This document shows positions 1 to 64,000 of a DNA stretch of 64,000 nt, piece after piece. The DNA is from Escherichia phage C6. The notes under the pieces were generated by a model that was not told where the DNA came from, did no database searches, and worked only from the letters and a program-made list of their open reading frames with translations. The stretch lies in sequence record MW679410.1. One strand, 5' to 3'. How positions within the stretch are numbered: position 1 is the stretch's first letter; each line of letters starts with the position of its first letter. The position numbers and the translations under genes were made by a program.

Positions 1-1623
<1,623 letters not shown>

Positions 1624-1652
1624 ACAATAAAGCATAACCAAGAGGATTCAAA

Positions 1653-3635
1653 ATGTCTTTATTATCACCGGGCATTGAGCTCAAAGAAACGTCCGTACAG
1701 AGTACTGTCGTTCGTAACGCAACGGGTCGTGCAGCGCTGGTTGGTAAATTCCAGTGGGGCCCTGCTTTCCAGGTAACTCAAATTACTAACGAAGTTGAAC
1801 TGGTGGATTTGTTTGGAGGTCCTAACAACGAAGTGGCAGATTATTTTATGTCTGGTATGAACTTCCTCCAGTATGGTAACGACCTTCGTACTGTTCGTGT
1901 TGTTAACCGTGAATTCGCTAAAAACGCATCTCCTGTTGCAGGCAATATAGAAACCACTATTACTACGGCTGGTTCTAACTATGCAGTAGGCGATAAAATC
2001 AATATTAAATATAACCAAACTGTAATCGAATCTGAAGGCCGTGTGACTTCTGTAGATACGGATGGTAAAATTCTTTCCGTGTTTATCCCATCAGCAAAAA
2101 TTATTGCTTATGCACGTTCTTTAAACCAGTATCCTACCCTGGGTCCGGCTTGGACGGCTGAAGTTACTTCCGCTTCTTCTGGTGTTTCTGGTACTATTAC
2201 CGTAGGTAAAATTGTTACCGATTCTGGTATTCTTTTGACTGAAGCCGAGAATAGTGAAGAAGCTATTACTTCTCTTGAATTCCAAGCCTCTCTTAAGAAA
2301 TTTGCTATGCCTGGCGTAGTGGCTCTTTATCCAGGCGAAATTGGTTCTACTCTGGAAGTAGAAATCGTTTCCAAAGCAGCTTACGATGCAGGTTCTACTA
2401 AAATGCTGGATATTTATCCGGGTGGTGGTTCTCGTGCTTCTATTGCCAAGGCGGTATTTAATTACGGTCCACAAACAGATGACCAATACGCGATTATTGT
2501 TCGTCGTGATGGCGCTATCGTAGAATCCGTCGTACTTTCTACCAAAGAAGGTGAAAAAGACGTTTACGGTAATAACATTTATCTCGATGACTATTTCGCT
2601 AAAGGCACTTCTAACTATATTTTTGCTACCTCTTTGAACTGGCCTAAAGGCTTCAGTGGTATCATTAATCTGATGGGTGGTGTATCTGCTAACGATCAGG
2701 TTACTGCAGGTGATTTGATGCAGGGTTGGGATTTGTTTGCCGACCGTGAAGCACTCCATATTAACCTTTTGATTGCTGGTGCTGTTGCTGGTGAAGGCGA
2801 TGAAGTTGCTTCTACCGTTCAGAAACACGTGGTGAGCATTGCTGATGAACGTCAAGATTGCTTAGCCTTTATTTCTCCTCCTAAAGGACTGTTGGTTAAC
2901 GTTCCATTGACTCGTGCAGTAGATAACCTTATTGACTGGCGTACAGGTGCAGGTACTTTCGATACCAACAACATGAACATTAGCACCACTTATGCTGCTA
3001 TTGATGGTAACTATAAATATCAGTATGACAAATATAATGACGTAAACCGTTGGGTGCCTCTGGCAGCCGATATGGCCGGTTTGTGTGCGCGTACAGATGA
3101 TGTTTCTCAGCCTTGGATGTCTCCGGCTGGTTATAACCGTGGTCAGATTCTTAACGTTCTGAAATTGGCAATTGAACCGCGCCAAGCTCAACGTGACCGC
3201 ATGTACCAAGAAGCTATTAACCCAGTTGTTGGTTTTGCTGGTGGTGATGGTTTCGTATTGTTTGGTGATAAGACTGCAACTAAAGTTCCATCTCCGATGG
3301 ACCATATTAACGTTCGCCGTCTGTTCAACATGCTTAAGAAAAATATCGGTGATGCCTCTAAATATAAACTGTTTGAATTGAACGACAACTTCACTCGTTC
3401 AAGCTTCCGTATGGAAGTTTCTCAGTACTTAGATGGTATTAAGGCACTTGGTGGGATTTATGAAGGACGTGTGGTTTGCGATACTACAGTGAACACCCCT
3501 GCGGTTATCGACCGTAATGAGTTTATTGCTAATATCTACGTTAAACCGTCGAGATCAATAAATTACATCACGTTGAACTTCGTTGCAACGAGCACTGGTG
3601 CTGATTTTGATGAATTGATTGGACCTTTAGTATAA
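1653..3635 (+). CDS. 18: Tail sheath protein gp18
   Basis: 660 aa; N-terminus MSLLSPGIELKETSVQST and C-terminus INYITLNFVATSTGADFDEL match T4 gp18 (659 aa) from memory. Confidence 0.95.
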   Translation: MSLLSPGIELKETSVQSTVVRNATGRAALVGKFQWGPAFQVTQITNEVELVDLFGGPNNEVADYFMSGMNFLQYGNDLRTVRVVNREFAKNASPVAGNIETTITTAGSNYAVGDKINIKYNQTVIESEGRVTSVDTDGKILSVFIPSAKIIAYARSLNQYPTLGPAWTAEVTSASSGVSGTITVGKIVTDSGILLTEAENSEEAITSLEFQASLKKFAMPGVVALYPGEIGSTLEVEIVSKAAYDAGSTKMLDIYPGGGSRASIAKAVFNYGPQTDDQYAIIVRRDGAIVESVVLSTKEGEKDVYGNNIYLDDYFAKGTSNYIFATSLNWPKGFSGIINLMGGVSANDQVTAGDLMQGWDLFADREALHINLLIAGAVAGEGDEVASTVQKHVVSIADERQDCLAFISPPKGLLVNVPLTRAVDNLIDWRTGAGTFDTNNMNISTTYAAIDGNYKYQYDKYNDVNRWVPLAADMAGLCARTDDVSQPWMSPAGYNRGQILNVLKLAIEPRQAQRDRMYQEAINPVVGFAGGDGFVLFGDKTATKVPSPMDHINVRRLFNMLKKNIGDASKYKLFELNDNFTRSSFRMEVSQYLDGIKALGGIYEGRVVCDTTVNTPAVIDRNEFIANIYVKPSRSINYITLNFVATSTGADFDELIGPLV

Positions 3636-3760
3636 TCTATTATCCCAGGCTGTAATATAAAGAACCTAAAACTATTATACCATGTGTTTGGTTACAGCGT
3701 ACATCACGTAGAATTGCGCCTGGGATTGATTATTCTTTAGGAATATGATTTATCAACTGT

Positions 3761-3768
3761 TATAAATA
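3761..3768 (+). promoter_or_regulatory. Late promoter box TATAAATA upstream of gene 19
   Basis: Exact TATAAATA about 50 nt before the gene 19 start. Confidence 0.6.
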
Positions 3769-3781
3769 AATTAATCAGAAC

Positions 3782-3802
3782 GTTCCTGGTGTGTCCAGGA
3801 AC
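3782..3802 (+). promoter_or_regulatory. Stem-loop (8-bp stem, 5-nt loop) between late promoter and gene 19 RBS
   Basis: GTTCCTGG-TGTGT-CCAGGAAC perfect inverted repeat. Confidence 0.5.
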
Positions 3803-3820
3803 TGACTTATGAGGCATCCC

Positions 3821-4312
3821 ATGGAGTTGACAGATATCACTCGTGCATTTGAGTCAGGTGACTTTGCACGCCCTAACCTTTTCGAAGTGGAAATTCCATT
3901 TCTCGGTAAAAACTTTAGCTTTAAATGTAAAGCAGCACCTATGCCGGCAGGCATTGTAGAAAAAGTACCGGTTGGCTACATGAACCGTAAAATTAACGTA
4001 GCTGGTGACCGTACGTTTGATGATTGGACTATTACCATTTATAACGATGATGCACATGACACTCGTCAAGCAATTGTTGATTGGCAGAATCTCTGTCATG
4101 GTATGACCAATGAAATTACGGGTGCAGCACCTGCAGAATATAAGAAACAAGCAGTAGTTCGCCAGTTCCATCGTGACGGCAAGACTGTGACCAAAGAAGT
4201 TACAATTTACGGCTTATGGCCTACTAACGTTGGTGAAGTCCAGATGGATTGGGATTCAAACAACGAAGTTGAAACGTTTGAAAGTACGTTCGCTATCGAT
4301 TGGTGGGAATGA
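3821..4312 (+). CDS. 19: Tail tube protein gp19
   Basis: TRAFESGDFARPNLFEVEI matches T4 gp19; start moved to the Met at 3821 (GAGG 6 nt upstream, N-terminal length then equals T4); ORF-track start 3809 is the alternative. Confidence 0.9.
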   Translation: MELTDITRAFESGDFARPNLFEVEIPFLGKNFSFKCKAAPMPAGIVEKVPVGYMNRKINVAGDRTFDDWTITIYNDDAHDTRQAIVDWQNLCHGMTNEITGAAPAEYKKQAVVRQFHRDGKTVTKEVTIYGLWPTNVGEVQMDWDSNNEVETFESTFAIDWWE

Positions 4313-4313
4313 G

Positions 4314-4321
4314 TATAAATA
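4314..4321 (+). promoter_or_regulatory. Late promoter box TATAAATA upstream of gene 20
   Basis: Exact TATAAATA immediately after the gene 19 stop. Confidence 0.6.
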
Positions 4322-4329
4322 GAATTATC

Positions 4330-4347
4330 AAGGAGCTTCGGCTCCTT
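4330..4347 (+). promoter_or_regulatory. Stem-loop with UUCG tetraloop in the gene 19-20 intergenic region
   Basis: AAGGAGC-TTCG-GCTCCTT; may act as gene 19 terminator/attenuator or as 5' hairpin of the gene 20 transcript. Confidence 0.5.
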
Positions 4348-4369
4348 ATCCCATTCATCGGAGACTCTA

Positions 4370-5944
4370 ATGGCAAACTTTAATACAATATTAAGTTTTC
4401 TTAAGCCATGGGCTAATGAAGACGAAAAAGAATATAAACAACAAATTAATAACAATTTAGAGTCTGTCACCGCACCTAAGCTTGATGATGGCGCTCGCGA
4501 AATTGAGACACAAGAGCAAAATATTCCTTATAATGCTCTTATGCAACAGATGTTTGGTAGTAATGAGCCTGAAGTTAAAAATACCAGGGAACTTATTGAT
4601 ACCTACCGTAATTTAATGAATAACTATGAAGTCGACAACGCCGTACAGGAAATTGTGTCTGATGCTATTGTCTATGAGGATGATAAAGAAGTAGTTGCAT
4701 TGAATTTAGACGGGACAGAATTTAGTCAAGCAATTAAAGATAAAATCTTGGCCGAATTCAGTGAAGTTTTAAACCTTTTAAATTTCCAACGTAAAGGCAC
4801 TGACCATTTCCAACGCTGGTATGTAGACTCAAGAATTTTCTTTCATAAAATTATAAACCCTAAAAAAATGAAAGAGGGCGTACAAGAGCTTCGTCGCTTG
4901 GACCCACGCCAAGTCCAATATATTCGTGAAATCGTTACACGTATGGAAGACGGTGTTAAAATTGTAGACGGATATCGTGAGTTTTTCGTTTACGACACAG
5001 GTCATGAAAGCTATTGCGCAGATGGACGCATTTATTCAGCTGGGACTAAAGTTAAAATTCCTCGTGCTGCTGTGGTTTATGCCCATTCAGGATTATTAGA
5101 TTGTTGTGGTAAAAACATCATTGGCTATTTGCAACGTGCTATTAAGCCTGCAAACCAGCTTAAATTGATGGAAGATGCAATGGTCATCTACCGTATTACA
5201 CGTGCTCCTGACCGTCGTGTGTTTTATATCGATACAGGTAATATGCCTTCACGTAAGGCTGCAGCACAAATGCAACATATCATGAACACGATGAAAAACC
5301 GTGTGGTGTATGATGCTTCGACAGGTAAAATTAAAAACCAACAACACAATATGTCCATGACTGAAGACTATTGGTTGCAACGTCGTGACGGTAAAGCGGT
5401 AACAGAAGTTGATACAATGCCAGGTGCTACTGGTATGAGTGATATGGATGACGTTCTTTATTTCCGCACAGCACTTTATCGTGCGCTGCGTGTTCCTGAA
5501 TCACGTATCCCTAGCGAGTCTAATTCTGGTGTTATGTTTGATGCCGGTACAGCAATCACTCGTGACGAATTAAAATTCTCTAAATGGATTCGTCAGCTAC
5601 AAAACAAATTTGAAGAAATTTTCCTAGACCCATTAAAAACAAACCTCATTCTTAAAAAGATTATTACAGAAGATGAGTGGGAAAAGGAAATAAATAATAT
5701 TAAAGTTACGTTTAACCGTGATAGCTATTTCAGTGAAATGAAAGATGCTGAAATCATGGAACGCAGAATCAATATGCTAACGATGGCTGAACCATTTATT
5801 GGTAAGTACATTTCACATCAAACGGCTATGAAAGATTTCCTCCAAATGACTGACGAAGAAATTAATCAAGAAGCTAAGCAAATTGAAGAAGAGTCTAAAG
5901 AGGCTCGTTTCCAAAACCCAGATGAAGAAGAAGAGGATTTCTAA
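4370..5944 (+). CDS. 20: Portal vertex protein gp20
   Basis: 524 aa, same length as T4 gp20; [20 protein letters not shown] and C-terminal [10 protein letters not shown] conserved. Confidence 0.95.
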
Positions 5945-6198
5945 TGGAAGATTTAATCGAAGCTATTAAATCAAACGACCTCGTAGCAGTTCGTAAAGCA
6001 GCAGCCCCGCTTATCGAATCTCGAGTAGCCGCTTTGATTGAAGCCCGTAAAGCAGAAATTGCTCGCTCCGTTATGATTGAAGGCGAAGAAGCTGACGAAG
6101 ATGACGAAGACGAAGATGACAAAAAATCCGATAAAGCAGATAAGAAAGACAAAAAAGAATCTGACGATGCGGATGATGACGACGAGGACGATGAATAA
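5944..6198 (+). CDS. 67: Prohead core protein gp67
   Basis: 84 aa with [29 protein letters not shown] and an acidic tail; position between 20 and 68 as in T4. Confidence 0.85.
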
Positions 6199-6626
6199 TG
6201 TTCCTTATCCCTGATGATTACGAATTAACTCTAGAAAGCGTAGAGGCCAAAATTCCAGAAGCACAGGGACGTTTTGCTGCTCTTTCTGAAGCGCTAGAGA
6301 AAAGCGATATAAATAATCTTGTAGAGAACATGATTGCTGAAGGCGATATCGAATGTGCTATCGCTCTTGGTTCTTTAAATGAATCAATGGCTCTTAACGA
6401 ATTTATCGTTAAACACGTTTCCTCTAAAGGTGTGCTTACTCGTACTAAAGATATTAAAACCCGTCAACGTAACGCATTCCAAACGACCGGGTTATCTAAA
6501 GCAAAGCGTCGTCAGATTGCTCGTAAAGCATCTAAAACCAAACGTGCTAATCCATCTACTCAAGTACGTGCCGAACGTAAGCGTAAGAAAGCCCGTTCTA
6601 AACGTAAAGCTTTTGGACTTAACTAA
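6198..6626 (+). CDS. 68: Prohead core protein gp68
   Basis: 142 aa, basic C-terminus; position and size as T4 gp68; ATGA-type stop-start overlaps on both sides. Confidence 0.8.
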
Positions 6627-7261
6627 TGAAACCTGAATTGCTCATCGAACATTGGGGACAACCAGGTGAAATTATCGATGGGGTTCCTATGTTGGAATCT
6701 CATGATGGAAAAAATTCTGGGCTTGCTCCCGGCCTTTATATAGAAGGCATTTTCATGCAAGCAGAGGTAGTTAACCGTAATAAACGCCTTTACCCAAAAC
6801 CTATTTTGGAAAAAGCCGTTGCCGATTATATGGCGGAACAGGTTGCTACTAAACAAGCTTTAGGAGAATTAAACCACCCACCTCGTGCTAACGTTGACCC
6901 TATGCAAGCCGCTATTATTATTGAAGATATGTGGTGGAAAGGTAATGATGTTTATGGACGTGCACGTATCATCGAAGGTGACCATGGCCCAGGTGATAAA
7001 CTAGCTGCAAATATCCGAGCAGGTTGGGTTCCTGGTGTTAGTTCTCGTGGTCTTGGTTCTTTAACCGAAACCAACAAAGGATATAAGCGTGTAAACGAAG
7101 GTTATAAATTAACCGTCGGTGTTGATGCAGTATGGGGACCATCTGCTCCTGATGCTTATGTAACTCCAAAGCAAATTACAGAATCACAAACGGTAGAAAC
7201 CGATACCAGTGCCGATGACGCCTTTATGGCTCTCGCAGAGGCCATGAAAAAAGCGTTATAA
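6626..7261 (+). CDS. 21: Prohead core scaffold protein and protease gp21
   Basis: 211 aa; LIEHWGQPGEIIDGVPMLESHDGK...GELNHPPRANVDPMQAAIIIEDMWWKGNDVYGRARIIEGDHGPGDKLAANIRAGW matches T4 gp21. Confidence 0.95.
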   Translation: MKPELLIEHWGQPGEIIDGVPMLESHDGKNSGLAPGLYIEGIFMQAEVVNRNKRLYPKPILEKAVADYMAEQVATKQALGELNHPPRANVDPMQAAIIIEDMWWKGNDVYGRARIIEGDHGPGDKLAANIRAGWVPGVSSRGLGSLTETNKGYKRVNEGYKLTVGVDAVWGPSAPDAYVTPKQITESQTVETDTSADDAFMALAEAMKKAL

Positions 7262-7291
7262 ATATTATTATCTAAACAACAGGACTACAAA

Positions 7292-8107
7292 ATGCTTAAA
7301 GAACAACTGATCGCCGAAGCACAGAATATTGATGCTTCCGTTGCTCTTGACAGTATTTTCGAATCAGTTAATATTTCTCCGGAAGCAAAAGAAACTTTCG
7401 GCACTGTATTCGAAGCTACCGTCAAGCAACACGCCGTGAAACTGGCTGAATCTCACATCGCTAAAATCGCTGAAAAAGCGGAAGAAGAAGTCGAGAAAAA
7501 TAAAGAAGAAGCTGAAGAAAAAGCCGATAAGAAAATCCAAGAAGCTGCCGGTCGTTTCCTTGACCACGTTGCTAAAGAATGGATGGCTGAAAACCAGCTG
7601 GCTGTTGATAAAGGTATTAAAGCCGAACTGTTCGAATCCATGTTGATGGGTATGAAAGAACTGTTTGTTGAACACAATGTGGTTGTTCCAGAAGAAGCAG
7701 TAGATGTTGTTGCTGAAATGGAAGAAGAGCTCCAAGAGCAGAAAGATGAAACCGCTCGTCTGTTCGAAGAAGTTGGTAAGCGCGATGCGTATATTAATTA
7801 CGTACAGCGTGAAGTTGCTGTTACGGAAGCAACTAAAGACCTGACTGAATCTCAAAAAGAAAAAGTTAGTTCTCTGGTAGAAGGCATGGATTATTCCGAT
7901 GCATTCGGTAAAAAAATTGGCGCTATTGTTGAAATGGTTAAAGGTCAGTCCGACGTTGAAAACCCAATCACCGAAGCCGCTATAAATAAAAATGTAGACG
8001 ATGCTGCGGCACTGAATTACATTTCAGAAGCAGTTGAAGAAAAAGGCGCTAAGCCTACCCTGTCCTTCGCGGACCTGTCTGCAATCGCAGCATCACGAAT
8101 TTCTTAA
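7292..8107 (+). CDS. 22: Prohead core scaffold protein gp22
   Basis: 271 aa; MLKEQLIAEAQNIDASVALDSIFESVNISPEAK matches T4 gp22; acidic coiled-coil-like composition. Confidence 0.93.
   Translation: MLKEQLIAEAQNIDASVALDSIFESVNISPEAKETFGTVFEATVKQHAVKLAESHIAKIAEKAEEEVEKNKEEAEEKADKKIQEAAGRFLDHVAKEWMAENQLAVDKGIKAELFESMLMGMKELFVEHNVVVPEEAVDVVAEMEEELQEQKDETARLFEEVGKRDAYINYVQREVAVTEATKDLTESQKEKVSSLVEGMDYSDAFGKKIGAIVEMVKGQSDVENPITEAAINKNVDDAAALNYISEAVEEKGAKPTLSFADLSAIAASRIS
7981..7988 (+). promoter_or_regulatory. Late promoter box TATAAATA inside gene 22, upstream of gene 23
   Basis: Exact TATAAATA about 140 nt before the gene 23 ATG. Confidence 0.5.
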
Positions 8108-8128
8108 TTTAATAAGGTTATACAACAC

Positions 8129-9688
8129 ATGAAAAAGAATGCATTAGTTCAAAAATGGTCCGCTCTGCTGGAAAACGAAGCCCTTCCTGAAATCGTGGGT
8201 GCTTCTAAACAAGCTATCATCGCTAAAATTTTCGAAAATCAGGAACAAGACATCCTGACTGCCCCGGAATACCGTGATGAAAAAATCTCCGAAGCATTTG
8301 GTTCTTTCCTGACCGAAGCTGAAATTGGTGGTGACCACGGTTATGATGCTACCAATATCGCAGCTGGCCAGACTTCTGGTGCTGTAACTCAGATTGGGCC
8401 GGCAGTAATGGGTATGGTTCGTCGTGCTATTCCTCATCTGATTGCTTTTGATATTTGTGGTGTTCAGCCTCTGAATAACCCTACCGGCCAGGTATTTGCC
8501 CTGCGCGCAGTTTATGGTAAAGACCCTATTGCTGCTGGCGCTAAAGAAGCTTTCCATCCGATGTATGCTCCGAACGCTATGTTCTCTGGTCAGGGCGCTG
8601 CTCAGACTTTTGAAGCACTGGCTGCAAGCAAAGTTCTGGAAGTTGGTAAAATTTATTCCCACTTCTTCGAAGCTACCGGTTCTGCACACTTCCAGGCTGT
8701 TGAAGCTGTAACCGTTGATGCAGGCGCTACTGATGCCGCTAAACTGGATGCTGCTGTTACCGCTTTGATTGAAGCTGGTCAGTTGGCTGAATTGGCTGAA
8801 GGTATGGCTACTTCTATCGCTGAACTTCAGGAAGGTTTTAACGGTTCCCAGGATAACCCGTGGAACGAAATGGGCTTCCGTATCGACAAACAAGTTATCG
8901 AAGCTAAATCCCGTCAGCTGAAAGCAAGCTACTCTATCGAACTGGCACAGGACCTTCGTGCAGTACACGGTATGGATGCAGATGCTGAACTGTCCGGTAT
9001 CCTTGCTACCGAAATTATGCTCGAAATCAACCGTGAAGTTATCGATTGGATTAACTACTCTGCACAGGTTGGTAAATCTGGTATGACCAACACCGTTGGC
9101 GCTAAAGCTGGTGTGTTTGACTTCCAGGACCCGATTGATATCCGTGGTGCTCGTTGGGCCGGTGAGAGCTTTAAAGCCCTTCTGTTCCAGATTGATAAAG
9201 AAGCAGCCGAAATCGCTCGTCAGACCGGTCGTGGTGCTGGTAACTTCATCATCGCTTCCCGTAACGTAGTTAACGTACTGGCTGCAGTTGATACTTCTGT
9301 AAGTTATGCAGCTCAAGGTCTGGGTCAAGGTTTCAACGTTGACACAACCAAAGCAGTATTTGCCGGTGTTCTTGGTGGTAAATATCGCGTTTACATCGAC
9401 CAGTATGCACGTTCCGATTACTTCACCATCGGTTATAAAGGCGCTAACGAAATGGACGCAGGTATCTACTATGCTCCGTACGTTGCACTGACCCCGCTGC
9501 GTGGTTCCGATCCGAAGAACTTCCAACCGGTAATGGGCTTCAAAACTCGTTACGGTATCGGTATCAACCCGTTTGCTGACCCGTCTGCACAGGCTCCTAC
9601 CAAACGTATTCAGAGCGGTATGCCTGACATCGTTAACAGCCTTGGTCTGAATGGTTACTTCCGTCGCGTATATGTTAAAGGTATCTAA
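8129..9688 (+). CDS. 23: Major capsid protein gp23
   Basis: 519 aa; long colinear match to T4 gp23 (EAEIGGDHGYDATNIAAGQTSGAVTQIGPAVMGMVRRAIP...GINPFA...YFRRVYVKGI). Confidence 0.97.
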   Translation: MKKNALVQKWSALLENEALPEIVGASKQAIIAKIFENQEQDILTAPEYRDEKISEAFGSFLTEAEIGGDHGYDATNIAAGQTSGAVTQIGPAVMGMVRRAIPHLIAFDICGVQPLNNPTGQVFALRAVYGKDPIAAGAKEAFHPMYAPNAMFSGQGAAQTFEALAASKVLEVGKIYSHFFEATGSAHFQAVEAVTVDAGATDAAKLDAAVTALIEAGQLAELAEGMATSIAELQEGFNGSQDNPWNEMGFRIDKQVIEAKSRQLKASYSIELAQDLRAVHGMDADAELSGILATEIMLEINREVIDWINYSAQVGKSGMTNTVGAKAGVFDFQDPIDIRGARWAGESFKALLFQIDKEAAEIARQTGRGAGNFIIASRNVVNVLAAVDTSVSYAAQGLGQGFNVDTTKAVFAGVLGGKYRVYIDQYARSDYFTIGYKGANEMDAGIYYAPYVALTPLRGSDPKNFQPVMGFKTRYGIGINPFADPSAQAPTKRIQSGMPDIVNSLGLNGYFRRVYVKGI

Positions 9689-9704
9689 GATATAACCTTA
9701 TTAT

Positions 9705-9735
9705 GGGAGACTTCGGTCTCCCATTCTTGTTTCTG
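9705..9735. terminator. Rho-independent terminator after gene 23
   Basis: GGGAGAC-TTCG-GTCTCCC hairpin followed by a T-rich tract (ATTCTTGTTTCT). Confidence 0.8.
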
Positions 9736-9737
9736 TA

Positions 9738-10004
9738 CTATGCAATCTTAACTCGACGATTGATGATATCACGGAAGTCAATACGATTTTCTTGGATTTT
9801 CAGCCAGTTACCAGATTTGTCTTTGGTATGGGTAGAGTATTCACCGTTCCACCAGAAGTCAGTTTCATAAGCTAGGGCTTCGTATTTCTTAACCAATGCA
9901 TTAACTGCATTACCGTTAGGATTGGTACCAAATTTTTCTACCAGAGCTTTGATGTCTTTGTCAAGGTTAGAAAGTGTAGTACGGATAAAGTTTAATTTGT
10001 TCAT
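9738..10004 (-). CDS. Hypothetical early protein, 88 aa, at the position occupied by segD in T4
   Basis: Minus-strand ORF between late genes 23 and 24; start taken at the second Met (10004) because GAGGAG lies 7 nt upstream; own early-type promoter at 10034-10063; not GIY-YIG-like. Confidence 0.6.
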   Translation of the reverse strand: MNKLNFIRTTLSNLDKDIKALVEKFGTNPNGNAVNALVKKYEALAYETDFWWNGEYSTHTKDKSGNWLKIQENRIDFRDIINRRVKIA

Positions 10005-10033
10005 TTTTAATCTCCTCATGTTTTGATAGGTCT

Positions 10034-10063
10034 ATAGTAACACGACGCTTTTTGTGTGTAAAC
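10034..10063 (-). promoter_or_regulatory. Early-type sigma70 promoter for the 88-aa ORF
   Basis: Minus strand GTTTAC (-35), 18-nt spacer, TACTAT (-10) with TG two bases upstream. Confidence 0.55.
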
Positions 10064-10069
10064 CACTTT

Positions 10070-10077
10070 TATAAATA
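10070..10077 (+). promoter_or_regulatory. Late promoter box TATAAATA upstream of gene 24
   Basis: Exact TATAAATA about 30 nt before the gene 24 ATG. Confidence 0.6.
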
Positions 10078-10106
10078 AAATTATATTCTCAATAAGGAAA
10101 ATAGCA

Positions 10107-11387
10107 ATGGCTAAAATTAACGACCTTTTAAAAGAGTCGACCACTACTTCGAGTTCTTCGATTGGTCGTCCAAATTTAGTAGCTTTAACCAGAGCTACGA
10201 CCAAACTGATTTATACCGACCTTGTAGCTCAGCAGCGTACTAACCAACCTTTGGCTGCTCTATATGGTATCAAATATCTTACAGAAAAAAACGAATTATC
10301 TTTCCAGACAGGTGCTACTTATTCTGGTGCAGTATCCGCTAAAGACCGTGCCTCTATCCCAGTTTTCACTGCAGGTGCTGTTTACGCTAAAGATGATTTG
10401 TTCCAATTTGAAAACGTAGTTTATAAAGCTTTGGTAGCAACACCATTTGCAGGTGCTACTGGCGATGAATACGAACAACTTCAAGAAGCTATTGTTAAGT
10501 TGACTATTCGTATTATGTCCGAAGCCGCACTGACTGAGCGTTTTGAAGGCCTCCAGGATGTAGATGTTTCTGAAGCCAAATTCGTCGTTAATAAATGGAA
10601 CGCTCCAGTTAAATCCCGTAAGTTGAAGAGTACTGTTACTGTAGAACTGGCTCAAGACCTCGAAGCAAATGGTTTCGATGCCCCTAATTTCTTGGAAGAC
10701 CTCCTGGCTACTGAAATGGCTGATGAAATCAACAAAGATATTCTTCAGTCCCTGGTTACGGTTTCCAAGCGTTATAAAGTTGAAGGTTTGTGTGATGACG
10801 GCTTAATTGACCTGAGTTATGCTAACTCACCGGAAGCTTCTCGCAAGCTTTATGAAATAGTTTGTGAAATGGTTTCTCATATCCAGCGCGCAACCTCTTA
10901 TACGGCAACTTATGTAGTAGCGAGTACTCGCGTAGCCGCTGTTCTGGCTGGTTCTGGCTGGTTAAGACATACCCCACAGAACGACAAATATCTTTCTGCA
11001 AATGCATACGGATTCCTGGAAAATGGTTTGCCTGTGTATTGTGATACCAACACGCCAATTGATTATGTTACTGTAGGTGTTAAAGAGGAATTTGGTGGGA
11101 AAGAAGCAGTAGGTTCTTTGTTCTATGCGCCGTATACAGAAGGCCTTGATTTGGCTGACCCTGAACATGTGGGTACATTTAAAGTGGTCGTTGACCCTGA
11201 AAGCCTGCAACCATCTATTGCATTAATGGTTCGTTATGCACTGGCTGCTAACCCTTATACGGTTACTTCCGATGATAAACAAGCCCGTATTATTGATGCG
11301 ACTAATATGGATTTGATGGCGGGACGTTCTGATATGTCCGTATTGCTTGGTGTGAAACTTCCTAAAGTTTTGACTGAATTAAACTAA
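10107..11387 (+). CDS. 24: Capsid vertex protein gp24
   Basis: 426 aa; MAKINDLLKESTTTSSSSIGRPNLVALTRATTKLIY and ELAQDLEANGFDAPNFLEDLLATEMADEINKDILQSL match T4 gp24. Confidence 0.95.
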   Translation: MAKINDLLKESTTTSSSSIGRPNLVALTRATTKLIYTDLVAQQRTNQPLAALYGIKYLTEKNELSFQTGATYSGAVSAKDRASIPVFTAGAVYAKDDLFQFENVVYKALVATPFAGATGDEYEQLQEAIVKLTIRIMSEAALTERFEGLQDVDVSEAKFVVNKWNAPVKSRKLKSTVTVELAQDLEANGFDAPNFLEDLLATEMADEINKDILQSLVTVSKRYKVEGLCDDGLIDLSYANSPEASRKLYEIVCEMVSHIQRATSYTATYVVASTRVAAVLAGSGWLRHTPQNDKYLSANAYGFLENGLPVYCDTNTPIDYVTVGVKEEFGGKEAVGSLFYAPYTEGLDLADPEHVGTFKVVVDPESLQPSIALMVRYALAANPYTVTSDDKQARIIDATNMDLMAGRSDMSVLLGVKLPKVLTELN

Positions 11388-11394
11388 CAAAAAA

Positions 11395-11414
11395 GGGACC
11401 TTACGGTCCCTTTG
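11395..11414. terminator. Bidirectional terminator between gene 24 and rnlB
   Basis: GGGACC-TTAC-GGTCCC hairpin flanked by A-run on one side and T-rich tract on the other. Confidence 0.75.
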
Positions 11415-11419
11415 TCGTC

Positions 11420-12424
11420 TTACGACACTAATTCAATCCATACTGCTCGTAGGGTATCTTTTACACACTCAACGAGCTGCTTTTTAACTTCAACAGGATT
11501 TTCTGCATCGGTTAATTCTAATTCTTCACGGGCGGCTTCTTCTAAGATATCTTGGACTGTCAAGCCCATTACCTTTCCGAAATCCTTTTTAGATACTTCG
11601 CCAATCTTACTGATGACATTATTAATGCGGTTAACAGTCACATAATCGGTGAATTGCCACATCAAATCCATATCGTCTTGGGATAAAACTACCACAGTCT
11701 TGATAGGCTTATCGGACTTTTTCTTCTCGCTGAATTTAGAGTTCTTACATTTAATCGCTACGCGATTTCCGTTTGGAAGCCAGGTAGGAATATCAGGTTT
11801 AAGTACAAAGCCTTCGGCTGTAAATACTTTACCTTCTACCTTAGGAATAAAGTCTGTCGAGTTTGCAATAGTTAGGCCAGCGTTATCCACTGCAAAATTA
11901 TAATCAGGAATAACTGAATCAAAGTCGTTAGGTAATTTAATAAGGTCTTCAAAGCTACCGGTGGCCAGACATGGAGCTACCTTAAACTTATGGATAATAC
12001 AGAAGGCTTCCATCAATGTATCGGTTAGAACAGATTCTGAACCATCTTCCTTAGTAACTCGGATATCGAACACATAAAAGTCTTTATCGCCGTAGTCCAC
12101 ATTCTTCTGGATACCTGTCCCAGCGAATTCGCCATAAATCTGGTACGACTGATAATTAATCGATTCAATTAGATGTTGAACAGATTTAATAGAATCAGCA
12201 TAGTTCTTAAGTACAATTTCATAACCATAGAAATCTTCAGCAGGGAGGATAGGGCCAGTGCGCTTGGCGCATGTGACTGCGTCACGTTCTATGATTAAAC
12301 TAAAGTTGGTTCCATGAATCTTCTCACGTGCCACCCATTCACCACTGGTCAAACCATTAGTACGGAGTTTTTCGATAAACTTACTGTTGTAGTGGTTTTC
12401 GAGACTGCTATATTTCTTGAACAT
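11420..12424 (-). CDS. rnlB: RNA ligase 2 (RnlB)
   Basis: 334 aa, same length as T4 Rnl2; [20 protein letters not shown]...[17 protein letters not shown] with the ligase KxHGxN motif. Confidence 0.93.
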
Positions 12425-12538
12425 AAATCACCATAATAAATATAATTAAATAGAAGAGCTAGTAGTCTTCTGTCACCAAGCCAAATGGTTTAACGGAAGG
12501 ACCTAGACCCATTATAACACACCTAAATTTAAAGCATA

Positions 12539-12748
12539 TTACTTTGAACTAGAACGCGCTTTGCGCCGAACCTTGTTGTTCAATCTTTTACGATAAACAA
12601 CCTTTTCTTTCGCTTTAAATTTGGCCTTGGCTTGTTCTACATCAACCCATGCTTTGGCCATGTCCTTAGCGGTCCCGCCCATTTTTTTAGCAATTTCTAT
12701 AAAATTCAACCCAGATTCGTGTAAAAAATGTACTTTAACCTTATCCAT
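12539..12748 (-). CDS. Hypothetical small basic protein (24.2/24.3 position)
   Basis: 69-aa ORF between rnlB and hoc, lysine/arginine-rich C-terminus; no recognisable domain. Confidence 0.5.
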   Translation of the reverse strand: MDKVKVHFLHESGLNFIEIAKKMGGTAKDMAKAWVDVEQAKAKFKAKEKVVYRKRLNNKVRRKARSSSK

Positions 12749-12819
12749 AACAATTCTCTCGTTGAGTTGGTAAAACCCATCTTAACATAGAATTTTTAAC
12801 TTGTAAACAGGAATTTTGT

Positions 12820-12848
12820 ACTTTAACGCAAAATGGGCCTTGCGGCCC
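12820..12848 (-). terminator. Terminator-like hairpin after hoc
   Basis: GGGCC-TTGC-GGCCC hairpin followed on the minus strand by AUUUUGCG. Confidence 0.55.
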
Positions 12849-12852
12849 TTAA

Positions 12853-13701
12853 TTAATAAACGTAATCGTATATAATACCAGCTTCTAAAGCGGTGCGATG
12901 AATAATTCGACCATTACGAGATTCTTGTACATCAACCTCCGGATAGTCGGTAATCATTTTTTGAAGTGTGTATCGGTGCAAATAATACGGGCTATCCGGG
13001 TCATCTGTTTTCCAGTCTTGCCCAGCAATAGTCATTTTCTGAATTTCATCCATAACCCACCAACCACACCAGATATAAGCCGAATTGCGTACTGGCAATG
13101 GATGCACATAAGGTAATTCACCGTCAGGAACAGGTGCTACTTTAGCTGTGACTGTTACATTACCAGTTTTCGTAACAGTCGTCGGGTTATAATCAGTCGC
13201 CGAAACCACAACAGAAACTTCAATAACCTGTGAACCTTCAGCGCCTGTATCGATTGCTAGAGTATCCGTGGTGCCAGCAACAGGAGAACCGTCTTTCTTC
13301 CAAGAATAGGCAAAAGTAGCTCCACTCGGTGCGCCGACGACATCCGCTTTAAAAGAGGCCGGGGTGTCTTCCGGAACATTAATTGATTCTGGGGTTAATG
13401 TCACAGAAACATCAGACATAGTTTTATTCTGGATAGTTAAAGTTGTTTCGGCTTCAGCAGTTTCCGGTTCGCCTTCCGTTGGTGTAGTTGTTGCAACAAC
13501 TTTAATAGTCTTACTGCCTGCTGGACCAGCTGCGACATAATCCATTGCTGCAGTCACAGAAGATTGAGGAACGCCATCAACGGTCCAGACAAATGATTCG
13601 GTACCTTCAGCTGCAGCACCGGAACCGGTCGCAGTGAAATTGGTTGTTGCTCCAATAACGGCCGTAGCCGCCAAAGGAGCAATAGTTACGGTATAAGCCA
13701 T
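12853..13701 (-). CDS. hoc: Hoc outer capsid decoration protein, short form
   Basis: 282 aa; Thr/Ala/Val-rich beta-strand segments (Ig-like) and a C-terminal capsid-binding region (YVHPLPVRNSAYIWCGWWVMDEIQKM...) resembling the T4 Hoc C-terminus; shorter than T4 Hoc (about 376 aa). Confidence 0.8.
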   Translation of the reverse strand: MAYTVTIAPLAATAVIGATTNFTATGSGAAAEGTESFVWTVDGVPQSSVTAAMDYVAAGPAGSKTIKVVATTTPTEGEPETAEAETTLTIQNKTMSDVSVTLTPESINVPEDTPASFKADVVGAPSGATFAYSWKKDGSPVAGTTDTLAIDTGAEGSQVIEVSVVVSATDYNPTTVTKTGNVTVTAKVAPVPDGELPYVHPLPVRNSAYIWCGWWVMDEIQKMTIAGQDWKTDDPDSPYYLHRYTLQKMITDYPEVDVQESRNGRIIHRTALEAGIIYDYVY

Positions 13702-13710
13702 AATAAACCC

Positions 13711-14382
13711 TTATTTTAAAGTGACAAAAGATGAGTTACGAGTTTCTCGTACTAGAACAGACCCATTACGATTGATGTAATAAATCAAGCTGAATAGTGT
13801 TTGGTGTGCGGTAGGATGTTGGAAACTGGTCGGGCGTTCTTTCCAATCCGGAGTTTCAGAAATCCATTGATAAATCCACCAAGGAACGGTGCAATAACCT
13901 GGGTTCTTACCAATAAGCAAAAGATTAGGACTGAAGTTTTCAGGTAAAGAGAATACAGGTTTTTCCAATTCAACAACCTTGGCTACAGCTTCTTTGAATT
14001 TCTCTTCGTCAAACGGAACATCCTCTTCAATAATCTCTACCTTAGGATGTTCGGCTACCTCAACGACTTCAACAACTGCCTCAGGAGCATCGAACAACAG
14101 GGTTGCTTCTTCTTTAGCAGGTTCAGCACCATCAACAAATTCGTTAGCACCTGTAAGTTCGTCGGCAGCATCAATCAAATCAGAAATGGACAACCCTTCG
14201 GTTTCCGGAAGTGGTTCGTCGGCCAAGGCTTTAAGACCTTCAGTGATATCGATAATCAAATTATCAAACGAACGGGTTTTCTTAAGTTTTAAACCGAACT
14301 GTTCACCGTATTCGATTAACTTAGCTTTAGCTTCTTTTTTATCTTCGAGTGCACGAAGCTCTTCAATATATTGAGTATCCAT
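13711..14382 (-). CDS. inh: Putative Inh, inhibitor of prohead protease
   Basis: 223 aa, acidic; position between hoc and uvsW and size match T4 inh; sequence identity not confirmed from memory. Confidence 0.6.
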   Translation of the reverse strand: MDTQYIEELRALEDKKEAKAKLIEYGEQFGLKLKKTRSFDNLIIDITEGLKALADEPLPETEGLSISDLIDAADELTGANEFVDGAEPAKEEATLLFDAPEAVVEVVEVAEHPKVEIIEEDVPFDEEKFKEAVAKVVELEKPVFSLPENFSPNLLLIGKNPGYCTVPWWIYQWISETPDWKERPTSFQHPTAHQTLFSLIYYINRNGSVLVRETRNSSFVTLK

Positions 14383-14402
14383 AATTAGTCTCTTGTTGGT
14401 GT

Positions 14403-14410
14403 ATAAATAT
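14403..14410 (+). promoter_or_regulatory. Late promoter box TATAAATA upstream of uvsW
   Basis: Exact TATAAATA about 28 nt before the uvsW ATG. Confidence 0.55.
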
Positions 14411-14437
14411 AACTATATTTATAACTGAGAATTACTT

Positions 14438-15934
14438 ATGCAAATTCAAGTACATTTTGATAATTTTAGTCATGTCCGTATTGAATGCGATGAATCTACA
14501 TTCTACGAACTCAGAGACTATTTTAGCTTTGAAGCTGATGGATATAAATTCAACCCTAAATTTCGTTATGGACAATGGGATGGTCGTATTCGTCTTCTGG
14601 ATTATAACCGTAAACTGCCTTATGGATTGGTTCCACAGATTAAAAAATTCGCTGAACAATTTGAATACTCTCTGTGGATTGACCCACGTATTCTTGAACA
14701 GGAAGATATTTCTCGTGAAGATTTTGACTCATGGGTTGCTTCTCAAGAAATTTATTCAGGGTCTACCAAGATTGAGCCTCATTGGTATCAGAATGAAGCC
14801 GTATACAACGGCCTGACAAAACGTCGCGCAATTCTGAATTTACCTACATCCGCAGGTAAATCATTAATCCAGGCACTCCTGAGTCGATATTACGTTGAGA
14901 ACTATGAAGGTAAAATCCTTATTCTGGTTCCTACTACTGCACTCGTTGACCAGATGATTAATGACTTCATTGATTATCGTCTGTTCCCTAAAGCAGCAAT
15001 GCTTGGTATTCGTTCAGGTACTGCTCGTGATTCTGATGCAATGATTTACGTTTCGACTTATCAAACCGCTATCAAGCAACCTAAAGAATGGTTCGCTCAG
15101 TTTGGTATGTTTATGAACGACGAATGCCATTTGGCCACAGGTAAATCTATTTCTACTATCATCGAAGGCCTAACCAACTGTATGTTTAAATTCGGTTTGT
15201 CCGGTTCTTTAAAAGATGGTAAAGCTAATTTAATGCAATATATGGGTTTGTTTGGTGATGTGTTTAAGCCGGTATCCACTTCACAGTTGATGGAAGAAGG
15301 ACAGGTTACTGACCTTAAAATCAACAGTATTTTCCTTCGATACCCAGACGAATTCACAGTTAAGATGAAAGGTAAAGATTACCAATCAGAAATTAAAGTC
15401 ATTACTAAGGCTACTCGTCGTAATAAATGGGTTGCTAATTTAGCTGTTAAACTCGCTAAGAAAGAAGAGAACGTATTCCTGATGTTTAAAAACATCGAAC
15501 ACGGTAAAACTCTTTTTGAAATGGTTAAAGAGCAACATAAAGAAGTTTATTATGTATCAGGTGAAGTTAATACCGAAACGCGTAATGCTCTGAAAGTAAT
15601 GGCGGAAAATGGTAAGGGTATTATTGTTGTGGCAAGTTACGGTGTGTTCTCTACCGGTATTTCCGTTAAGAACCTTCACCACGTTGTATTTGCCCATCCA
15701 GTAAAATCTAAAATCATTGTACTCCAGACAATTGGTCGTGTACTCCGTAAACATGCTTCTAAATCAACAGCACAAGTATGGGATATCATCGACGACATGG
15801 GTGTTAAGCCTAAATCAGCTACGGCTAAAAAGAAATATGTTCATTTGAACTACGCCCTCAAACACGCTTTAGAACGTATTCAACGTTATGCTGATGAGAA
15901 ATTTAATTACGTAATGAAACAGGTGGATTTATGA
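14438..15934 (+). CDS. uvsW: UvsW RNA-DNA and DNA-DNA helicase
   Basis: 498 aa; MQIQVHFDNFSHVRIECDESTFYELRDYFSFEADGYKFNPKFRYGQWDGRIRLLDYNR...LNLPTSAGKS...DECH match T4 UvsW; TATAAATA box at 14403-14410. Confidence 0.95.
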   Translation: MQIQVHFDNFSHVRIECDESTFYELRDYFSFEADGYKFNPKFRYGQWDGRIRLLDYNRKLPYGLVPQIKKFAEQFEYSLWIDPRILEQEDISREDFDSWVASQEIYSGSTKIEPHWYQNEAVYNGLTKRRAILNLPTSAGKSLIQALLSRYYVENYEGKILILVPTTALVDQMINDFIDYRLFPKAAMLGIRSGTARDSDAMIYVSTYQTAIKQPKEWFAQFGMFMNDECHLATGKSISTIIEGLTNCMFKFGLSGSLKDGKANLMQYMGLFGDVFKPVSTSQLMEEGQVTDLKINSIFLRYPDEFTVKMKGKDYQSEIKVITKATRRNKWVANLAVKLAKKEENVFLMFKNIEHGKTLFEMVKEQHKEVYYVSGEVNTETRNALKVMAENGKGIIVVASYGVFSTGISVKNLHHVVFAHPVKSKIIVLQTIGRVLRKHASKSTAQVWDIIDDMGVKPKSATAKKKYVHLNYALKHALERIQRYADEKFNYVMKQVDL

Positions 15935-16158
15935 AAACCTTTAAAGAAGTTATTCAAGAAGCATCTATTGAAAGCTTCATGTCTAAAATTAGTTCTTGTC
16001 AGACCATGGACGGTCTGGAGGAATTGGAGAAGTATTACAAAACTCGTAGTAAGGAAGCCGAACTTCGTGATTCGGATGATATTAGCGTGCGCGATGCATT
16101 GGCTGGTAAGAGAGCTGAATTGGAGTCGATGGACGACGAGGAAGAGGAAGATTTCTAA
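15931..16158 (+). CDS. uvsW.1: UvsW.1 small acidic protein
   Basis: 75 aa, overlaps the uvsW stop (ATGA), acidic C-terminus DDEEEEDF; matches T4 UvsW.1 position and size. Confidence 0.85.
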   Translation: MKTFKEVIQEASIESFMSKISSCQTMDGLEELEKYYKTRSKEAELRDSDDISVRDALAGKRAELESMDDEEEEDF

Positions 16159-16212
16159 ACAAAAAGGGCCCAACCTTTCGGAAGGGCCAATAACCATAAA
16201 ATGGCTATACAC

Positions 16213-16386
16213 ACTAGACTAAATTAATAATTGGGTTTCGTTCAGCTGTTCTTCAGTGTTTTCCGTAACTGGCAAGCTTTGAACGTAATTATAGCATGGA
16301 CCCGGATGAACCGGACCTTTTTCTGTTTCAACAACCAATGCAGCATCGATTGGAGTTTTACAGACAACGCAAATCTTATCTGACAT
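16213..16386 (-). CDS. Small CxxC protein (uvsY.-2 position), not in the ORF track
   Basis: Manual minus-strand translation MSDKICVVCKTPIDAALVVETEKGPVHPGPCYNY... (57 codons) between uvsW.1 and uvsY; below the ORF-track length cut-off. Confidence 0.5.
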
Positions 16387-16512
16387 GATTGTCTCCTTAG
16401 TTTAACTTACATATCTATTTATTACTTGCTAAAGCGGCATTAATGAATTCTTGGAGAAGTTTCATCTTATCGGCATCTACTTTAATGGGTTTGGTATTTT
16501 TAGTACGTCTCA

Positions 16513-16947
16513 TTATTTACCTGCCTCAAATTGTCTCATCTCATGCATAGTCTTAAGGTTAAAACCACGCGCCTTAATAGCATCAAGTGCCGAACTACAG
16601 AAGTCCTGTAATAAAGCCCAATACTGGATTGATGTATCGATTTTAATTACACTAGAATCTGCAGCCATTACAGTCTTTAATTCAGACTTCTCATATTGGT
16701 CCATACAAACCTCATCACCAGGCTCTCCGCGTCCCGTGTAGAAATCTAATCGCTTCTTAAGTGAGGTCTTTTTCTGGATTTCTAATCTCATTATTTCTTT
16801 CTTACAATTCGTATACAGTCTTAGCCATTTGCTGTGCAGCAAAACGTTGTTCTGTACTTCATACTGTAACCGAGTTCCATCAATCTTTAAATCTTCATCC
16901 AAAGCATCTTGAAACGACTCTAATTTATATTCAATCTCTTTACTCAT
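16513..16947 (-). CDS. uvsY: UvsY recombination mediator
   Basis: Similar to T4 UvsY (KLQYE..NNV.L.SKWL...YEKSE.KTV..AD..V.K.DTS.QYW..L.DFCS.ALDAIK.RGF....EAGK); start moved to the internal Met at 16947 to match the T4 N-terminus. Confidence 0.88.
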   Translation of the reverse strand: MSKEIEYKLESFQDALDEDLKIDGTRLQYEVQNNVLLHSKWLRLYTNCKKEIMRLEIQKKTSLKKRLDFYTGRGEPGDEVCMDQYEKSELKTVMAADSSVIKIDTSIQYWALLQDFCSSALDAIKARGFNLKTMHEMRQFEAGK

Positions 16948-16978
16948 CGCATGTTTCCTGTGTAATAACCATAGGACC

Positions 16979-17008
16979 ATTATACACTATTCATTTGAAT
17001 AGCAATTA
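16979..17008 (-). promoter_or_regulatory. Putative MotA-dependent middle promoter for uvsY
   Basis: Minus strand TATAAT (-10) with a TTGCTAT MotA-box-like element centred about 20 nt upstream. Confidence 0.4.
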
Positions 17009-17395
17009 ACCACTCTGTGAGAGCTGGATTCTAATTTGCTCTAATGTATCAGGGTCATCAACGATACTAAACTGAACGGTCACGATAATCGAGTTATCAT
17101 CGTACACAGGTGTCACACCTACAGCCAGGGCAGAAATTCTAGGTTCGAAGTTCCGCACAGCGGAAACTATATTACGCTTAATAGTATCCGTGATTAATGG
17201 GGTGATATTCTCAAACAATTGGTTACTGATGTCGCAACCAAATTCCGGCATAAAAGGGCGTGAACCTTTGCGAGTAGTAATAATGCCTAACAAACTATTT
17301 TTTACTGCACGAGCGCCTGTAGCTTTAGCGACGTCTCTATTCCAAGACGTCCTCATTTCAGGGTCTAAATCCGAATACATTTTATTGATATTCAT
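17006..17395 (-). CDS. 25: Baseplate wedge protein gp25
   Basis: 129 aa; LLGIITTRKGSRPF.PEFGCD...QLFEN.TPL matches T4 gp25. Confidence 0.93.
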   Translation of the reverse strand: MNINKMYSDLDPEMRTSWNRDVAKATGARAVKNSLLGIITTRKGSRPFMPEFGCDISNQLFENITPLITDTIKRNIVSAVRNFEPRISALAVGVTPVYDDNSIIVTVQFSIVDDPDTLEQIRIQLSQSG

Positions 17396-18018
17396 TACAT
17401 CACCTTAAAGAACTCTTTAAGTCCCTCAATAACGTGGACGGTATGTTCACCACATTCACAAGAAATAGGTATGGCCAAAATAGGCTTAGGGGCGACTAGG
17501 GCATCATAAACTTCTTTTATATCTTTTTCTGTTATCACAGAATAAAGGTCATCAAGTTCCGCATCGCTTAAATCGGAAAGAAAAAGCTTTTCGCCTGCAG
17601 AAGTTAAAATATAATCGATACACCCTGCGACCATCATAGCCCTATTTTTATCTTCAAAGAGTTTAGGGTATCTGAAAACAATTTTAAAGTTGCCAAAGTC
17701 TTTAATAACATCAGGCTCTTTACCTAATGTTGCGCGAGTTAGTGTCATAGGGACAACCTGTGAGCGACCACAACTACAAACCCACTCACGTTCTATATTC
17801 ACTTCAGCTAATGAATGGGCCCACAGGTTTATCACCAGGAGCTCAGATTCTTGCTTGTTTAAATCACGAGCATCTGTGCAATTGGAAATGAGTTCATTGA
17901 TAAAGGACTCTATTCTGCCTTCTAATTTAGCTTGGAGCAAGTCCTTATACTCTCTGAGGGTAAATGCTCTGCATTTTATGGTTTTGTTTTTAATTTTTAC
18001 GTCAAAAGTATAATTCAT
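17395..18018 (-). CDS. 26: Baseplate hub subunit gp26
   Basis: 207 aa; position upstream of 25 and divergent from 51 as in T4; size matches T4 gp26. Confidence 0.85.
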   Translation of the reverse strand: MNYTFDVKIKNKTIKCRAFTLREYKDLLQAKLEGRIESFINELISNCTDARDLNKQESELLVINLWAHSLAEVNIEREWVCSCGRSQVVPMTLTRATLGKEPDVIKDFGNFKIVFRYPKLFEDKNRAMMVAGCIDYILTSAGEKLFLSDLSDAELDDLYSVITEKDIKEVYDALVAPKPILAIPISCECGEHTVHVIEGLKEFFKVM

Positions 18019-18037
18019 TGTCTTCTCCTTTAAGCTT

Positions 18038-18048
18038 ATTTATAAATA
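18038..18048. promoter_or_regulatory. Divergent late promoter boxes between genes 26 and 51
   Basis: TATTTATAAATA contains TATAAATA on both strands. Confidence 0.6.
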
Positions 18049-18068
18049 CATCAATAAGAGGACACCCT

Positions 18069-18821
18069 ATGGCTAATATAGTACGTTGTGAAATGCCTGA
18101 TGGAGTCCACCGATTTAAACCTTTTACAGTAGCTGATTATCGTGATTTTATTTTGATTCGAAATGACATGAATAATAAATCACCTGAAGAGCAAAAACAA
18201 ATTTTAGATGAGTTACTGGAAGAATACTTCGGTGAATATCCTATGTCATGGCGCCCGTATATGTTCATTGAACTTTACACGTCATCACTCGGCAAGACCA
18301 AAATTCCTATCCGATACACTTGCAGTAAGTGCGAAAAGGATAGACAAGTTTTATTCAATTTGAAACAGGCCAAGTTAGATAATCCCACAATTGAAGTGGC
18401 GGGCTTGAAGCTAACATTCAAATTTCCGGAAATAGAATATCCAGACAAATCTGAATTGATTTTGAACACCCTCCAAACCGTAGAAGATGAAAACGGAAAA
18501 TATAATTGGACTGACCTTTCTGAAGAAGACCAATTAGCCGTAATAGATGCTATAGACTTATCCACTTTAGAGGATATAGTCAAACAAACCAGCCCTATTA
18601 ATTTCGAACTCAAATATGGATGTTGTAATCGTAGAACGATTGCGTATACCGATATTTTAGAGGTGTTTAAGCTTATAGTCAATCCGGATGAGATATTTTT
18701 ATTTTACCAAATAAACCATTTATTGGTAAAGAACAATTATTCATTAGAAAGCATTATGCAGATGATTCCAATCGAACGCGGTATTGCTTTGTCTTTGGTT
18801 GAAAAGGACCTTAAGAAATGA
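18069..18821 (+). CDS. 51: Baseplate hub assembly catalyst gp51
   Basis: Start moved to the Met at 18069 (AAGAGG upstream, TATAAATA at 18041-18048), giving 250 aa as in T4 gp51; the ORF-track start 18018 would overlap the divergent gene 26 start. Confidence 0.85.
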
Positions 18822-19987
18822 GTTCAAAAACTATGCAACGTGAAGGCTTTCCTAATATCAGTATACGCCTTTACGAAGATTATGACGCCTGGTTAGAGCA
18901 TCGTTTTGTTGAACTAGGCGCTACATTTACTACTCTAACAATGCGAGATGGACTTTACGGTAGTAATGAAGGGTTGCTCCAGTTTTATGATGCAAAGAAC
19001 CTTCATACTAAAATGGATGGCGAACAGATTATTCAAATTTCTGTTAAGAATGCTAACTCCGAGCGTACCCAATCAAGAATTTATGGAAGTAAACACTTTG
19101 CTGTAGGAGTGGATTCGAAGGGCGACAATATCATAACAATACAACTCGCCCCAATCCACTTTTTAGAAAATCTTAAATTCGGGCGTATGTTCTTCCCTAG
19201 TGTCCAAGAAACATTAACTGAAATGATTGGTGTTATTTACCAAGACCGTCCACTTCTTGCACCTCCATTGAACGGGATAAACGTTTATGTTCCTAATGTT
19301 CCTTGGTGTGATTCAATGGACCGTTATATGGAATTTGTACGAGAAGTAGGTATGGCCGTTGAATCTGATAAATTTGTATTTGTCTGGGAAGATATAGATG
19401 GTATTTCTATCATGGACTACGAATTTATGGTTAATCAAGAGCCAATTAATTTTGTGGTAGGTGAGCCTCGTTTAATAGGCCAATACGTCCAAGATATGGA
19501 CACTCCTATCGCATTTGATTTTGAATGGTTAACTAAAGCCAACCAGCATTCCAGAAAACCATATGAAAACGCTACTGTATACGCACACTCTTTCTTAGAC
19601 AAAAACGCCACACGAATTACTTTTGGTGATGGGCAAAACAGTATATTGGTTTCTCGCTCTGGTGGATATTCTGATTATACCTACCGAAATGGATTTGAAG
19701 AAGCCGATAGATTAGTTACTATGGCCCAATACGATGGCTATGCTCATTGTAAGGTATACGGTAACTTTGAACTAACTCCAGGCGATAAGATTAATTTCTA
19801 TGACCCTAAAAACCAATTCCAATACGATTTTTATGTAGACGAAGTTATTCATGAAGTGAGTAACAATACATCAATTACAAACCTTTATATGTTTACTAAT
19901 GGTAAGCCTATTAAGATTGAAGAACCACCGAAGGTTAAAAATGAACTTAAAACTGATACTCCCGATCAAGAAAATAACGCTGGGTGA
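18818..19987 (+). CDS. 27: Baseplate hub subunit gp27
   Basis: 389 aa; ...[46 protein letters not shown]... matches T4 gp27. Confidence 0.93.
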
Positions 19988-20468
19988 CAAAGAGATTTCT
20001 ATTCCTAAATTGGGCCTTAAACACCAGAAATTGGTTAAAGATGAAAAGGACCCTTACAAGGCTCTTCACATATTAATGAATTCCATTTATAAAGGTTTAT
20101 CTGCGGCAGAGACCGATTTTGCAGCTCTTCATCTTTTAGAATTTAATGGAAGATTAAAAAGTAAAGTAACCAAAGACGGATTTACTTATAACTTAAATGA
20201 CCTTTATATCTGCCAGCGACTTGAATTCCAATTCCAAGGTAAAACATTTAAATTTAAATCACACGAACCATTTCAAACATTTGGTCCTGTTGATAGTGTA
20301 TTACAATCTCTTTACCTTGGTGATGATGTACCAGATTTTCTGGATATGCCTGCCTTTGTTGCTACATGGGCCGACGATATAACTTCTACCATAGCTATCC
20401 CTGGTCCTAATGGTCCTATCAAAGGATTGCTTAAAATCATGGATATCTTAAATGAAGAACGAATCTAA
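19941..20468 (+). CDS. 28: Baseplate distal hub subunit gp28
   Basis: Start moved to the Met at 19941 ([23 protein letters not shown] upstream), about 175 aa as in T4 gp28; overlaps the end of gene 27 in another frame. Confidence 0.85.
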
Positions 20469-22188
20469 TCAGAATAGTTTTCGTCGCAATAAACTGATTG
20501 AAGAAATGGCTCCTCAGCGTCGTGCTGAGGCGCTAGCCCAAACTCAGAACGACGAATTAGGAAATATATCAGATGTTTTATCCGATTCCCAGGCGGCGTC
20601 TGAATTGCTCTCTGAAGTGGTTGAGACAAAGTCCAATCAGATTATTAGTTCTGTAGACCGAGTAGATAAAAGCGTCCAAGACGTTGTCGCTGGAACAGAA
20701 TTAACAGCCGAAGCTATATCAGAACAAACCCAACAGTCTAAAGCTCTTTCGGATGCATTAAACGAAAAGATTAATAAGCTTTCTAATATGTTGGAGGCTA
20801 AATTTTCTGGTATTTCTATTCCACCGGAAGGGAGCTCATTAAAGGTTATTGAAGACTCTATTCCTGAAGAACCTAAGGCCGAAACTCCTAAAGTTCCTGC
20901 CGTTATTGAAGATATTCTCCCTCCGGAAGACAATAAACCTGACGCTGAATTTGTGCCTGAGCCTCCTAAAAATTCAGATGAAGGTAAAGAAGGTGATAAG
21001 TCTTCTCTTTCTGATAAAATTGAAGCCCTTACTAAAATAACTGAAAAGGGATTTAAAGCTTCTGTAAGTGTCGCTGATAGAATTTCAGGCATGCTTTTTA
21101 AGTATACCATTACTGCCGCCGCTGAAGCTGCTAAACTCGCCGCAGGTTTAGTCCTTTTAATATTTGGTATAGATGCCATTCGTGTATACTTCCAATATTT
21201 CATGGACCAATTTGAGTCAGGGTGGAAAGAATTTAACGATAAGTTTAAAGAGTGGGGCCCGTTACTTGAAGGGCTAATGACATGGGCCAAGAATGCCGAG
21301 GCTATGTTTAGTGAAGGGAACTGGTTAGGCCTGGCCGAAGCTATTATTCGCGGTATGGTTAATCTTACTAAAAATATGGCACAGCTTTTAATGCTCGGTA
21401 TTTCTAAGTTGATTTCGGCTATTTTAAGTAAAATACCTGGTATGGGTGATTTGGCTGAAAACGTAGAGGCTTCCGCTTTAATGTCGTATCAACAAAATAC
21501 TGGAGCCACTTTAGATGACGAAGACCAAACTAAAGTAGCCAAGTACCATGATAGACGTTCTGCTGAGGCTTTAGAAACAGCCGAGAAAATGAATAAGAAG
21601 TATAAGGATAAACCCGAGCTTATAAACCAGGCAGAGAAATACGGTAATCTTACTAAAGAACAAGCCGACCAATTACGCGCAGGTGGAATTGACACAAGCT
21701 TCCGTGACCTCCCTGAAGAAGAACGTTTAGATTATTTCAAGAAACGTGATAAAGCCCAAGCTGATATTATTCGTTTGACCCAAACTGCCGATAATATAAT
21801 GAAGCCTGATTCTAAAGATATCGAAAACGCTAAAGCATATAAAGCTGATATCGAGAAACAATTGGCTGACCCTATTATGGCTAAAGGTGGTGCACCGAAG
21901 GACCTTAATATCCAGCAATTACTTGATAAGATGAATAAATCTTTAGAGAAATTTAACGAAGCTGAAAAGCCTAAACCTGCTTCTGTAGCTGAATCCCCTG
22001 AAAATACCCAGGTTAAAAAGGTTGATGAGCAAATGAGAGCAAAGGAAAATGCTAAATATAGTCAGCAGGCTCCAACACAAATAAATCAGCAAACGAATAT
22101 CAAGAAAACGAGTAAGACTAGTTATAATTTACCTCCACAGTCCTCTACTCCGGCTCCTGGTATGCGTCAAGCTACTAAAGTTAATTAG
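20452..22188 (+). CDS. 29: Baseplate hub subunit and tail-length determinant gp29
   Basis: 578 aa; N-terminal SFRRNK motif and position after 28; similar size to T4 gp29. Confidence 0.88.
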   Translation: MKNESNQNSFRRNKLIEEMAPQRRAEALAQTQNDELGNISDVLSDSQAASELLSEVVETKSNQIISSVDRVDKSVQDVVAGTELTAEAISEQTQQSKALSDALNEKINKLSNMLEAKFSGISIPPEGSSLKVIEDSIPEEPKAETPKVPAVIEDILPPEDNKPDAEFVPEPPKNSDEGKEGDKSSLSDKIEALTKITEKGFKASVSVADRISGMLFKYTITAAAEAAKLAAGLVLLIFGIDAIRVYFQYFMDQFESGWKEFNDKFKEWGPLLEGLMTWAKNAEAMFSEGNWLGLAEAIIRGMVNLTKNMAQLLMLGISKLISAILSKIPGMGDLAENVEASALMSYQQNTGATLDDEDQTKVAKYHDRRSAEALETAEKMNKKYKDKPELINQAEKYGNLTKEQADQLRAGGIDTSFRDLPEEERLDYFKKRDKAQADIIRLTQTADNIMKPDSKDIENAKAYKADIEKQLADPIMAKGGAPKDLNIQQLLDKMNKSLEKFNEAEKPKPASVAESPENTQVKKVDEQMRAKENAKYSQQAPTQINQQTNIKKTSKTSYNLPPQSSTPAPGMRQATKVN

Positions 22189-22196
22189 GATTAATA

Positions 22197-23285
22197 ATGA
22201 AAGCAAAAGAACTTGACTTTGATGTAGCCTCCTTGTTTAAAGGAGGTTCAAAGACCTCCGCCGGGCAGTCTAAAGCTAAACCGGCTCAAACTACGGTAAC
22301 GGCCCAATACCCGGCAGAAAGGGCCTCTGGCAATGACACCTCTACAGATATGGTGTTAAGCGATTTATATAAAAACGGCTTACTTTTTACAGCGTATAAT
22401 TTTAGCTCTCGTGTATCACCTGATTTGCGTAATGACCGATCAAGTCAAATGACTAAAAAGTTTTCAAAAGCCTCTAGTAAACTTACCGGTAATACCGGAG
22501 GATTCAGCGCGGTTAAAAACTTGTTCAGTAATAACTCTAAAGGAGTTAAATTTGACAACCAAGCTTTGGCAAATATTTTACTCCCACGTTCTAAATCTGA
22601 CGTAGATTCGGTATCGCATAAATTTAATGATGTCGGTGAATCATTAATTACTAAAGGTGGTGGTACTGCTACAGGTATTTTAAGTAACATTGCAAGTACT
22701 GCTGTATTTGGTGCATTGGAATCTGTAACTAACGGCGTAATGGCTGATTCAGGTGAACAGATATACACCACTGCCCGTAGTATGTACGCCGGCCCAGATA
22801 ACCGTACTAAGGTATTCACTTGGGAAATGACTCCACGAAACGCTCAAGACCTTATCCAGATTATTAAAATATACGAAATCTTTAATTACTATTCTTATGG
22901 TGAAACCGGCAACTCAGCCTTCGCTGGTGAATTAAAAGAGAAGATTGATACCTGGTATCGTTCTACGTTTAAAAAAGAAGCTATTGACAAGTTTGACGGT
23001 AAGCTATTAGGGGAAAGTATTACAAGCTTCCTTTCTAATGTTATTGTGGTAAGTAACCCGACCATTTGGTATATCCGAAACTTTGGCGATAGCAGTTCAT
23101 ATGATGGTCGTGAAGATATTTTTGGTCCATGCCAAATCCAAAGTATACGATTTGATAAAACCCCTGATGGTCATTTTAACGGATTGGCTATTGCTCCTAA
23201 CTTACCATCTACATTTAGTTTAGAAGTTACTTTCCGTGAAATCATTACTTTAAACCGTGGCTCACTTTATACGGAAGGATTCTAA
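22197..23285 (+). CDS. 48: Baseplate tail-tube cap gp48
   Basis: 362 aa; position and size match T4 gp48; EKTSAGQS-like N-terminal motif. Confidence 0.85.
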   Translation: MKAKELDFDVASLFKGGSKTSAGQSKAKPAQTTVTAQYPAERASGNDTSTDMVLSDLYKNGLLFTAYNFSSRVSPDLRNDRSSQMTKKFSKASSKLTGNTGGFSAVKNLFSNNSKGVKFDNQALANILLPRSKSDVDSVSHKFNDVGESLITKGGGTATGILSNIASTAVFGALESVTNGVMADSGEQIYTTARSMYAGPDNRTKVFTWEMTPRNAQDLIQIIKIYEIFNYYSYGETGNSAFAGELKEKIDTWYRSTFKKEAIDKFDGKLLGESITSFLSNVIVVSNPTIWYIRNFGDSSSYDGREDIFGPCQIQSIRFDKTPDGHFNGLAIAPNLPSTFSLEVTFREIITLNRGSLYTEGF

Positions 23286-24238
23286 TGTATACTTTACAAG
23301 AATTTCAGAATCAGGCAATTAATATTGACCTACAAAGGAATAACCTGTTTAGTGTAGTATTTGCTACAGTTCCTTCTTCTAAATCTCAAGCGCTCCTCGA
23401 CCAGTTCGGTGGAGCTTTATTTAACAATATCCCATTGAATACCGATTTGTTTGGTATTACACAAGGAGAGTTGACCCAAGGTGTTACGACATTAGTGACA
23501 GCGGGCACTCAGAAGTTGATTCGTAAGTCAGGTATAAGTAAATATCTGATTGGAGCTATGTCATCCAGGGTTGTGCAGAGCTTACTAGGAGAGTTTGAAG
23601 TAGGTACATATCTGATGGATTTTTTCAATATGGCTTATCCTACGGCAGGTCTTTTAGTCCACGCCGTTAAAATCCCGGATAATACTTTGAACTATGAAAT
23701 GGATTTGAACCACAACTCGCCTAATATCAAAATTACCGGAAGAGAATATTCTCCTCTGGTATTAAGCTTCCGTATGGATTCTGAAGCTGCCAACTACCGT
23801 GCTTTTAATGACTGGGTCAATAGTGTTCAAGACCCAATTACACAATTAAGAGCATTACCTGAGGATGTTGAAGCTGACATTCAAGTCAACCTTCATTCTC
23901 GTAATGGATTACCCCATACAGTAGTAATGCTTAATGGGTGTGTTCCTGTTAGTGTTTCGTCACCGGAATTATCCTACGACGGTGATAACCAAATTGCTTC
24001 GTTTGATGTTACATTTGCTTATAGAAGTGTGCAGACGGGTGCAGTCGGTAAACAGGCGGCTTATGAATGGCTGGAAGATAAAGTCCTTAAAGGAGTGGCG
24101 GGCATAAGTGAGAGTAATTCACTGAGTTCTTCAGTAGCTAAATTAAGCCGACTTTCAGGAGCTTCTAGTGGATTAACAGGATTGGTTAATACATTTGGTG
24201 GGCGTGCTATTAATAGTGGAATATCGAGGTTGCTATAA
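23285..24238 (+). CDS. 54: Baseplate tail-tube initiator gp54
   Basis: 317 aa; ATGA overlap with gene 48; position and size match T4 gp54. Confidence 0.85.
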   Translation: MYTLQEFQNQAINIDLQRNNLFSVVFATVPSSKSQALLDQFGGALFNNIPLNTDLFGITQGELTQGVTTLVTAGTQKLIRKSGISKYLIGAMSSRVVQSLLGEFEVGTYLMDFFNMAYPTAGLLVHAVKIPDNTLNYEMDLNHNSPNIKITGREYSPLVLSFRMDSEAANYRAFNDWVNSVQDPITQLRALPEDVEADIQVNLHSRNGLPHTVVMLNGCVPVSVSSPELSYDGDNQIASFDVTFAYRSVQTGAVGKQAAYEWLEDKVLKGVAGISESNSLSSSVAKLSRLSGASSGLTGLVNTFGGRAINSGISRLL

Positions 24239-24244
24239 CAAAAA

Positions 24245-24268
24245 AGGAGAGCGTACGCTCTCCTTTAG
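24245..24268. terminator. Bidirectional terminator after gene 54
   Basis: GGAGAGCG-TA-CGCTCTCC perfect palindrome flanked by an A-run and a T-run. Confidence 0.75.
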
Positions 24269-24271
24269 GGG

Positions 24272-24562
24272 TTATTTACGGAACGAAATGAAACCTGCTG
24301 TGGTCATTAGCGGTTGCTTTTTAACAAACACCGTAACTGAAATAGGAGCTTCAGATTCGAGTTGTCCTGTCACTACACCGTTAAAAATGTTTTCGGTTTG
24401 TTCTGGATGAGAAAAATTCTCAACAGGTCGGATATCAAACTGTTTGTCTTCACCGAAAACTCGACGTAATTCATTACCCACTGCACTGTCAAACTCTTCA
24501 GAAGCAGGGATAACGTTTTCAACTACCAGTTCTTGACCATTAAAACGGAATGCAGATTTCAT
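24272..24562 (-). CDS. Hypothetical early protein, 96 aa (alt.-3 position)
   Basis: ORF with GAGGAG RBS and an early-type promoter at 24591-24620; between gene 54 terminator and the alt array. Confidence 0.6.
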   Translation of the reverse strand: MKSAFRFNGQELVVENVIPASEEFDSAVGNELRRVFGEDKQFDIRPVENFSHPEQTENIFNGVVTGQLESEAPISVTVFVKKQPLMTTAGFISFRK

Positions 24563-24590
24563 AATGTTCTCCTCATGTTTGTGTAAGGTA

Positions 24591-24620
24591 ATAGTACCAC
24601 ATCCTTGTGGTGTTGTAAAC
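24591..24620 (-). promoter_or_regulatory. Early-type promoter for the 96-aa ORF
   Basis: Minus strand GTTTACA, 18-nt spacer containing the inverted repeat CCACAAGGATGTGG, TACTAT; leader ...CATGAGGAGAACATTATG. Confidence 0.55.
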
Positions 24621-26743
24621 TACATTTTGAATTTATTTGGCAGAGCAGAGATATCCAAAGATGCAGCAAGGATTTCCATAGCTTCGTTGCTTTCAGAAAC
24701 GGATTCATTAACCAAGAATTGACTGAATCCATGCATCAGGCGAACTTCACCAGTTTCCATCAAATGGTCGCCATCGTAAACAGATTCGCTGAGCTCTGAA
24801 GGAGGTGTTACTGTAGCTTCCATAAGATATTTGTGAGATACCCTATCATTCATAGCAAAAGCCGCTACTTTATCAACCTTCAACAATAATCCACGCGGAA
24901 GGATAATTTCTGCTTCTTCGGCATATTCTGTAAGGTCACCAGGAGCGATAACTTTAACTGCTTCAGCACCTCGAATAACCATACCAATTTCAGCAATTCT
25001 ATCCGCAGGACCTTCAGGTGCAATTGGATTACCAAACTCGTCTTCTTCCCATTCTACCTCTTCGTCATCGACTTCACCCACATCAGATGAACTACCACTA
25101 GCCAATTTAAACAACTCATCAGCGGAGGATAAAGAACCTTCACCACCAACAAAAACGGCTTGGTTGTCGAGGGCCATATAATTTTTACCAAATTCACCAA
25201 AGATGTTAGGCTTTAATGAGGCTGACACAAAGTTCTTAAAGTAAAATGTTTTGTTATCGATATTATGACGCAGAATTTTGTATGGCAAATCCTGACCACG
25301 ATACAAAATAGTACCCTTAGGAAGTTTAATACCCTTAGTAAATGCTGAGTCTAAATCCTTAATCAATTTAATAGCCGTTGTATTGTTTTCGGATTCAGGT
25401 TTACCTAAAAGGAACAAGTTCATAGGAGCATATTCAGCTGCGCAATATTCAATAATAGCATTGCTTTCGTCTTTGGTTAGGTCCTTAGGTTTAATGAGCT
25501 CACCTGAATAAGCATATGCATCACTAATAGAATCGTTAATTAGTTTATAAACGGCTTCCATAGCGAAAGCAATTCGAGAGGCCTTTTCTGAAGGGGAGCC
25601 TTTAAAACGGGTACTCAGGTTATTAACAATTTTCTTAATAATATCCAGACTATTGGTTGTATTGATTTGCGAAAGACCGCTTAAAAGTCTATCGACTTCT
25701 GTATTAAAAAATGCCATATTATTAGAGTAAATTTCAAACCCTTGTTTATCTCTATTAGCATAATTTAGTTTAAATTTACTATCAGTCATTAAAGCGTGCG
25801 TGAGAGCAATGGTGTATCTAAAGTTGGCAAGGTCCTCGCTCTTAGATTTAAACTGAGAAGCCTGGCGCATTTTGGTAATAGCACCTTTTTTAAAGTTCTG
25901 ACTAATCTGTTCAATACCTTCATTCTCAGGGCCTTCAGCCGTGTGAACCGGTACAGAAGCTTCAAACTCGTTATAAACCTGCAATTCTTTAGGGGACAAA
26001 GTTTCAGGCTCAGCAGTAGAATACTGCGCGGCTGCTGCCATACGACGCGAAATCTTAGTACGAGTAATGACAGCCTTATCAGTACGTTTTTCTTCAACTT
26101 GTGCAATAGATGCCGCTACGGCTTCGACCTTACTTACGGCCTGGCCGGTTTTCTTAGAAACATACACTTCGCCAACTTTAGACTCAACTTTAGTATAAAG
26201 ATCGGCATTAATTTCAGGCATACCCTTGATATCTTCAATATTAGCCCCGCGACGTACTAAAAGAACGTAGGTATGTTTTCCGCTGAATTGGAACATGTCG
26301 TCAACAACTTTAAACTTACCACCGGTACGGGCCATAGCCAAACGAGCTAATACGCGCTGAACGGTAGGGCCTTTACCTTTCATTTTCTTAGTAGGGAAAC
26401 GGAATAAAACCGCGTCCATTTTAAGTTTGTTTATTTGTTCATATATGGTATCGAAAATGGTGTTCAGTGTACCGAGTGGATCGGTACCCAAACCACCCTT
26501 GAGTTCTGCCGGAGCGCCTTTAGCAGATAAACTCATTAAGATAACATGGACGTACTTATCGCCCGCCTTAACCATCTTAATAGCGTCGCCTTCAGACGCA
26601 TAAGATACCATACGTGCTACTAAATTGTCATTACCAGGAGCATGTACCGCAAAAATCTGCGGTACGCCTGAGCCAGGTTTAAGATTTGTTACTGGGTAAT
26701 TTTTTTTATCACTTTTATCAAAAACTTCGTTTAAATTTTCCAT
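24620..26743 (-). CDS. alt: Alt-type ADP-ribosyltransferase paralog A (third in the array)
   Basis: 707 aa; N-terminal MENLNEVFD (LxE-type motif) and conserved approx 230-aa N-domain shared with the two upstream paralogs; ART-like R/S-x-S/E-x-E elements (LYRGQ, FVSASL, EEAEIILPRG); divergent central module. Confidence 0.85.
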   Translation of the reverse strand: MENLNEVFDKSDKKNYPVTNLKPGSGVPQIFAVHAPGNDNLVARMVSYASEGDAIKMVKAGDKYVHVILMSLSAKGAPAELKGGLGTDPLGTLNTIFDTIYEQINKLKMDAVLFRFPTKKMKGKGPTVQRVLARLAMARTGGKFKVVDDMFQFSGKHTYVLLVRRGANIEDIKGMPEINADLYTKVESKVGEVYVSKKTGQAVSKVEAVAASIAQVEEKRTDKAVITRTKISRRMAAAAQYSTAEPETLSPKELQVYNEFEASVPVHTAEGPENEGIEQISQNFKKGAITKMRQASQFKSKSEDLANFRYTIALTHALMTDSKFKLNYANRDKQGFEIYSNNMAFFNTEVDRLLSGLSQINTTNSLDIIKKIVNNLSTRFKGSPSEKASRIAFAMEAVYKLINDSISDAYAYSGELIKPKDLTKDESNAIIEYCAAEYAPMNLFLLGKPESENNTTAIKLIKDLDSAFTKGIKLPKGTILYRGQDLPYKILRHNIDNKTFYFKNFVSASLKPNIFGEFGKNYMALDNQAVFVGGEGSLSSADELFKLASGSSSDVGEVDDEEVEWEEDEFGNPIAPEGPADRIAEIGMVIRGAEAVKVIAPGDLTEYAEEAEIILPRGLLLKVDKVAAFAMNDRVSHKYLMEATVTPPSELSESVYDGDHLMETGEVRLMHGFSQFLVNESVSESNEAMEILAASLDISALPNKFKM

Positions 26744-26746
26744 TAT

Positions 26747-28792
26747 TTACCCTTGGGTGAATTTTTCTGGGATTTCGTCAAAATTAATACATGAAGCCAA
26801 AAGAGGCATTATATCCACCTTGGTCGATTTGACAAATGAATCAAAAGACACAGGGTTGTCGGTCTCTGTTTCTACGCCTTGGTAAACAACCAATTCGCCG
26901 GTTTCCATCAATGCATCACCATCATAGATAACCGCATTTTCTGCTAGTTGGTCTGTGGTCTGGATATCAGCTTCCAATAATTTGGTGTTGTAGTTTCCTT
27001 TATATGAGGCATCTGTAATTTTAGTAATCTTAACAGTAGTTCCACGTGGAAGAATAACCTCTTGTTCTGTTGGAGAACCTGACAATTCACCGGGCACAAT
27101 TACGTTAATAGAGTCTGCACCGGAAATTTTCCAACCGATGTTCATCATTGTATTTTCGGAACTCGTCAGCATACTTGGAAGAACAATTTCATTATCGCCT
27201 TGGAAAGATGTCCCAACGCGATAGTCCTGATGAACTGCGGCCATTGCGACGTTTGATACCCAGCCGCCAAAGATAATCGGCTTAAGGGACGTTGATACAT
27301 AGTTCCTGAAATAAAACAATTTTGAGTGTTTGATTTTATCAAAAGTGTTAACATTTAAATATTGACCACGCCAAAGTGTAATATCAGGTGGCAATTTATG
27401 GCCAATTTCAAATGCCGCATCCATATCATTAATTACTTCAATTACGCGATAACTATCAATAAATTCTGCATCCTCTTCATAATAATTACCCAACAAATAA
27501 TTATTAACATCGGTATAATATTGGCCGCAATAAGAAGAAATAGCCTCACGCTGCTCATACTCAAATCGATTATCGCTATAACTGGCTGTAAAATGCATAA
27601 CACTTTCTGACGCTTCATTAGCAAAATCGGTAACAGCAGCACTTATACGTTGAGCATACTCTTGTTCCCAAAGCTCTGCCGCATATTCGGCCGCATCCAT
27701 ATTAGGAGGAGCCTCATTCATTTTTCTTTCGATAAATGCAGCTTTGCGAAGGTTAAGAACCTCTGCACATGATTCGGCAAAAATCTGCATCTGCTTCATA
27801 CTGCCGACAGGAGCACGTTTAAGTTCACGATGCATACGGTTAAAAATTGGGTCAGAGTCTTCGACTCGAATTTCTTCTTTCCAAACACCGTTTGCTCGCA
27901 TAGCCATATCTGCCGCGCGCATACGCTCCATAGTATTCGTTTCAGAAGGTTGAATAAAAATTTCTAGTTCTTCATAATCGTCGATAAGTTCCGCTGTTGC
28001 TGGGGCACTAAATTTTGATGCCTCTGCATCAATCTCATTCCAACCTTCCGGAACTTCATCTCGAGGAGAATACTGGGCTGCGGCTACAGCACGCCTAGAA
28101 ATCTTGGTAGTAGTAATAACGGCCTTATCCGTACGTTTTTCTTCGACTGCCGCTATACTAGCAGATAGTGCTTCTATTTTGGTTACCGATTGGCCTGTTT
28201 TCTTGGATACATAAACCTCACCAACTTTAGACTCAACCTTAGTGTAAAGGTCTGCATCAATTTCAGGCATACCTTTTATGTCCTCAATATTAGCTTGTTT
28301 ACGAACCAGTAAAACGTATGTATGTTTGCCTGTAAATTGATACATATCATCGACAACTTTAAACTTGCCGCCAGTACGAGCCATCGCCAAACGTGCCAAT
28401 ACACGTTGAACAGTAGGACCCTTACCTTTCATTTTCTTGGTAGGGAACCGGAAAAGAACTGCATCCATACGAAGAGCTTTAACTTGTTCGTATACAGTAT
28501 CGAAAATGGTGTTCAGTGTACCAAGTGGGTCAGAACCTAACCCGCCTTTCAACTCGGCTGGGGTACCCTTAGCAGACAAACTCATCAAAATAACATGAAC
28601 ATATTTGTCGCCCGGCTTAACCATTTTAATAGCGTCTCCTTGAGACGCATAAGATACCATACGAGCAACCAGATTATCATTACCTGGTGCTTGGATAGAG
28701 AAAATCTGTGGAATACCGGAACCCGGTTTAAGATTTGTTACTGGATAGTTTTTAGCGGAATCACTATCAAAAACCTCATTTAAATTTTCCAT
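26747..28792 (-). CDS. alt: Alt-type ADP-ribosyltransferase paralog B (second in the array)
   Basis: 681 aa; N-terminal 230 aa nearly identical to paralog A; LWRGQ, YVSTSL, EQEVILPRG motifs; unique central module; C-terminus ...PLLASCINFDEIPEKFTQG. Confidence 0.85.
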   Translation of the reverse strand: MENLNEVFDSDSAKNYPVTNLKPGSGIPQIFSIQAPGNDNLVARMVSYASQGDAIKMVKPGDKYVHVILMSLSAKGTPAELKGGLGSDPLGTLNTIFDTVYEQVKALRMDAVLFRFPTKKMKGKGPTVQRVLARLAMARTGGKFKVVDDMYQFTGKHTYVLLVRKQANIEDIKGMPEIDADLYTKVESKVGEVYVSKKTGQSVTKIEALSASIAAVEEKRTDKAVITTTKISRRAVAAAQYSPRDEVPEGWNEIDAEASKFSAPATAELIDDYEELEIFIQPSETNTMERMRAADMAMRANGVWKEEIRVEDSDPIFNRMHRELKRAPVGSMKQMQIFAESCAEVLNLRKAAFIERKMNEAPPNMDAAEYAAELWEQEYAQRISAAVTDFANEASESVMHFTASYSDNRFEYEQREAISSYCGQYYTDVNNYLLGNYYEEDAEFIDSYRVIEVINDMDAAFEIGHKLPPDITLWRGQYLNVNTFDKIKHSKLFYFRNYVSTSLKPIIFGGWVSNVAMAAVHQDYRVGTSFQGDNEIVLPSMLTSSENTMMNIGWKISGADSINVIVPGELSGSPTEQEVILPRGTTVKITKITDASYKGNYNTKLLEADIQTTDQLAENAVIYDGDALMETGELVVYQGVETETDNPVSFDSFVKSTKVDIMPLLASCINFDEIPEKFTQG

Positions 28793-28795
28793 TAT

Positions 28796-30880
28796 TTACC
28801 CTTGGATGAATTTTTCTGGGATGTCATAGAGGTCTATGCATGAAGCCAAAAGAGGCAGTACATCAAACCGTGTAGATTTAACAAATGAATCAAAAGATAC
28901 AGGGCTTTCGGAAGTATCGAAGTCATCTTGATATACGACCAACTCGCCGGTTTCCATTAGTACGTCACCATCATATACCACAGATTCTTGAAGCTCATCT
29001 GTTGTCATAACTTCAGCTTGGATGAGTTTTGTATTACTAGATGTTGTTCCATCATTATTAGAAGCATCTGTTATTTTATTAACTTTGACCATTAATCCAC
29101 GCGGTAGAATAACTTCGGCTTCAGTTGCTATTCCGAGATTTCCTGGATATACTACATTAACTTTATGAGCCCCATCAATAGCCCATCCTATTTGAACTTT
29201 AACGTAATCAGGATTTTCCTTATACGCCCTTATTTCATTAGGGTTAATAGTTATTCCTTCTTCATTTTTATCGACTGTCAATTCATTACGAACTTCCGGT
29301 TCTAAAAGACCGATACCAGCGTGTGTAACACCAAATCGTCCAAAAATGATAGGGGTTAAAGAAGTAGATACAAAATTTCTGAAATAGAACACTTTATTTT
29401 TAACTAGTGCTTCGTATATAGGAGCAGTCATACTCTGTGCACGATAAACTGTAATGCCTTCTGGTATACGGTCACCATTTTCAAAAGCAGAATCCAAATT
29501 ATTAACTGCAGATTCGATATCTTTTTCGCTCATAACCTCATAGTTCTGAGGATTATAACGTCCTAAAAGAAGATTATTTATGTCTGTATATCCTGAACCA
29601 CAATATTCTCTGATGCCGCGCTTTTGTGATGGGGTATATTTAGAGCCCTCACGAGCAATAGTAATATCGACCATAATACCACCACCCACACCAGCAAAAC
29701 TATATACACGTTTTTTAATGAACTTGGTCTTGGCGGCTTTCCACTTCGCATCGGTCAATTCATTCCAGAGGTCGTCAGGTTGGCCTTTACGAGTTTTGTT
29801 ATGCCGGGCCAGCCATTCACCTTTGTATTCTTCGAAAACGGTATTAATAGCAGAGGCATATTTTTCTAGAGCTTTAACAGATGTCAAAGGTTCGTTTTTG
29901 ATGGCCGTAAGAATTTTATCTTTAATTTTCTCTTGGATTTCACCTATACCGTGAAGAGGAAACATTTTATAATCGTAATGCAATTCTTCAGCAGTGCCTT
30001 CAGCCACTATATTAGCAACCTTATTTTTAGCCGCAGGAGAATTGTTATTAGTAACCATTTCCTGAGCCTCAGGGATTAATGGAACTGTTGCTGGTTTATT
30101 AAAATCCGCTGCAGTAGCTTCATATTTCTTAAACAATTCACTTTCATTACGATAAGATTCCAATGATTGGCTTGCTGCAATAGCACGTCGCGAAATCTTA
30201 GTCTTGGTTATAACCATTTTATCAGTGCGACGTTCTTCAACCTTAGCAATACTGCCGGCAATAGCAGTTTCTTTAGTAACCTGCACACCTTCTTTTTTGG
30301 AAATATAAACTTCACCGACATCAGAATCTACCTTAGTGTATAATTCGGAATTAATTCCTGGCATACCTTTGATATCTTCGATATCAGCTTGTTTACGAAC
30401 TACTAAGATGTAAGTATGTTTACCGGTAAATTGGTACATAGCCGGAACTACTTTAAAACGTCCACCAGTTTTCTGTGCTACCAAACGTTGGATAATCCGT
30501 TGGACAATAGGTCCTTGTCCTTTCATTTTCTTGGTAGGAAAACGGAACATCACGGCATCCATACGAAGCTTTTTAACTTGGTCATAAACCACATCAAAAA
30601 TAGTATTAATCGCATCTACGGGAGTAGGGCCAAGGCCACCCTTAAGTTCGGCCGGAGTACCTTTAGCTGAAAGGCTCATAAGGATAACGTGGGCATATTT
30701 ATCACCCATTTTAACTTGTTTAATAGCATCACCTTCAGAAGCGTAGGATACCATACGCGCGACCAATTGGGATTCAACGTCTCCAATTTTCCAAATCTGG
30801 GGTACTTTAAGTTTAGGGTTCAAGTTTACTGTAGGCAGAGTGCCTTCGGACTCAAACACTTCATTTAATTGTTCGGTCAT
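28796..30880 (-). CDS. alt: Alt-type ADP-ribosyltransferase paralog C (first in the array)
   Basis: 694 aa; same architecture (MTEQLNEVFE..., VYRAQS, FVSTSL, EAEVILPRG, C-terminal ...PLLASCIDLYDIPEKFIQG); N-domain more diverged than A/B. Confidence 0.85.
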   Translation of the reverse strand: MTEQLNEVFESEGTLPTVNLNPKLKVPQIWKIGDVESQLVARMVSYASEGDAIKQVKMGDKYAHVILMSLSAKGTPAELKGGLGPTPVDAINTIFDVVYDQVKKLRMDAVMFRFPTKKMKGQGPIVQRIIQRLVAQKTGGRFKVVPAMYQFTGKHTYILVVRKQADIEDIKGMPGINSELYTKVDSDVGEVYISKKEGVQVTKETAIAGSIAKVEERRTDKMVITKTKISRRAIAASQSLESYRNESELFKKYEATAADFNKPATVPLIPEAQEMVTNNNSPAAKNKVANIVAEGTAEELHYDYKMFPLHGIGEIQEKIKDKILTAIKNEPLTSVKALEKYASAINTVFEEYKGEWLARHNKTRKGQPDDLWNELTDAKWKAAKTKFIKKRVYSFAGVGGGIMVDITIAREGSKYTPSQKRGIREYCGSGYTDINNLLLGRYNPQNYEVMSEKDIESAVNNLDSAFENGDRIPEGITVYRAQSMTAPIYEALVKNKVFYFRNFVSTSLTPIIFGRFGVTHAGIGLLEPEVRNELTVDKNEEGITINPNEIRAYKENPDYVKVQIGWAIDGAHKVNVVYPGNLGIATEAEVILPRGLMVKVNKITDASNNDGTTSSNTKLIQAEVMTTDELQESVVYDGDVLMETGELVVYQDDFDTSESPVSFDSFVKSTRFDVLPLLASCIDLYDIPEKFIQG

Positions 30881-30902
30881 AATAATTCCTCTTTAATAAC
30901 CT

Positions 30903-30932
30903 TATTTATGCCAGAAAAGGCCCGAAGGCCTT
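30903..30932 (-). promoter_or_regulatory. Hairpin (AAGGCC-CGAA-GGCCTT) plus variant late-promoter-like box upstream of the alt array
   Basis: Palindromic GC hairpin followed on the minus strand by UUUUCUGG, then cATAAATA (one mismatch to TATAAATA) about 20 nt before the first alt ATG. Confidence 0.4.
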
Positions 30933-31113
30933 AAAGTGGTAGCAACGTACGGTATACTTCAAATTTAGGACCCTTTTCATAGCGGTCGAAATTATCTTTA
31001 AAATCGGCGAACGCGATTTCATTTTCAAATTCAAGGACAATTTGGGACACCGCAGTGGAGACATCGCCACCTTCTTTATATCCAATAACCACGGTTTCTA
31101 AATAAACTTTCAT
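30931..31113 (-). CDS. Hypothetical small protein, 60 aa
   Basis: ORF directly downstream of ligase; start placed at the Met 1 nt after the ligase stop (TAA-T-ATG); the ORF-track start 31155 would overlap ligase by 41 nt; hairpin at 30917-30932 follows. Confidence 0.45.
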   Translation of the reverse strand: MKVYLETVVIGYKEGGDVSTAVSQIVLEFENEIAFADFKDNFDRYEKGPKFEVYRTLLPL

Positions 31114-31114
31114 A

Positions 31115-32638
31115 TTATAACCCAGTTTGAGACCAATCACCGAATACATCTTCAAATGTATCAGCTTCTGTTTTATCGAAACGCCAACCTTTAATAATTG
31201 GAAGGAAAATACCTACGGTATCAGTACGTCCTTTAGAATGAACCCAACCATTACATTCACAGTCGGCAATACGGCCAATCAATTTACCTTCACGAGCTTG
31301 TTTCATAAGAAGTTCACGGTCTAAATCAGGACGGTCTTCCAATGGAATCAATACCTTTTTACCTGATTTATCTTTCTTATGGGTAGTATCTTTAAAGCCT
31401 GAACCACAGTCACTTGTAATTCGACGACAACGTGATACCAACTCGACACCACCTAGTTTGTTAGGGTCCTTCGAGTGTTCATAATAACCTACCACTTCTA
31501 AAGCAATATCAATTACTTCTTTGAACTTGATAAGATTCTTAGAACGGCGGTTTTCCCAGTAGGAGTCCATGTTCTTAAGGATAATACCTTCCAGGCCCTG
31601 GTCGACATATTTCTTATAAACGACTTTAGCTTCTTCAAGATTATTAACCCACTGGTTTTCGATAGCTTCAACACGCGTTGTACCATGCAATACGACATTA
31701 TGAGCAACCATAAGTTCTAAGGCTGTAAAGCGTACATCATACTTATCGCCTTTAATTTTACCTTCGGAATATACGACATCCAATGGGACATAATCCCACG
31801 CCTGTAATACCATACCAGCGGCTTCGGTCGGAGTAATAGTTCCTTGAAGAGCCTTGTTAGCCAAGCCGTTTGACGTGGAACGATCGGCGACAGTTTGGAA
31901 TTCCTTAGCCTTACTTAATTCAGGAAGTTCCTCATCAAACATACTAAACAAATCATTAGATGCTTTAGGTTCTACCTTAGGAGTATGGTAAACTAATTCG
32001 CCGTCAATCATAACACCATTAGGATGGCGTTGTCGAGCTTCTTCGGTCATGGTCATTAATTCAGCAGCCAAAAGATTAAGCCCTTGATATTCGTTACCAC
32101 CACGAGTAAGGAATGTCACACCATCGTTACGAACTTCAGCAAAACAACGAGCGCCATCAGCTTTTAATTGGGCAAACGCAGGCCATTTAATATTTTTCTT
32201 AATCAAAGCTTCATCATAAGAACTAGCCAACATCTGCGGTTGTTCAGGGATTAAACCTTTCCAAACCTTGTTAGCAATAGAAATTGATGCACCACATTCA
32301 AGGTCACGCATCATTACACGACGTAATACCTCGGCATCTTGTCCCTTAGCATCAGCAATGATTTGAGCCAGTTCTTCAATAGCTGCATTACCCGTAATCT
32401 TACGTGTGGCTAATGTGAATTCAGCGAAATCAAGAAGGTCTTCAAGAGTAATCATACCAAAGGATTGAGACGTAAATCCAGGTTCCGGCCACTTTTTAAT
32501 GCCATAGTTCAAACGACGAGTATAAGCCATACGATAAACACGTTTCAGAAGCTCATTGTCCTTTTCACGAGCAATAATAGCTTCTTTAGCTTTAGTAGAA
32601 TCAATAGCAGCAATTTCGTTTAAAATATCTAAAATCAT
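31115..32638 (-). CDS. 30: ATP-dependent DNA ligase gp30
   Basis: 507 aa; MILDILNEIAAIDSTKAKEAIIAREKDNELLKRVY...QLKADGARCFAEV (adenylation KxDG motif)...LEGIILKN matches T4 DNA ligase. Confidence 0.95.
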   Translation of the reverse strand: MILDILNEIAAIDSTKAKEAIIAREKDNELLKRVYRMAYTRRLNYGIKKWPEPGFTSQSFGMITLEDLLDFAEFTLATRKITGNAAIEELAQIIADAKGQDAEVLRRVMMRDLECGASISIANKVWKGLIPEQPQMLASSYDEALIKKNIKWPAFAQLKADGARCFAEVRNDGVTFLTRGGNEYQGLNLLAAELMTMTEEARQRHPNGVMIDGELVYHTPKVEPKASNDLFSMFDEELPELSKAKEFQTVADRSTSNGLANKALQGTITPTEAAGMVLQAWDYVPLDVVYSEGKIKGDKYDVRFTALELMVAHNVVLHGTTRVEAIENQWVNNLEEAKVVYKKYVDQGLEGIILKNMDSYWENRRSKNLIKFKEVIDIALEVVGYYEHSKDPNKLGGVELVSRCRRITSDCGSGFKDTTHKKDKSGKKVLIPLEDRPDLDRELLMKQAREGKLIGRIADCECNGWVHSKGRTDTVGIFLPIIKGWRFDKTEADTFEDVFGDWSQTGL

Positions 32639-32898
32639 TTTACCGTCCTTACAGTTTGGGTACTTCTATTATAAGCCACTTCATCTAAAAGCTCATTTAA
32701 AGTTTTGTGATACGATATAATACGCTTATCTTTAATATCATATTCAGTAACATACATAAATCCACGCCGAACACATTGGATAAAGATATCTTCATCTTTG
32801 GCTTGGAAATATACAGGGTTCAATCGAAGGAATTGTCTAACGTTTCCATAATCATGGGATTTAGGGGTCCCATCAGTAATAGTATGAACTACAAACAT
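32635..32898 (-). CDS. Hypothetical early protein (30.1 position)
   Basis: ORF upstream of ligase; start placed at the Met at 32898 (TAA-T-ATG after the preceding gene); ORF-track start 32931 is the alternative. Confidence 0.5.
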   Translation of the reverse strand: MFVVHTITDGTPKSHDYGNVRQFLRLNPVYFQAKDEDIFIQCVRRGFMYVTEYDIKDKRIISYHKTLNELLDEVAYNRSTQTVRTVK

Positions 32899-32899
32899 A

Positions 32900-33538
32900 T
32901 TAACCTCGAGCAATCCATTCAACTGCGGCATTATTACGAAGGGATTCGATTGCTGCGATATCGTCCCATGAATTAACCTTTACGGCCAAATTAGGTTTAA
33001 AGTCGCGTTCACCACGAGCTAACCAATAAACTTGGATATCCATGAGAACATTAGATGCTGCATCGCAATGATGAGCCAAATCATCAACATAAAACTTAAT
33101 ACGTTTACCGTACGTATTTTTAGCTCTTATGAAGAGGTCTTCTTTTGATTCTGAATGACCGCACATCAGAATCTCCTTGAATGCGCCAGGGAACAAAGCA
33201 TTCAAATTGAATTGTCTATTCAGCAGGGCATCAATTGAGTCGCCTAGCGCAGTCACGGCTACAAAATCGAAGTCTTTTTTGAGCTTGTTGATATGTTTTA
33301 GTGCGTCCATGTAAGGAGACAGATAACGAATAAAATCTGACTGATTATATTTCTCGATTAAACGAGCGCCCAATTCATTATCACAATTAAACAGCTCGCC
33401 TGGAGATAAGAACCGTTCGTCCTGAATCATATTCAAAATATGTTCTAAAGGCAAATTATATTTCTGTGCGAAATAAGGCAAGCCGGACTGCCAACTTAAA
33501 CATACTCCATCGATATCTGTTAAGATAACTGGTTTCAT
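32900..33538 (-). CDS. HAD-superfamily hydrolase, putative phosphatase or nucleotidase
   Basis: 212 aa; N-terminal VILTDIDGV (HAD motif I DxDG) and a DD pair near the C-terminal third. Confidence 0.7.
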   Translation of the reverse strand: MKPVILTDIDGVCLSWQSGLPYFAQKYNLPLEHILNMIQDERFLSPGELFNCDNELGARLIEKYNQSDFIRYLSPYMDALKHINKLKKDFDFVAVTALGDSIDALLNRQFNLNALFPGAFKEILMCGHSESKEDLFIRAKNTYGKRIKFYVDDLAHHCDAASNVLMDIQVYWLARGERDFKPNLAVKVNSWDDIAAIESLRNNAAVEWIARG

Positions 33539-34002
33539 AATAAATCTCTCAATTTGTTTAGGATGTCGATAAACTCTTTTTCAGTTAGTATTGTATCACA
33601 TTCTGTAAGGTGGCTTGCCATCGAATGCTTTAAAACTTTACCTTTTGTGGATTGTAACGCATCGCGGAATCCTTTGTTCTGGAGCGCTGCTTCAAAATAC
33701 GCACTTTCGTAAAGCTCTTTCCACGCTTCGGAATATCTTGAAAACGGAGTTCCAAGCCAGAACAACGTGCCACGGTCCTGAGCTCTAGCATAAGCTCGAC
33801 CAGCTTTTTGCGCGTCTAACCCGGACATCCCAAATATACGTCTTTGCTGTTCAACATTTTTCACCTTACATCCTTGGAGGAATCCTTCGAGTCCACCAAA
33901 TTGGATACCATCCATAACGAAAGGCCATTTAGCAAAGTTACTTAATGCACATGATGGCCATGGGAAGTTGCTTCTAATTTCTAATTCAGACATCTTTGAC
34001 AC
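33535..34002 (-). CDS. NADAR/YbiA-like domain protein
   Basis: 155 aa; LSNFAKWPFVMDGIQFGGLEGFLQGCK parallels the E. coli YbiA core FSNFAAWPIKVDGKTWPTSEHYFQAQK (recalled from memory). Confidence 0.7.
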   Translation of the reverse strand: MSKMSELEIRSNFPWPSCALSNFAKWPFVMDGIQFGGLEGFLQGCKVKNVEQQRRIFGMSGLDAQKAGRAYARAQDRGTLFWLGTPFSRYSEAWKELYESAYFEAALQNKGFRDALQSTKGKVLKHSMASHLTECDTILTEKEFIDILNKLRDLL

Positions 34003-34198
34003 TTATAATTTCAACATCAGCCCAATGACCATAACCAGGTAGACGGTCTTTAATAGATAATCCACCGTCAAATTTCAGCATTTTAATTGTTTTAGTATAT
34101 GGTTCAATATTTCGGGCCCATGGACTCACGTCTGTCACACGATAAGTAACTTCGACCATTTCTGTGCCCAAAATTTTCTGAATCAGTTTCTTAAACAT
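33986..34198 (-). CDS. Hypothetical early protein, 70 aa
   Basis: Tightly packed ORF in the 30.x cluster; no recognisable motif. Confidence 0.5.
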   Translation of the reverse strand: MFKKLIQKILGTEMVEVTYRVTDVSPWARNIEPYTKTIKMLKFDGGLSIKDRLPGYGHWADVEIISVKDV

Positions 34199-34199
34199 A

Positions 34200-34394
34200 T
34201 TATCCTCGCTTTAAACATTTAATTACAGACAGTTCACCACCCATGCGAACATCTTCAGTTCCATCGACCCATAGGACGGTGTAGGCTTCTTTAATAGTAA
34301 CATTACCTAATTTAAAAGCAGGTAGAACCTTTGAAATCATTCCAGGAATACCTATACCCTTTAATTGGACCGTTTGCGATAAGAATAGTTGCAT
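34200..34394 (-). CDS. Hypothetical early protein, 64 aa
   Basis: Tightly packed ORF; no recognisable motif. Confidence 0.45.
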   Translation of the reverse strand: MQLFLSQTVQLKGIGIPGMISKVLPAFKLGNVTIKEAYTVLWVDGTEDVRMGGELSVIKCLKRG

Positions 34395-34714
34395 TAGAAC
34401 CTCATCTGAAAGCCGTGTGATTTAACATTACCACCATAGATGTCAGACGTATTGACTTCACGTGCAACACTCGGGTCGATATTGATATCACGGTTGAGCT
34501 TAGTGATTGCTAGGGTATCACGACCATTAACAGTACGGAATTCTACCGGGCATACAACATCAGCGTAAGCCTTAATAGATTCACGAGTAGGTTGTTTGTC
34601 GGCAGGAACATCTTTACTTGCTTTAGAGAAAACAACTTCACAGAAATTTTTACGAGTGTCGAAATAAGTGGTCATAAACATAATATTTTCCTCAAAGGAG
34701 GCCGAAGCCTCCAT
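34394..34714 (-). CDS. Hypothetical early protein, about 106 aa
   Basis: ORF with ATGA overlap onto the downstream gene; start uncertain (internal Met candidates). Confidence 0.5.
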   Translation of the reverse strand: MEASASFEENIMFMTTYFDTRKNFCEVVFSKASKDVPADKQPTRESIKAYADVVCPVEFRTVNGRDTLAITKLNRDINIDPSVAREVNTSDIYGGNVKSHGFQMRF

Positions 34715-34722
34715 TTTTAAGA

Positions 34723-35088
34723 TTAGATATCGAATTCGTTCAGAACTACATCAAAGATTGCTTCCAGGTGTTCAGGTTTAGCTCTGTTGCTCAGGATGTG
34801 TCGAATCCAAGTTTTAACCAGAAGCTTACGATTAACACCGTTCCAGCAAGGATGGGTACCTAAATCACGTTGACGGAAATCATCATCTAAAGCGATTTTA
34901 AAAGTAGAACCTTCCATTGTGATTGAAACCGTAATACCATTTTCAAAGCGCATATAAACGTAGTTAGGAGTCATGCACTGCTCGATTTCGCACACCGTGC
35001 CGTTGTTGTGTTTCCACAGGCAAATAACTTCAGAAGAACCAGCGATACCGTTAGAAACATATTTACGTTCGAAGTTGATGTAGTTCAT
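34723..35088 (-). CDS. Hypothetical early protein, 121 aa
   Basis: ORF preceded by an early-promoter cassette at 35130-35158 and the leader ...GGAGAATAAAATG. Confidence 0.6.
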   Translation of the reverse strand: MNYINFERKYVSNGIAGSSEVICLWKHNNGTVCEIEQCMTPNYVYMRFENGITVSITMEGSTFKIALDDDFRQRDLGTHPCWNGVNRKLLVKTWIRHILSNRAKPEHLEAIFDVVLNEFDI

Positions 35089-35118
35089 TTTATTCTCCAG
35101 TTTGTTTTCGTATTATTT

Positions 35119-35158
35119 GGTACAGGTCTATAATAACACAACCTGTACCAAAGTAAAC
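35119..35158 (-). promoter_or_regulatory. Early promoter cassette with stem-loop over the -10 box (PeSL-like)
   Basis: Minus strand GTTTAC, 17-nt spacer, TATTAT; inverted repeat GGTACAGG...CCTGTACC brackets the -10; leader ...GGAGAATAAAATG. Confidence 0.55.
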
Positions 35159-35162
35159 TGTT

Positions 35163-35531
35163 TTATGCAACTTTAATCCAATTATCTAAATTTAATTCAC
35201 CTTTGGCTTTCATTTTTTCAATCAAATCGTCAGCAGTAGTGCGACCATTTTGATACCATGTAACATCTTCAGAATAACCAGTTTCTTCATCTTCATAGGT
35301 CTTACAACGAATCTTACCGATTATGATGGTTTTCAGTTCGTAGGTATCACCGGTAAAAAAGTTTGTTACCATAATTTTCCAAGAGAAGTCATCAGAAGGA
35401 CCTTCCGGAGTCATGCAACCTACAAATTCAAATTGTTCTTTGTACAAGCGCCATTGCATTTCTTTAGTTTCGATTGCTTTGTAACCGTCGTGGTCTTTAC
35501 ATTTGATATATGAGTTAAGATTGATTTTCAT
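35163..35531 (-). CDS. Hypothetical early protein, 122 aa
   Basis: ORF preceded by a near-duplicate of the same promoter/leader cassette (35540-35601). Confidence 0.6.
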   Translation of the reverse strand: MKINLNSYIKCKDHDGYKAIETKEMQWRLYKEQFEFVGCMTPEGPSDDFSWKIMVTNFFTGDTYELKTIIIGKIRCKTYEDEETGYSEDVTWYQNGRTTADDLIEKMKAKGELNLDNWIKVA

Positions 35532-35539
35532 TTTATTCT

Positions 35540-35601
35540 CCAGTTTGTTTTCGTATTATTTGGTACATGTCTATAGTATCATGCCTACTAGAGATGTACA
35601 T
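35540..35601 (-). promoter_or_regulatory. Second copy of the promoter/leader cassette (degenerate -35)
   Basis: Near-duplicate of 35090-35160 (TTTTATTCTCCAGTTTGTTTTCGTATTATTTGGTACA.GTCTATA); -10 TACTAT, -35 region ATGTAC. Confidence 0.4.
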
Positions 35602-35643
35602 ACTTTTTTGCAAATAAAACGAAAAAAGGAACCCGAAGGTTCC

Positions 35644-36000
35644 TTACTTAATGATGATACGAGGATTAAGCTCTGCCGTGTAGTAATTTACAGCCTTAGT
35701 AACTATAGCTTCACCTTTAGGATTTGCCAGAACCCATTCACGGGCTCGTTTGTGAGCTTCTAATTCAGTCAATAATCCGGACCTTTGACACCCTCTGTCT
35801 TGGGTACCTGCTTCTGTTAAAAAAGCAACTAGGTAGATCGCGTTTTCATAAGGCGTGGCGGGCGGTACGTATACAGGCGGGCTTGGCGGGTTATATGCCG
35901 CGGGATGATGTGCCGGAATTCCATCATACGGCCCTGTACCTGGCACCGCGTAAGAGGCGCCGCGAGGAGAAGTAAATGTATGATTATATCTATCGTTCAT
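35644..36000 (-). CDS. Hypothetical proline-rich protein, 118 aa
   Basis: ORF with a Pro-rich N-terminal half (PAAYNPPSPPVYVPPATP); follows the terminator-like hairpin at 36019-36036. Confidence 0.5.
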   Translation of the reverse strand: MNDRYNHTFTSPRGASYAVPGTGPYDGIPAHHPAAYNPPSPPVYVPPATPYENAIYLVAFLTEAGTQDRGCQRSGLLTELEAHKRAREWVLANPKGEAIVTKAVNYYTAELNPRIIIK

Positions 36001-36010
36001 AATATTTCCT

Positions 36011-36036
36011 ACAAAAATGGGACTCCGAAGAGTCCC
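36011..36036 (-). terminator. Terminator after the 53-aa ORF
   Basis: GGGACTC-TTCG-GAGTCCC hairpin followed on the minus strand by AUUUUUG. Confidence 0.6.
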
Positions 36037-36041
36037 ATAAC

Positions 36042-36203
36042 TTATGCCTGAGGCTTACCAAAGCAAGCAGCATCTGCACGCAATACCGCACGAGCACGAG
36101 CTTGAAGCTTATCAACTACCTGATCGATACGCTTGTTGGACGCACGCTTGTAACCAGCGCGTTTAGAGGTACCGTCAACTACTTTAACTTCTTTCTTAGC
36201 CAT
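36042..36203 (-). CDS. Hypothetical small basic protein, 53 aa, not in the ORF track
   Basis: Manual translation MAKKEVKVVDGTSKRAGYKRASNKRIDQVVDKLQARARAVLRADAACFGKPQA; followed by a GC hairpin with UUCG loop and a U-run. Confidence 0.45.
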   Translation of the reverse strand: MAKKEVKVVDGTSKRAGYKRASNKRIDQVVDKLQARARAVLRADAACFGKPQA

Positions 36204-36470
36204 TTTAAATCTCTTAAATTAGAATGCAGGACTTATTGGCGTTGCCTGCGCAAGCCCTCAAGGGGAACATAGGTTTCGGATATTTAACGACAGGATAACC
36301 ATAAACCTCGTCATCATACCAACCACGGCTTAGACAGATAACCTTTTTCTGACGCGTGATAGTACAAAATACATTCAAGAGGTACACCGTAAAATTGTCG
36401 GGGCGGTACTTCTAAAACATACCGATTCGTAAATCGATAATCAGACAATTCGACGGCTCCTCGATTTAAC

Positions 36471-36719
36471 TTACTTCAGGGTAATAATAAAATGACGTAC
36501 TGCTTTACGAGCTGCTGAAGCCAAAGGCTTAGCAAATTTCAGTTCATCTTTAGCTTCCAGTTCAGCAGCCAGAGTAGCCTGAGCCGGATTCAGATGTTTG
36601 AAATAACGCAGGATTTCCAGTGCTTCGGCTTCAACATCAATAGATGCGCCGTAGTTTTCGTGACCGTTGTTCCAAGCGTTGCGTTGCAGTTCAAGAGCGT
36701 GATTCAGTTGTTTGTTCAT
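36471..36719 (-). CDS. rIII: rIII lysis-inhibition accessory protein
   Basis: 82 aa; MNKQLNHALELQRNAWNNGHENYGASIDVEAEALEILRYF... matches T4 rIII in sequence and length (from memory); adjacent to gene 31. Confidence 0.85.
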   Translation of the reverse strand: MNKQLNHALELQRNAWNNGHENYGASIDVEAEALEILRYFKHLNPAQATLAAELEAKDELKFAKPLASAARKAVRHFIITLK

Positions 36720-36857
36720 TTTAGTTTCTCAATTCGAGATAAAGATTGGCGAGCACGTTCGTCTCAGTATTTCCAGCTGAGTTGTATCTCGCCGTATGGA
36801 AGAGGCTAACCCCATACACCAACCGAAGTTCTGTATGACATCAACCTCTTCGTAATT

Positions 36858-37181
36858 TTATTTATACAAGCAAGGAATTGCTTTGTAATGACAGGTAACG
36901 AATTTTTGTTTAATTTCTTTGGGCTGTTTAATACCCAATGCAACCAACGGATGAGGCACGTTAGCAATCTTACCAACAGGAAGTGGAGTCAAATCGCCTA
37001 CTTCACAAAAATCTTCAGGGACATCAGGTCCTACAGAATAAATTTCACAAAGTTCAGGGATTTCACCTTGATGGAGTTTGCCAATAACGATACCAGATGC
37101 AGTAGTTTCTTCATCACCAGCTTGTTTTGGTTCGGAAACGAGAATAACATATTCTCCGACCGCTTTAATAGGAAGTTCCAT
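36858..37181 (-). CDS. 31: Co-chaperonin gp31 (GroES analogue)
   Basis: 107 aa; ...[18 protein letters not shown]...ELC...[20 protein letters not shown]...[31 protein letters not shown] matches T4 gp31. Confidence 0.95.
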
Positions 37182-37239
37182 ATTTAATCCATATTGTTTT
37201 GTTGATAGATTAATAATAACACGCTATTCTTAAAGCATA

Positions 37240-37536
37240 TTACAGGACAAGCAGAGTTTCGGTCTGAAGGCCATTAACAGAAATCAGCTTATCGAAACGG
37301 AATGAACGCCATTGTTGAAGGTCGACATCAAAAACATATAGAGAATTACGTGGGCCTTGTTTACCTGTTTCAGATTTGAAGTCTTCCTTTTTAGGAAGAA
37401 GGTCTAAGTCACGGGTACATTTAAGACGACGAATAGTACCATTAATCTTTTCAAACACCACTTCGTGAATGCCTACGGACAGGATGGTTTTTACTTTTTC
37501 ACAAATGCGAATTGTTTCTTGTTCAGTTAAAATCAT
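37240..37536 (-). CDS. Hypothetical early protein (31.1 position)
   Basis: 98-aa ORF between 31 and cd. Confidence 0.5.
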   Translation of the reverse strand: MILTEQETIRICEKVKTILSVGIHEVVFEKINGTIRRLKCTRDLDLLPKKEDFKSETGKQGPRNSLYVFDVDLQQWRSFRFDKLISVNGLQTETLLVL

Positions 37537-37538
37537 AA

Positions 37539-37772
37539 TTATTCCAGAATAGTTTTGATAGTGGTTGCATTACGCTCTTTTAGAGCTCTTAATAGGCTAT
37601 AGCAATTTTCAAGAATAGGTACTGTTTTGTAGTTCATGTTGGCATAAACCCACTCAGATTTATAGTACGATTTCCATCGAGAGAAAAAGTACTTTTTGTA
37701 TTCTACTGAATAGGCTACTAAGCTTTCACCTTTTGAGTTCAGGCCTGAAAACTTAACTAGACGAAATTTCAT
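37539..37772 (-). CDS. Hypothetical early protein (31.2 position)
   Basis: 77-aa ORF; ATGA overlap with cd. Confidence 0.5.
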   Translation of the reverse strand: MKFRLVKFSGLNSKGESLVAYSVEYKKYFFSRWKSYYKSEWVYANMNYKTVPILENCYSLLRALKERNATTIKTILE

Positions 37773-38317
37773 TATTCACCACAATAGTTTTGAATTGATT
37801 CCCAGTTCAGAGAACGGAGACCTGTACGGTTATACTGGATAACTTCTATGCCTGATTCACGGAGGATATCGTCCCAACCTTCAGGATTTCGGTCATAGAG
37901 CTCAGCATAAACCAATGTTTTAATTCCAGACTGTGCAATAGACTTAGCACAATCGGCGCACGGAGATAACGTCACGTACATCGTAGCGCCATCAATAGAA
38001 CTTCCGGTACGAGCTGCAAACAAAATAGCATTCAGTTCAGCATGGATTTCATTTTTAGATGACCATGCAGCGTGAGCCATACGGTGTTCTTTAAGAAGAA
38101 CGGATTTATGCGACATTCGCGTCGGGTCATACACAACACGAGTCCAGTCCTGTTCCACAGCGTGGTCACAACAGTTAACACCGCCGGATGGTGAACCATT
38201 ATAGCCTGTAGAGATAATGCGACCATTCTTTTCGATAACCGCACCCACTTTCCATGAACAACATTTTGATTCTTGAGAAATCAGATATGCAATCTGAAGG
38301 TATGTGCTTGCTTTCAT
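37772..38317 (-). CDS. cd: dCMP deaminase
   Basis: 181 aa; cytidine/dCMP deaminase zinc motifs (HAELNAI... and LSPCADCAK); position as T4 cd. Confidence 0.92.
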   Translation of the reverse strand: MKASTYLQIAYLISQESKCCSWKVGAVIEKNGRIISTGYNGSPSGGVNCCDHAVEQDWTRVVYDPTRMSHKSVLLKEHRMAHAAWSSKNEIHAELNAILFAARTGSSIDGATMYVTLSPCADCAKSIAQSGIKTLVYAELYDRNPEGWDDILRESGIEVIQYNRTGLRSLNWESIQNYCGE

Positions 38318-38655
38318 TACATCACCACTAGATAAGCTGTATTATTGGTTTCGACACGATATAAATCAGTACGAAGTTTAGTGATAGATTTCACACGTGA
38401 GGTTAATATACCATAACCGTCCGGGAAGCGTTTTTGTTTATCGAAAAATACCGCCGCCGGAATTCGATCACCAATTTCAACCGGAAGAACAGTAGCCAGC
38501 ACAGCATCATATGTTGAAGTATGGATGCTTTGGAAATCTTCACTCAGTTTAAAAAGGTCTTTGATGTACTGAGTAGCCTTTTCAGAGAGACCTCGATGGT
38601 CTCCGTCTTCGTCAGATTGTAAGGTGGCATTAACTGCTAGTTTTAAATTAAGCAT
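38317..38655 (-). CDS. Hypothetical early protein (cd.x cluster)
   Basis: ORF; start moved to an internal Met (38655) to avoid a 50-nt overlap; ORF-track start is 38697. Confidence 0.45.
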   Translation of the reverse strand: MLNLKLAVNATLQSDEDGDHRGLSEKATQYIKDLFKLSEDFQSIHTSTYDAVLATVLPVEIGDRIPAAVFFDKQKRFPDGYGILTSRVKSITKLRTDLYRVETNNTAYLVVM

Positions 38656-38884
38656 CAATATACACCCGCTGCGCTTCGACCAGACCATCAGAACCAAGTT
38701 TCAACTGGGTAATCTGGCCGCCATTTTTAGGATTAACGATAACCAATACCGCACGTGGTGATTCCTGAATTACTCGCAGAGTTGCATCAGGAAAACGTAC
38801 AGAAACCTTATTAATCAGGGCCTGAGCAAATTCTTTAACTTTAACTTGGAACTGCTCTACAGTAATAGGTTGTTCGCTCAGCAT
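38648..38884 (-). CDS. Hypothetical early protein, 78 aa
   Basis: ORF; ATGA overlap with the upstream gene. Confidence 0.5.
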   Translation of the reverse strand: MLSEQPITVEQFQVKVKEFAQALINKVSVRFPDATLRVIQESPRAVLVIVNPKNGGQITQLKLGSDGLVEAQRVYIDA

Positions 38885-39438
38885 CAGATTGTCTCCAACT
38901 TAAGTTGTTTGGTAGTGGTAGCTTGGGTAACGTCGCCTTTAACAATATAACACACTTGTTGGAACGAACTGGTCAAAAGCTCTTCAGCCTGACGATCGGC
39001 TTGTTCCTTTGTGTTATGGCGAGAATGAACTTCAATCTTACCATTTTTAACAATAAGCACTTTCCAATCGGCTGTAGCTTTTACTGGCTTAGGTTCGTCA
39101 TTTTCAGGAATACTTACCGATACCGTCGGACGTGCCACTTCAATGAAGTATTCGAATTCATGAGCAAATGCACCTGTTGAATTAAAGAGAACACCATCTT
39201 TAACATCAGGATTACCGGTAATTTTGCCCATATCAGAAAACATCATTTCATCGTATATACGAATTCGGCTTACACGCGGCTTCCCATTATGGTAAATAAT
39301 TTCAACTTCAAACGGATTCATACCTACATACTTGGCAAAAGCCATATTAGTCATGTAAGCACCGTTACCAGTGAATTCATTTTTATAATGGTCACTTATA
39401 AACTTGTAAAACTTACGCTCTTCAAAGAACTTACTCAT
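38884..39438 (-). CDS. Hypothetical early protein, 184 aa
   Basis: ORF with a strong AGGAAATCGAAATG-type leader; no recognisable motif. Confidence 0.6.
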   Translation of the reverse strand: MSKFFEERKFYKFISDHYKNEFTGNGAYMTNMAFAKYVGMNPFEVEIIYHNGKPRVSRIRIYDEMMFSDMGKITGNPDVKDGVLFNSTGAFAHEFEYFIEVARPTVSVSIPENDEPKPVKATADWKVLIVKNGKIEVHSRHNTKEQADRQAEELLTSSFQQVCYIVKGDVTQATTTKQLKLETI

Positions 39439-39506
39439 TTCGATTTCCTCATTTGTTTCGGTAAGGTCATCATATCACCGTCCTTGGTGAAAGTAAACAC
39501 CTTTTT

Positions 39507-39785
39507 TTAAATTGCTTCGACAACTACCGTTTGTTTCTGGAAGTCCATTTTGCATGAAATAGCCAAAATGTGGTTATCAATTTTAAATGGGACAATTGCA
39601 AATGCTGCACCAGGCGTGAGTTGAACAGTGATTGCATCAACCGCATCCGGGAACATGATTTCCAGAATAGCAGACAAACGACCGTGCACCTTTAGTTCAG
39701 TCGACACGTCGACGGGTTCGTATAGGTAATCAGATACAATCTGACTAAAAATGGTTTTAACAATTTCAGAATAAGTAGGGAACAT
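39507..39785 (-). CDS. Hypothetical early protein, 92 aa
   Basis: ORF in the cd-pseT cluster. Confidence 0.5.
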   Translation of the reverse strand: MFPTYSEIVKTIFSQIVSDYLYEPVDVSTELKVHGRLSAILEIMFPDAVDAITVQLTPGAAFAIVPFKIDNHILAISCKMDFQKQTVVVEAI

Positions 39786-39792
39786 AATTACC

Positions 39793-40008
39793 TCAGTGTA
39801 CTGTATGGACCTTCACGTTAACAATAAACCGGTCAACGACTTCAGTCAGAGGAACGAACTCAACATAGTACTCGCCTTTGTAACGTTCATTGAGGTCATT
39901 ACGAAGGGCCGCTAGTGAGTTAATGAGGGTAGGAGACATATTCTGACCTACCAGTTTCTGAAGCTCTTTATAAGCTTCTTCTTCAACTTCGTGGTGTTTG
40001 TTATACAT
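39793..40008 (-). CDS. Hypothetical early protein, about 72 aa
   Basis: ORF; start placed at an internal Met just after the upstream stop; ORF-track start is 40113. Confidence 0.4.
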   Translation of the reverse strand: MYNKHHEVEEEAYKELQKLVGQNMSPTLINSLAALRNDLNERYKGEYYVEFVPLTEVVDRFIVNVKVHTVH

Positions 40009-40197
40009 AATGTTCTTCCAAGAAGGCAAGGAGTTCAGGAGCGGATTTAAAAATACCACCATCGACCTTGTCTTCATCTTTATAGTCCATAACATCCAGG
40101 CCAATACGTCCATCGGTTAAAGGCCATACGCTGAAAAAGTATTCGTAACGTTTTTCAATTTCTTCGATTGTGCGAAAAATCTTTTCAATATTATTCA

Positions 40198-40198
<1 letters not shown>
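40001..40198 (-). CDS. Hypothetical early protein, about 65 aa
   Basis: ORF; start placed at the Met overlapping the pseT stop; ORF-track start is 40228. Confidence 0.4.
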
Positions 40199-41398
<1,200 letters not shown>

Positions 41399-41402
<4 letters not shown>

Positions 41403-41881
41403 ACACCGAGTTCCTTATAAAGTTCTTCACGGCAAGTTTTAAGGGTTTTACCTGATTCGTAAGCAACACTTTCAGGAACATCGCCAAGGGTTACAGCGGA
41501 TTGCATTTGGCCATGGCGTTTAGCCGCGTATTCAAAACTTTTCACTAGCTCACGAATACGTTCTTTTTCATTGTACTCTTCAATGAATTCAGGGTATTCC
41601 CAAACCGGACGCATCATACGATACCACTGTTGGATGGTAATATAATTACTTCCATCCAAATTAATAATCTGCGAAGGCTCAATAGACCCTGGAGCATAAA
41701 AAGTTACCTGTCTTACTACATCAATACCGTCCACAATAGCCCAAGCAAAATTGAAAGTTGCCTTCTTTTCAATTGGTGTACTTGCACAGGACCCTAATTT
41801 TAAGAGCTTTTGTAATGCGGGAGATTTAATACTTGAAATGTATTCAGGCTTAGCCACAAAACTGTTATCACGTAAAGTCAT
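41399..41881 (-). CDS. Hypothetical early protein, 160 aa
   Basis: Start moved to the Met at 41881 (GAGG upstream); the ORF-track Met at 41917 lies inside the -10 box of the promoter at 41916-41945. Confidence 0.55.
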
Positions 41882-41915
41882 AATAATTTCCTCAAATTTT
41901 ATAATCCGTAGGAGC

Positions 41916-41945
41916 ATTATACTCTGCTCCCAAGAGTTTGTAAAC
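41916..41945 (-). promoter_or_regulatory. Early promoter for the 160-aa ORF
   Basis: Minus strand GTTTACA, 17-nt spacer, TATAAT; inverted repeat GGAGCA...TGCTCC spans the -10. Confidence 0.55.
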
Positions 41946-42048
41946 TACTTTCCAAAAAGACCATGCATACACATGCTGAACACAATCCCAAAACAAAAGA
42001 ATGCAGCGCCAAATCTAACGGCATCCCAACCGCAAACACATGTCTCAA

Positions 42049-42339
42049 TCATTTGCACTTCTCCTCTTTTAGTCCAGAACGATAATAACATAACATAGAT
42101 TTCTGGTCTTGTACATATCTTTTTACGTCATTCAACCAAATACGATGTTCTTGGGAATCTTCAAATGGCATTCCAACCCAAGCTTTACCATCGATTACCT
42201 TAACCTGCCATTTAACATTATGTTCGGCAATAGGTTGTGGCCATGAAGGATGCAGTTGTTGCTTAGGCACTACAGGGATGTCCTGGGTGCATCCAACTAA
42301 CAAGCCAATAGATAACACTACCACAGATAATTTAATCAT
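42049..42339 (-). CDS. Outer-membrane spanin (o-spanin) lipoprotein
   Basis: 96 aa; signal peptide with lipobox LLVGC then Pro-rich periplasmic domain; directly downstream of and overlapping the i-spanin gene. Confidence 0.8.
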   Translation of the reverse strand: MIKLSVVVLSIGLLVGCTQDIPVVPKQQLHPSWPQPIAEHNVKWQVKVIDGKAWVGMPFEDSQEHRIWLNDVKRYVQDQKSMLCYYRSGLKEEKCK

Positions 42340-42689
42340 TCTGTAATGCTCCTGAAGTCTTCTGTAAAGGAATCGAAGGACTTGTTGATTTGTTTTTCGA
42401 CCAGTCCTGGCTTACTTGCCACCACGTGCGCCTTCTTCGAATCTTTACGGAGCTTTTCATTTTCTACCTTAATTTTATCCATTCGGGCATTCATTTCAGT
42501 AGTACGGAATTCAATATCCGAGTATTGACCACGAAGGTCCTCTACAGCTTCAGCGTTCTGTTTGGCTGTTTGCTGGGTAGTTTTCAGTTCTTCAGTAAGG
42601 GTATCAATACGACTTGATTGATACGAAATAAAACCGTAAGCACCTACTGCAATGGCTCCAGCTAAAAGGTAAATACTTAATTTAGACAT
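42336..42689 (-). CDS. Inner-membrane spanin (i-spanin)
   Basis: 117 aa; N-terminal transmembrane helix (IYLLAGAIAVGAYGFISY) followed by a charged coiled-coil-like domain. Confidence 0.8.
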   Translation of the reverse strand: MSKLSIYLLAGAIAVGAYGFISYQSSRIDTLTEELKTTQQTAKQNAEAVEDLRGQYSDIEFRTTEMNARMDKIKVENEKLRKDSKKAHVVASKPGLVEKQINKSFDSFTEDFRSITE

Positions 42690-43177
42690 TTGGTAATAAT
42701 CTCGATGATGTCATCACGTGACAGGGAATTAATAAGAACCGTTTTAGGATTTTCGCACTGAATTTTGTACGTTTCGAACATAAAACACAATTCTTCAGCG
42801 GTATGGTAAGGACTTGAAATGCCGAGGCGATTAAACTTGTCGCTTAATGGGTCGCAAATCAAATAGAAAGTGATGCCTGAGATTTTAACATTAGGTTGGC
42901 TAATATTAATGAACACCTCGGCATCGTACTTGGAAAGGTTGTTTTGGAGAAACTCAACCATAGAGTTAACAGCTTCTGGCATGGCTTCACGCTTTTCTTC
43001 TGCATAACGGGTAGAGTATTCTTTTTGCTTGATTTTCTTTTTAGCATTTTTAGCTAAAGTAACACGAAGATCGGTCAGGTAACCTACTGCACGAGAACCT
43101 TTAAAAACTTGGATACCGTCAGTAGAGTCACCAAAAGCCTTAACAACCATTTCGTTAGTAATCATTTGCATATTCAT
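42677..43177 (-). CDS. Hypothetical early protein, 166 aa (position and size of T4 alc; identity not confirmed)
   Basis: ORF upstream of rnlA with GAGGAG RBS and an early promoter at 43209-43237. Confidence 0.55.
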   Translation of the reverse strand: MNMQMITNEMVVKAFGDSTDGIQVFKGSRAVGYLTDLRVTLAKNAKKKIKQKEYSTRYAEEKREAMPEAVNSMVEFLQNNLSKYDAEVFINISQPNVKISGITFYLICDPLSDKFNRLGISSPYHTAEELCFMFETYKIQCENPKTVLINSLSRDDIIEIITKCLN

Positions 43178-43208
43178 TTTGTTTTTCTCCTCATTAGTTG
43201 GTAAGTCT

Positions 43209-43237
43209 ATACTAACACATCATGAGGAGATGTAAAC
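43209..43237 (-). promoter_or_regulatory. Early promoter upstream of the 166-aa gene
   Basis: Minus strand GTTTACA, 17-nt spacer, TAGTAT; leader ...AATGAGGAGAAAAACAAAATG. Confidence 0.55.
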
Positions 43238-44385
43238 TACTCTACCACAATTTCTTTCAAATATTTTTCAGGGATTTGGGCTTTATGGTTTTTCAAGAAC
43301 ACCGAGTTAATCTGGTCTACAACCGTATCATAATTAATACCGCCTACGTACGCCTGCATAAGAATAGAGAACAGCCCTGGGAAGTCCTTAAGGATTAACT
43401 GACCCGTAACGGCATAGTCTTTACGGTCGCGGCCCTTGAGTTGGGAATATGCTGCTTCCAACAAAGCCAATGATTGTTCTAGGTAATCTAGATGGATACG
43501 TTCAAAGGCATCGATTTTCTCGATAGCAAAGGAATCCGTACTGAACAGACCACGGAGGTCATCGGTTCCACCGGCCACTACAACTTCAAACAAACGTTCG
43601 TTATTGTTAATGGAATCTTTGGTATGGTGCAGTGCACTGTACCAGGCAGTTTTGAGTTTAAAGAACGTACCATCTTTCAGTACAAAGATGAAACCTTCAA
43701 TACCCTCTTGTTTACGGATGTTTTCTACGAAATCACCTTCAGTGAGGTCATAGCTTTCAACCAAATGCTTACGCAGCGCGCCATCTTTAAACAGTTCAGC
43801 ATATGGAATATATTCACCTGTTTCATTATTACGAACGTTCAACAGGATGAGGTTTGTTTCTTGGTACGCCAGCACGATACGGTTGGTAGGTGCAACATAT
43901 TCAAGGTTGCAGGTATACCCAGCTTTGGTGATTTCTTCTAGACGTGCGGCAAAAGCCTCGTTCTCAGGGAGACGAAGGAAACGTAAAGAATCATACACCA
44001 TTGATGAATGGATAGAGCCTTTAGATTTAACAGAAAGATACTGACGGTCCATGAATGTAGAAATCAGAGAACCATCTTCCTTAGCCATTACGAGGTCGAT
44101 ATTTTCTGGCGACAAATCCAGACCGATAGTCATAGGGTTTTCGTCGAGGTTAAAGAACTTTTGCATAGGACGAGCAGCAATACGTACTGGACCATTCTCG
44201 TCCATTTCAAACATAATGCCTCGACACTCTAGTGCGCCGTCTTCCAACCAATCACTGTACGATGCATAGTTATAACTAAAGATGCGATAGTTGACTCCTA
44301 GCGCACTCTGAAAGTCTTTAAAGAAGAACTTAGATTTAGTCGAGTTTTTAACCAAGGCCATCAAGTTATCATATAATTCAATCAT
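43237..44385 (-). CDS. rnlA: RNA ligase 1 (RnlA, gene 63)
   Basis: 382 aa; position between denA and the alc-position gene; size close to T4 Rnl1 (374 aa); nucleotidyltransferase-like lysine in ...DLVMAKEDGSL. Confidence 0.85.
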   Translation of the reverse strand: MIELYDNLMALVKNSTKSKFFFKDFQSALGVNYRIFSYNYASYSDWLEDGALECRGIMFEMDENGPVRIAARPMQKFFNLDENPMTIGLDLSPENIDLVMAKEDGSLISTFMDRQYLSVKSKGSIHSSMVYDSLRFLRLPENEAFAARLEEITKAGYTCNLEYVAPTNRIVLAYQETNLILLNVRNNETGEYIPYAELFKDGALRKHLVESYDLTEGDFVENIRKQEGIEGFIFVLKDGTFFKLKTAWYSALHHTKDSINNNERLFEVVVAGGTDDLRGLFSTDSFAIEKIDAFERIHLDYLEQSLALLEAAYSQLKGRDRKDYAVTGQLILKDFPGLFSILMQAYVGGINYDTVVDQINSVFLKNHKAQIPEKYLKEIVVE

Positions 44386-44795
44386 TGCTTTATCCTATGT
44401 TGGGTATTCCAAGGTGGATTAAATTTCTTTATGAACATTGGCTCTTCAAGAGACATGGTCTCAACTGACATAGTTCCAAGTTCGTTAGTCATCGACAGAT
44501 TAAAGCACTGCCGTGCATAGAACTCTACCTTTTTACCTGCCATTAATGCTTCATGAATCAGAATGGACTTGGTCGAATCCGACGTTTGGTCCTTACGATT
44601 AATAGCGGTTCGGTAGTAGTTGATGCGCTTACGAAGATTTTTAGTCTTCCCGATGTAGACTAGTATATCATCAACCGCTATAGCATATATGACATTTTGT
44701 TTATTTGGTACTGTGAGCGGAGCAATGCTGGCGTCATCTTGGAGTTCTAGGGTGACGTACTTGATAAAGCTAAATTCGTCTGCGATTTCTTTCAT
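44382..44795 (-). CDS. denA: Endonuclease II (GIY-YIG family)
   Basis: 137 aa; VIYAIAVDDILVYIGKTKNLRKRINYYR (GIY-YIG-like); position and size match T4 denA. Confidence 0.85.
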   Translation of the reverse strand: MKEIADEFSFIKYVTLELQDDASIAPLTVPNKQNVIYAIAVDDILVYIGKTKNLRKRINYYRTAINRKDQTSDSTKSILIHEALMAGKKVEFYARQCFNLSMTNELGTMSVETMSLEEPMFIKKFNPPWNTQHRIKQ

Positions 44796-44821
44796 AGCAA
44801 TAAGGGGCCGAAGCCCCGTCC

Positions 44822-46030
44822 TTAAAAATATTTCTTGTATGATGCCATTACTTTATCATCAACATCATTATCAATTTGTGCTACAAGGTAAGAACTGATT
44901 TCCACTTCCTGAGGAGCAGCCTGTACAGCATCAGAGTTCAGGTATTCGCGAATCCAAGGATACGGATGGCGGGTAGGAGCATCAGTAATAGGACATGGTA
45001 AGCCGCATTGTTTCATACGAGAAACTGTCAAGTAATCGACAAAAGCACCCATGTTCTGAGTATTTAATCCAGGGCAAGTGCCGTCTTTGAACAGGTGAGC
45101 GGCCCATTCTTTTTCTTGACGGTTAACTTCCATGAAAATATCAACTGCTTCTTGTTCACACTCTTGAGCAATTTTAACCCATTCGTCGCCATCAGTGCCA
45201 AGTTGGAGTTGACGAATAATGTACTGGGTACCTTTAAGGTGAAGCTGTTCATCACGTGCAATGAACTTCATAATCTTGGCATTACCTTCCATGATTTCCA
45301 TGTTCTTATGGAAGTTAAAGGTACATGCGAAAGATACATAAAAACGAATAGCTTCCAATGCGTTGATTACGTGGAGACAAAGATAAAGAGAACGCATCAG
45401 TTCACGTTTCCAATACATCTCATGCTCTATGGCATCTTCAATATCATCTTCGTCTGCGTTAATTTCTTTTTGGTACTCAATATCAGCTTTAGCATTCTGC
45501 CAATATCTAGTTTTCTTTAAAACATCGTCATAATAACGACCAATGGATTCGGCCCGTTTCATGATGGCGTCATCTAACAGAATTTCATCAAATACCTTAG
45601 ACGGATCTGTATAGAGGTTACGCATGATATGGGTATATGAACGAGAGTGAATAGTTTCACTAAAGGTCCATGTGGCAACCCATGTATCGAGGCTAGGGTC
45701 TGAAATCAAGGCCTGAAGCGCTGCAGAAGGAGCACGTCCCTGGATACTATCCAGAAGTGATTGATACTTCAGGTTATTGGTAAAAATATTTTGCTGGAAT
45801 TGTGGAAGCTTATTAAACTGGGCAGCGTCCATCATCAAGTTGACTTCTTCTGGACGCCAGAAAAAACTCAACTGCTTTTCACAAAGCTCTTCGAATACTT
45901 TATGACGTTGGATATCATAACGAGCAATACCCAATCCTGAACCAAAGAACATCGGCTCGACTAAAACATCAACTGGGGTAGTATTAAAAACTGTAGACAT
46001 GTTATTCTCATTTGTTAGTGACTCATCCAT
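44822..46030 (-). CDS. nrdB: Ribonucleotide reductase beta subunit, uninterrupted
   Basis: 402 aa continuous ORF with class Ia R2 features; no intron-sized interruption. Confidence 0.93.
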   Translation of the reverse strand: MDESLTNENNMSTVFNTTPVDVLVEPMFFGSGLGIARYDIQRHKVFEELCEKQLSFFWRPEEVNLMMDAAQFNKLPQFQQNIFTNNLKYQSLLDSIQGRAPSAALQALISDPSLDTWVATWTFSETIHSRSYTHIMRNLYTDPSKVFDEILLDDAIMKRAESIGRYYDDVLKKTRYWQNAKADIEYQKEINADEDDIEDAIEHEMYWKRELMRSLYLCLHVINALEAIRFYVSFACTFNFHKNMEIMEGNAKIMKFIARDEQLHLKGTQYIIRQLQLGTDGDEWVKIAQECEQEAVDIFMEVNRQEKEWAAHLFKDGTCPGLNTQNMGAFVDYLTVSRMKQCGLPCPITDAPTRHPYPWIREYLNSDAVQAAPQEVEISSYLVAQIDNDVDDKVMASYKKYF

Positions 46031-46053
46031 GAGTCAATTATAATCAGATTTTA

Positions 46054-48309
46054 TTAAAGCTTACAAGCTGCACAATCGTCGGCTTTAGGAGTTTCGATTT
46101 CGTAGTCATCAGTACCAGAGCCATCTCGGGTATTATGATAGTAAAGGTTCTTACCACCGTAGTACCAGAAATATAGCAGGTCATCAAGCATTACAGACAT
46201 CGGAACTTTTCCTTTTGGAAAAATCTGCGGGTCGTAATATGTGTTTGCTGATGCAGATTGACAAACCCATTTCAACATAATCACCACCTGCGTAAGATAA
46301 GGTTTATTACCTTTCTTAGCAAGTGTCCAAGCGTAATCATAGAGCCCTTGGTTATGTTCTACATTAGGAACTACCTGACGGAAGTTACCTTCTTTAGATT
46401 CTTTAATACTTACCGGGCCACGCGGAGGTTCGATACCGTTTGTAGAGTTGGAAACCTGGCTGCTTGATTCGCACGGCATAAGTGCTGATAATGTGCTATT
46501 ACGGATGCCATGTTTAGCCAAGTCTTCCCGCAACGACGTCCAGTCACAAACATAGTTAGGGGCTGCGATTTGGTCAATCTTTTTATTGTACCAGTCGATA
46601 GGTAATTCGCCTCGAGACCATTTAGTGTCTGAATAATACTCGCAAGGTCCTTTTTCTTCGGCCAACTTGATTGATGCTCGGATAAGTCCATATTGTAATC
46701 TCTCAAACAGTTCGTGAGTTAAATCGTTAGCGTCTTCATAAGAAGCAAAGTTTGAAGCCAACCAAGCGGCGTAGTTCGTAACACCTACACCCAGGTTACG
46801 ACGTTTCTTAGCCTTCAGAGCTTCAGGAACAGGATAATCTTGGTAGTCCAACAGGTTATCAAGTGCACGTACCTGGACTTCAGCAAGTTCGTTGATTTTG
46901 TCTTGGTCCTGCCAATCGAAGTTATCCAGCACAAATGCAGACAATGTACACAAGCCAATTTCAGCGTCCGGACTATTCACATCAGTAGTCGGGATAGCAA
47001 TTTCACAACACAAGTTACTCTGACGAATAGGAGCTTTCTCACGAATAAATGGTGTGAAGTTGTTAGTGTTATCAACGAATTGAGGATAAATTCGTGCAGT
47101 GCCTGAACGTTCAGTCATGAACAATTCAAAAAGGTCACGTGCTTTAATACGTTTCTTACGAATACTAGGGTCTTTTTCTGCAGCTTCATACAATTCACGG
47201 AAACGGTCTTGGTCTTCGAAATAAGAATGGTAAAGCTCACCACCCATTTCATGAGGACTAAACAGAGTAATGTAATCATTTTTGCCGAAACGTTCCATCA
47301 TCAGGTCGTTCAACTGGATTCCGTAGTCCATATGACGAATACGGTTCTCATCGACACCCTTGTTGTTTTTCAGAACGAGCAGATTTTCAACTTCCAAATG
47401 CCAAATAGGATAATAAGCAGTAGCAGCGCCGCCACGGATTCCACCTTGTGAACATGATTTAACAGCAGTCTGGAAATGTTTCCAGAATGGAATAACACCG
47501 GTATGTTTGACTTCACCCATGCCAATACGAGAACCTTCAGCACGAATCATACCAACGTTGATACCAATACCTGCACGTTTAGAAATGTATTCAATTATTG
47601 AGTTAGCAGTTTTGTTAATAGATTTCAGTGAGTCGCCTGCTTCAATAACCACACAAGAACTAAATTGGCGAGTTGGTGTACGGGCTCCGGCCATAATAGG
47701 AGTAGGCAACGAAACCTGACGAGTACTTACGGCATCATAAAAACGAATAATATGTGCTAAACGATTACCCGGCTCTTCTTGGTGTAAGGCCATACCAATA
47801 CACATGATAGCGAACTGAGGAGTTTCATAGATTTTACCGGTTGTTTTATCTTTAACCAGATATTTCTCTTTCAGCTGCATTGCGCCAGCATATGTCAATT
47901 CGAAATCGCGTTCATGCTTGATATGAGATTCTAAGAAAGTAATTTCTTCTGCAGAATATCGAGACAGCAATTCAGGGTCATATTTACCTTCGTTAACACA
48001 ATAGGAAATATGGTCGATAAAACTACGCGGTTCAAACTGGCCGTAAACTTCTTTACGCAGTGCAAACATCAATTGCTTTGCAGCAACATATTGGTAATCA
48101 GGCTCTTCAACCGAAATAAGGTTGGCTGCTACCTTAACAGTCAGATTCTGAATATCTTTGGTAGTCATACCATCGCGAAGATGAGATTTGATTTCTTCGT
48201 ATAATTCATAGGGGTCGATTTGGGTTCCTTCACAGCCCCAAGTCAGAACTTTAATAATTTTTTGTGCGTCAAAATCTTGGGATACACCACTACTTTTTTG
48301 TACTTGCAT
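46054..48309 (-). CDS. nrdA: Ribonucleotide reductase alpha subunit
   Basis: 751 aa; class Ia R1 motifs including the C-terminal redox pair (...ADDCAACKL). Confidence 0.95.
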   Translation of the reverse strand: MQVQKSSGVSQDFDAQKIIKVLTWGCEGTQIDPYELYEEIKSHLRDGMTTKDIQNLTVKVAANLISVEEPDYQYVAAKQLMFALRKEVYGQFEPRSFIDHISYCVNEGKYDPELLSRYSAEEITFLESHIKHERDFELTYAGAMQLKEKYLVKDKTTGKIYETPQFAIMCIGMALHQEEPGNRLAHIIRFYDAVSTRQVSLPTPIMAGARTPTRQFSSCVVIEAGDSLKSINKTANSIIEYISKRAGIGINVGMIRAEGSRIGMGEVKHTGVIPFWKHFQTAVKSCSQGGIRGGAATAYYPIWHLEVENLLVLKNNKGVDENRIRHMDYGIQLNDLMMERFGKNDYITLFSPHEMGGELYHSYFEDQDRFRELYEAAEKDPSIRKKRIKARDLFELFMTERSGTARIYPQFVDNTNNFTPFIREKAPIRQSNLCCEIAIPTTDVNSPDAEIGLCTLSAFVLDNFDWQDQDKINELAEVQVRALDNLLDYQDYPVPEALKAKKRRNLGVGVTNYAAWLASNFASYEDANDLTHELFERLQYGLIRASIKLAEEKGPCEYYSDTKWSRGELPIDWYNKKIDQIAAPNYVCDWTSLREDLAKHGIRNSTLSALMPCESSSQVSNSTNGIEPPRGPVSIKESKEGNFRQVVPNVEHNQGLYDYAWTLAKKGNKPYLTQVVIMLKWVCQSASANTYYDPQIFPKGKVPMSVMLDDLLYFWYYGGKNLYYHNTRDGSGTDDYEIETPKADDCAACKL

Positions 48310-48437
48310 AATTTCCTCAATATGTTAGGTTCTATAATTATTCTATCATAGAACCTGTTAAGCATGGACTGATATTTATAGAATGAAATTCAGTCCGACC
48401 ATAATAACCAAAAACAGAGTACAGATTATTTGAATTT

Positions 48438-50214
<1,777 letters not shown>

Positions 50215-50224
50215 TATATTTTCC

Positions 50225-50464
50225 TCACGCTTTCTTAGCGATTTTCCAGTCAGCTTTAAATTGGTCCACATCAGAGTGGTGAACCCAGAAACCGGATGAG
50301 CTACCATCTTCATAAAGAGGGCACCCATCACAATCGTCTTTCCAACCCATTTCACACAAAGCTTGTTCAGCTTTTTCCAGAGCTTCTGGATTTTTACCTT
50401 GGATTGTGAAGTACCATTTACCTTTAACTTCAGAATCGTTGATTGATTCACGTTGTAATTTCAT
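50225..50464 (-). CDS. Hypothetical early protein, about 79 aa
   Basis: Start at the Met at 50464 preceded by AAGGAG; early promoter at 50490-50519. Confidence 0.55.
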   Translation of the reverse strand: MKLQRESINDSEVKGKWYFTIQGKNPEALEKAEQALCEMGWKDDCDGCPLYEDGSSSGFWVHHSDVDQFKADWKIAKKA

Positions 50465-50489
50465 TTTATTCTCCTTAGTTGACAAGGCT

Positions 50490-50519
50490 ATAGTATCACT
50501 ACCATAGCCTGGTGTAAAC
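50490..50519 (-). promoter_or_regulatory. Early promoter cassette
   Basis: Minus strand GTTTACA, 18-nt spacer with imperfect inverted repeat, TACTAT; leader ...AAGGAGAATAAAATG. Confidence 0.55.
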
Positions 50520-50747
50520 TTATTTTTGAATTAAGCCCATATAAAATTTAGCGTCTTCCGGGTGCATACCGTCACAATACTCGTCAGCCATAAAGCGGGT
50601 AAGGTCTTCAAGAGGACCTTGGACTTCAATTTGCATACTGCAGAATTGCGTATCTTTAATATGGGTCATAACTAAAGAAGGATAACGATTACGGATAACT
50701 TCGTAAGTGTATTCAAAATCAACGATATCAATATTAACCTTAGCCAT
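50520..50747 (-). CDS. Hypothetical early protein, about 75 aa
   Basis: Start at the Met at 50747 preceded by GAGG; early promoter at 50780-50808. Confidence 0.55.
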
Positions 50748-50779
50748 TTTATTTTCCTCACTCATTAGTTGATAGGTCT

Positions 50780-50808
50780 ATAGTATCATGTTTAAAGCAG
50801 ATGTAAAC
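50780..50808 (-). promoter_or_regulatory. Early promoter cassette
   Basis: Minus strand GTTTACA, 17-nt spacer, TACTAT; leader ...ATGAGTGAGGAAAATAAAATG. Confidence 0.55.
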
Positions 50809-50810
50809 AC

Positions 50811-51071
50811 TTATTTTTGAATTTTATCGAGCCATTTACCAAGTTTAATCATTTCTTTGGTAGCTTTTTCCATACTTCTGAATTTAACCAGTAAAGGTTG
50901 GGCATCAACACCCATAACTAAAGTGGTTACAAGGCTATGTTCACCTACAAGCCATAAGGAATACGTTTGGATATCGAGGCCATAATTTCTGTCTTTATGA
51001 ACTCGTACACCCATCACTTCAAATTTCTCACTGGCTTTTTCTACTGCATCCAGGAAATCATCTTTAGTCAT
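50811..51071 (-). CDS. Hypothetical early protein, about 86 aa
   Basis: ORF; start placed at the Met 1 nt after the upstream stop (TAA-T-ATG). Confidence 0.45.
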   Translation of the reverse strand: MTKDDFLDAVEKASEKFEVMGVRVHKDRNYGLDIQTYSLWLVGEHSLVTTLVMGVDAQPLLVKFRSMEKATKEMIKLGKWLDKIQK

Positions 51072-51072
51072 A

Positions 51073-51456
51073 TTAGGCCTTAAAAGTTTTTTGCAAAAGT
51101 TCAATGATTTGGTCAACGTTCTGTTCGGTGACAATGCAATGGATTTGAGTTACGCCCGCCTTAGTAATGGGTTCGTCAACTTCATCTTGTTCGGCATATT
51201 CACGGAAGCAATAGAACTCGTCTTCATGCAACTCAAAATAATTTGGCCCTAACCCAACTTCATTATAAATCTCGCCGTTAGCGCATTCGATTTTAGTCAC
51301 AAATTTGTCGCCATCTATAGTCAACATATCCTTTACTTCAAACCAACCACCGTTGTCTTGGATAAGGTCGACCATATCGTTATTATTGATAGGGGTGATA
51401 TTAATAAAAGCTTTGATACACTCAGGGCGAAGTTCGTATTTTTTACCGATTTCCAT
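51073..51456 (-). CDS. Hypothetical early protein, 127 aa
   Basis: ORF with GAGG RBS and an early promoter at 51486-51514. Confidence 0.6.
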   Translation of the reverse strand: MEIGKKYELRPECIKAFINITPINNNDMVDLIQDNGGWFEVKDMLTIDGDKFVTKIECANGEIYNEVGLGPNYFELHEDEFYCFREYAEQDEVDEPITKAGVTQIHCIVTEQNVDQIIELLQKTFKA

Positions 51457-51485
51457 TTTTATTTCCTCATGTAGTTGATAAGTCT

Positions 51486-51514
51486 ATAGTATCATGTTTA
51501 AAGGCATTGTAAAC
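51486..51514 (-). promoter_or_regulatory. Early promoter cassette
   Basis: Minus strand GTTTACA, 17-nt spacer, TACTAT; leader ...CATGAGGAAATAAAAATG; near-identical to the copy at 50780-50808. Confidence 0.55.
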
Positions 51515-51523
51515 CATTAAATG

Positions 51524-51550
51524 CCAAAAAGGGAAGACCGAAGTCTTCCC
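51524..51550 (-). terminator. Rho-independent terminator after gene 32
   Basis: GGGAAGAC-TTCG-GTCTTCCC hairpin followed on the minus strand by UUUUU. Confidence 0.8.
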
Positions 51551-51566
51551 ATTATAAATCAATAAC

Positions 51567-52472
51567 TTATAGACCAGCTAACAGGTCGTCCAGACCATCG
51601 TCATCAGAAGGACTTACTGACGGCTCAGGAGTAGTGGAACGAGTTGGTGTAGACGGTTTGGAATCATATGCATCAAGGTCTGCACTGAATGCGTCCAGGT
51701 CATCACCAATCTTATCAGCGGCTGCAGATGCGACAGCGGCAGCACCACCAAGAGCAGCTGTACCAACAACTTTCTTAAACTTGGCTTCGTTAGTTTCGAA
51801 TGATTTGAAATCGAGCAGTTTAGAAAGGTCATGCATTTCTTCCATCAATTTAGCTTGGTAAGCTTCATCATTGATGTTAGGAATTTCAGACTGACCCATG
51901 AATTTGGAATCGTCGTAGTTCTTGAAGTCGCCAACTTTCTTAGATTTCAGTACGAAGTTCGCACCATCAAACGGACATGTTACGTCAACCGGCACTTCAC
52001 CAATATCAGTATCAACTTCAACCATCTGGTTGATTTTATCCATAATTTTCTGACCGAAACGGAATTTAAACACTTTACCTTCGTTAGCAGGCACTGCACT
52101 ATCCTTAATAACAAGGATGTTAGCCCAGAAGGAAGTTTTACGTTTCATCAGTTTGTATTCGGCGTTATTCGTATTAAAGGTGTCATTCTGGTTCATGTAT
52201 TTACATACAGGGCATGAATCGAAATCACCGTGAGTAGACGTACAGTTCTCAATATACCATTGACCATTTTTCTTAAAGCCGTGGTTAACGAGCTTAATGA
52301 ATGGAGATGGATTTTCTTCGTTTTTCGAAGGTAGGAAACGAATTACCGCAGTACCGACACCATTGTCATCTTTCAATTTCCATTCAGCTTTATCATCGGA
52401 AGAGAAAGAAGAACCACCTTTCATTGCAGACAGTTGAGCAGCCAGTTGGGAAGGGTCTTTACGTTTAAACAT
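51567..52472 (-). CDS. 32: Single-stranded DNA-binding protein gp32
   Basis: 301 aa, same length as T4 gp32; ...[50 protein letters not shown] (zinc site) and acidic C-terminus. Confidence 0.96.
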
Positions 52473-52561
52473 ATTATTTACCTTAGCAGATTTAGCAGTT
52501 GTATTTTATTAACAGTTTTTAACAGATTGAGTTAGTATATTAACACAGTTTATTTGGAGCA

Positions 52562-53215
52562 TTAAAACTTACAAGATTTGATAGTTTCAATAAACAATTT
52601 ACGAGCTTCTAAATTATCAATTATAAGAATTTTCTTATAAGCATTTAATTTAGTCGAATACTTGGACCACACTAAATCGTTGGTCTGTTCATCATGTTTA
52701 TTTATTATATCCATAAATGAATCAAGCAAAATAAATGTTTCGAATGAAATAACATTCGATTGAAGGAGCTTAAAAATATAGCTCGAGTTAACTTTTTTAT
52801 TATAATCAAAAATTTCAGAAAGCGCTTGAACTTCCACTTTCTTACTAAAATAATAAATGTTTTTGATATCATCCTCAAAAACTTGTTTTATTCTTTTAAG
52901 TCTACCGATATATTCTCGGTAAAAGACTAAGGCGTCAGCATCACTGATGTCGCCAATCCATGCATCTTGGTTAGCTACCAAGTTACTCATGAAAATAAGA
53001 GCAAGCTCTTTCAAAGTGTATTTATCACTCAATTTCTCAAAGAAATATTTGTCACGTCGTTTTTGGTAAGCCGTATCGGAGATTCGCATGACCCAGTTAT
53101 ATTTTATAACGTCGTATTTGGCATTGAAGTGATGTTTGAGCATTAAGTATAGTGAATATACGCTCTTACCATTCACCATACGGTTATTGTTTGGTGGCAT
53201 GCGAATCTTAATCAT
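52562..53215 (-). CDS. 59: Helicase loader gp59
   Basis: 217 aa, same length as T4 gp59; MIKIRMP...GKSVYSLYLMLKHHFNAKYDVIKYNW...QKRRDKYFFEKLS. Confidence 0.95.
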   Translation of the reverse strand: MIKIRMPPNNNRMVNGKSVYSLYLMLKHHFNAKYDVIKYNWVMRISDTAYQKRRDKYFFEKLSDKYTLKELALIFMSNLVANQDAWIGDISDADALVFYREYIGRLKRIKQVFEDDIKNIYYFSKKVEVQALSEIFDYNKKVNSSYIFKLLQSNVISFETFILLDSFMDIINKHDEQTNDLVWSKYSTKLNAYKKILIIDNLEARKLFIETIKSCKF

Positions 53216-53514
53216 AACAAGAAATCCAGGGTATTAGTCTTTTGCGTTCGGGCCATTGAAGGTCGAAGCAAGTTATCATCAATAGCTTCGTTCATAATTT
53301 TATCAATAATTCCTGCAGGCAAATAACGAGCAAAGTTACCTTCAGGGATGCTGTTCTCTTCTAACCATGCGGTAGCCGCTTCGAGGTAACTACAACCTTC
53401 AGCTTCAACAAAGGCCTCAATATCAAGGCCATTCTGTTGTTTGTTTACCAATACATGGACAGGTTCGGAAGCGGTATTAACCGCTCCATCAAAATCATTC
53501 AAAGATTGTGTCAT
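53212..53514 (-). CDS. 33: Late-promoter transcription accessory protein gp33
   Basis: 100 aa, acidic; position between 59 and dsbA as in T4. Confidence 0.8.
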   Translation of the reverse strand: MTQSLNDFDGAVNTASEPVHVLVNKQQNGLDIEAFVEAEGCSYLEAATAWLEENSIPEGNFARYLPAGIIDKIMNEAIDDNLLRPSMARTQKTNTLDFLL

Positions 53515-53773
53515 ACAGTTCTACCACTTCAGTTTTTTCGTCTTCGAAACGTTCACGAGTGCCTTTATGGTACAGGGAGAACAATTGGTTAAACATTTTA
53601 CCGTCTACACCAAGTTCAGTCTTAGCACGGTCTTTGATATCTTTAATTTCGTCACCATAAGCTTCCATTTTTAATTTAGTATCGGAAGCCGACTTAATCA
53701 GTTGTGCCAATGTGTTGCCATGTTCTTCTTGATTGAATTCAACTTTCACTTTTTCTTTAGCCATTATATTCAC
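53495..53773 (-). CDS. dsbA: DsbA double-stranded DNA-binding protein
   Basis: About 90 aa; position between 33 and rnh as in T4; start may be the second Met. Confidence 0.75.
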   Translation of the reverse strand: MNIMAKEKVKVEFNQEEHGNTLAQLIKSASDTKLKMEAYGDEIKDIKDRAKTELGVDGKMFNQLFSLYHKGTRERFEDEKTEVVELYDTIFE

Positions 53774-53774
53774 C

Positions 53775-54722
53775 TTAATAAAAATCAGCTACTGTAGCGG
53801 TTAGTTTAGACAAACCGGATTTAACGAAATAAGGATAAACTTTAGATTTCGAAGGTTTGTTATACGTATTATATCTTTCAGTAATTAAAGCAACAATATC
53901 ATCTGGAATAAAGTCCATATCAATTAAGATTTGGTTTTCACAGAAACGTTCATATTGTTCTTCAGTAAGAAGTGTTTTAATTATATCATGGTCATAATAA
54001 TTAAGAGCAATTGCTTCAAGTTCCTTGGCACGAGTGCTAGGAGTACGTTCGCCTTCAACCATTGTCAACCAGTAATCACCGCGAACTTTAATACTCGCGA
54101 CGTTATCTTTACGGTCGCCTTTAACTACTTTAGTTACACAATCCAGTAATGAGTCACCAGATTTCGTTTTGACGAATTTTTTCTGCATTGGAGACCATTG
54201 TTTTACCCCAGGGAATTTATGGAGTTGAGTAAAGTCACCGTCCGAAGAACCAATCATTACCGGATGGCCTAAAGCCGTAAGGATTCGGGTTAAAACCGCA
54301 ATATGGTCATCAGCTTCGATTGTATCGATATTCATAACAATATAAGGCATGTTTTGTTCCAGTTCATCAACAATAATATGCATTGCTGTGAATAAACCTT
54401 CCCAATCAAATGGTGATTCGTCACGTGCCTTAGCACGGTTTTTCTTATAATAAGAAGAATAACGACGACGCCAATAGCCGGATTTGGAGTTATCAACACA
54501 AATAATCAATTGGTTGTAACCTTGTTTTTTAAAGTCTTTAATATTTTTCTTAATTGAATTCAACACGAGGTGTCGAAGCATTGCTGTGGTTACTTTAGGA
54601 AATCCAGCATTTTCACCAAATTCTTGGAATGCTGCAGCCATAATGATTTGGCTAAAGTCTAACAACAAGAATCCATCTTTTTGACGTTCTTCTTCAGGAA
54701 GTAAAAAATCTAAATCGTTCAT
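53775..54722 (-). CDS. rnh: RNase H / 5'-3' exonuclease (FEN-1 family)
   Basis: Matches T4 RNase H (...ILNSIK...KSGYWRR...YKKNR.KAR.ES.....W...Y..............MPY...D..EADDHIAVL...SSDGDFTQLHK..VKQWSPM); start moved to the Met at 54722 (GAGG upstream) because the ORF-track Met at 54755 lies inside the promoter -10 box. Confidence 0.9.
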   Translation of the reverse strand: MNDLDFLLPEEERQKDGFLLLDFSQIIMAAAFQEFGENAGFPKVTTAMLRHLVLNSIKKNIKDFKKQGYNQLIICVDNSKSGYWRRRYSSYYKKNRAKARDESPFDWEGLFTAMHIIVDELEQNMPYIVMNIDTIEADDHIAVLTRILTALGHPVMIGSSDGDFTQLHKFPGVKQWSPMQKKFVKTKSGDSLLDCVTKVVKGDRKDNVASIKVRGDYWLTMVEGERTPSTRAKELEAIALNYYDHDIIKTLLTEEQYERFCENQILIDMDFIPDDIVALITERYNTYNKPSKSKVYPYFVKSGLSKLTATVADFY

Positions 54723-54753
54723 ATGAACCTCTGTCCAATTAGTGTAGAGGTTC

Positions 54754-54782
54754 ATTATATCATGACCCTAGAAGAAGTAAAC
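54754..54782 (-). promoter_or_regulatory. Early promoter for rnh
   Basis: Minus strand GTTTAC, 17-nt spacer, TATAAT. Confidence 0.55.
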
Positions 54783-54788
54783 ACTTTG

Positions 54789-54796
54789 CTATAAAT
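54789..54796 (+). promoter_or_regulatory. Late promoter box TATAAATA upstream of gene 34
   Basis: Exact TATAAATA about 35 nt before the gene 34 ATG; divergent from the rnh promoter. Confidence 0.6.
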
Positions 54797-54829
54797 AGTT
54801 CTATACCCTGAAAACGAAAAGGAAATAAA

Positions 54830-57800
54830 ATGGCTGATATTTTAAAACCTGCATTCCGTGCTACATCCGGACTCGATGCTGCGGGCGAGAAAGTTATCAA
54901 TGTTGCCAAAGCCGATTACAATGTATTAGATGATGGCGTCAACGTTGAATTCTTTATAGATGAGAACACCATCCAGGCGTACGACGAGACGCGCGGATAT
55001 AAGAATGGGTTTGCAGTAATCCATGACCAACGTATCTGGGTTGCTCAACGTGATATCAATGCTCCTGCAGGAACTTTTACTCCCGGCTATTGGACTGCTA
55101 CCCGTACTGACCCTAAATGGATTACCGTAGCGTCTCCTACACGCCAGCTGGCTTCCGGTGAATATATTGCGGTGGATTCCGCTGCTAGCTTTACTACATT
55201 TACCCTGCCTCCTAACCCTACAGATGGTGATACCGTTGTAATTAAAGATATCGGCGGACGAGTGGGTTATAACGAAATCAAGGTCCAATCTAGTTCTGCT
55301 CCTGGCGGTGGTAACCAGAAAATTGTTCGTTTTGGTAATCAGTTCTCTGAAACCCTGATAACTAAGCCTTTTTCTTATAACATGCTTATCTTTGCTAACC
55401 GTCTTTGGCATTTCTGGGAAGCAGGTAATGAAGAACGTGGTATTCGTGTAGAACCGAACATGGCCCAGTTCCAATCACAAGCAGGTGATAACGTTCTCCG
55501 TCGTTATACTTCAGGTGCAGTAATTAAGTTTACTCTTCCTAAGTATGCGAACCAAGGTGATATGATTAAAACCGTTGATATCGATGGTTTAGGAAGTAAG
55601 TTCAACTTAATCGTTGAAACGTTTGATGCTTCATCTGCATTAGGTAAGCCTGGACAGCATAGCATGGAATTCCGTACCTCCGGTGATGGATTCTTTGTTT
55701 ATAACTCTACCGAAAAATTATGGTATGTTTGGGACGGTGACCGTCAAACTCGTTTACGTGTAATTCGTGATGATGTTGAGCTCTTGGCTAATGAAAGTGT
55801 TATTGTTTTTGGCCCTAATAATACAACGCCGCAGACGATTAATATCACATTACCCACAAGCGTAGCCCAGGGTGATGTCGTTAAGATTGCTCTGAACTAT
55901 CTCCGTAAAGCTCAGACGGTAAATATTAAGGCTTCTGTAGGAGATAAAATAGCTTCTTCGGTTCAATTGCTCCAGTTCCCTAAACGTTCTGAATATCCGC
56001 CAGATACTGAATGGGTATTGAATGATGTATTGACCTTCAATGGTAACTTAAGTTATACTCCGGTTATTGAACTGAGTTATATCGAAGACCCCACTACAGG
56101 TGCTAAATATTGGGTTGTTGCTCAGAACGTTCCTACTGTAGAACGCGTGGATTCTAAGGATGATTTAACCCGTGCTCGTCTAGGTGTTATTGCTCTGGCG
56201 TCACAGACCCAAGCAAACGTCGACCACGAAAATAATCCTGAAAAAGAACTGGCTATCACACCGCAGACTTTAGCTAATCGTGTAGCTACTGAATCACGTC
56301 GTGGTATTGCTCGTATTGCTACAACCGCTCAGGTAAACCAGAATACCGAATTTGCATTCCAGGACGATTTGATTATTTCTCCTAAGAAATTAAACGAACG
56401 TACTGCTACCGAAACTCGTCGTGGTGTCGCTGAAATTGCTACGCAACAGGAAACTGATGCTGGTGTTGATGATACAACCATTATCACTCCTAAGAAGCTA
56501 CAGACGCGCCAGGGAACTGAAATCCTGTCCGGTATAGTAAAATACGTATCCACCACAGGAACCACTCCTGCGACTTCTAGAGCAACTGTAGGTACTAACG
56601 TTTATAATAAGAACACAACTACTTTAGTTATTTCTCCTAAAGCTTTGGACCAATATAAAGCTAACTATGAGAACCAAGGCGCTGTATATCTTGCTACGCA
56701 AGCCGAAGTTAATGCGGGTGCTACTAACCCTGGTTTTAGTAACTCAGTTGTTACACCTGAAACATTAGGTGCTCGTCGTGCTACTGATACCAATCATGGT
56801 TTAATTGAAATTGCTACGCAAGCAGAGACTGATACTGGAACTGATTATACTCGTGCGGTAACGCCTAAGACGTTAAATGACAGGAATGCTACTCAAACAC
56901 TTACCGGTATTGCTCGTATTGGTACTCAAGTAGAATTTGATGCAGGTGTATTAGATAATGTTATTTCAACTCCGTTGAAAGTTAAAACAAGATTTAATGA
57001 TACTGCTAGAACTTCTGTCTCAGCAGCCAGCGGTTTGGTTGAATCAGGAACCTTATGGAACCATTATACACTAGATATCCGTGAAGCAAGTAATACTCAA
57101 CGTGGTACGGCTCGTTTGGCTACCCAAACTGAAGTTAATACTGGTACCGATGACAAAACAATCATCACTCCACTTAAGCTTCAAGCTAAAAAGGCTACCG
57201 AAAACGCTGAAGGTATTATCCAACTCGCTACTCAGGCCGAAGTTATTGATGGTACGGTAAGTAATAAAGCGTTTAGTCCAAAGCATTACAAATATATCGT
57301 TCAACAGGAAAAATCCTGGGAAGCTACTTCTGCTCGTAGAGGATATGTTAAATTAACCACAGGTACAGCCACTTGGGAAGGTGATGATACTAATGGTTCT
57401 GTTGCTAACCTGGCTAAATTTGAAGATTCCGGCTTTGCTATTTCCCCTCTTCAAATGAATACAGCATTAACTCACTATCTTCCGATTAAAGGTAAGGCTT
57501 TTGACTCTGATAAATTGGACAACCTGGATAGCTCTCAGTTCGTCAGGAGAGATATTGACCAAATAGTTGAAGGAACATTAACCCTTCGTAAAAACATCAG
57601 AGTAGATGGCCAGTTGGCTACAGGCGGTACCGGTGAATTTGGTGGTTCTTTAGCTGCTAATAGCACATTTACCCTCCGTAATACAGGAACGGCTACGCGT
57701 ATAGTATTTGAAAAGGGTCCTCAAACGGGAACTAACCCTGCCCAATCTATGAGTATTCGCGTATGGGGTAACCAATTTGGCGGTGGGTCCGACCAAACCC

Positions 57801-58729
57801 GTTCTACGGTATTTGAAGTTGGCGATGAAACATCTAACCACTTCTATAGCCAGCGTAACAATTTAGGTAACATTACCATGAGTATTAATGGTACTGTCCA
57901 ACCTATTAATGTTAACGCTTCGGGTACATTGAACGCTTCCGGTGTTGCTACCTTTGGACGTTCTGTAACAGCCCAAGGTGAATTTATATCTTATAGTTCA
58001 AACGCATTTAGAGCAATAAGTGGTAATTACGGGTTCTTTATTCGTAATGATAACTCTAATGTTTATTTCATGTTGACTAATTCAGGCGACCAGACTGGCG
58101 GCTTTAACGGATTAAGACCATTAGCTATTAATAATACATCCGGCCAGGTTACAATTGGCGAAGGGCTTGTTATTGCTAAAGGAGCCACTATTAACTCAGG
58201 CGGTTTAACGGTTAATTCAAGAATTCGTTCACAAGGTGCTAAACCGGCAGACCTTTATTCTAGAAAACCTGATGCGGATAACACTGGCTTTTGGTCTGTT
58301 GACGTTAATGATTCAGCCACATATACCCAGTTCCCGGGTTATTTTAAAATGGTTGAAAAAATTAACGAAGTAACCGGACTGCCGTATTTGGTTCGTGGTG
58401 AAGAAGTTAAATCGCCTGGTACGTTAACTCAGTTCGGTAATACTCTGAATTCGCTTTACCAAGATTGGATTACCTATCCAAATACTGCAGACGGAAGCAC
58501 TACTCGTTGGACTCGTACTTGGCAGCAAAATAAAAATGCTTGGTCTGGATTTGTTCAGGTATTTGATGGTGGTAACCCACCACAACCATCTGATATCGGT
58601 GCATTGCCTTCAGACAACGCTTCAATGAGTAACTTGACCATTCGTGATTGGTTACGTATTGGTAACGTTCGTATAATTCCGGACCCGGTAACTCGTTCTG
58701 TTAAATTCGAATGGATTGATACACCATAA
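54830..58729 (+). CDS. 34: Long tail fiber proximal subunit gp34
   Basis: 1299 aa; long colinear similarity to T4 gp34 including ...KASVGDKIASSVQLLQFPKRSEYPPDTEWV... and C-terminal ...NPPQPSDIGALPSDNASMSNLTIRDWLRIGNVRIIPDPV. Confidence 0.95.
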   Translation: MADILKPAFRATSGLDAAGEKVINVAKADYNVLDDGVNVEFFIDENTIQAYDETRGYKNGFAVIHDQRIWVAQRDINAPAGTFTPGYWTATRTDPKWITVASPTRQLASGEYIAVDSAASFTTFTLPPNPTDGDTVVIKDIGGRVGYNEIKVQSSSAPGGGNQKIVRFGNQFSETLITKPFSYNMLIFANRLWHFWEAGNEERGIRVEPNMAQFQSQAGDNVLRRYTSGAVIKFTLPKYANQGDMIKTVDIDGLGSKFNLIVETFDASSALGKPGQHSMEFRTSGDGFFVYNSTEKLWYVWDGDRQTRLRVIRDDVELLANESVIVFGPNNTTPQTINITLPTSVAQGDVVKIALNYLRKAQTVNIKASVGDKIASSVQLLQFPKRSEYPPDTEWVLNDVLTFNGNLSYTPVIELSYIEDPTTGAKYWVVAQNVPTVERVDSKDDLTRARLGVIALASQTQANVDHENNPEKELAITPQTLANRVATESRRGIARIATTAQVNQNTEFAFQDDLIISPKKLNERTATETRRGVAEIATQQETDAGVDDTTIITPKKLQTRQGTEILSGIVKYVSTTGTTPATSRATVGTNVYNKNTTTLVISPKALDQYKANYENQGAVYLATQAEVNAGATNPGFSNSVVTPETLGARRATDTNHGLIEIATQAETDTGTDYTRAVTPKTLNDRNATQTLTGIARIGTQVEFDAGVLDNVISTPLKVKTRFNDTARTSVSAASGLVESGTLWNHYTLDIREASNTQRGTARLATQTEVNTGTDDKTIITPLKLQAKKATENAEGIIQLATQAEVIDGTVSNKAFSPKHYKYIVQQEKSWEATSARRGYVKLTTGTATWEGDDTNGSVANLAKFEDSGFAISPLQMNTALTHYLPIKGKAFDSDKLDNLDSSQFVRRDIDQIVEGTLTLRKNIRVDGQLATGGTGEFGGSLAANSTFTLRNTGTATRIVFEKGPQTGTNPAQSMSIRVWGNQFGGGSDQTRSTVFEVGDETSNHFYSQRNNLGNITMSINGTVQPINVNASGTLNASGVATFGRSVTAQGEFISYSSNAFRAISGNYGFFIRNDNSNVYFMLTNSGDQTGGFNGLRPLAINNTSGQVTIGEGLVIAKGATINSGGLTVNSRIRSQGAKPADLYSRKPDADNTGFWSVDVNDSATYTQFPGYFKMVEKINEVTGLPYLVRGEEVKSPGTLTQFGNTLNSLYQDWITYPNTADGSTTRWTRTWQQNKNAWSGFVQVFDGGNPPQPSDIGALPSDNASMSNLTIRDWLRIGNVRIIPDPVTRSVKFEWIDTP

Positions 58730-58737
58730 GAGGTAAT

Positions 58738-59862
58738 ATGGAAAGATTTATGGCTGAATTTGGACAAGATTATGTTCAAATTCCTGTACTATCTGAAAAT
58801 AATGCCGTTAGTTATAAACTTAGTATAGCAGGGAGCTGTACTAAGTCCACTAAAAAGGCTTATATCAAATTTCAAGATGAGGACTTCGGTCCTCAGAATT
58901 TCCAATCCGGGTTAAATTTGGTTGAAATAGACCCGACAAATAACACAATAGTGACTACAAAATCATACGCACTTACTAAAGACCATGATGTTATTTCCCA
59001 AGCGTTTATAACTTATATTTCATCTATACCCGCTGGTAGAATTGTTTGCTTTATTTCTTCCGGTAAATTAAACGCCTCACAGGTATTAATTGATTGGTTT
59101 AGAGCTTCTGGCTCTACAGCGTTTCCGGATAAATGGCTTATTGATAAAGTGGATACTTCTTATTCAGCTTTTTATGTTTCAGGAAGAAATGCTATTGTAA
59201 TGGAACATGTGCTTTATAACGATGGTGTTTTGGTAGAAGACGTTTCCACCCCATTAGAAGTCGTTTATGACAACTTTAATGATGTAGGAGGAACTGGGTT
59301 CCCTGTTAGAGTCATTGAAGATGAAAACACTTATTATAGCGGAGCTACTCAAGAAATTAAAAGGTTTCCTACCGAATCCACTATAACTCCTTGTGCCGGT
59401 TATAATATGGTTCCTGGAGATTTCTTTTATCTCAAATTCCAAATGACCTATGACCAGGCTTTAAAAGATTTAGGGACGACTCAGATGTCCATACGATTTT
59501 TTAATGGTCAGGAAATGCTTCAATCCACTGATATCAATATTCCTGTAGGAGCGGGCTCTCCGCCAGCAGGCGCATGGATGTCTTTTGAGCGCGTAATAGA
59601 AGTTCCGCCGAATGCCAATGGGTTTACATTATATTGTAGAAAAACTGTCTCAGGAGGAGTAGGAGGTGTTAGGAATGTTATGTTTGGTGAAATAGCTAGA
59701 CCTGAAGATACTCCTAAATCCGCTGAAATTGGTGTTAATGGTATTCGTATGAGCTACGGTACTGAAACCCGTTCAATGGATAATGTTATTGCACAATTGA
59801 ATGACAAATCATCTGGTAACGCAGGTAAGGTATTTGTTCAAGAATTTAAAGAAAAATATTAA
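58738..59862 (+). CDS. 35: Long tail fiber hinge connector gp35
   Basis: 374 aa; position and size match T4 gp35. Confidence 0.85.
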   Translation: MERFMAEFGQDYVQIPVLSENNAVSYKLSIAGSCTKSTKKAYIKFQDEDFGPQNFQSGLNLVEIDPTNNTIVTTKSYALTKDHDVISQAFITYISSIPAGRIVCFISSGKLNASQVLIDWFRASGSTAFPDKWLIDKVDTSYSAFYVSGRNAIVMEHVLYNDGVLVEDVSTPLEVVYDNFNDVGGTGFPVRVIEDENTYYSGATQEIKRFPTESTITPCAGYNMVPGDFFYLKFQMTYDQALKDLGTTQMSIRFFNGQEMLQSTDINIPVGAGSPPAGAWMSFERVIEVPPNANGFTLYCRKTVSGGVGGVRNVMFGEIARPEDTPKSAEIGVNGIRMSYGTETRSMDNVIAQLNDKSSGNAGKVFVQEFKEKY

Positions 59863-59884
59863 GGGACCATAAGGTCCCTTTTTT
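59863..59884 (+). terminator. Rho-independent terminator after gene 35
   Basis: GGGACC-ATAA-GGTCCC hairpin followed by TTTTTT. Confidence 0.8.
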
Positions 59885-59886
59885 GC

Positions 59887-59894
59887 TATAAATA
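59887..59894 (+). promoter_or_regulatory. Late promoter box TATAAATA upstream of gene 36
   Basis: Exact TATAAATA immediately after the terminator, about 25 nt before the gene 36 ATG. Confidence 0.6.
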
Positions 59895-59919
59895 CGTTAT
59901 CTAATAAAGAGGAATAACT

Positions 59920-60579
59920 ATGGCTGATTTAAAATTAGGCTCAACTGCTGGAGGTTCCGTTATATGGCACCAAGGTAACTTTCCGTTGACGCCCGTAAGC
60001 AATGATTTATTTTACAAAACATATAAAGTATATACAGAATTTAATAAGCCTCAAGCCGCTGATAACGACTTTGTTTCTAAAGCCGATGGTGGGAATTATT
60101 TAGGTACAGTAAACTTTGATAAAGACTTGCAATTTAAAGATTCTGATGGATACTGGGTTAAATTAGGTAGAAAAACCAATACATCCCCAATGTCATCCAC
60201 GTATTCTTTCTCATTTAGAATGAGCAAAGGTATGGGTCTTGAGACATCGGATGGTACACCATTTGTAATTTTCGACCCGACTACTGTTGTAGGTGCAAAC
60301 CGACTTACTGTAATGGGTGATATCCTTGGTCGTCAAATTAAAGACGAATCAGGTCGAGTGTTTTCTCCAGGGAATACTCCGACAAAAGCCCAAGTTGGAT
60401 TAAGCGATGTAGATAACGCAAAACAGGTCCAAATAAATAATAGTAACATACAATCTATGGCTGGTGTTCTTTCAGCCCCGAATTTCATATCTAGGAACCC
60501 AGGTACATTGAACGAACACGTTCCTCGTATGGACCAGGTTGTTCTTAGAGGTACATCTGAAGATTTTGGATATTATTAA
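59920..60579 (+). CDS. 36: Long tail fiber distal connector gp36
   Basis: 219 aa; position and size match T4 gp36; TATAAATA box at 59887-59894. Confidence 0.88.
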
Positions 60580-60587
60580 GAGGCATT

Positions 60588-63500
60588 ATGGCTACTTTAA
60601 AATCGATACAATTTAAAAGAAGTAAAACACCAGGAGCCAAGCCTACTGCAGCTCAGTTAGATGAAGGCGAACTGGCTATTAACTTGCGTGACCGCACTAT
60701 TTTTACTAAGTCGGACCAGGGACAGATTATTGATTTAGGCTTTGCTAAAGGTGGACAAGTTGATGGCGATGTAACTATTAATGGAACTTTACGCATTAAC
60801 GGCCCATTAAATAATTTTGGAAACTTTTCTACAAGCGGGTCAATTACGGCAGGCACGAGTATTTCGGCTCAAACTTTTAGAGCATTACAAGGCTCGTTTT
60901 ATTCAAGAGCTTCAAACGATACAACATCGAATGCCCATTTATGGTTTGAAAATGCTGATGGCTCTGAACGTGGTGTTATATATGCACGTCCTCAAACTAC
61001 AAATGCTGGTGAATTACGCATTAGGATTAAACAGGGGACAGAAGGCACTGCTAATAGTGAATTCTATTTCCGCTCTATAAATGGTGGTGAATTTCAGGCA
61101 AACCGTATTTTAGCATCAGATTCATTAGTAACTAAACGAATTGCAGCCGATACAGTTATCCACGGTGGCAAAGCCTTTGGTGTATATGATACAGATTCAT
61201 TAGTTAATTATGTATACCCAGGCACAGGCGAAGAAAATGGTGTAAACTATCTTCGTAAAGTTCGAGCTAAGTCTGGCGGCACTATATGGCATGAAATCTG
61301 TACGGCCCAAACAGGTCAGGCTGATGAGGTTTCTTGGTGGACTGGTAGTACTCCAGTATCTAAACAATGCGGTATTCGTAATGACGGGCGAATGATTGTT
61401 CGTAATAGTCTTGCGCTTGGCACAATGACTACTGATTTTCCGTCAAGTGATTATGGTAATGGAGGTGCTCTAGGATTTGGCGCTTATTTAGCTTTAGGTG
61501 ATAACGGCACAGGTTTACGTTATCAAAAAACCGGTGTTTATGATTTAGTCGGTTCTGGTTTATCTGTGGCCTCTGTTACTCCGGATAGTTTCCGTAGTAC
61601 TCGTAAAGGTTTATTTGGACGTTCAGAAGACCAAGGTGCAACTTGGATTATGCCAGGTACGAATGCTGCCTTTTTATCAGTTCAAACCCAGGCTGATGTG
61701 AATAATGCAGGTGACGGTCAGACGCATATTGGCTATAACTCAGGCGGAAAAATGTCTCACTATTTCCGCGGTAAAGGTCAAACCAATATTAACACCCAAG
61801 AAGGCATGGAACTTAACCCAGGTATTCTTAAACTGGTAACCGGCGGTAATAATGTACAGCTTTATGCTGACGGCACTATTTCTTCTATTCAAAGAATTAA
61901 ATTTGATAACGGGGTACTTCTTACCGGGGCTAGAGCTGACGGTATTCAACTTGATGCGCCTACATCATTAGATGGCACTAAAACTATACTGTGGGGCGCT
62001 GGTACTCGCGCAGGTCAGAATAAAAACTATATATCTATTAAAGCATGGGGTAATTCATTTAATACAGGTGGCGGTAATAGAGAAACTGTTTGGGAAGTTT
62101 CAGATTCACAGGGCTATTATTTTTACGCGCAAAGAACCAACCCGGCATCAGGTGAAACCGTCGGCCCTGTTAACTTTAAATTTAACGGAACTGTCGAAAC
62201 AGGCCATATCATAGGCCTTGGTAATATAAGTGCCTCCGGTACAGGTTCTTTTGGTGGCAATGTTACTATGTCTAACGGTTTGTTTGTCCAAGGTGGTTCT
62301 TCTATTACTGGACAAGTAAAAATTGGTGGAACAGCAGATGCATTAAGAATTTGGAATGCCGAATACGGTGCTATTTTCCGTCGTTCAGAAAGTAACTTTT
62401 ATATTCTTCCAACCAATCAAAATGAAGGCGAAAGTGGAGACATTCACAGCTCTTTGAGACCTGTGAGAATAGGATTAAACGATGGCATGGTTGGGCTAGG
62501 AAGAGATTCTTTTATAGTAGATCAAAATAATGCTTTAACTACAATAAACAGCAATTCTCGCATTAATGCCAATTTCAGAATGCAATTAGGACAAAATGCT
62601 TATATAGATATTGAGGCTTCTGACGGTGTTCGTCCTGCAGGGTGTGGTTCATTTGCATCCCAGAATGACGCAAACGTAAGAGCTCCGATTTATATGAATA
62701 TAGAGCGTACTGCTCCTTCTGAATATATTCCTATTGTCAAACAACGTTACGTACAAGGTGATAGTACTTATTCTATTGGTACCTTAATTTCTCAAGGAGA
62801 CTTCCGCGTTCATTATCACCAGGGCAATAGTACTACCGGAACTGATTTGAGTTGGGAATTCCGCCGCACCGGTGACTTCCGCTTACCTGGTAAAATTATT
62901 GTAGGCAACACAACTTTAGGAACTGATGGTAATATCACTGGTGGCTCTGGTAACTTTGCTAACTTAAACAGTACAATTGAATCACTTAAAACTGATATTG
63001 TTTCAAGTTATCCTATTGGAGCCCCAATTCCATGGCCAACGGATACTCCTCCTAATGGTTATGCTTTGATGGAAGGTCAGACCTTTGATAAAGGTGCTTA
63101 TCCTAAGCTTGCTGTTGCATATCCTTCTGGTACTATTCCTGATATGCGTGGTCAAACTATCAAGGGTAAACCAAGTGGACGTGCTGTGTTAAGTGCAGAA
63201 GCTGATGGTATTAAGTCCCATAACCATGGTGCATCCGCATCTAATACAGATTTAGGTACTAAAACTACGTCAAGTTTTGATTATGGTACTAAAACCACTT
63301 CAAGTTTTGATTATGGTACTAAGACCAGTAATACCACTGGTAACCATAACCATACAGTAAGCGGTACTACTAGCGCAGCAGGTAACCACCAGCACTCACA
63401 GACCGGTCCAAGGGGTCCTAATAATCAACCAACAGGAGTATATCCTAATGGAGCTACTGCAATTAGTGGAACCAATGTTCTTTCTTTTGCCACAAGCGAC

Positions 63501-63767
63501 AAAATCGTGCCTGGTATAGGCCAATATATTGCAAAGTCGTCAACAGAAGGTAACCATACACACTCTTGGTCTGGAACTACAAGTACCACAGGTAACCATG
63601 CCCACACTGTGGGTATTGGTGCCCATAGCCATTCGGTCGGTATTGGTGCTCACACTCACACGGTAGCGATTGGTTCACATGGTCATACAATCACTGTAAA
63701 TAATACAGGTAATACAGAAAACACAGTTAAAAACATTGCTTTTAACTATATCGTTCGCTTAGCATAA
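60588..63767 (+). CDS. 37: Long tail fiber distal subunit gp37 (receptor-binding fibre)
   Basis: 1059 aa; C-terminal region with multiple His-x-His motifs ([52 protein letters not shown]) as in the T4 gp37 tip; followed by a T4-type gp38. Confidence 0.93.
63253..63330 (+). repeat. Tandem duplication of a 30-bp unit inside the gene 37 tip region
   Basis: CAAGTTTTGATTATGGTACTAA(A/G)ACC present twice in tandem (63271-63300, 63301-63330) with a partial copy upstream; encodes [24 protein letters not shown]. Confidence 0.7.
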
Positions 63768-63770
63768 GGA

Positions 63771-63788
63771 GAGGGGCTTAGGCCCCTT
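63771..63788 (+). promoter_or_regulatory. Stem-loop between genes 37 and 38
   Basis: GGGGC-TTAG-GCCCC hairpin directly after the gene 37 stop, no U-run. Confidence 0.4.
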
Positions 63789-63794
63789 CTGAAT

Positions 63795-64000
63795 ATGAAA
63801 ATTTATCATTTTTATTTTGACACAAAAGAATTTTACAAAGAAGAAAATTATAAACCAGTTAAAGGTCTTGGTCTCCCGGCTCACTCAACTACAAAGGAAC
63901 CATTGGAACCTAAAGAAGGTTTCGCAGTTGTATTTGATGAACGTAAGCAAGATTGGATTTATGAAGAAGACCATCGAGGCAAACGTGCATGGACTTTTAA
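63795..64000 (+). CDS. 38: gp38, T4-type tail-fiber assembly factor, 3'-truncated at window edge
   Basis: Manual translation from ATG 63795: MKIYHFYFDTKEFYKEENYKPVKGLGLPAHSTTKEPLEPKEGFAVVFDERKQDWIYEEDHRGKRAWTF, nearly identical to the T4 gp38 N-terminus as recalled. Confidence 0.88.
   Translation, partial: MKIYHFYFDTKEFYKEENYKPVKGLGLPAHSTTKEPLEPKEGFAVVFDERKQDWIYEEDHRGKRAWTF

Follow-up and report, generated by a model that had tools for sequence, protein, structure and literature searches.

Conserved RNA modules in the rIII–30.9 spacer of T4-type phages, a candidate cis-acting element

The rIII–30.9 junction and its conservation

The window—by which we mean the whole stretch of DNA analysed, 64 kb long—is in the region considered here that of a Dhakavirus-like T4-type phage: about 1 kb around the gap is 99% identical to Dhakavirus ABTNLsp5, IME341 and MX01, and the names rIII and 30.9 are those of the matching ORFs annotated in these three phages. 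All genes around the gap are on the minus strand, namely gene 31 (36858-37181), the rIII coding sequence (36471-36719), which is the upstream cistron with an ORF of 82 aa, and gene 30.9 (36042-36203), the downstream cistron, with an ORF of 53 aa and a basic product. From the rIII stop codon to the 30.9 start codon extends an intercistronic spacer of 267 nt (36204-36470, gene-sense on the minus strand), and the coordinates given for it by the sequence-only reading of this DNA are exact.

The 30.9 ORF matches PHROG 1427 (E=5e-27), and homologues of its product are found in T4-like phages of Escherichia, Klebsiella, Enterobacter, Salmonella, Serratia, Yersinia and others; no relative of gp30.9 was found in Pfam, NCBIfam or PDB. 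Its translation initiation region, as read from the sequence, covers 36201-36215 on the minus strand, with a Shine-Dalgarno AAGAGA at 36210-36215 and the ATG at 36201-36203. In T4 and its Mosigvirus relatives this Shine-Dalgarno lies inside a small hairpin, UUUUC...GAGAA. After 30.9, at 36017-36038 on the minus strand, comes an intrinsic-terminator-like hairpin with its U-run, the first terminator-like site downstream of rIII. The 53-codon ORF had been described earlier as terminator-flanked; the hairpin that follows it bears out one half of this description, but upstream of the ORF no such hairpin exists, and 30.9 is terminator-followed rather than terminator-flanked.

The spacer is, as had been remarked, unusually long. 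The equivalent gap of ABTNLsp5 measures 263 nt, more than any other gap separating genes of the same direction over 50 kb (sizes taken by hand from the annotation table, 69 features); one junction is longer, a divergent one of 311 nt, the next ones have 185 and 138 nt, and most genes abut or overlap. The comparison with T4, proposed earlier as a check, finds the same spacer there, with 244 nt between rIII and 30.9 at T4 positions 130,541-130,784, and it is left without annotation in T4 as in IME08 and ABTNLsp5. T4 is the reference lytic phage, yet in the records inspected neither an RNA nor a regulatory element is annotated on this segment of about 250 nt.

With the gap alone as query, a distant blastn search matches 775 phage records, T4 among them. 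Sixty of the matching records were sampled: about half have no feature under the match, and the rest have automatic CDS or repeat calls. The last 115 nt of the gap, which contain the modules named M3 and M4 below, are 91% identical between the window and T4, to be compared with 84% for rIII, 79% for gene 31 and 73% for 30.9. When ATK47 (Mosigvirus) and two further relatives are considered besides T4, M3-M4 remains 91-93% identical, while the same four comparisons give 73-90% for 30.9, 77-81% for gene 31 and 83-91% for rIII. The spacer thus outdoes the surrounding genes in conservation across several genera of Tevenvirinae infecting Enterobacteriaceae, which is the opposite of decay. No blastn match to the gap was found in 5,426 E. 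coli genomes, so that at the sequence level it is neither derived from the host nor a mimic of it.

RNA modules of the spacer

Five modules follow one another in the window in the order M1, M2w, M3, M4a, M4b and then the 30.9 ribosome-binding site; they cover about 220 of the 267 nt. The best explanation for the data described below is that they are independently folding domains of the sense-strand RNA, kept by purifying selection.

In M1 (36379-36462, minus strand) an 8-bp hairpin is enclosed by three helices stacked on one another, P1 (GAGG/CCUC, 4 bp), P2 (GCCGU/ACGGU, 5 bp) and P3 (GAAUUGUC/GACAAUUU, 8 bp); the inner hairpin (36420-36439) is closed by a UACG tetraloop of the UNCG type. P1 includes a GGAG, or a Shine-Dalgarno-like GAGGAG, whose start lies 9 nt downstream of the rIII stop codon. 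RNAalifold, run on 15 distinct variants, returned the same M1 structure as the one derived by eye. Its 25 bp are formed in 99.2% of the cells of the alignment, against 25-62% when the partners are slid, and its covariation score was reached by none of 500 shuffles. Five pairs are compensatory, with both sides changed—among them one that goes from C-G to U-A in P3 and, in the hairpin of the window itself, two neighbouring ones, A-U to U.G and U-A to C-G—although the aligned relatives are fairly close (mean column identity of 92% for M1), so that some of the covariation counts given here rest on one or two evolutionary events. Two G.U pairs of M1, G9.U80 and G15.U74, are invariant.

M2w (36317-36364, minus strand) is a bulged stem of about 10 bp enclosing a 4-bp hairpin, CAGA/UCUG. 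Of its 15 predicted pairs two are compensatory, one C-G/U-A and the other A-U/C-G; two U.G pairs are invariant. This module is a swappable cassette: T4 has nothing at its site, and JS98, pSs-1 and many phages of other genera have there an unrelated structured domain, M2', a complex fold of 135 nt with 44 pairs, 17 of them compensatory. A 20-mer of M2' is absent from 185,579 species genomes.

The invariant G.U pairs of M1 and M2w bear on the strand: on the other strand they would be A.C mismatches, so the folded molecule is the sense RNA of rIII and 30.9. Judged from these pairs, it is neither duplex DNA nor an antisense transcript.

M3 (36272-36318, minus strand), the most widely conserved module, is made of a hairpin, S1 (36289-36312), followed by the linker CGUUAAAUAUCCGAAA, which is near-invariant across relatives in the form CGUUAAAUAUCCRAAA. 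The two lower pairs of S1 covary without a single unpaired cell in 23 variants, one position being AU in 11, UA in 11 and GC in 1, another CG in 14, GC in 6 and UA in 3. The tail that follows the linker (AACC...) can pair with the hairpin loop (GGUU), which would give an H-type pseudoknot. This loop-tail pairing, of 7-12 bp, beats shuffled sequences (p<=0.04) in 7 of the 23 variants, and the seven relatives concerned (L020, L021, L027, L039, L040, L041 and L049) form the helix with entirely different sequences. In the clade of the window and T4 the second helix has only 4-6 bp and two possible registers, and is not significant.

The two last modules adjoin the ribosome-binding site of 30.9. 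M4a (36251-36268, minus strand) is a small G+C hairpin, GUUCCCC-UUGA-GGGCUUG, whose flanks GUWCC and CUUG are conserved and whose loop and stem length vary between relatives. M4b (36226-36249, minus strand), directly upstream of the ribosome-binding site, is the hairpin GCAGG-CAACGCCAAUAAGU-CCUGC. At its position the relatives have a covarying stem—GCAGG/CCUGC, AACUGG/CCAGUU, GGGAGC/GCUCCC, GGUGGAG/CUCCAC or GGGAAC/GUUCC—enclosing anything from a loop of 9 nt to a domain of about 50 nt (M5).

The sequence-only reading had pointed to GC-rich palindromic segments in this part of the gap and quoted one of them, GGCGTTGCCTGCGCAAGCCC. This 20-mer is indeed present on the plus strand at 36238-36257, but as an imperfect palindrome, with 6 of the 8 arm positions matching. 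In the minimum-free-energy fold of the window's own sequence M4b and this palindrome compete. The comparative data favour M4b as the structural element: its arms covary, and in L168 a C-to-A change breaks the palindrome and leaves M4b intact. Single-sequence folding of the whole gap gives z-scores that are not unusual (-1.31 for the sense strand and -0.43 for the antisense), so that folding thermodynamics alone does not show the structure.

Some 40 distinct spacers, taken from IMG/VR and GenBank, were compared for the arrangement of their modules. All those longer than 9 nt have both M3 and M4a. M1 is absent from some Mosigviruses, and more distant relatives, on contigs of 167-178 kb, have the order M3-(M0)-M2'-M4a-M5 or M4a-M2'-M3. 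Since the order varies between genera, autonomous domains fit the data at least as well as one integrated leader. At one locus, L030, a 30.9-like gene starts only 9 nt after rIII, so that 30.9 should be expressible without the spacer; and in distant T4-like loci (L028-L033) a different ORF directly follows rIII.

Scanned with a covariance model of M3, the 64-kb window yields a single copy, at 74 bits, and no other hit is better than E=0.26; the other modules are likewise single-copy there. Among the further loci scanned with this model, 25 possess 30.9 together with the spacer and each of them carries M3 just once, whereas six rIII loci devoid of the spacer gave no hit. We also ran the model on 100 IMG/VR loci (774 kb) picked by a degenerate 16-base M3 pattern; these are mostly chance matches, only L107 scored, from a contig whose size of 175.8 kb suggests a T4-like phage, and all the others served as negative control. 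M3 therefore co-occurs with 30.9 and its spacer.

Transcription signals and known RNA families

No sigma-70-like promoter was detected on the minus strand inside the gap, and promoter-like matches in the region number 5, against 4.7 expected from shuffles. Neither a MotA-box middle promoter nor the late TATAAATA occurs in the gap, the only late consensus being at 36859-36866, at the end of gene 31. Two apparent signals were rejected as they fail the consensus test: GGGCUUGCG read as a MotA box, and GUUUAU...UAAAUA, in M3, read as a sigma-70 promoter. Terminator-like sites on the minus strand are found at 36017-36038, at 35626-35645 and inside 30.9. With none of them in the gap, an intrinsic terminator of rIII is set aside as well; M4a, the hairpin that might have served, is followed by CUUG and not by a U-run. 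As the gap contains no promoter or terminator consensus, the simplest inference from the sequence is that rIII, the spacer and 30.9 are carried by one transcript. For the same reason the free-standing small RNA considered in the sequence-only reading loses its ground: such a gene would have neither promoter nor terminator of its own.

The search of Rfam, which had been recommended for this gap, was carried out with the 4227 covariance models of Rfam 15, on the region 35400-37400 and on the gap alone, and no family matches the gap even at E<=10. In seven relatives, including T4 and JS98-type loci, the only match at E<=1 is the terminator after T4 30.9. ARAGORN detects no tRNA, tmRNA or tRNA-like structure in 34000-39000 or in six relatives. 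A description of the region, or its exact motif strings, was not found in the literature checked, which included the RIII-S1 paper, a T2 RIL-seq preprint, the LSm-fold paper and Weinberg 2010; older T4 literature may contain one, and PMC9409239 cites an article published in Biologija in 2003 that deals with the expression of rIII and 30.9. The element is thus apparently undescribed, and its phage RNA motifs, taken as a set, belong to a general kind that is known.

Possible roles of the spacer

We infer a regulatory function for the spacer, and the explanation that we prefer, with moderate confidence, is that the gap is most likely a cis-acting structured intercistronic RNA of the rIII-30.9 mRNA, which would control the translation of 30.9 as well as the processing or the stability of the transcript. 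A structured 3' UTR, here that of rIII, had been among the earlier suggestions for this gap, and it is supported by the compensatory changes, by the G.U pairs that only the sense strand can form and by a conservation above that of the flanking genes; the same RNA is equally a leader of 30.9. Stems that covary around near-invariant unpaired nucleotides are the signature of recognition by a partner, and for this reason M3-M4 is proposed to control 30.9 translation: M3 and M4a/M4b, adjoining the ribosome-binding site, would be recognised by a trans-acting factor that sets the level of translation. This factor might be an RNA-binding protein of the phage or of the host, or, less likely, a small ligand. 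M1, with its long irregular helix, could be a processing and stability element which uncouples the two cistrons and protects the 3' end of rIII, and M2w might be an accessory, exchangeable cassette.

A possible but rather doubtful alternative is that the spacer is the precursor of one or several stable non-coding RNAs, cut from the rIII-30.9 transcript and acting in trans, the coding neighbours being incidental. Such RNAs could for example be a decoy or sponge for an RNA-binding protein of host or phage such as S1, RegB or RegA, or form an RNP with the small basic gp30.9. The autonomy of the modules, reshuffled, inserted and deleted as units between genera, would be well explained in this way; so would the near-invariant loops and linkers next to covarying stems, typical of RNAs recognised by a partner, and a constraint that is stronger than on 30.9 itself. 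With its pairs and compensatory changes M2' looks more like a functional RNA than like a leader, and the GGAG close to the rIII stop codon can be put on the same side, together with a property of the neighbouring protein, since RIII, according to PMC9409239, binds ribosomal protein S1 and keeps RegB from being activated. On the other hand the gap has no promoter or terminator from which such RNAs could be made separately, no processing sites are known, and no T4 RNA from this region is reported in the literature searched. Moreover the modules are always found just before 30.9, and loci devoid of the spacer do not have them: they are tied to this site, as a cis element predicts. In a wider form, which we would put forward only tentatively, the rIII-30.9 spacer of T-even-type phages might represent an undescribed family of modular functional RNAs, including an H-type pseudoknot aptamer (M3), whose recognition nucleotides are invariant, and the M2' domain of many relatives, and serving either as a metabolite- or protein-sensing switch of 30.9 or as stable RNAs, or a gp30.9 RNP, acting on host RNA metabolism. 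The S1/RegB pathway, reportedly modulated by RIII, is one possibility for the target of such RNAs.

Even when the DNA-level, micro-ORF and remnant readings are taken together they appear unlikely. That the conserved sequence acts as DNA—a promoter, a replication origin, a packaging or recombination site, or the target of a homing endonuclease—is very improbable. The high nucleotide conservation and the cassette-like insertions at fixed junctions would agree with it, and the GenBank record of ATK47 labels 10 bp of the spacer "ori type 2 repeat"; but the invariant G.U pairs, and compensatory changes that suit one strand only, speak for a single-stranded sense RNA; none of the T4 promoter classes is represented by a consensus, and the sequence is single-copy. 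No mapped T4 origin is known near 130.6 kb, which also counts against a DNA-level role. The replication or packaging element once suggested for the gap is thereby left without support, its invariant G.U pairs being A.C mismatches on the other strand. We give as little credit to a small protein encoded by the gap, whether by a sense GTG or TTG ORF, a micro-ORF at the AUGAUG that starts M3, or an antisense ORF of 24 aa. Candidates do exist, and the statement that the gap has no ORF of meaningful length needs to be qualified accordingly: mechanically there are sense ORFs of 57 aa (GTG), 44 aa (TTG) and 22 aa (GTG) and the antisense one (ATG, 36224-36298), but none is conserved or matches a family. 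Some automatic annotations also place "hypothetical proteins" over the gap, and within the clade of T4, Mosigvirus and Dhakavirus the antisense peptide, MQDLLALPAQALKGNIGF..., is found again. Against these stand the absence of any ATG-initiated sense ORF in the window's gap, and indels of 1, 2 and 5 nt which, among close relatives, shift the frame, the length and the C-terminus of the sense ORFs. The AUGAUG of M3 is AUGUUG, AUGUAG or AUAAAG in relatives; the antisense ORF, which as read from the sequence has no Shine-Dalgarno, varies from 20 to 49 aa and is found only within the clade in which the nucleotide sequence itself is conserved. No frame of the gap matches a PHROG family, and searches of Pfam, PHROGs, NCBIfam and PDB with the gap ORFs and gp30.9 gave no functional lead. 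With no conserved frame and no PHROG match, a protein-coding gene or a pseudogene was rejected. Least probable of all is that the gap is a functionless remnant, in decay, of a gene still intact at another place. The length of the gap is about that of a small T4 early gene, and in distant T4-like phages rIII is directly followed by a different ORF; but substitutions in the gap keep base pairing and not reading frames, no frame matches a protein family, and the strong constraint on a segment better conserved than its flanking genes contradicts the gene remnant that the sequence-only reading had envisaged.

The cis-acting structured spacer that we favour has several known counterparts, to which it compares in part. 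The mRNA leader of T4 gene 32 contains an autoregulatory pseudoknot operator, which McPheeters and Gold in 1988 and Shamoo in 1993 are said to have described; it is an H-type pseudoknot in the untranslated region upstream of the regulated cistron, conserved in T-even phages, by which the gene product controls its own translation in cis. By analogy, the spacer could be seen as an element of the same phage type, with a putative H-type pseudoknot in the untranslated region upstream of a candidate regulated cistron, 30.9. It differs by the absence of sequence similarity and by the situation of its pseudoknot, which is one of four or five domains and lies about 70 nt from the start codon; no protein is known to bind it, and its second helix is weak in the clade of the window.

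M3 also recalls the preQ1-I riboswitch (RF00522), a small H-type pseudoknot in which an A-rich 3' tail pairs with the loop of the hairpin, by its well-supported hairpin of 5-7 bp, its A-rich linker (CGUUAAAUAUCCGAAA) and its near-invariant unpaired nucleotides next to covarying stems. The tail of M3 might likewise pair with its loop, the pairing being significant in 7 of the 23 variants but not in the clade of the window; but the linker is about twice as long and no ligand is known. Membership of this family was rejected: RF00522 does not match the gap alone at E<=10, and the downstream gene, 30.9, has no link to queuosine.

In the early genes of phage T7, irregular hairpins of about 20 bp, processed by RNase III, separate the cistrons. 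M1 resembles them as a long irregular intercistronic helix, of 17 stacked bp (4+5+8) with small bulges and mismatches, and a cut in M1 could, as in T7, leave the upstream message with a 3' hairpin that protects it. Where the T7 hairpins have a simple internal loop, M1 has at its end a multiloop carrying the inner UNCG hairpin; T4, besides, is not known to depend on RNase III. The PeSL mobile cassettes of T4-type phages, reportedly described by Arbiol and colleagues in 2010, combine an early sigma-70 promoter with a stem-loop at many intergenic sites; with no promoter consensus and modules that are single-copy in the window, the spacer was not retained as a cassette of this type. Finally the manA and wcaG RNA motifs of T4-like cyanophages are reported as covariation-supported structured RNAs in potential 5' UTRs (PMC2864571). 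The modules of the spacer share with them a covariation-supported structure in the genome of a T4-like phage, but their sequence and structure are unrelated—both motifs are Rfam families and neither matches the gap—and the host range and gene context are others.

If the spacer is indeed a regulatory or functional RNA, it would add a new element of post-transcriptional control to the T4 paradigm and provide a way into the study of rIII and 30.9, both of them poorly understood. The motifs supported by covariation, M1, M3 and M5 and the M2' of relatives, which are absent from Rfam, might then be used in annotation pipelines. A structured spacer also accounts for the spurious calls deposited at this place, which range from "hypothetical protein" and "1,4-alpha-glucan branching enzyme" to the repeat label of ATK47.

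A domain exchanged within the rIII-30.9 spacer of relatives

In the JS98-type spacers, the site between M1 and M3 where the window has the exchangeable stem-loop M2w (36317-36364, minus strand) is occupied by M2', an RNA domain of about 135 nt predicted to adopt a complex fold (CGGCAAGUGCAUG ... GCUAACGGUGUGCAACAGAU; about 1846-1988 of the JS98-type locus L009). The same domain is present in L010, L018, L021-L027, L039-L051 and L169 (pSs-1), and the window is devoid of it. Among its 44 predicted pairs 17 show compensatory changes, and the unpaired invariant stretches are long. It lies between rIII and 30.9 in all 18 IMG/VR matches; no family was found for it in Rfam, and a 20-mer taken from it was not found in 185,579 species genomes.

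The spacer also varies on the 5' side of M1, its first module, which additional sequence separates from the rIII stop codon in IME08, T4 and Mosigvirus. For IME08 (L001) this is an insertion of about 64 nt within the first 70 nt or so 3' of the stop codon; the T4 and Mosigvirus loci have M0, a module consisting of a small hairpin (e.g. UCACUgccuuAGUGUGA), within the first 35 nt or so. Neither the IME08-type insertion nor M0 occurs in the window.

The loop of M3, the hairpin module with a tail able to pair with its own loop, carries a near-tandem heptamer, GGUUUAU-GGUUAU (36294-36313, minus strand), and because of this repeat the downstream AAACC tail has two alternative partners in the loop, AGGUUU/AAACCU or GGUU/AACC. 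Judged from these pairings, M3 loop and tail could form a candidate two-state switch.

A second structured motif and a late promoter upstream of rIII

The 138-nt spacer between gene 31 and rIII houses a second structured motif, M5 (36748-36793, minus strand), with the layout GGCGAGA-UACAAC-[hairpin]-GAACGUG-CUCGCC. Compensatory changes affect 7 of its 12 pairs in RNAalifold, and M5 has no match in Rfam. The window holds a single copy; in relatives further removed, on contigs of 167-178 kb, it is located 5' of 30.9, at the position of M4b, the module adjoining the 30.9 ribosome-binding site. Closely 5' of M5, a perfect match to the T4 late-promoter consensus, TATAAATA (36859-36866, minus strand), overlaps the stop codon and final codons of gene 31, so that late rIII transcripts would start closely 5' of M5.

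Reading frames and deposited annotations

On the plus strand, the ORF search returned an antisense frame of 24 aa with an ATG start (MQDLLALPAQALKGNIGFGYLTTG; 36224-36298), which is found again in T4 and in the Mosigvirus and Dhakavirus relatives, its length varying from 20 to 49 aa. The frame has no Shine-Dalgarno sequence, and its recurrence probably just follows from the conservation of the underlying nucleotides. GenBank records matching the rIII-30.9 spacer (for example PP445228, OR539221, ON229909 and NC_055708) label it, among other things, as "1,4-alpha-glucan (glycogen) branching enzyme", several times as "hypothetical protein" and as an "ori type 2 repeat"; these annotations look like artefacts of automatic pipelines run over a non-coding structured region.

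At the gene 30.8 position, 3' of the 30.9 terminator, stands an ORF of 118 aa (35644-36000, minus strand), without match in Pfam. Its nucleotide similarity to what occupies the counterpart position in T4 and Mosigvirus is essentially nil (query coverage at most 6%), and by this comparison the slot is apparently a hyperplastic one, in which the ORF is a non-homologous replacement.

Follow-up and report, generated by a model that had tools for sequence, protein, structure and literature searches.

Phage T4 carries the closest described counterparts of the locus analysed here. A lambda Rz/Rz1 defect is complemented by the T4 spanin genes pseT.3 and pseT.2 alone, with no third protein needed, and T4-type o-spanins need disulfide isomerisation of two essential C-terminal cysteines (PMC6139136). 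In T4, pseT.2 is followed by pseT.1, which encodes a 75-aa hypothetical protein. The other comparable system is the PeSL (promoter-early stem-loop) cassette, described by Arbiol et al. 2010 (PMC2839356) and Comeau et al. 2014 (PMC4122927); the early-promoter consensus of these cassettes is TTTACW-N17-TAYWAT in the PST/T4 pair (PMC4122927), and the PeSL stem-loops of RB49 and phi1 act as terminators or attenuators (PMC2839356).

In the window, a stretch of 64,000 nucleotides from the JS98-like T4-type Escherichia phage C6 (MW679410.1), a 35-codon open reading frame (the small ORF) lies directly after the o-spanin gene. Judged from sequence comparison, the small ORF is likely to be a real accessory gene that is translated in T4-type phages of the Dhakavirus/Gaprivervirus lineage, belonging to PHROG 23289, with a predicted membrane helix and carried as a cassette in the slot of pseT.1. 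The features of the region are listed in Table 1.

Table 1. Positions of the spanin genes, the small ORF and the neighbouring signals in the window.
Feature	Position	Strand	Description
Candidate early promoter upstream of alc, TTTACA-16-TAGTAT	43209..43236	-	9/12 consensus positions, consensus match only
i-spanin, pseT.3 homologue	42336..42689	-	117 aa, N-terminal TM/hydrophobic segment, no Cys; PHROG 739 'Rz-like spanin', E=3.5e-37
o-spanin, pseT.2 homologue	42049..42339	-	96 aa, lipobox LLVGC at residues 13-17; PHROG 812, E=2.4e-43
Shine-Dalgarno AAGAGGAG	42061..42068	-	8 nt before the small-ORF ATG; within o-spanin codons K-E-E; homologous to the T4 pseT.1 Shine-Dalgarno
Small ORF, MIETCVCGWDAVRFGAAFFCFGIVFSMCMHGLFGK	41945..42052	-	35 codons plus TAG; PHROG 23289, coding signal, predicted single helix, hypervariable cassette
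Strong sigma-70/T4-early-type promoter TTTACA-17-TATAAT	41916..41944	-	11/12 consensus positions; -35 begins one base past the small-ORF TAG
8-bp stem-loop UGGGAGCA-GAGUAUAA-UGCUCCUA	41909..41932	-	Centroid -12.3 kcal/mol; overlaps the -10 box
Next gene, PHROG 4482 ("unknown function")	41399..41881	-	Likely true start ATG 41881 (MTLRDNSF...) after GAGGAA

Spanin pair, start signals and family of the small ORF

The two upstream genes had been predicted to be a spanin pair, and both assignments were confirmed. The i-spanin has a hydrophobic N-terminus in line with the proposed TM segment, matches PHROG 739, occupies the position of T4 pseT.3 and has the same length as in T4; its homologues in relatives are annotated as pseT.3 or Rz-like spanin. 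The o-spanin, whose homologues are annotated as pseT.2 or Rz1, has the predicted lipobox, a PHROG 812 match and two C-terminal cysteines (in ...MLCYYRSGLKEEKCK). The genes were said to overlap in the usual way; an overlap is indeed present, but it is one of 4 nt only (ATGA) between adjacent genes, which is the 'separated' architecture of T4 in Kongari et al. 2018 (PMC6139136) and not the embedded or overlapped pair of the lambda or P2 type.

The start and end of the small ORF were found in the sequence as predicted, with the ATG (42052-42050) overlapping the o-spanin TGA (42051-42049) as ATGA, the Shine-Dalgarno sequence upstream, and the closing TAG (41947-41945) at the -35 box of the next promoter. 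The mechanical maximal ORF is longer, since it starts at an ATG further upstream (42091) and has 48 aa, but in Gaprivervirus relatives a TGA closes this extension, so that the ATGA start is the conserved one and the length of 35 codons stands. Since the Shine-Dalgarno sequence and the ATG are partly imposed by the C-terminal codons of the o-spanin (KEEKCK plus TGA), the start signals alone prove nothing. Likewise, ATGA overlaps are the rule among the neighbouring genes of the region, also between functionally unrelated ones, and the overlap with the o-spanin is therefore no special sign of functional coupling. This position directly after the o-spanin, overlapping its stop, was found in every locus examined. 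Elsewhere on its minus strand, the window has neither a paralogue nor a second hydrophobic ORF of 25-60 aa that follows a Shine-Dalgarno sequence.

The small ORF would be the last cistron of an alc-pseT.3-pseT.2 transcription unit, and the candidate promoter upstream of alc is the likely source of the transcript; the late-promoter motif TATAAATA was not found on the minus strand in 41300-44600. Given the ATGA overlap and the good Shine-Dalgarno sequence 8 nt upstream, ribosomes finishing the o-spanin could re-initiate at the small ORF.

The peptide is a member of PHROG 23289 ("unknown function"), with E=1.5e-15 for the window allele and 3e-23 and 1.6e-17 for other alleles, and residues 1-35 align with profile positions 1-35 of 35. 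Products identical or nearly identical to it are on deposit as hypothetical proteins, among them WEY10244.1 of LHE83 at 100% identity, and the small ORF is annotated as CDS in LHE83, CLB_P2, dhabil, fDHCT2, MN04, ABTNLsp5, pEC-M719-6WT.2, WG01 and MX01. Because of these matches and annotations it is already known as an ORF; the window copy is an ordinary family member in which nothing differs, and the coding statistics, the equivalence to the pseT.1 slot and the cassette behaviour are additions to the family that do not contradict it. HMMER against 1.84 billion representative proteins gave two matches, of which one is a true relative, namely another allele of 34 aa, and the other is repetitive and a false positive; this leaves no distant homologues to lean on. 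There was no match for the peptide in Pfam or NCBIfam, and three alleles gave 0 families at E<=1 among the PADLOC defence/counter-defence models. A search of the literature for work on the small ORF, expression data in JS98-like phages or direct evidence of translation (ribosome profiling, mass spectrometry) returned nothing relevant. The predicted tryptic fragment of the peptide is MIETCVCGWDAVR.

The pseT.1 slot and the exchange of alleles

For comparison, 34 verified Dhakavirus/Gaprivervirus loci with 24 distinct DNA versions were used; scans of IMG/VR and metagenomes with the promoter cassette gave few contigs, and extra diversity was taken from GenBank phages.

T4 pseT.1 occupies the same slot after pseT.2 as the small ORF and has the same kind of start site, an ATGA on the o-spanin stop with the Shine-Dalgarno sequence in the o-spanin K-E-[DE] codons; in Tequatrovirus loci the context AAAGAGGATAAATGTAAATGA precedes pseT.1 as it precedes the small ORF. 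The products differ, since PseT.1 (72-76 aa) is twice as long, non-hydrophobic and without sequence similarity to the small-ORF peptide, and tblastn of two PseT.1 proteins against the window gave no match in or near the small ORF. Only the slot and the start site are common, so the small ORF was not placed in the pseT.1 family, and its derivation from pseT.1 by decay was rejected for want of similarity. In T4, RB69 and hundreds of relatives, pseT.1 lies between the o-spanin stop and the promoter/stem-loop cassette, and in locus L009 the promoter cassette behind a pseT.1-like gene is the one seen in the window. The two genes appear to be mutually exclusive. Among the pseT.1 matches listed, those in coliphages have identities of at least 80% and those in phages of Klebsiella, Serratia and others lie below 60%, the band of 60-80% being empty.

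The small ORF is a sharply bounded island of about 20-40% divergence within otherwise almost identical DNA. The window and MX01 share 97-100% identity in the o-spanin and in the downstream gene but 60-80% in the small ORF; MX01 and SP18 share 40-60% in the o-spanin but 97-100% in the small ORF. Within genera, dS is 0.73-0.75 in the small ORF versus 0.14-0.31 in the spanins, and dN is 0.16-0.20 versus 0.01-0.02. Alleles are common to both genera, independent of the i-spanin type and of the downstream gene, which agrees with a shuffling of cassettes and speaks against a pairing of particular alleles with the spanins. As these mosaic patterns show, the small ORF is a small cassette open to exchange, whose ancient and strongly diverged alleles are swapped by recombination in the conserved flanks, the 3' end of the o-spanin gene on one side and the promoter cassette on the other. 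Selection for diversity, instead of neutral import of cassettes, could account for the large differences among the alleles.

The element behind the small ORF has the features of a PeSL, with a near-consensus promoter and an adjacent stem-loop in an intergenic, recurrent position bordering variable ORFs. The promoter stretch matches 728 T4-like phage records, in 1-4 places each. The cassette is nearly invariant among the relatives (pi=0.035) and is also present at further sites and in T4-like phages of other genera, and the same cassette stands behind unrelated ORFs in L009 and L023. The exact cassette has one occurrence in the window at <=3 mismatches, and was found in 7 IMG/VR and 2 metagenome contigs. 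Shuffling of the small ORF between conserved flanks is what the PeSL model proposes. Differences from the described cassettes are that the stem-loop here overlaps the -10 box without a following T-run, and that recombination on the upstream side is anchored in the conserved 3' end of the o-spanin gene in place of a second PeSL. The terminator scan did not call the stem-loop. As for the next gene, its maximal ORF of 172 aa begins within the -10 box, at 41917, and the PHROG 4482 profile starts at residue 13 of it; both starts are annotated among the relatives. This downstream module is present or absent among the relatives, with three alternative downstream genes.

Predicted peptide and a proposed link to lysis

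The description of the product as a small membrane peptide is upheld at the level of prediction, with a GRAVY of 1.15, a 19-residue Kyte-Doolittle maximum of 1.84 and one helix over residues 3-33 in the AlphaFold2 model (mean pLDDT 83.8). The product would be a single helix of 34-35 residues that begins with an acidic tail (E3, D10), continues in a hydrophobic core over roughly residues 14-34 and ends on an invariant Lys, most likely placed N-out/C-in in the inner membrane, insertion and topology being predicted from 35 residues. The invariant residues C5, G8, F19-C20-F21-G22-I23, C28, G31 and F33-G34-K35 probably act on a membrane partner, which would not be allele-matched to the spanins. These residues are spread around the helix and not on one face, so that a simple helix-packing interface is not obvious, and a single-face GxxxG-like interface was dropped as an option.

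Other peptide classes were compared. A bacterial lipoprotein, which would carry a lipobox [LVI][ASTVI][GAS]C behind a signal peptide, was rejected, as there is no basic n-region and no L/V/I at -3 (the residues before C20 and C28 are F-F / F-S-M, or G-F-A in other alleles). Holins and antiholins have one or more TM domains and a charged hydrophilic C-terminal tail, and their genes lie by the endolysin gene or in the lysis cassette; the small-ORF product has one helix ending in a single Lys, and its neighbours are the spanins, alc and pseT instead of an endolysin or holin gene, so that it does not qualify as a holin or antiholin. Small size, a hydrophobic helix and a position near lysis genes are what it has in common with holins, antiholins and the 'disruptin' gp28 of phiKT. 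It differs from this group in that it has no hydrophilic, charged C-terminal domain, no dual start and no endolysin or holin neighbour, is neither cationic nor amphipathic, and occurs beside intact spanins.

A link to lysis had been suggested in the original prediction. The peptide would then be a lysis accessory that works in the inner membrane with the spanin complex, or with the holin/antiholin, and tunes lysis timing or spanin activation, which we consider unlikely. Its constant position after the o-spanin, the predicted membrane embedding and the invariance of C5, C20 and C28 are in favour, and one route would run by way of Cys5, conserved near the N-terminus, and the o-spanin's pair of essential C-terminal cysteines, on whose disulfide isomerisation T4-type o-spanins depend (PMC6139136). 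Against it, pseT.3 and pseT.2 of T4 suffice (PMC6139136), and in T4 the same ATGA and Shine-Dalgarno sequence open pseT.1, an unrelated gene with a non-hydrophobic product that fills this slot in RB69 and hundreds of relatives as well. The ATGA overlaps of the region also join functionally unrelated neighbours, and T4-type spanin genes are not part of a lysis cassette but lie next to alc, rnlA and pseT. No co-variation with a particular spanin pair was found: the same allele occurs with Dhakavirus- and with Gaprivervirus-type spanins, identical alleles accompany i-/o-spanins that are only about 40-60% identical in DNA, and different alleles occur with identical spanins. In the HMMER search of representative proteins, no homologue was found beside spanins outside the two genera. 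A dedicated lysis role is thus not indicated.

A more specific version, in which the peptide is an 'antispanin' or spanin chaperone and hence a new kind of spanin/lysis regulator, is improbable. With N-out insertion the invariant Cys5 would face the periplasm, and, in a mechanism that we regard as equally improbable, it might form a mixed disulfide with one of the two essential C-terminal cysteines of the o-spanin, which is translated from the same mRNA immediately before the peptide, delaying or licensing the isomerisation that arms the spanins. Contacts of the conserved residues with regions of the spanins that are themselves conserved are conceivable, but the alleles are independent of spanin type and nothing positive supports this mechanism.

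Coding evidence and meaning of the small ORF

The reading of the small ORF as a translated accessory gene is carried by its substitution pattern. It is open in 24/24 distinct versions, whereas 39 and 59 stops fall in the two other forward frames, and only 13/5000 column permutations leave all 24 sequences open (p ~0.003). Variable sites by codon position number 15/15/27 of 35; third positions are variable in 26/33 cases versus 28/66 for first and second positions (hypergeometric p=5e-4), a 3-periodic pattern of substitution. The pooled Nei-Gojobori dN/dS is about 0.24 (0.22-0.26 within each genus), a rough value given pooled, non-independent pairs, only 35 codons and evident recombination. The sole indel is one codon long, and the length is nearly fixed at 34-35 codons at a nucleotide diversity of about 20-24% among the 24 versions. 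Invariant residues are encoded by synonymous codons, with all four Gly codons at G8 and G22, three each at I2, I23 and G34, and two each at E3, C5, C20, F21, C28 and F33; the fixed motif is MIE.C..G[WS][DG]...[FL]....FCFGI....C..G[LI]FGK. The last codons at the 3' end may be under a further constraint as sequence upstream of the promoter. By tblastn, a full-length match was found in 86/87 phage records; the exception, CUA3, was rejected as a disrupted copy, its sequence being N-masked. In the DNA search, 83 records cover >=80% of the query, so no DNA-conserved copies with a broken ORF are evident. The synonymous versus non-synonymous pattern that had been proposed as a check thus points to purifying selection, and the stops or frameshifts in close relatives that would have spoken against the gene are absent from the 24 versions.

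Another reading, which we find slightly less credible than the disulfide mechanism, is that the act of translating the small ORF matters and not the peptide, as a coupling or attenuation device or for mRNA protection. Translation would bring ribosomes that have reached the o-spanin stop as close as 13 nt to the hairpin, modulating termination or read-through. The stop abuts the -35 box, the stem begins 13 nt past it, PeSL stem-loops can terminate or attenuate in RB49 and phi1 (PMC2839356), and the ORF length is nearly fixed, all in agreement with such a device. The amino-acid sequence, however, is under purifying selection, with a fixed motif and synonymous variation at its invariant residues, a hydrophobic helix would not be retained in a mere spacer, and an unrelated gene of 72-76 codons fills the slot in T4 and L009.

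The option of a chance ORF, raised in the original prediction, is rejected by the 3-periodicity, the low dN/dS, the lack of stops and the codon-sized indel. Together with its variant, a decaying remnant of the recombination that removed pseT.1, open only via the start imposed by the o-spanin, it is very improbable. The dictation of the Shine-Dalgarno sequence and ATG by KEEKCK-TGA is compatible with it, as are the many curated annotations without the small ORF, including those of JS98, IME08, VR7, SP18, Bp7 and AnYang, and a collection of 5.8 billion proteins that gave no candidate when the 48-aa maximal ORF was the query. Opposed to these are the persistence of the open frame at this diversity, the permutation and third-position statistics, the dissimilarity to pseT.1 and the family profile already in existence. 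A real feature on the opposite strand, either the 115-aa ORF open on the plus strand of the window at 41751-42098 or an antisense RNA, can practically be dismissed, as all reverse frames have stops in some relatives (10, 5 and 48 over 24 sequences), this ORF would be antisense to the promoter, to the end of the o-spanin gene and to the start of the next gene, the annotated genes of the region in T4-type genomes are all on the other strand, and Rfam gave no match in 41300-42800.

By comparative evidence, a 35-codon ORF that is omitted from many curated annotations of the JS98, VR7 and SP18 type is a selected gene, and the annotations of the window and of these relatives should include it. Small phage ORFs are often missed or dismissed. 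The small ORF takes the place of pseT.1 in an identical, translationally coupled slot, and as a sharply bounded divergent island with alleles across two genera it is a compact example of cassette shuffling beside a PeSL-type promoter. The present understanding of lysis is not changed by these findings. Dhakaviruses are used in phage-therapy cocktails, which makes a predicted membrane micro-protein made early in infection worth knowing. If its allelic diversity is selected, the peptide could be a specificity determinant in phage-host or phage-phage interaction.

The spanin genes and the small ORF behind them

The window belongs to a JS98-like T4-type phage, and many Dhakavirus genomes match this region at 90-98% identity. 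The features of the locus are listed in the following table.

Features of the spanin locus and early-type promoters in the phage C6 window
Feature	Position	Strand	Basis
rnlA	43237-44385	-	gene order, upstream of alc
Candidate early promoter	43236-43209	-	9/12 consensus, upstream of alc
alc	42677-43177	-	gene order, between rnlA and pseT.3
pseT.3 (i-spanin)	42336-42689	-	PHROG 739, E=3.5e-37
pseT.2 (o-spanin)	42049-42339	-	PHROG 812, E=2.4e-43; lipobox LLVGC; two C-terminal cysteines
Small ORF	41945-42052	-	between pseT.2 and promoter
pseT	40198-41106	-	after promoter and two hypothetical genes
Early-type promoters (-35 boxes)	~54781, 51513, 50807, 50518, 41944, 35157, 24619, 10062	-	consensus pattern

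The predicted spanin pair was borne out by both PHROG matches, the lipobox and the C-terminal cysteines. Their genes share no more than 4 nt (ATGA), which is the 'separated' architecture of T4 (PMC6139136). In vB_EcoM_005 (loci L015 and L019; L015 1501-1692), a 99-nt deletion cuts the o-spanin after residue 63 (...GMPFEDSE, stop) and creates the ATGA overlap again with the small ORF intact; the shortened o-spanin is without the two C-terminal cysteines that T4 PseT.2 requires (PMC6139136), and the deletion is possibly an assembly artefact, the record being only 155 kb.

On sequence check, the small ORF was as originally described: its ATG (42052-42050) overlaps the o-spanin TGA, the Shine-Dalgarno sequence AAGAGGAG lies 8 nt upstream, the length is 35 codons, and the TAG (41947-41945) adjoins a TTTACA-17-TATAAT promoter (11/12 consensus positions). 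The Shine-Dalgarno sequence and ATG fall within the last o-spanin codons (K-E-E-K-C-K, TGA) and are thus partly imposed by that gene, and the same start context opens pseT.1 in T4-type genomes; start signals by themselves are no proof of coding, and the case depends on the ORF body. A 48-aa maximal ORF from ATG 42091 was rejected as the conserved form, a TGA being present in the extension in Gaprivervirus relatives. In VR7 and VR25 (loci L030 and L016; L030 ~695-710), 1 nt is deleted directly before the ATG, so that the o-spanin ends in ...RCHD and stop and the overlap grows to 8 nt, with the small ORF untouched. Apparent annotation errors were found in UPEC01 (L037, 717-851), with a 44-aa CDS in another frame over the small ORF and promoter, and in ESCO10 (OM386655.1), where genes under this region are labelled 'thioredoxin'.

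The suggested link to lysis gained no positive evidence. The peptide might regulate the spanins through its Cys5 and the essential cysteines of the o-spanin, but this is quite improbable: unrelated neighbours in the region normally share ATGA overlaps, T4-type spanin genes lie outside any lysis cassette, T4 pseT.3 and pseT.2 alone suffice to replace lambda Rz/Rz1 (PMC6139136), and small-ORF alleles occur irrespective of spanin type.

Coding evidence and the predicted peptide

Of 87 phage records with tblastn matches, 86 carry the whole peptide (57-100% identity), and the sole partial match is N-masked sequence. With 83 records covering the ORF in the DNA search, a set of copies with conserved DNA and a broken ORF is not in evidence. 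Coding tests covered 34 directly read loci of Dhakavirus and Gaprivervirus, whose DNA falls into 24 distinct versions, with 17 alleles of the peptide. The check named in the original prediction, synonymous against non-synonymous change and stops or frameshifts in relatives, came out in favour of coding, with a pooled Nei-Gojobori dN/dS of 0.24 (dS 0.76, dN 0.18), no in-frame stop among the 24 versions and a single length change, in which codon 4 is missing as a whole. Stops numbered 39 and 59 in the remaining forward frames, and every reverse frame had stops in some relatives. Variable sites by codon position numbered 15, 15 and 27 of 35 (third-position excess, hypergeometric p=5e-4), and 13 of 5000 column permutations left all 24 sequences open; all these statistics are rough, given non-independent pairs, evident recombination and an ORF of only 35 codons. 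Synonymous codons vary at the invariant residues, with all four Gly codons at G8 and G22, three codons each at I2, I23 and G34 and two each at E3, C5, C20, F21, C28 and F33, within the conserved pattern MIE.C..G[WS][DG]...[FL]....FCFGI....C..G[LI]FGK.

At the sequence level, this is the pattern of a protein under purifying selection, and the small ORF is very probably a real protein-coding gene. That its translation matters and not the peptide is unlikely, because the amino-acid sequence is under selection. The chance ORF that had been offered as an alternative is rejected on the coding statistics, and a pseT.1 remnant on these together with the lack of similarity to pseT.1. The opposite strand was dismissed as the site of the feature, since relatives have stops there and Rfam gave no match in 41300-42800.

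The peptide aligns from end to end with PHROG 23289, a 35-position family catalogued as function unknown (E=1.5e-15, and as low as 3e-23 for other alleles). It is annotated as 'hypothetical protein' in LHE83 (100% identical), CLB_P2, dhabil, fDHCT2, MN04, ABTNLsp5, pEC-M719-6WT.2, WG01 and MX01, and left out in AnYang, VR7, VR26, Bp7, UGJNEcP4 and SP18, among others. Pfam, NCBIfam and PADLOC gave no family match, and HMMER against 1.84 billion representative proteins added a single further allele and nothing else of the family, which therefore seems confined to Dhakavirus and Gaprivervirus. Of the proposed small membrane peptide, the hydrophobicity (GRAVY 1.15; best 19-residue Kyte-Doolittle mean 1.84) and one predicted helix (residues 3-33, AlphaFold2 without alignment, mean pLDDT 83.8) stood, and membrane insertion we infer from these. 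The N-terminal tail is acidic, some alleles having no basic residue there (MIESCIDGSDVILFG...), and the C-terminal Lys is invariant, so the orientation would be N-out/C-in in the inner membrane.

Probable allele exchange in the pseT.1 slot

The T4 order is pseT.3, pseT.2, pseT.1, pseT, with pseT.1 starting at the same ATGA overlap. Relatives of pseT.1 were found in 818 phage records, among them those of Tequatrovirus, RB69-like, Klebsiella and Serratia phages, and none was detectable in the window. In a metagenomic T4-like contig (L009), the o-spanin and ATGA are followed by a 72-aa pseT.1-like gene, its TAG and the same promoter/stem-loop sequence as after the window small ORF. From this arrangement and the T4 order, the small ORF occupies exactly the slot of pseT.1; slot and ATGA start site are common to both, whereas their sequences are unrelated.

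Nucleotide diversity was 0.20-0.24 within the small ORF, compared with 0.09 over the 70 nt of o-spanin before it and 0.035 across the almost invariant promoter cassette. Within genera, dS was 0.73-0.75 against 0.14-0.31 in the adjacent spanins (2-5 times), and dN 0.16-0.20 against 0.01-0.02 (~10 times). Pairwise identity profiles had sharp boundaries at the ORF: between the window and MX01, identity is 97-100% over o-spanin, promoter and next gene but 60-80% within the small ORF, while between the Dhakavirus MX01 and the Gaprivervirus SP18 it is 40-60% over most of the o-spanin and 97-100% within the small ORF. The AnYang allele joins the N-terminal part of the window's to the C-terminal part of JS98's, and that of Bp7 the N-terminal part of MX01's (one residue off, V11I) to the C-terminal part of the window's. 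The i-spanin TM segments are unrelated between the two genera, yet the same small-ORF alleles lie beside both. The simplest reading is a swapping of old diverged alleles by homologous recombination, anchored in the conserved o-spanin 3' end and promoter cassette; selection may also help to keep up the diversity.

Promoter cassette and proposed expression

The cassette 3' of the small ORF combines an early promoter close to consensus with an 8-bp stem-loop (centroid -12.3 kcal/mol) that overlaps the -10 box; matches to its sequence stand in 728 T4-like records, at 1-4 places in each, and relatives have three alternative genes downstream of it. It fits the promoter-early stem-loop (PeSL) type (Arbiol et al. 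2010, PMC2839356; Comeau et al. 2014, PMC4122927), being likewise recurrent and beside variable genes, but no T-run follows the stem-loop in the window and a terminator role is putative. In metagenome contig OBRI01002173.1 (L023, ~425-456), the cassette stands directly 3' of an unrelated ORF stop (...VDLWDGAVDVE), consistent with a mobile or recurrent element. Eight early-type promoters (TTTAC[AT]-N16-18-TA[TC][AT]AT) lie on the minus strand, 7/8 preceded by G (GTTTAC) and several with an inverted repeat around the -10 box (e.g. GGCTAT...ATAGCC at 50518), which suggests a PeSL-like cassette family in this genome. In TH41 and UPEC01 (L036, L037; ~815-840, window 41909-41932), the hairpin is exactly reverse-complemented (GGGAGCATTATACTCTGCTCCC for GGGAGCAGAGTATAATGCTCCC), the loop being flipped inside the inverted-repeat stem; this removes the coding-strand TATAAT -10 box, and the downstream gene would then need transcripts that read through from the spanins and small ORF.

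For the following gene, also on the minus strand, the longest possible ORF (172 aa) opens at ATG 41917 within the -10 box; the true product is probably 160 aa (MTLRDNSF...), since the PHROG 4482 profile starts at residue 13 and the Shine-Dalgarno sequence GAGGAA precedes ATG 41881. Both starts are in use in the annotations of relatives (519-nt and 483-nt CDS). The module 3' of the cassette (window 41103-41881, -) differs among close relatives (L001-L041), being the PHROG 4482 gene, a different gene (MKILWYVENANN...) or nothing, in which case the PHROG 2364 gene (MKELLENY..., window 41103-41402) comes directly after the cassette. In G8-like Tequatroviruses (L012), a homologue of the latter follows pseT.1.

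The small ORF would be the last cistron of a transcript from the candidate early promoter upstream of alc; no late motif TATAAATA was found on the minus strand within 41300-44600. Its translation may be coupled to the o-spanin, and the peptide, as a single inner-membrane helix, would act on a membrane partner through its invariant Cys, Gly and Phe residues. The full account, joining the ORF, start context, conservation pattern, family membership, slot and mosaic inheritance found here with this transcription, coupling and membrane action, is considered likely. The finding is real, and the small ORF was already on record in a family of uncharacterised ORFs, to which this analysis adds comparative proof of coding, equivalence to the pseT.1 slot and the behaviour of a hypervariable cassette.

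Follow-up and report, generated by a model that had tools for sequence, protein, structure and literature searches.

Our analysis reveals that a 64-kb stretch of DNA (in the following, the window) from a JS98/IME08-like (Dhakavirus) T4-type coliphage, whose identity to known genomes reaches about 95%, carries 12 copies of a cassette composed of an early promoter, a leader and a ribosome-binding site (Table 1). Judged by their sequence, these sites are very probably T4-type early promoters (Pe) of the UP/-35/TGn/-10 class, and our high confidence applies to the best explanation as a whole, which covers promoters, hairpin classes, RegB sites and occasional exchange between cassettes. All 12 copies are located on the minus strand, in intergenic positions and in the orientation of the early (prereplicative) genes, and neither the plus strand nor coding sequence yielded a comparable match. 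The element is already described in kind, both as T4 early promoter and as PeSL cassette, and the copies in the window are further members. We name each cassette by the position of the G of its -35 box (e.g. 12808, 39498, 54782).

Table 1. Early promoter cassettes and neighbouring terminator hairpins in the window
Feature	Coordinates	Strand	Remarks
Early promoter cassette before 88-aa ORF (9738-10004)	10002..10063	-	
Weakest early promoter-like site, before 69-aa ORF (12539-12748)	12746..12808	-	-10 TAAGAT; score 21.6
Early promoter cassette before 96-aa ORF (24272-24562)	24560..24620	-	
Early promoter cassette before 30.7 (ATG 35088)	35086..35158	-	SD 35088-35098 fits RegB consensus
Early promoter cassette before 30.8 (ATG 35531)	35529..35601	-	degenerate -35 ATGTAC
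Terminator hairpin AAGGAACCTTCGGGTTCCTT + T-run	35626..35645	-	directly upstream of cassette 35601
Early promoter cassette, cd.3 / 184-aa ORF (38884-39438)	39436..39498	-	weak repeat only
Early promoter cassette before ORF160 (41399-41881)	41879..41945	-	-10 TATAAT
Early promoter cassette before alc (ATG 43177)	43175..43237	-	
Early promoter cassette before frd.1 (ATG 50464)	50462..50519	-	
Early promoter cassette before frd.3 (ATG 50747)	50745..50808	-	no hairpin
Early promoter cassette before frd.2	51454..51514	-	-35 GTTTAC 51509-51514; TGn; -10 TACTAT 51486-51491; leader; SD GAGGAA; ATG 51456
Gene 32 intrinsic terminator hairpin GGGAAGACTTCGGTCTTCCC + T-run	51531..51550	-	directly upstream of cassette 51514
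Early promoter cassette before rnh (ATG 54722)	54720..54782	-	T4 promoter at same junction

A sequence-only reading of this DNA had proposed nine minus-strand sites, all of which are present and correctly placed, but it overlooked three more (12808, 39498 and 54782). The formula given for them holds strictly at six sites (GTTTAC-N16-19-TAYTAT, 0.13 expected from shuffles), whereas 41945 has TATAAT and 43237 TAGTAT as -10 box, and 35573-35601 starts with the degenerate -35 box ATGTAC. Relaxed to GTTTAC-N16-19-TANNAT, the formula gives 11 matches, all of them intergenic and on the minus strand with none on the plus strand, compared to 1.28 +/- 1.03 in shuffled sequences (maximum 4), which is an enrichment of about 9-fold. 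These exact-consensus tests are independent of the two-block weight matrix that we ran across the window, and which separated exactly 12 sites (scores of at least 20.7) from the background, the next real match scoring 14.0 and the maximum over 20 simulated 64-kb sequences being 18.6. As 11 of the 12 sites served as seeds for this matrix, they score high by construction and only 35601 (score 21.5) is independent. The T4/PST consensus TTTACW-N17-TAYWAT fits eight of the sites. Besides its deviating -10 box, site 12808 also has a poor Shine-Dalgarno (SD) sequence.

It is scarcely credible that the motif recurs by chance or represents MotA-dependent middle or gp55 late promoters. A generic sigma-70 scan of the region, with 50 matches against 54 expected, showed no enrichment and would fit chance. 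Only the phage-specific consensus is informative, and its enrichment, exclusively intergenic and on one strand, argues against chance. In line with this, we looked for the motif at equal frequency in coding regions or on either strand and did not find it. The middle and late classes were rejected, as the sites have GTTTAC at -35 and neither a MotA box (TGCTT at -30) nor the late TATAAATA, and separate MotA-box-like sites are found elsewhere in the window.

The architecture of the sites is uniform. GTTTAC forms the -35 box in 11 of 12 cases, the exception being 35601, the spacer to the -10 box measures 17 or 18 nt throughout, TGn (extended -10) is present in 11 of 12, and the 25 nt upstream of the -35 box contain 73% A+T compared to 60% in the whole window. 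All 12 reach from the -10 box to the ATG within 25-41 nt, ending in SD and ATG, and thereby stay inside the bound of about 100 bp for PeSLs. The leader described earlier is borne out, though it varies among sites: it ends in (C)ATGAGGAG at 10063, 24620 and 43237, in a GAGGAA variant at 39498, 41945, 50808 and 51514, and in (A/T)GGAGAATAAAATG at 35158, 35601 and 50519. Downstream of 10 cassettes we find small ORFs that belong to PHROG families without an assigned function or have no annotation other than frd.1 conserved hypothetical; the remaining two precede rnh and alc.

In T4, GTTTAC-type promoters occupy seven orthologous junctions (30.7, 30.8, cd.2, alc, frd.1, post-gene 32 terminator and rnh). 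The promoter at the cd.2/cd.3 junction is early promoter Pe133295 (GenBank note), with which 39498 agrees by position, and the T4 orthologue of the 51514 promoter follows the gene 32 terminator. In the window, the gene 32 terminator hairpin and cassette 51514 directly behind it represent the terminator-plus-promoter (PeSL) arrangement. Promoters of the UP/-35/TGn/-10 class are used in T4 by unmodified E. coli sigma-70 RNA polymerase (PMC2988021). The earlier claim of early promoters with leader and ribosome-binding site is thus well founded in a T4-type sigma-70 architecture and in the co-orientation with early genes, and from sequence and T4 orthology we infer transcription starts, timing and promoter strength. 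The promoters would be used by the unmodified host polymerase immediately after infection, and each is fused to a 5' leader of about 18-34 nt with a strong GGAG/GAGG SD and ATG at its end. With its own promoter, leader and SD, each downstream small gene would therefore form an autonomous immediate-early unit. The map indicates which small genes of unknown function are such units, the usual candidates for host takeover or anti-defence.

The 12-site map also settles the starts of rnh, frd.3, ORF160 and the 88-aa ORF, and promoter features are absent from the related GenBank records examined. The proposed start corrections agree with JS10 for rnh (53775-54722; 948 nt in JS10) and frd.3 (50520-50747; 228 nt), and ORF160 (41399-41881) is deleted in IME281 and Bp7 by a deletion that begins at the proposed ATG. 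The 88-aa ORF sits between two large plus-strand ORFs (8129-9688 and 10107-11387), which by size and position only correspond to gp23 and gp24.

Besides the promoter elements, about half of the cassettes (about five of 12) contain clear hairpins. The inverted repeats noticed earlier are significant as a set, the summed repeat score exceeding 300 of 300 shuffles and the summed folding energy 500 of 500, but they are clear at about half of the sites only. The stems enclose the -10 box in cassettes 35158, 41945 and 50519 and pair with the SD in 43237, 35601 and 54782. Terminator hairpins lie upstream of 51514 and 35601; as this holds solely there, an intrinsic terminator was rejected as a general cassette part. 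A stem-loop is also not obligatory, since the search at all 12 sites found none at 10063, 12808 and 50808, and the spacer hairpins of 24620 and 39498 are not significant. The repeat claimed for 24597-24610 was mis-described; cassette 24620 has only a 6-bp ACCACA/TGTGGT hairpin inside the spacer (P=0.25). Across 35 Dhakavirus early promoters, the mean repeat score is 17.2, compared to 12.2 for shuffled spacers (P=4e-5) and 13.5 for spacers swapped between promoters (P=0.005), and 18 T4 sites give 20.3 versus 12.8 (P=2.7e-4). We used these per-sequence statistics with shuffled and swapped spacers and gave up analysing the frd.1 stem for covariation column by column, since the register of the stem is not the same in T4 and Dhakavirus.

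Among the stems around the -10 box, the repeat claimed as GGTACAGG/CCTGTACC at cassette 35158 is real and extends to 12 bp (TTTGGTACAGGT/ACCTGTACCAAA, 35116-35152; z -3.8), and T4 has the same stem. Cassette 50519 carries a 7-bp repeat AGGCTAT/ATAGCCT (50485-50510; fold -19.8 kcal/mol, z -4.2), and frd.1 stems of different lineages differ at the same place by compensatory changes (AGGCTAT, GGGTTAT, AGGGTA, GGTGTAGA). The 6-bp GGAGCA/TGCTCC of cassette 41945 lies at 41911-41930, as claimed, and in a paralogous cassette upstream of gene 55.2 in JS10 the stem is altered in a compensatory way (G>C / C>G). Instead of the hairpin-free form seen at 50808, the orthologous promoters of L007, L008, L009 and JS10 bear a -10-bracketing repeat. 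As no U-run follows them, the -10-bracketing hairpins do not qualify as canonical intrinsic terminators, and any role assigned to them is tentative.

The other class connects the spacer with the SD. At alc, the spacer TCTCCTCAT (43222-43230) can base-pair with the SD region ATGAGGAGA (43186-43194); in predicted folds the read-through RNA reaches -17.9 kcal/mol (z -3.2) with the SD paired, whereas RNA from the embedded promoter has 0 kcal/mol and an unpaired SD, as expected in silico for a mask. The spacer TCTCTAGT of cassette 35601 (35587-35594) pairs with the SD site ACTGGAGA (35537-35544) including one G.U pair, and cassette 54782 has a 10-bp hairpin ATGAACCTCT/AGAGGTTCAT (54723-54755) that starts where the -10 box ends and reaches the SD. 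Spacer-SD helices of 9-15 bp with compensatory changes are also predicted for dexA, regB, denV and alc of JS10 and T4: four paired positions distinguish the dexA pair TTCTCCTCATG/CATGAGGAGAA from the regB pair ATCTCCTGTAG/CTACAGGAGAT, and T4 alc uses different bases from alc of the window, as does T4 regB in its own pairing. Not all orthologues of a gene would have a masked SD, as alc of L054 and L056 bears a -10-bracketing stem instead. Compensatory changes are seen in both hairpin classes, which are also found in JS10 and T4, and these changes indicate that selection acts on the stem-loops themselves. That the spacer motif (A/T)TCTCCT keeps recurring might be due in part to shared ancestry of the cassettes and not to selection, but the swapped-spacer control and the compensatory flanks indicate that ancestry does not account for all of it.

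The endoribonuclease RegB, together with S1, recognizes GG*AGRAYARAA in the SDs of T4 early mRNAs (Durand et al., 2006, reviewed in PMC3014915), secondary structure protects from RegB (PMC3014915), and regB is annotated in Dhakavirus JS10. Perfect GGAGRAYARAA occurs only three times in the window, as the SDs of frd.1 (GGAGAATAAAA, 50464-50474, the perfect strong consensus), 30.8 (35531-35541) and 30.7, which at the sequence level makes them candidate RegB/S1 sites and would fit a rapid shut-off of these early messages. The SD of 10063 is one base off, whereas most other cassettes have GAGGAA-type SDs that fit the minimal GGA only.

How could the hairpins work? In about half of the promoters, the spacer would double as the 5' arm of a hairpin, and because this arm is upstream of the transcription start, the hairpin would form in read-through RNA only and not in RNA from the own promoter. 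Stems enclosing the -10/+1 region would most likely serve as attenuator, insulator or 3'-end stabiliser for upstream transcripts; promoter and attenuator assays were made in RB49, and attenuation is demonstrated for one PeSL of this phage (PMC2839356, PMC4122927). An anti-SD in the spacer would leave read-through RNA translationally masked and RegB-protected and promoter-initiated RNA open. We tentatively extend this to the possibility, which we rate somewhat below even, that a sizeable subclass of T4-type early promoters encodes in the spacer an anti-Shine-Dalgarno for the driven gene and so sorts two RNA populations, with alc and 30.8 (window), dexA, regB and denV (JS10) and regB, denV and alc (T4) as examples and the stems around -10/+1 as a related class. 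Read-through (delayed-early) RNA would be silent in translation and RegB-resistant, and promoter-proximal (immediate-early) RNA would be open to translation until RegB, after a short time, inactivates it. If true, this would amount to a general device, built into the promoter, that makes translation of an accessory early gene depend on the promoter of that gene, and it would explain the selection of stem-loops in PeSLs independent of a role in recombination. The spacer anti-SD class, kept from Dhakavirus to T4, suggests a simple post-transcriptional role for the hairpins.

Alternatively, the hairpins might act in the DNA, for example as cruciforms or single-strand hairpins for a recombination or replication protein. 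We consider this improbable, and to our knowledge there is no dedicated recombinase for such stem-loops, which counts against it. The repeats are symmetric in DNA, the RNA role of the -10-bracketing stems is unclear because they do not touch the SD, and the PeSL authors speculated on a DNA-binding protein that targets the stem-loops (PMC2839356). However, several helices need G.U pairs that work only in the RNA of this strand (35601 and the 15-bp T4 regB helix), the anti-SD class hits the SD precisely, and with loops of 23-42 nt the extrusion of a cruciform is disfavoured.

Several cassettes share long stretches outside the consensus of promoter and ribosome-binding site. The noted near-identity of 35158 and 35601 amounts to 51 of 52 positions from the -10 box to the ATG with an exact run of 39 nt, and the copies diverge on both sides. 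A tandem duplication as its cause was rejected, as a comparison of the proteins gives no clear relationship (E=0.034 over 28 aa) and the DNA identity is restricted to this stretch. Exact runs between cassettes measure 22-39 nt in the window, including the 22-nt spacer CTTTAAACATGA common to 50808 and 51514, and 32 nt across loci of different phages, as for the 24620 leader, which recurs before alc of another phage (L051). P(frd.3) and P(nrdC.11) of T4 have 58 exact nt in common, and 41945 shares about 70 nt with the JS10 55.2 cassette, the homology ending at the -35 box and at the ATG. Such long runs outside the consensus make it highly improbable that the likeness reflects independent constraint for a strong promoter and a good ribosome-binding site with no common descent or exchange, even if the consensus (-35, TGn, -10, GAGG/GGAG SD, A-rich spacer before the ATG) makes up much of the shared sequence and the RegB/S1 consensus can explain GGAGAATAAAATG (PMC3014915).

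Common descent with occasional exchange fits better to these data. From the promoter to the ATG, the mutually similar cassettes would offer 60-70 bp, and recombination or gene conversion would occasionally homogenise them, copy them before unrelated genes and permute the modules they flank. The sequences suggest that the similarity suffices for homologous exchange, and exchange is evidenced in several ways. An allele swap of 30.8 is bounded exactly by cassettes 35601 (leader/ATG) and 35158 (-35). The gene frd.3 precedes frd.2 in T4 and follows it in the window, in L008 the frd.3 and frd.2'/orf86 modules stand in another order than in L009 and the window, and L007 has an extra promoter-led frd.2 paralogue; the breakpoints are at cassettes 50808 and 50519. 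Moreover, near-identical cassettes, among them the 41945 type, stand before unrelated genes.

The same events, together with the mini-circles demonstrated for RB49 and phi1 (PMC2839356), would also support the stronger idea of the cassettes as active mobile elements (PeSLs in the strong sense), with recombination via excised mini-circles as the principal driver of gene turnover here. We regard this as unlikely. Checking, as had been suggested, whether cassette-flanked ORFs are those that vary between genomes, we compared the indel boundaries of six Dhakavirus genomes at 41 junctions and found them at 4 of 9 cassette junctions versus 15 of 32 others (odds ratio 0.9, P=0.69), a test of low power due to this small sample. 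In these six genomes, the cassettes are not the main source of indels. Most indels affect junctions without a cassette (among them cd.1, nrdA.1, td-frd, the ORF between frd and frd.1, homing-endonuclease ORFs and an intron), where 5-20 nt microhomologies at stop/start overlaps or terminator hairpins are found. In addition, seven cassettes are at positions conserved since the split from T4, the stem-loop is missing or not significant at the five sites named above, and the frd.2a duplication and the ORF160 deletion involve only the SD-ATG end of a cassette. The proposed mediation of modular shuffling is only partly supported, by the 30.8 swap, the frd.3/frd.2/orf86 permutations and cassette paralogy, but not by enrichment at indel boundaries. 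Among individual events, the loss of ORF160 also agrees with a boundary at a cassette.

In comparison to T4 early promoters, the sites in the window agree in the -35 box GTTTAC, the 17-18 nt spacer, TGn, the -10 box TA(c/t)(t/a)AT, the A/T-rich upstream region, orientation, intergenic placement and seven genomic junctions. In contrast to T4, the window prefers TACTAT as -10 box, and AGACCTATCAAC behind it extends the consensus, specifically in this lineage, into the first transcribed positions. In addition, the gene content behind some promoters differs (frd.2 replacing frd.3, an extra 184-aa ORF before cd.2). The predicted masks resemble those of T4 e, soc, 49 and I-TevI, where SD masking in read-through RNA is known (PMC3014915): the promoter is inside or at the 5' arm of the hairpin and the SD in the 3' arm, an arrangement predicted here for alc, 30.8 and rnh (window), dexA, regB and denV (JS10) and regB, denV and alc (T4). 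In the T4 examples, however, the embedded promoter is late and the masked RNA early, whereas the embedded promoter of our cassettes is itself early, and such a mask would limit translation to promoter-proximal, immediate-early messages.

PeSL cassettes have been described in RB49/phi1, T4/PST and KVP40/nt-1 by Arbiol et al., 2010 (PMC2839356) and Comeau et al., 2014 (PMC4122927), and PeSL-like sequences of JS98 were already mentioned in 2010 (PMC2839356). The SD-masking class with its anti-SD spacer is not discussed in PMC2839356, where the word "translation" never occurs, and the passages of PMC4122927 that we considered make no mention of it. The resemblance noted by the sequence-only reading holds for early promoter, leader and ribosome-binding site at all sites and extends to the stem-loop in about half of them but not to the rest. 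Like PeSLs, the cassettes are composed of an AT-rich stretch, an early promoter and an SD with ATG, to which part of the sites add a stem-loop, located upstream of the promoter (51514, 35601) or overlapping the -10 box (35158, 41945, 50519), and they bound some ORF swaps and permutations. Unlike PeSLs, only about half possess a stem-loop that is significant, none shows the G-run/C-run stems of RB49, and six relatives have no excess of indel boundaries at cassettes. Our data thus test the PeSL idea independently in another T4-like lineage, the fourth, in which cassettes form paralogous families and sometimes bound gene swaps, yet are not preferred indel sites in six genomes. Similar to lambdoid morons and integron cassettes, the analogies used by the PeSL authors, the units are small accessory genes with their own expression signals; in contrast to them, they have no integrase and no attC-like site, carry a promoter inside each unit, and many of them keep positions that are conserved across genera.

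Judged by sequence, the twelve cassettes of the window (early promoter, leader, Shine-Dalgarno (SD) sequence and ATG, named by the window coordinate of the first -35 base on the minus strand) have the architecture of T4 early promoters, the 'UP/-35/TGn/-10' class for unmodified sigma-70 polymerase (PMC2988021), with which they agree in every feature assessable at that level. Across the whole window, GTTTAC-N16-19-TANNAT occurs at 11 sites against 1.28 ± 1.03 expected, all of them intergenic and on the minus strand, while non-coding sequence makes up only ~6% of the window. The published T4/PST consensus for promoter-early stem-loop (PeSL) elements, TTTACW-N16-18-TAYWAT, which is independent of this window, finds 8 sites versus 0.72 expected, again all intergenic and minus-strand. 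Using a two-block weight matrix seeded with 11 of the 12 sites, we found 12 sites scoring at least 20.7, with the next match at 14.0 and the top of 20 simulated sequences at 18.6; the one non-seed site, 35601, scores 21.5. Spacers measure 17-18 nt in 12/12 sites, TGn is present in 11/12, A+T amounts to 73% in the 25 nt before the -35 (60% overall) and the -10 box lies 25-41 nt from the ATG. On 82 kb of the relative JS10, the same matrix yields 26 further sites, all on the early-gene strand; one of them, inside an annotated CDS (L058, 23758), was left out of the analysis. The strict formula of the sequence-only reading matches 6 sites versus 0.13 expected, and the nine sites it listed are all among the twelve, but it missed 12808, 39498 and 54782 (-10 box TATAAT), and its formula does not describe 35573-35601, where the -35 is ATGTAC, or the -10 boxes of 41945 (TATAAT) and 43237 (TAGTAT). 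As evidence against the motif it had named an equally frequent occurrence within coding sequence or on both strands; this was checked and is not the case.

In a database comparison, the flagged stretch and the surrounding 20.8-kb segment show 91-96% identity to Dhakavirus genomes (IME08, QL01, IME281, JS10/JS98, Bp7 and others), with no identical record among the matches. By synteny with annotated relatives and T4, the minus strand from 24 to 55 kb carries prereplicative genes, in the order 30.x, rIII, 31, cd, pseT, alc, rnlA, denA, nrdB, nrdA, td, frd, frd.1-3, 32, 59, 33, dsbA, rnh. GTTTAC-type promoters occupy orthologous junctions in T4 before 30.7, 30.8, cd.2, alc, frd.1, rnh and the first gene past the gene 32 terminator, and the one before cd.2 is named early promoter Pe133295 in the T4 GenBank record. 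Behind 10 of the 12 window cassettes lie small ORFs of unknown function, nine of them in PHROG unknown-function families and frd.1 annotated only as conserved hypothetical; rnh and alc follow the other two. Read on the minus strand, the flagged region runs gene 32, terminator, promoter, frd.2, 86-aa ORF, promoter, frd.3, promoter, frd.1. This frd.2-orf86-frd.3 order (50520-51456) is the reverse of frd.3-frd.2 in T4 (locus L001, 3644-4303), where a plain stem-loop without promoter stands between the two genes and a small unannotated ORF lies between the frd.1 promoter and frd.1. A mechanically called ORF at 49873-50328 overlaps frd.1 (50225-50464) by ~100 nt. Judging from where indels end in IME08 and Bp7 (49876-50213), the real gene would span ~49873-50211, and the 266-aa 'frd' annotated in IME08 across the 49873-50464 area looks like an annotation artefact.

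Moving the starts of rnh, frd.3 and ORF160 to a downstream ATG, as had been proposed from the sequence, proved right: annotations of JS10, IME281 and dhaeg give 948 nt for rnh (53775-54722) and 228 nt for frd.3 (50520-50747), and a deletion in IME281 and Bp7 (41403-41878) extends from the stop codon of ORF160 to its proposed ATG. ORF160 (160 aa, 41399-41881, behind cassette 41945) is a member of phrog_4482, and the records of IME08 and JS10 leave its stretch without annotation; part of it is replaced in JS10 and dhaeg, and IME281 and Bp7 lack it through a precise deletion. An 88-aa ORF is wedged between plus-strand ORFs 8129-9688 and 10107-11387, by size and position gp23 and gp24, and is a moron-like early gene within the late block. 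Three tandem paralogous minus-strand ORFs (24620-30880; 707, 681 and 694 aa; 40-46% identity) are, by position, putatively alt-like. Besides, the window holds five sites resembling MotA-box middle promoters, where 0.87 would be expected. Site 37213 precedes the gene 31 homologue, and site 57063 is probably a chance match. In another T4-like lineage of ~170 kb, GTGTACA appears as early-promoter -35 upstream of alc (L053, L055, L057) and of frd.1 (L007, L008); before alc it occupies the loop of a G4/C4 hairpin (AAGGGGTGTACAAGCCCCTT) similar to the polyG/polyC stems reported for RB49 PeSL.

As a set, the 12 cassettes exceed their shuffled versions in the number and strength of inverted repeats, with a summed repeat score of 98.5 versus 76.3 ± 3.8 and a summed folding energy of -166.5 versus -123.5 ± 9.0 kcal/mol (0/300 shuffles as high or reaching this value, respectively). 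A stricter test, in which the hexamers were fixed and the spacer and downstream sequence alone were shuffled, gave 86 versus 62 ± 5.5 (0/500 as high). The signal comes from a subset, namely 35158, 50519, 41945, 43237 and 54782; among the 12 cassettes, 10063, 12808 and 50808 have no hairpin. At 24597-24610, where an inverted repeat had been proposed, the spacer forms only a non-significant 6-bp hairpin (ACCACA/TGTGGT). A classical terminator hairpin stands directly upstream of 51514 (the gene 32 terminator) and 35601 only. Of 35 early promoters pooled from Dhakavirus, 17 show significant complementarity of the spacer to either the -10/+1 region or the SD; the score averages 17.2, compared with 12.2 when spacers are shuffled (Wilcoxon P=4e-5) and 13.5 when they are swapped between promoters (P=0.005). 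In T4, 10/18 sites are individually significant (20.3 versus 12.8, P=2.7e-4).

Stems and associated features in the window and in related phages (L numbers, related-phage loci)
Feature	Position	Strand	Description
Stem, cassette 35158		minus	12 bp around -10 box; z -3.8
Stem, cassette 50519		minus	7 bp around -10 box; z -4.2
Stem, cassette 41945		minus	6 bp around -10 box
Stem, cassette 43237		minus	9 bp, spacer pairing with SD
Stem, cassette 54782		minus	10 bp, end of -10 box to SD
frd.1 stem, window			AGGCTAT/ATAGCCT
frd.1 stem, L013			GGGTTAT/ATAACCC
frd.1 stem, T4			AGGGTA/TACCCT
frd.1 stem, L015			GGTGTAGA/TCTACACC
frd.1 stem, L007			ATGGG/CCCAT
frd.1 stem, L035			ATCCA/TGGAT
ORF118	35644-36000	minus	118 aa; G+C 47.6% versus 40%
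Stretch holding ORF118	35638-36011	minus	
88-aa ORF with own early promoter	9738-10063	minus	phrog_6003
MotA-box-like site	12511-12536	minus	TGCTTYA-N10-14-TANNAT
MotA-box-like site	31481-31505	minus	TGCTTYA-N10-14-TANNAT
MotA-box-like site	37213-37237	minus	TGCTTYA-N10-14-TANNAT
MotA-box-like site	53868-53892	minus	TGCTTYA-N10-14-TANNAT
MotA-box-like site	57063-57088	minus	TGCTTYA-N10-14-TANNAT; inside large plus-strand ORF (gene 34 by synteny)

Comparison between phages points to selection on the stems. At the frd.1 promoter, a -10-bracketing stem is present in every sampled lineage, with differing sequences. From -35 to ATG, cassette 41945 is nearly identical to the cassette that precedes gene 55.2 in JS10. 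In the promoter core, which begins at the -35 and ends with the stem's 3' arm, the sole differences are G>C in one arm and C>G in the other; the leader past the core has a further substitution and a small indel. JS10 pairs TTCTCCTCATG with CATGAGGAGAA at dexA and ATCTCCTGTAG with CTACAGGAGAT at regB, two helices differing at four paired positions. T4 regB pairs UUUUCCUCUUGACUG with CAGUUAAGAGGAGAA, G.U pairs included, and at T4 alc AAGUCC..CUCGUG pairs with CAUGAGGACUU in a region folding at -26.3 kcal/mol (z -4.3). The G.U pairs together with the targeting of the SD point to a role of the stems at the RNA level.

In this context, the 5' arm of the hairpin always lies upstream of the expected transcription start, so that the hairpin is possible only in RNA from an upstream promoter. 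For alc, read-through RNA is predicted to fold at -17.9 kcal/mol with GAGGAG paired, and RNA from the cassette's own promoter is predicted to be unstructured. In the class whose spacer pairs with the downstream SD (anti-SD spacer), read-through RNA may then be translationally masked, in the way known from e, soc, 49 and I-TevI of T4 (PMC3014915). The only three perfect GGAGRAYARAA sequences (strong RegB/S1 sites) in the window are the SDs of frd.1, 30.8 and 30.7, JS10 encodes RegB, and secondary structure protects RNA from RegB (PMC3014915); with RegB sites in the SDs and protection by structure, promoter-initiated messages would be translatable and quickly inactivated. The -10-bracketing stems may serve to attenuate transcription from upstream, to insulate against it or to stabilise 3' ends; RB49 PeSL211/210 were assayed between a promoter and a reporter, attenuation has been demonstrated for one RB49 PeSL (PMC2839356), and the bracketing stems of the window are without U-runs. 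We hold SD masking at these early promoters as a tentative reading, somewhat short of an even chance; if true, specialists in phage gene expression would find it moderately interesting.

Concerning exchange, the near-identity of 35158 and 35601 noted earlier extends to 51/52 positions between the -10 box and the ATG, both included, 39 nt of them in one exact run; the flanks are unrelated on both sides and the proteins not clearly homologous. On this alignment, the common leader is evidence of exchange between cassettes. The same holds for a 22-nt spacer common to 50808 and 51514 (at the orthologous frd.3 promoter, relatives carry another spacer, one that forms a stem), the 24620 leader recurring before alc in L051 (32 nt exact), 58 exact nt common to two distant T4 promoters, and the 41945-type cassette preceding unrelated proteins (E=1.8). 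Some rearrangements also have cassettes as borders: the 30.8 coding sequence is swapped for another allele between 35157, the next cassette's -35, and 35496-35525, its own start; in relatives, ORF160 is lost or half replaced from the ATG on; and JS10, IME281 and dhaeg carry an extra frd.2 paralogue whose junction is a 19-20 nt SD-ATG repeat. Moreover, frd.3 and the frd.2/orf86 module are permuted among T4, L008, L009 and the window, and L007 has an additional promoter-led frd.2 paralogue between frd.3 and frd.1.

Most cassettes stand at positions conserved in T4. Among 41 gene junctions (33.5-54.8 kb; indels of at least 40 nt; six relatives; limited power), indel boundaries are not in excess at cassettes (4/9 cassette junctions versus 15/32 others; odds ratio 0.9, P=0.69). 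Other indels fall at cassette-less junctions with short microhomologies, homing-endonuclease ORFs or an intron, and that of ORF118 lies between two UUCG terminator hairpins (36017-36038 and 35626-35645, ~20 nt in common). ORF118 itself is found in the window only, is absent from 6/6 relatives, is without its own promoter and has only a partial PHROG match (phrog_17531, unknown function). A further UUCG-tetraloop hairpin, GGGGCTTCGGCCCC, follows nrdB (44804-44817, minus strand), and such hairpins after nrdB, genes 32 and 30.9 and ORF118 show that terminators of UUCG-loop type recur in this phage. The modular shuffling suggested by the sequence-only reading is borne out as exchange between cassettes, with some cassette-bounded events, but not as an enrichment of indel boundaries. 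Based on these comparisons, we conclude that recombination between cassettes happens, and a dominant or preferential route of gene turnover is not seen in six relatives, a sample of limited power.

The window cassettes match the PeSL description in architecture and in the similarity between cassettes, and its obligatory stem-loop only partly; its preferential indel association is not matched. PeSL-like sequences of JS98 were already mentioned in 2010 (PMC2839356), and the cassette finding is correct and cleanly demonstrable, yet largely a rediscovery. We did not find the anti-SD spacer class in the available portions of either PeSL paper, of which the 2010 one never uses the word 'translation' (PMC2839356), and older T4 literature may hold it. 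Compensatory changes support this class, which is conserved between Dhakavirus and T4.

What the first reader, a model, noticed from the sequence alone, without database searches (positions are those of the whole stretch)
63180..63767. gp37 receptor-binding tip with a His-x-His array and a recent in-frame tandem duplication
The last 190 codons of gene 37 contain at least eight His-x-His motifs (GNHNHT, GNHQHS, GNHTHS, GNHAHT, GAHSHS, GAHTHT, GSHGHT), the signature of the metal-coordinating needle of the T4 gp37 tip. Just upstream, a 30-bp unit is duplicated in tandem at 63271-63330, encoding ([10 protein letters not shown]) twice. The downstream gene is a T4-type gp38, so gp37 itself should carry receptor specificity. 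Repeat expansion in this segment is a plausible host-range variation mechanism.
Basis: partly seen in the sequence, partly recalled or inferred. Interest (0 to 1): 0.5.

Follow-up and report, generated by a model that had tools for sequence, protein, structure and literature searches.

The report
T4-type tail-fibre tip, one rung longer
This is the ordinary metal-binding, needle-shaped tip of a T4-like phage's long tail fibre; the "duplicated" 10-residue unit is not recent but is one half of an old, widely shared structural rung that makes the needle one step longer than in phage T4.

Summary
Gene 37 (60588-63767, 1059 aa) ends in a T4-type receptor-binding tip (PDB 2XGF, E=1.5e-93). It has eight His-x-His motifs, and all 16 histidines of the last 190 residues sit in them (0 of 100,000 shuffles reach 8). 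There is a 30-bp tandem repeat, but its register is [10 protein letters not shown] x2 at 63255-63314, not 63271-63330.

The "recent duplication" reading fails. TuIa (a 1990 record), 14 other T-even tips and lambda-Stf-like prophage fibres carry the same three-unit array. Units 2-3 are 100% identical in DNA to Mosigvirus mar007P3. T4, with two units, is the odd one out.

By homology to T4 the array lies in the ascending stem, not in the receptor-contacting tip subdomain.

In about 200 non-redundant tips, the number of ascending 10-aa units (1-5) equals the number of 9-aa steps in the descending GxHxH ladder, with one exception. So the two repeats form one structural rung. Here that gives eight predicted metal sites against seven in T4.

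The same head types occur on stems of different length, so unit number does not track specificity. The finding is an ordinary, mosaic new member of a known family.

The parts
60588..63767 (+). Gene 37: long tail fibre distal subunit, 1059 aa.
   Evidence: ORF list. It is 72% identical to T4 gp37 over the full length. The gene order of the three upstream ORFs, gene 37 and gene 38 matches T4 34-35-36-37-38.
63018..63161 (+). Collar ('knob', D10) domain, aa 811-858.
   Evidence: Pfam PF07484 Collar, E=9e-11, 42 bits against a cut-off of 24. It aligns with 2XGF.
63216..63395 (+). Ascending strand of the needle stem, aa 877-936. It carries three HxH motifs (nt 63219, 63345, 63387).
   Evidence: Alignment to T4 882-931. 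T4 domain limits come from PMC6957217.
63249..63338 (+). Three 10-aa His-free units: [31 protein letters not shown]4 has two.
   Evidence: TRF period 30, 63255-63327. Unit table. T4 lacks exactly 10 aa here.
63396..63536 (+). Head (tip subdomain), aa 937-983: 47 aa against 28 in T4. Hypervariable; the presumed receptor-binding surface.
   Evidence: Equivalent to T4 932-959. Window 63393-63582 is 96% identical in DNA to Mosigvirus 348Ecol098PP, while 45-nt blocks across the head are only 36-47% identical to DCP80. Head types differ between T-even phages.
63537..63713 (+). Descending strand of the needle stem, aa 984-1042. It carries five HxH motifs (nt 63555, 63597, 63624, 63651, 63678).
   Evidence: Alignment to T4 960-1009.
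63582..63689 (+). Descending ladder of four 9-aa GxHxH units: [37 protein letters not shown]4 has three. This is the structural partner of the 10-aa units.
   Evidence: TRF period 27, 63601-63664. T4 lacks exactly 9 aa here. Family-wide covariation with the ascending units.
63714..63767 (+). Conserved C-terminal segment [17 protein letters not shown], which returns to the knob, plus the stop codon.
   Evidence: Near-invariant across homologues.
63770..63790 (+). G+C-rich hairpin (GGGGC-UUAG-GCCCC core) between the gene 37 stop and the gene 38 start.
   Evidence: RNA fold of 63755-63810: MFE -16 kcal/mol, z=-1.5. The same position is annotated as a 'putative terminator' in phage G2469.
63795..64000 (+). 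5' part of gene 38, the T4-type tail-fibre assembly chaperone. It runs off the end of the window.
   Evidence: 63 of 68 residues identical to T4 gp38. The T4 record describes gp38 as 'tail fiber assembly'.

Best explanation
The region is the C-terminal receptor-binding tip of a T4-type gp37. It runs collar, then a long six-stranded beta-needle in which each chain goes up, forms the small head, and comes back down, then a return to the collar.

Each HxH motif from the three chains is expected to make one octahedral metal (Fe2+) site on the needle axis, as in T4. This tip would have eight sites; T4 has seven.

The 30-bp repeat is not a recent expansion. Its 10-aa His-free units on the ascending strand lie at the same axial height as the 9-aa GxHxH units on the descending strand. 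One ascending unit plus one descending unit make one 'rung' of the stem. This phage, like most sampled T-even phages with a T4-type gp37 and like lambda-Stf-type prophage fibres, has three rungs where T4 has two. Its stem is therefore about 9-10 residues longer on each strand, with one more metal site; this is inferred to add roughly 3 nm.

Receptor specificity resides in the 47-aa head between the two strands. The head has been exchanged by recombination within the conserved stem segments. The gene here is a mosaic:
- the collar is Dhakavirus/Gaprivervirus-like;
- units 2-3 are identical to those of a Mosigvirus;
- the head is 96% identical in DNA to another Mosigvirus.

gp38 downstream is the folding chaperone.

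Shown here: homology, the motif count, the covariation and the mosaicism. Inferred: metal binding, trimeric fold, axial register, added length and receptor role.
For: 1. Homology to the solved T4 tip: 2XGF E=1.5e-93. Collar PF07484. gp38 fragment 93% identical to T4 gp38.

2. Relative to T4, the window has exactly +10 aa in the ascending strand and +9 aa (one GxHxH) in the descending strand.

3. Covariation in 160 non-redundant tips. The spacing between the first and second ascending HxH predicts the number of 9-spaced descending HxH:
- spacing 22 gives 2 (1 of 1);
- spacing 32 gives 3 (78 of 78);
- spacing 42 gives 4 (71 of 71);
- spacing 52 gives 5 (5 of 5);
- spacing 62 gives 6 (1 of 1).
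The four odd parses and the regex 'exceptions' fit the rule on inspection. Of the 17 other T-even tips parsed, 15 have 3 units and a 4-step ladder, and T4 has 2 and 3.

4. Register. Stem limits 882-931 and 960-1009 (PMC6957217) give 50 and 50 residues in T4, and 60 and 59 here. Pairing residue 931-k with residue 960+k puts T4 G921 opposite F970 (both k=10) and H929 next to G964. Both contacts are reported from the crystal structure in PMC6957217. In that register the units (k=19-48) face the ladder. Predicted metal-site spacings are 6, 8, 6, 9, 9, 8 residues in T4 and 6, 8, 6, 9, 9, 9, 9 here.

5. Age. The same array is in TuIa, Mosigvirus, Gaprivervirus, Dhakavirus, Tequatrovirus and prophage fibres. 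Units 2-3 are 100% identical in DNA to mar007P3.

6. Location outside the contact region. T4 host-range and receptor mutations map to 933-955. Eight of 84 head clusters occur on more than one stem length.

7. Mosaicism. There is 1 mismatch to DCP80 over 63000-63151, none to mar007P3 over 63273-63374, and 8 to 348Ecol098PP over 63393-63582.
Against: - The axial register and the extra metal site are inferred from sequence arithmetic and two published contacts, not from a structure of this protein. The AlphaFold2 monomer model was uninformative (pLDDT 53, pTM 0.19), and a trimer could not be modelled.
- One sequence breaks the rule. IMG/VR metagenome contig L005 has 3 ascending units but a 3-step ladder. 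So mismatched forms either exist or arise by assembly collapse.
- The sequences are phylogenetically related, so the covariation counts overstate the number of independent events. At least 8 head clusters with mixed stem lengths argue for several events.
- A lateral ('transversal') docking mode that uses the needle as well as the head was proposed for T4-OmpC (cited in PMC5221442). A contribution of stem length or surface to binding is therefore not excluded.
- The primary papers (Bartual 2010; Tetart 1996 and 1998) were not readable here.
Confidence: 0.8

Rival explanations
1. A recent in-frame tandem duplication (slippage or unequal recombination) of a 30-bp unit arose in this phage's lineage. 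It acts as a host-range variation mechanism by changing the receptor-binding tip.
For: - The copies are 93% alike.
- Unit number does vary in the family, from 1 to 5.
- Some phages (VR25, 348Ecol098PP) have DNA-identical units 1 and 2.
- Within-genome unit 1 to unit 2 identity slightly exceeds between-genome identity (20.5 against 19.5 of 24, permutation p about 0.014). That is compatible with occasional homogenisation.
- A lateral docking model involving the needle exists.
Against: - The same array occurs in many genera and in a 1990 record.
- Units 2-3 are identical in DNA to mar007P3, whose unit 1 is different.
- Prophage versions have strongly diverged units.
- The array lies in the stem, 20-48 residues below the tip subdomain.
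- It always comes with a matching descending unit about 120 residues away, which a single tandem duplication cannot create.
- Head type and unit number assort independently.
Confidence: 0.07
2. The conserved repeats (the DxGTK units and the GxHxH 'His boxes') matter mainly at the DNA level. They would serve as short homology patches that let T-even phages and prophages swap the head cassette by recombination. On this view the unit number is a by-product of where crossovers fell.
For: - The gene is a fine-scale mosaic. One junction lies at the unit 1 | unit 2 boundary: mismatches to mar007P3 stop at 63272 and there are none over 63273-63374. Another junction lies in the descending ladder.
- The same head appears on different stems.
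- From my own memory of Tetart et al. 1998, which was not readable here: recombination between conserved motifs swaps adhesin specificity in T-even fibres.
Against: - This does not explain why ascending and descending unit numbers always match. That points to a structural constraint on the protein.
- Unequal crossovers in only one array should yield mismatches, and only one was seen (L005).
- The model complements the best explanation rather than excluding it.
Confidence: 0.1
3. Artefact: an assembly or sequencing error created the extra 30 bp.
For: Short tandem repeats can be mis-assembled. L005 may be such a case for the 27-bp repeat.
Against: - The frame is intact through 1059 codons.
- The two copies differ at 2 positions.
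- Fifteen independent T-even records have the same three-unit, four-step architecture.
Confidence: 0.01

Closest known systems
Phage T4 gp37 receptor-binding tip (residues 785-1026, PDB 2XGF; knob D10, stem and tip D11)
   Same: - Collar, HxH needle, small head and return strand.
- Conserved flanks, including [11 protein letters not shown]...H.H and [17 protein letters not shown].
- Downstream gp38 chaperone.
- 59% identity over the last 216 aa and E=1.5e-93.
   Different: - One more rung: 3 rather than 2 ascending 10-aa units, and 4 rather than 3 descending 9-aa GxHxH units.
- Eight HxH rather than seven.
- The head is 47 aa rather than 28 and is unrelated in sequence.
gp37 of phage TuIa (X55190), Mosigvirus 348Ecol098PP and mar007P3, and Gaprivervirus/Dhakavirus DCP80 and 04086
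   Same: - Identical architecture: 3 units, 4-step ladder, 8 HxH.
- 348Ecol098PP has the same head type, at 92.6% identity over the last 216 aa.
- DCP80 and 04086 share the collar at about 100% DNA identity.
- mar007P3 shares units 2-3 at 100%.
   Different: - No single record matches the whole tip; the best is 85-91% in DNA.
- The exact protein is not on record.
- The segment around unit 1 (63228-63272) is only 71-84% identical to any sampled relative.
Lambda-type side tail fibre (Stf) C-termini of lambdoid prophages; the 'T4- and lambda-based RBP family' of PMC9659904
   Same: - The same last ~215-aa module with DxGTK units, HxH ladder and conserved C-terminus.
- Both 2-unit and 3-unit forms exist.
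   Different: - A different N-terminal fibre body and phage type.
- Units are more diverged in DNA.
T2/T6/S16-type fibre tip, in which a separate gp38 adhesin caps gp37
   Same: The same locus (genes 37-38) and the same role in host recognition.
   Different: Here gp38 is the T4-type chaperone (93% identical to T4 gp38) and gp37 keeps its own HxH needle and head. The two gp38 types are unrelated, according to the T4 record's note.
Bas63 (Felixounavirus) long and short tail fibre tips
   Same: A T4-like collar, HxH needle and head. The authors note six or seven di-histidine motifs and suggest that the number scales with needle length (PMC12609058).
   Different: These are distant sequences. That paper does not describe the paired ascending and descending unit rule found here.

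Membership tests
T4-type gp37 receptor-binding tip (2XGF-like collar-needle-head) | Significant sequence similarity to the solved T4 tip across the collar and both needle strands. | tested here: met
   phmmer against PDB: 2xgf_A E=1.5e-93, matched in two main stretches that flank the variable head.
T4-type gp37 receptor-binding tip (2XGF-like collar-needle-head) | Phage tail collar domain immediately upstream of the needle. | tested here: met
   PF07484 at aa 811-858, 42 bits against a cut-off of 24.
T4-type gp37 receptor-binding tip (2XGF-like collar-needle-head) | HxH motifs on both the ascending and descending strands around a short variable head. | tested here: met
   Three ascending and five descending HxH. 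All 16 His are in HxH pairs. 0 of 100,000 shuffles reach 8.
T4-type gp37 receptor-binding tip (2XGF-like collar-needle-head) | Octahedral Fe2+ coordination by the six His of each HxH layer in a trimer. | not testable with these tools
   Inferred from T4 (PMC6957217; PMC12609058). No metal or trimer modelling was available.
T4-type gp37 receptor-binding tip (2XGF-like collar-needle-head) | Interwoven trimeric six-stranded needle fold. | tested here: inconclusive
   The AlphaFold2 monomer model had mean pLDDT 53.2 and pTM 0.19. No fold search was run on it.
T4-type gp37 receptor-binding tip (2XGF-like collar-needle-head) | T4-type gp38 assembly chaperone encoded directly downstream. | tested here: met
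   63 of 68 residues identical to T4 gp38. Only the first 68 codons lie in the window. Pfam found nothing for the fragment.
T2/T6/S16-type gp38 adhesin system | The downstream gp38 is an adhesin unrelated to T4 gp38. | tested here: not met
   The gp38 fragment is T4-type. The T4 record's note distinguishes the two types.
Recent, lineage-specific tandem duplication (contingency-type repeat) | The extra copy is absent from close relatives, or the copies are more alike than orthologues. | tested here: not met
   Three units are present in 15 of 17 other T-even tips. Units 2-3 are identical in DNA to mar007P3. Paralogue identity (20.5 of 24) is about the same as orthologue identity (20.0-20.3 of 24).
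Recent, lineage-specific tandem duplication (contingency-type repeat) | Copy-number variation within a population of otherwise identical genomes. | not tested
   No reads or near-identical genomes are available; the best backbone match is about 94%.

The most novel reading that the evidence does not exclude
The needle of T4/lambda-Stf-type fibre tips may be built from stackable two-part rungs. One kind pairs a 10-aa His-free ascending unit with a 9-aa GxHxH descending unit. A second kind uses a 14-aa unit on both strands.

The number of rungs varies from 1 to 5 for the first kind, giving roughly 5 to 10 metal sites. It is always matched on the two strands, although the two halves are encoded more than 300 nt apart.

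If rung number is selected, this would be a simple evolvable 'ruler' in receptor-binding proteins. It could set how far the head reaches through LPS, O-antigen or capsule, and it would be independent of the head that sets specificity. It would also be a design rule for engineering fibres. I did not find this pairing rule in the papers I could search.
Probability: 0.25. Interest if true: 0.5.

Novelty: new member of a known kind. Interest (0 to 1): 0.27.

Why it matters
As flagged, the finding is textbook. The HxH iron needle of T4 gp37 and the T4-type gp38 chaperone are well described, and the three-unit array has been in the databases since the TuIa sequence.

Two things are worth keeping.

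First, the ascending 10-aa repeat and the descending 9-aa His-box repeat are two halves of one structural module, and their numbers match across about 200 diverse tips. This explains why the repeat is there. It predicts the number of metal sites and the needle length from sequence alone. It also gives a practical rule for engineering chimeric fibres: add or remove both halves together, and place crossovers in the stem.

Second, this particular tip shows very fine mosaicism between T-even genera, with segments of about 100 nt. One junction lies inside the repeat array. This fits cassette exchange of the receptor-binding head.

Tried and rejected
- AlphaFold2 on the 250-aa tip with a 34-sequence alignment gave pLDDT 53 and pTM 0.19. 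The monomer is not informative for an interwoven trimer, so I ran no fold search.
- Pfam on the 68-aa gp38 fragment found nothing. I used direct comparison with T4 gp38 instead.
- The primary papers could not be read: Bartual 2010 by DOI and by PMC id, and Chen 2017. Domain limits and contacts come from PMC6957217, PMC5221442 and PMC9603124 instead.
- An IMG/VR scan with an upstream gp37 segment, meant to collect many T-even loci, returned only 3. I fetched 10 GenBank phage records individually instead.
- An exact look-up of gp37 in the assembly collection found nothing on record.
- A first regex count of DxGTK units suggested exceptions to the pairing rule. Inspection showed these were degenerate units (for example NHGTK, DYDTK, DLGAP) or an HxH arising by chance inside a unit. 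The HxH-spacing measure is the robust one.
- I considered dating the duplication from copy divergence and rejected it. Paralogous and orthologous unit identities are about equal, so the units are too short and too constrained to date.
- The first call for the gp38 frame used the wrong start (63796). The correct start is 63795.
Full report
**What is in the sequence**

The ORF at 60588-63767 (+) encodes a 1059-aa protein. It follows three ORFs whose sizes and order match T4 genes 34, 35 and 36. It is 72% identical to T4 gp37 overall.

Its last 299 residues hit the crystal structure of the T4 gp37 receptor-binding tip (2XGF) with E=1.5e-93. Pfam places a phage tail collar domain at aa 811-858.

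The last 190 residues contain eight HxH motifs: H878, 920, 934, 990, 1004, 1013, 1022 and 1031. All 16 histidines of the segment belong to these motifs. None of 100,000 residue shuffles reaches eight; the mean is 1.26.

The next ORF starts at 63795. Its 68 visible residues are 93% identical to T4 gp38, the assembly chaperone, not the unrelated T2-type adhesin (T4 record note).

**The repeat**

Tandem Repeats Finder reports a 30-bp repeat at 63255-63327 (2.4 copies, 93% matches).

The first repeat encodes three 10-aa units:
- [10 protein letters not shown], 63249-63278
- [10 protein letters not shown], 63279-63308
- [10 protein letters not shown], 63309-63338

The second repeat encodes the 9-aa units [18 protein letters not shown] and VAIGSHGHT.

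**Not recent**

T4 has two ascending units. TuIa (X55190, the Montag/Henning record), Mosigvirus 348Ecol098PP and Gaprivervirus DCP80 have three, like the window.

I parsed 17 other T-even tips from GenBank and IMG/VR:
- 15 have three units, a four-step descending ladder and eight HxH;
- T4 has two units and a three-step ladder;
- one metagenome contig is anomalous.

Lambda-Stf-like prophage fibres also carry three units, and their units are well diverged in DNA.

Window 63273-63374, which covers units 2 and 3 and the first GxHxH, has no mismatch to Mosigvirus mar007P3. That phage's unit 1 differs.

Within-genome unit 1 to unit 2 identity is 18-24 of 24 nt (22 in the window, mean 20.5). This is about the same as orthologous identity between genomes (20.0-20.3). 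It is only slightly above between-genome paralogue identity (19.5, permutation p about 0.014). The similarity of the copies therefore reflects constraint, and perhaps occasional homogenisation, not recency.

**What the repeat is**

Relative to T4 the window has +10 aa on the ascending strand and +9 aa (one GxHxH) on the descending strand.

I tested whether this pairing is general. I used 160 non-redundant tips from the two protein searches. The spacing between the first and second ascending HxH is 12 + 10 x units. Compared with the number of 9-spaced descending HxH it gave:

| Ascending HxH spacing (aa) | Descending ladder HxH | Tips fitting |
|---|---|---|
| 22 | 2 | 1 of 1 |
| 32 | 3 | 78 of 78 |
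| 42 | 4 | 71 of 71 |
| 52 | 5 | 5 of 5 |
| 62 | 6 | 1 of 1 |

The remaining four were parsing errors that fit the rule on inspection. So were the unparsed cases and the regex 'exceptions' in a 198-sequence set.

A second module behaves the same way. It is a 14-aa GxHxH-S-G-T-A-A-S-A type unit present on both strands. The counts of ascending against descending copies were (1,0) in 87 tips, (2,1) in 108 and (3,2) in 1.

The only true exception is L005, an IMG/VR metagenome contig with three units and a three-step ladder.

**Register**

PMC6957217 gives the T4 stem as 882-931 (up) and 960-1009 (down), with the tip subdomain at 932-959. That is 50 residues on each strand. In the window the equivalents are 877-936 and 984-1042, or 60 and 59 residues.

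Pairing residue 931-k with residue 960+k puts T4 G921 opposite F970 and H929 next to G964. Both contacts are described from the crystal structure in that paper.

In this register the ascending units (k=19-38 in T4, 19-48 here) face exactly the descending 9-aa ladder. The predicted order of metal sites has spacings of 6, 8, 6, 9, 9, 8 residues in T4 and 6, 8, 6, 9, 9, 9, 9 here.

I therefore read one ascending unit plus one descending unit as one rung of the needle. This tip has one rung, and one predicted metal site, more than T4. This is an inference. The AlphaFold2 monomer model was too poor to test it (pLDDT 53).

**Bearing on host range**

The array maps to T4 893-912, in the stem. The T4 mutations that change LPS or OmpC recognition lie at 933-955, in the tip subdomain.

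The head here (aa 937-983) is unrelated to T4's. It belongs to a type shared with Mosigviruses.

Eight of 84 head clusters (at least 60% identity) occur on stems of different rung number. For example, the P896 head type is found with three units in P896 and with two in P0231. Rung number therefore assorts independently of the specificity module.

A contribution of needle length or surface to adsorption is not excluded, because a lateral docking model exists. Nothing here supports it.

**Mosaicism**

The phage backbone is about 94% identical to QL01 and vB_EcoM_FB-like phages. The exact gp37 is not on record.

Within the tip:
- 63000-63151 differs from DCP80 at one position;
- 63273-63374 is identical to mar007P3;
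- 63393-63582 (the head) differs from 348Ecol098PP at 8 positions.

One junction thus falls at the unit 1 | unit 2 boundary and another in the descending ladder. This fits exchange of the head cassette by recombination in conserved stem DNA.

**Literature**

The HxH motifs, the seven Fe sites of T4 and the stem/tip map are established. The T4/lambda RBP family is described in PMC9659904. The Bas63 paper speculates that HxH number scales with needle length.

I did not find the ascending/descending pairing rule in five full-text searches. The primary structure paper and the Tetart papers were not available.

**Verdict**

The object is correctly named. The claims of a recent duplication and a host-range mechanism are not supported.

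The finding is an ordinary, mosaic new member of a well-known family. Its useful by-product is the paired-rung rule.

Noticed in passing
window 63601-63664 (units at 63609-63689): A second tandem repeat, period 27 bp, encodes [27 protein letters not shown]. It turned out to be the descending partner of the 30-bp repeat.
   Followed up: yes
window 63770-63790: A G+C-rich hairpin (GGGGC-UUAG-GCCCC, MFE -16 kcal/mol for 63755-63810, z=-1.5) sits between the gene 37 stop and the gene 38 AUG, right after a GGAG. The same spot is annotated as a putative terminator in phage G2469. From memory, T4 gene 38 has a hairpin that brings a distant Shine-Dalgarno sequence close to the start codon; I did not check this.
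   Followed up: partly
L005 (IMGVR_UViG_3300030021_000020), tip ORF: This is the only tip that breaks the pairing rule. It has three ascending units but a three-step descending ladder, like TuIa minus one VGIGAHTHT unit. It is either a natural mismatched intermediate or an assembly collapse of the 27-bp repeat.
   Followed up: partly
window 62868-63700: The tip is a fine-scale mosaic. The collar is about 100% DCP80/04086-like up to about 63151. 63273-63374 is identical to Mosigvirus mar007P3. The head is 96% identical to 348Ecol098PP. The stretch 63228-63272 (around unit 1) is only 71-84% identical to every sampled relative.
   Followed up: yes
homologues P0258, P0126, P0186 and others: A second needle module, a 14-aa GxHxH-containing unit, is also matched between the two strands. 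P0258 has three on each strand, and short tips have none on the descending strand. The rung number of the 10/9-aa kind ranges from 1 (P0258) to 5 (P0126).
   Followed up: partly
unit arrays of 348Ecol098PP (L002) and VR25 (L096): In some phages units 1 and 2 share unusual synonymous codons. In 348Ecol098PP both units use TCA TCA TTC for Ser-Ser-Phe, where other phages use TCA AGT/AGC TTT. In VR25 the two units have identical DNA after the Leu/Tyr codon. This hints at occasional gene conversion or re-duplication between units.
   Followed up: partly
window 62073-62468 (gp37 aa 496-627): There is a weak Pfam hit to Gp34_trimer (PF21446, 25 bits, just under the 27-bit cut-off). It fits the known similarity between T4 gp37 residues 486-513 and gp34 residues 971-998 mentioned in PMC3004832.
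   Followed up: no
The word-indexed protein search listed only proteins of 522 aa or fewer, with at most 80% identity. The exhaustive representative search found an 87%-identical tip (P0121). GenBank phage 348Ecol098PP is 92.6% identical over the last 216 aa. The first search therefore under-reported the close full-length gp37 relatives.
   Followed up: no
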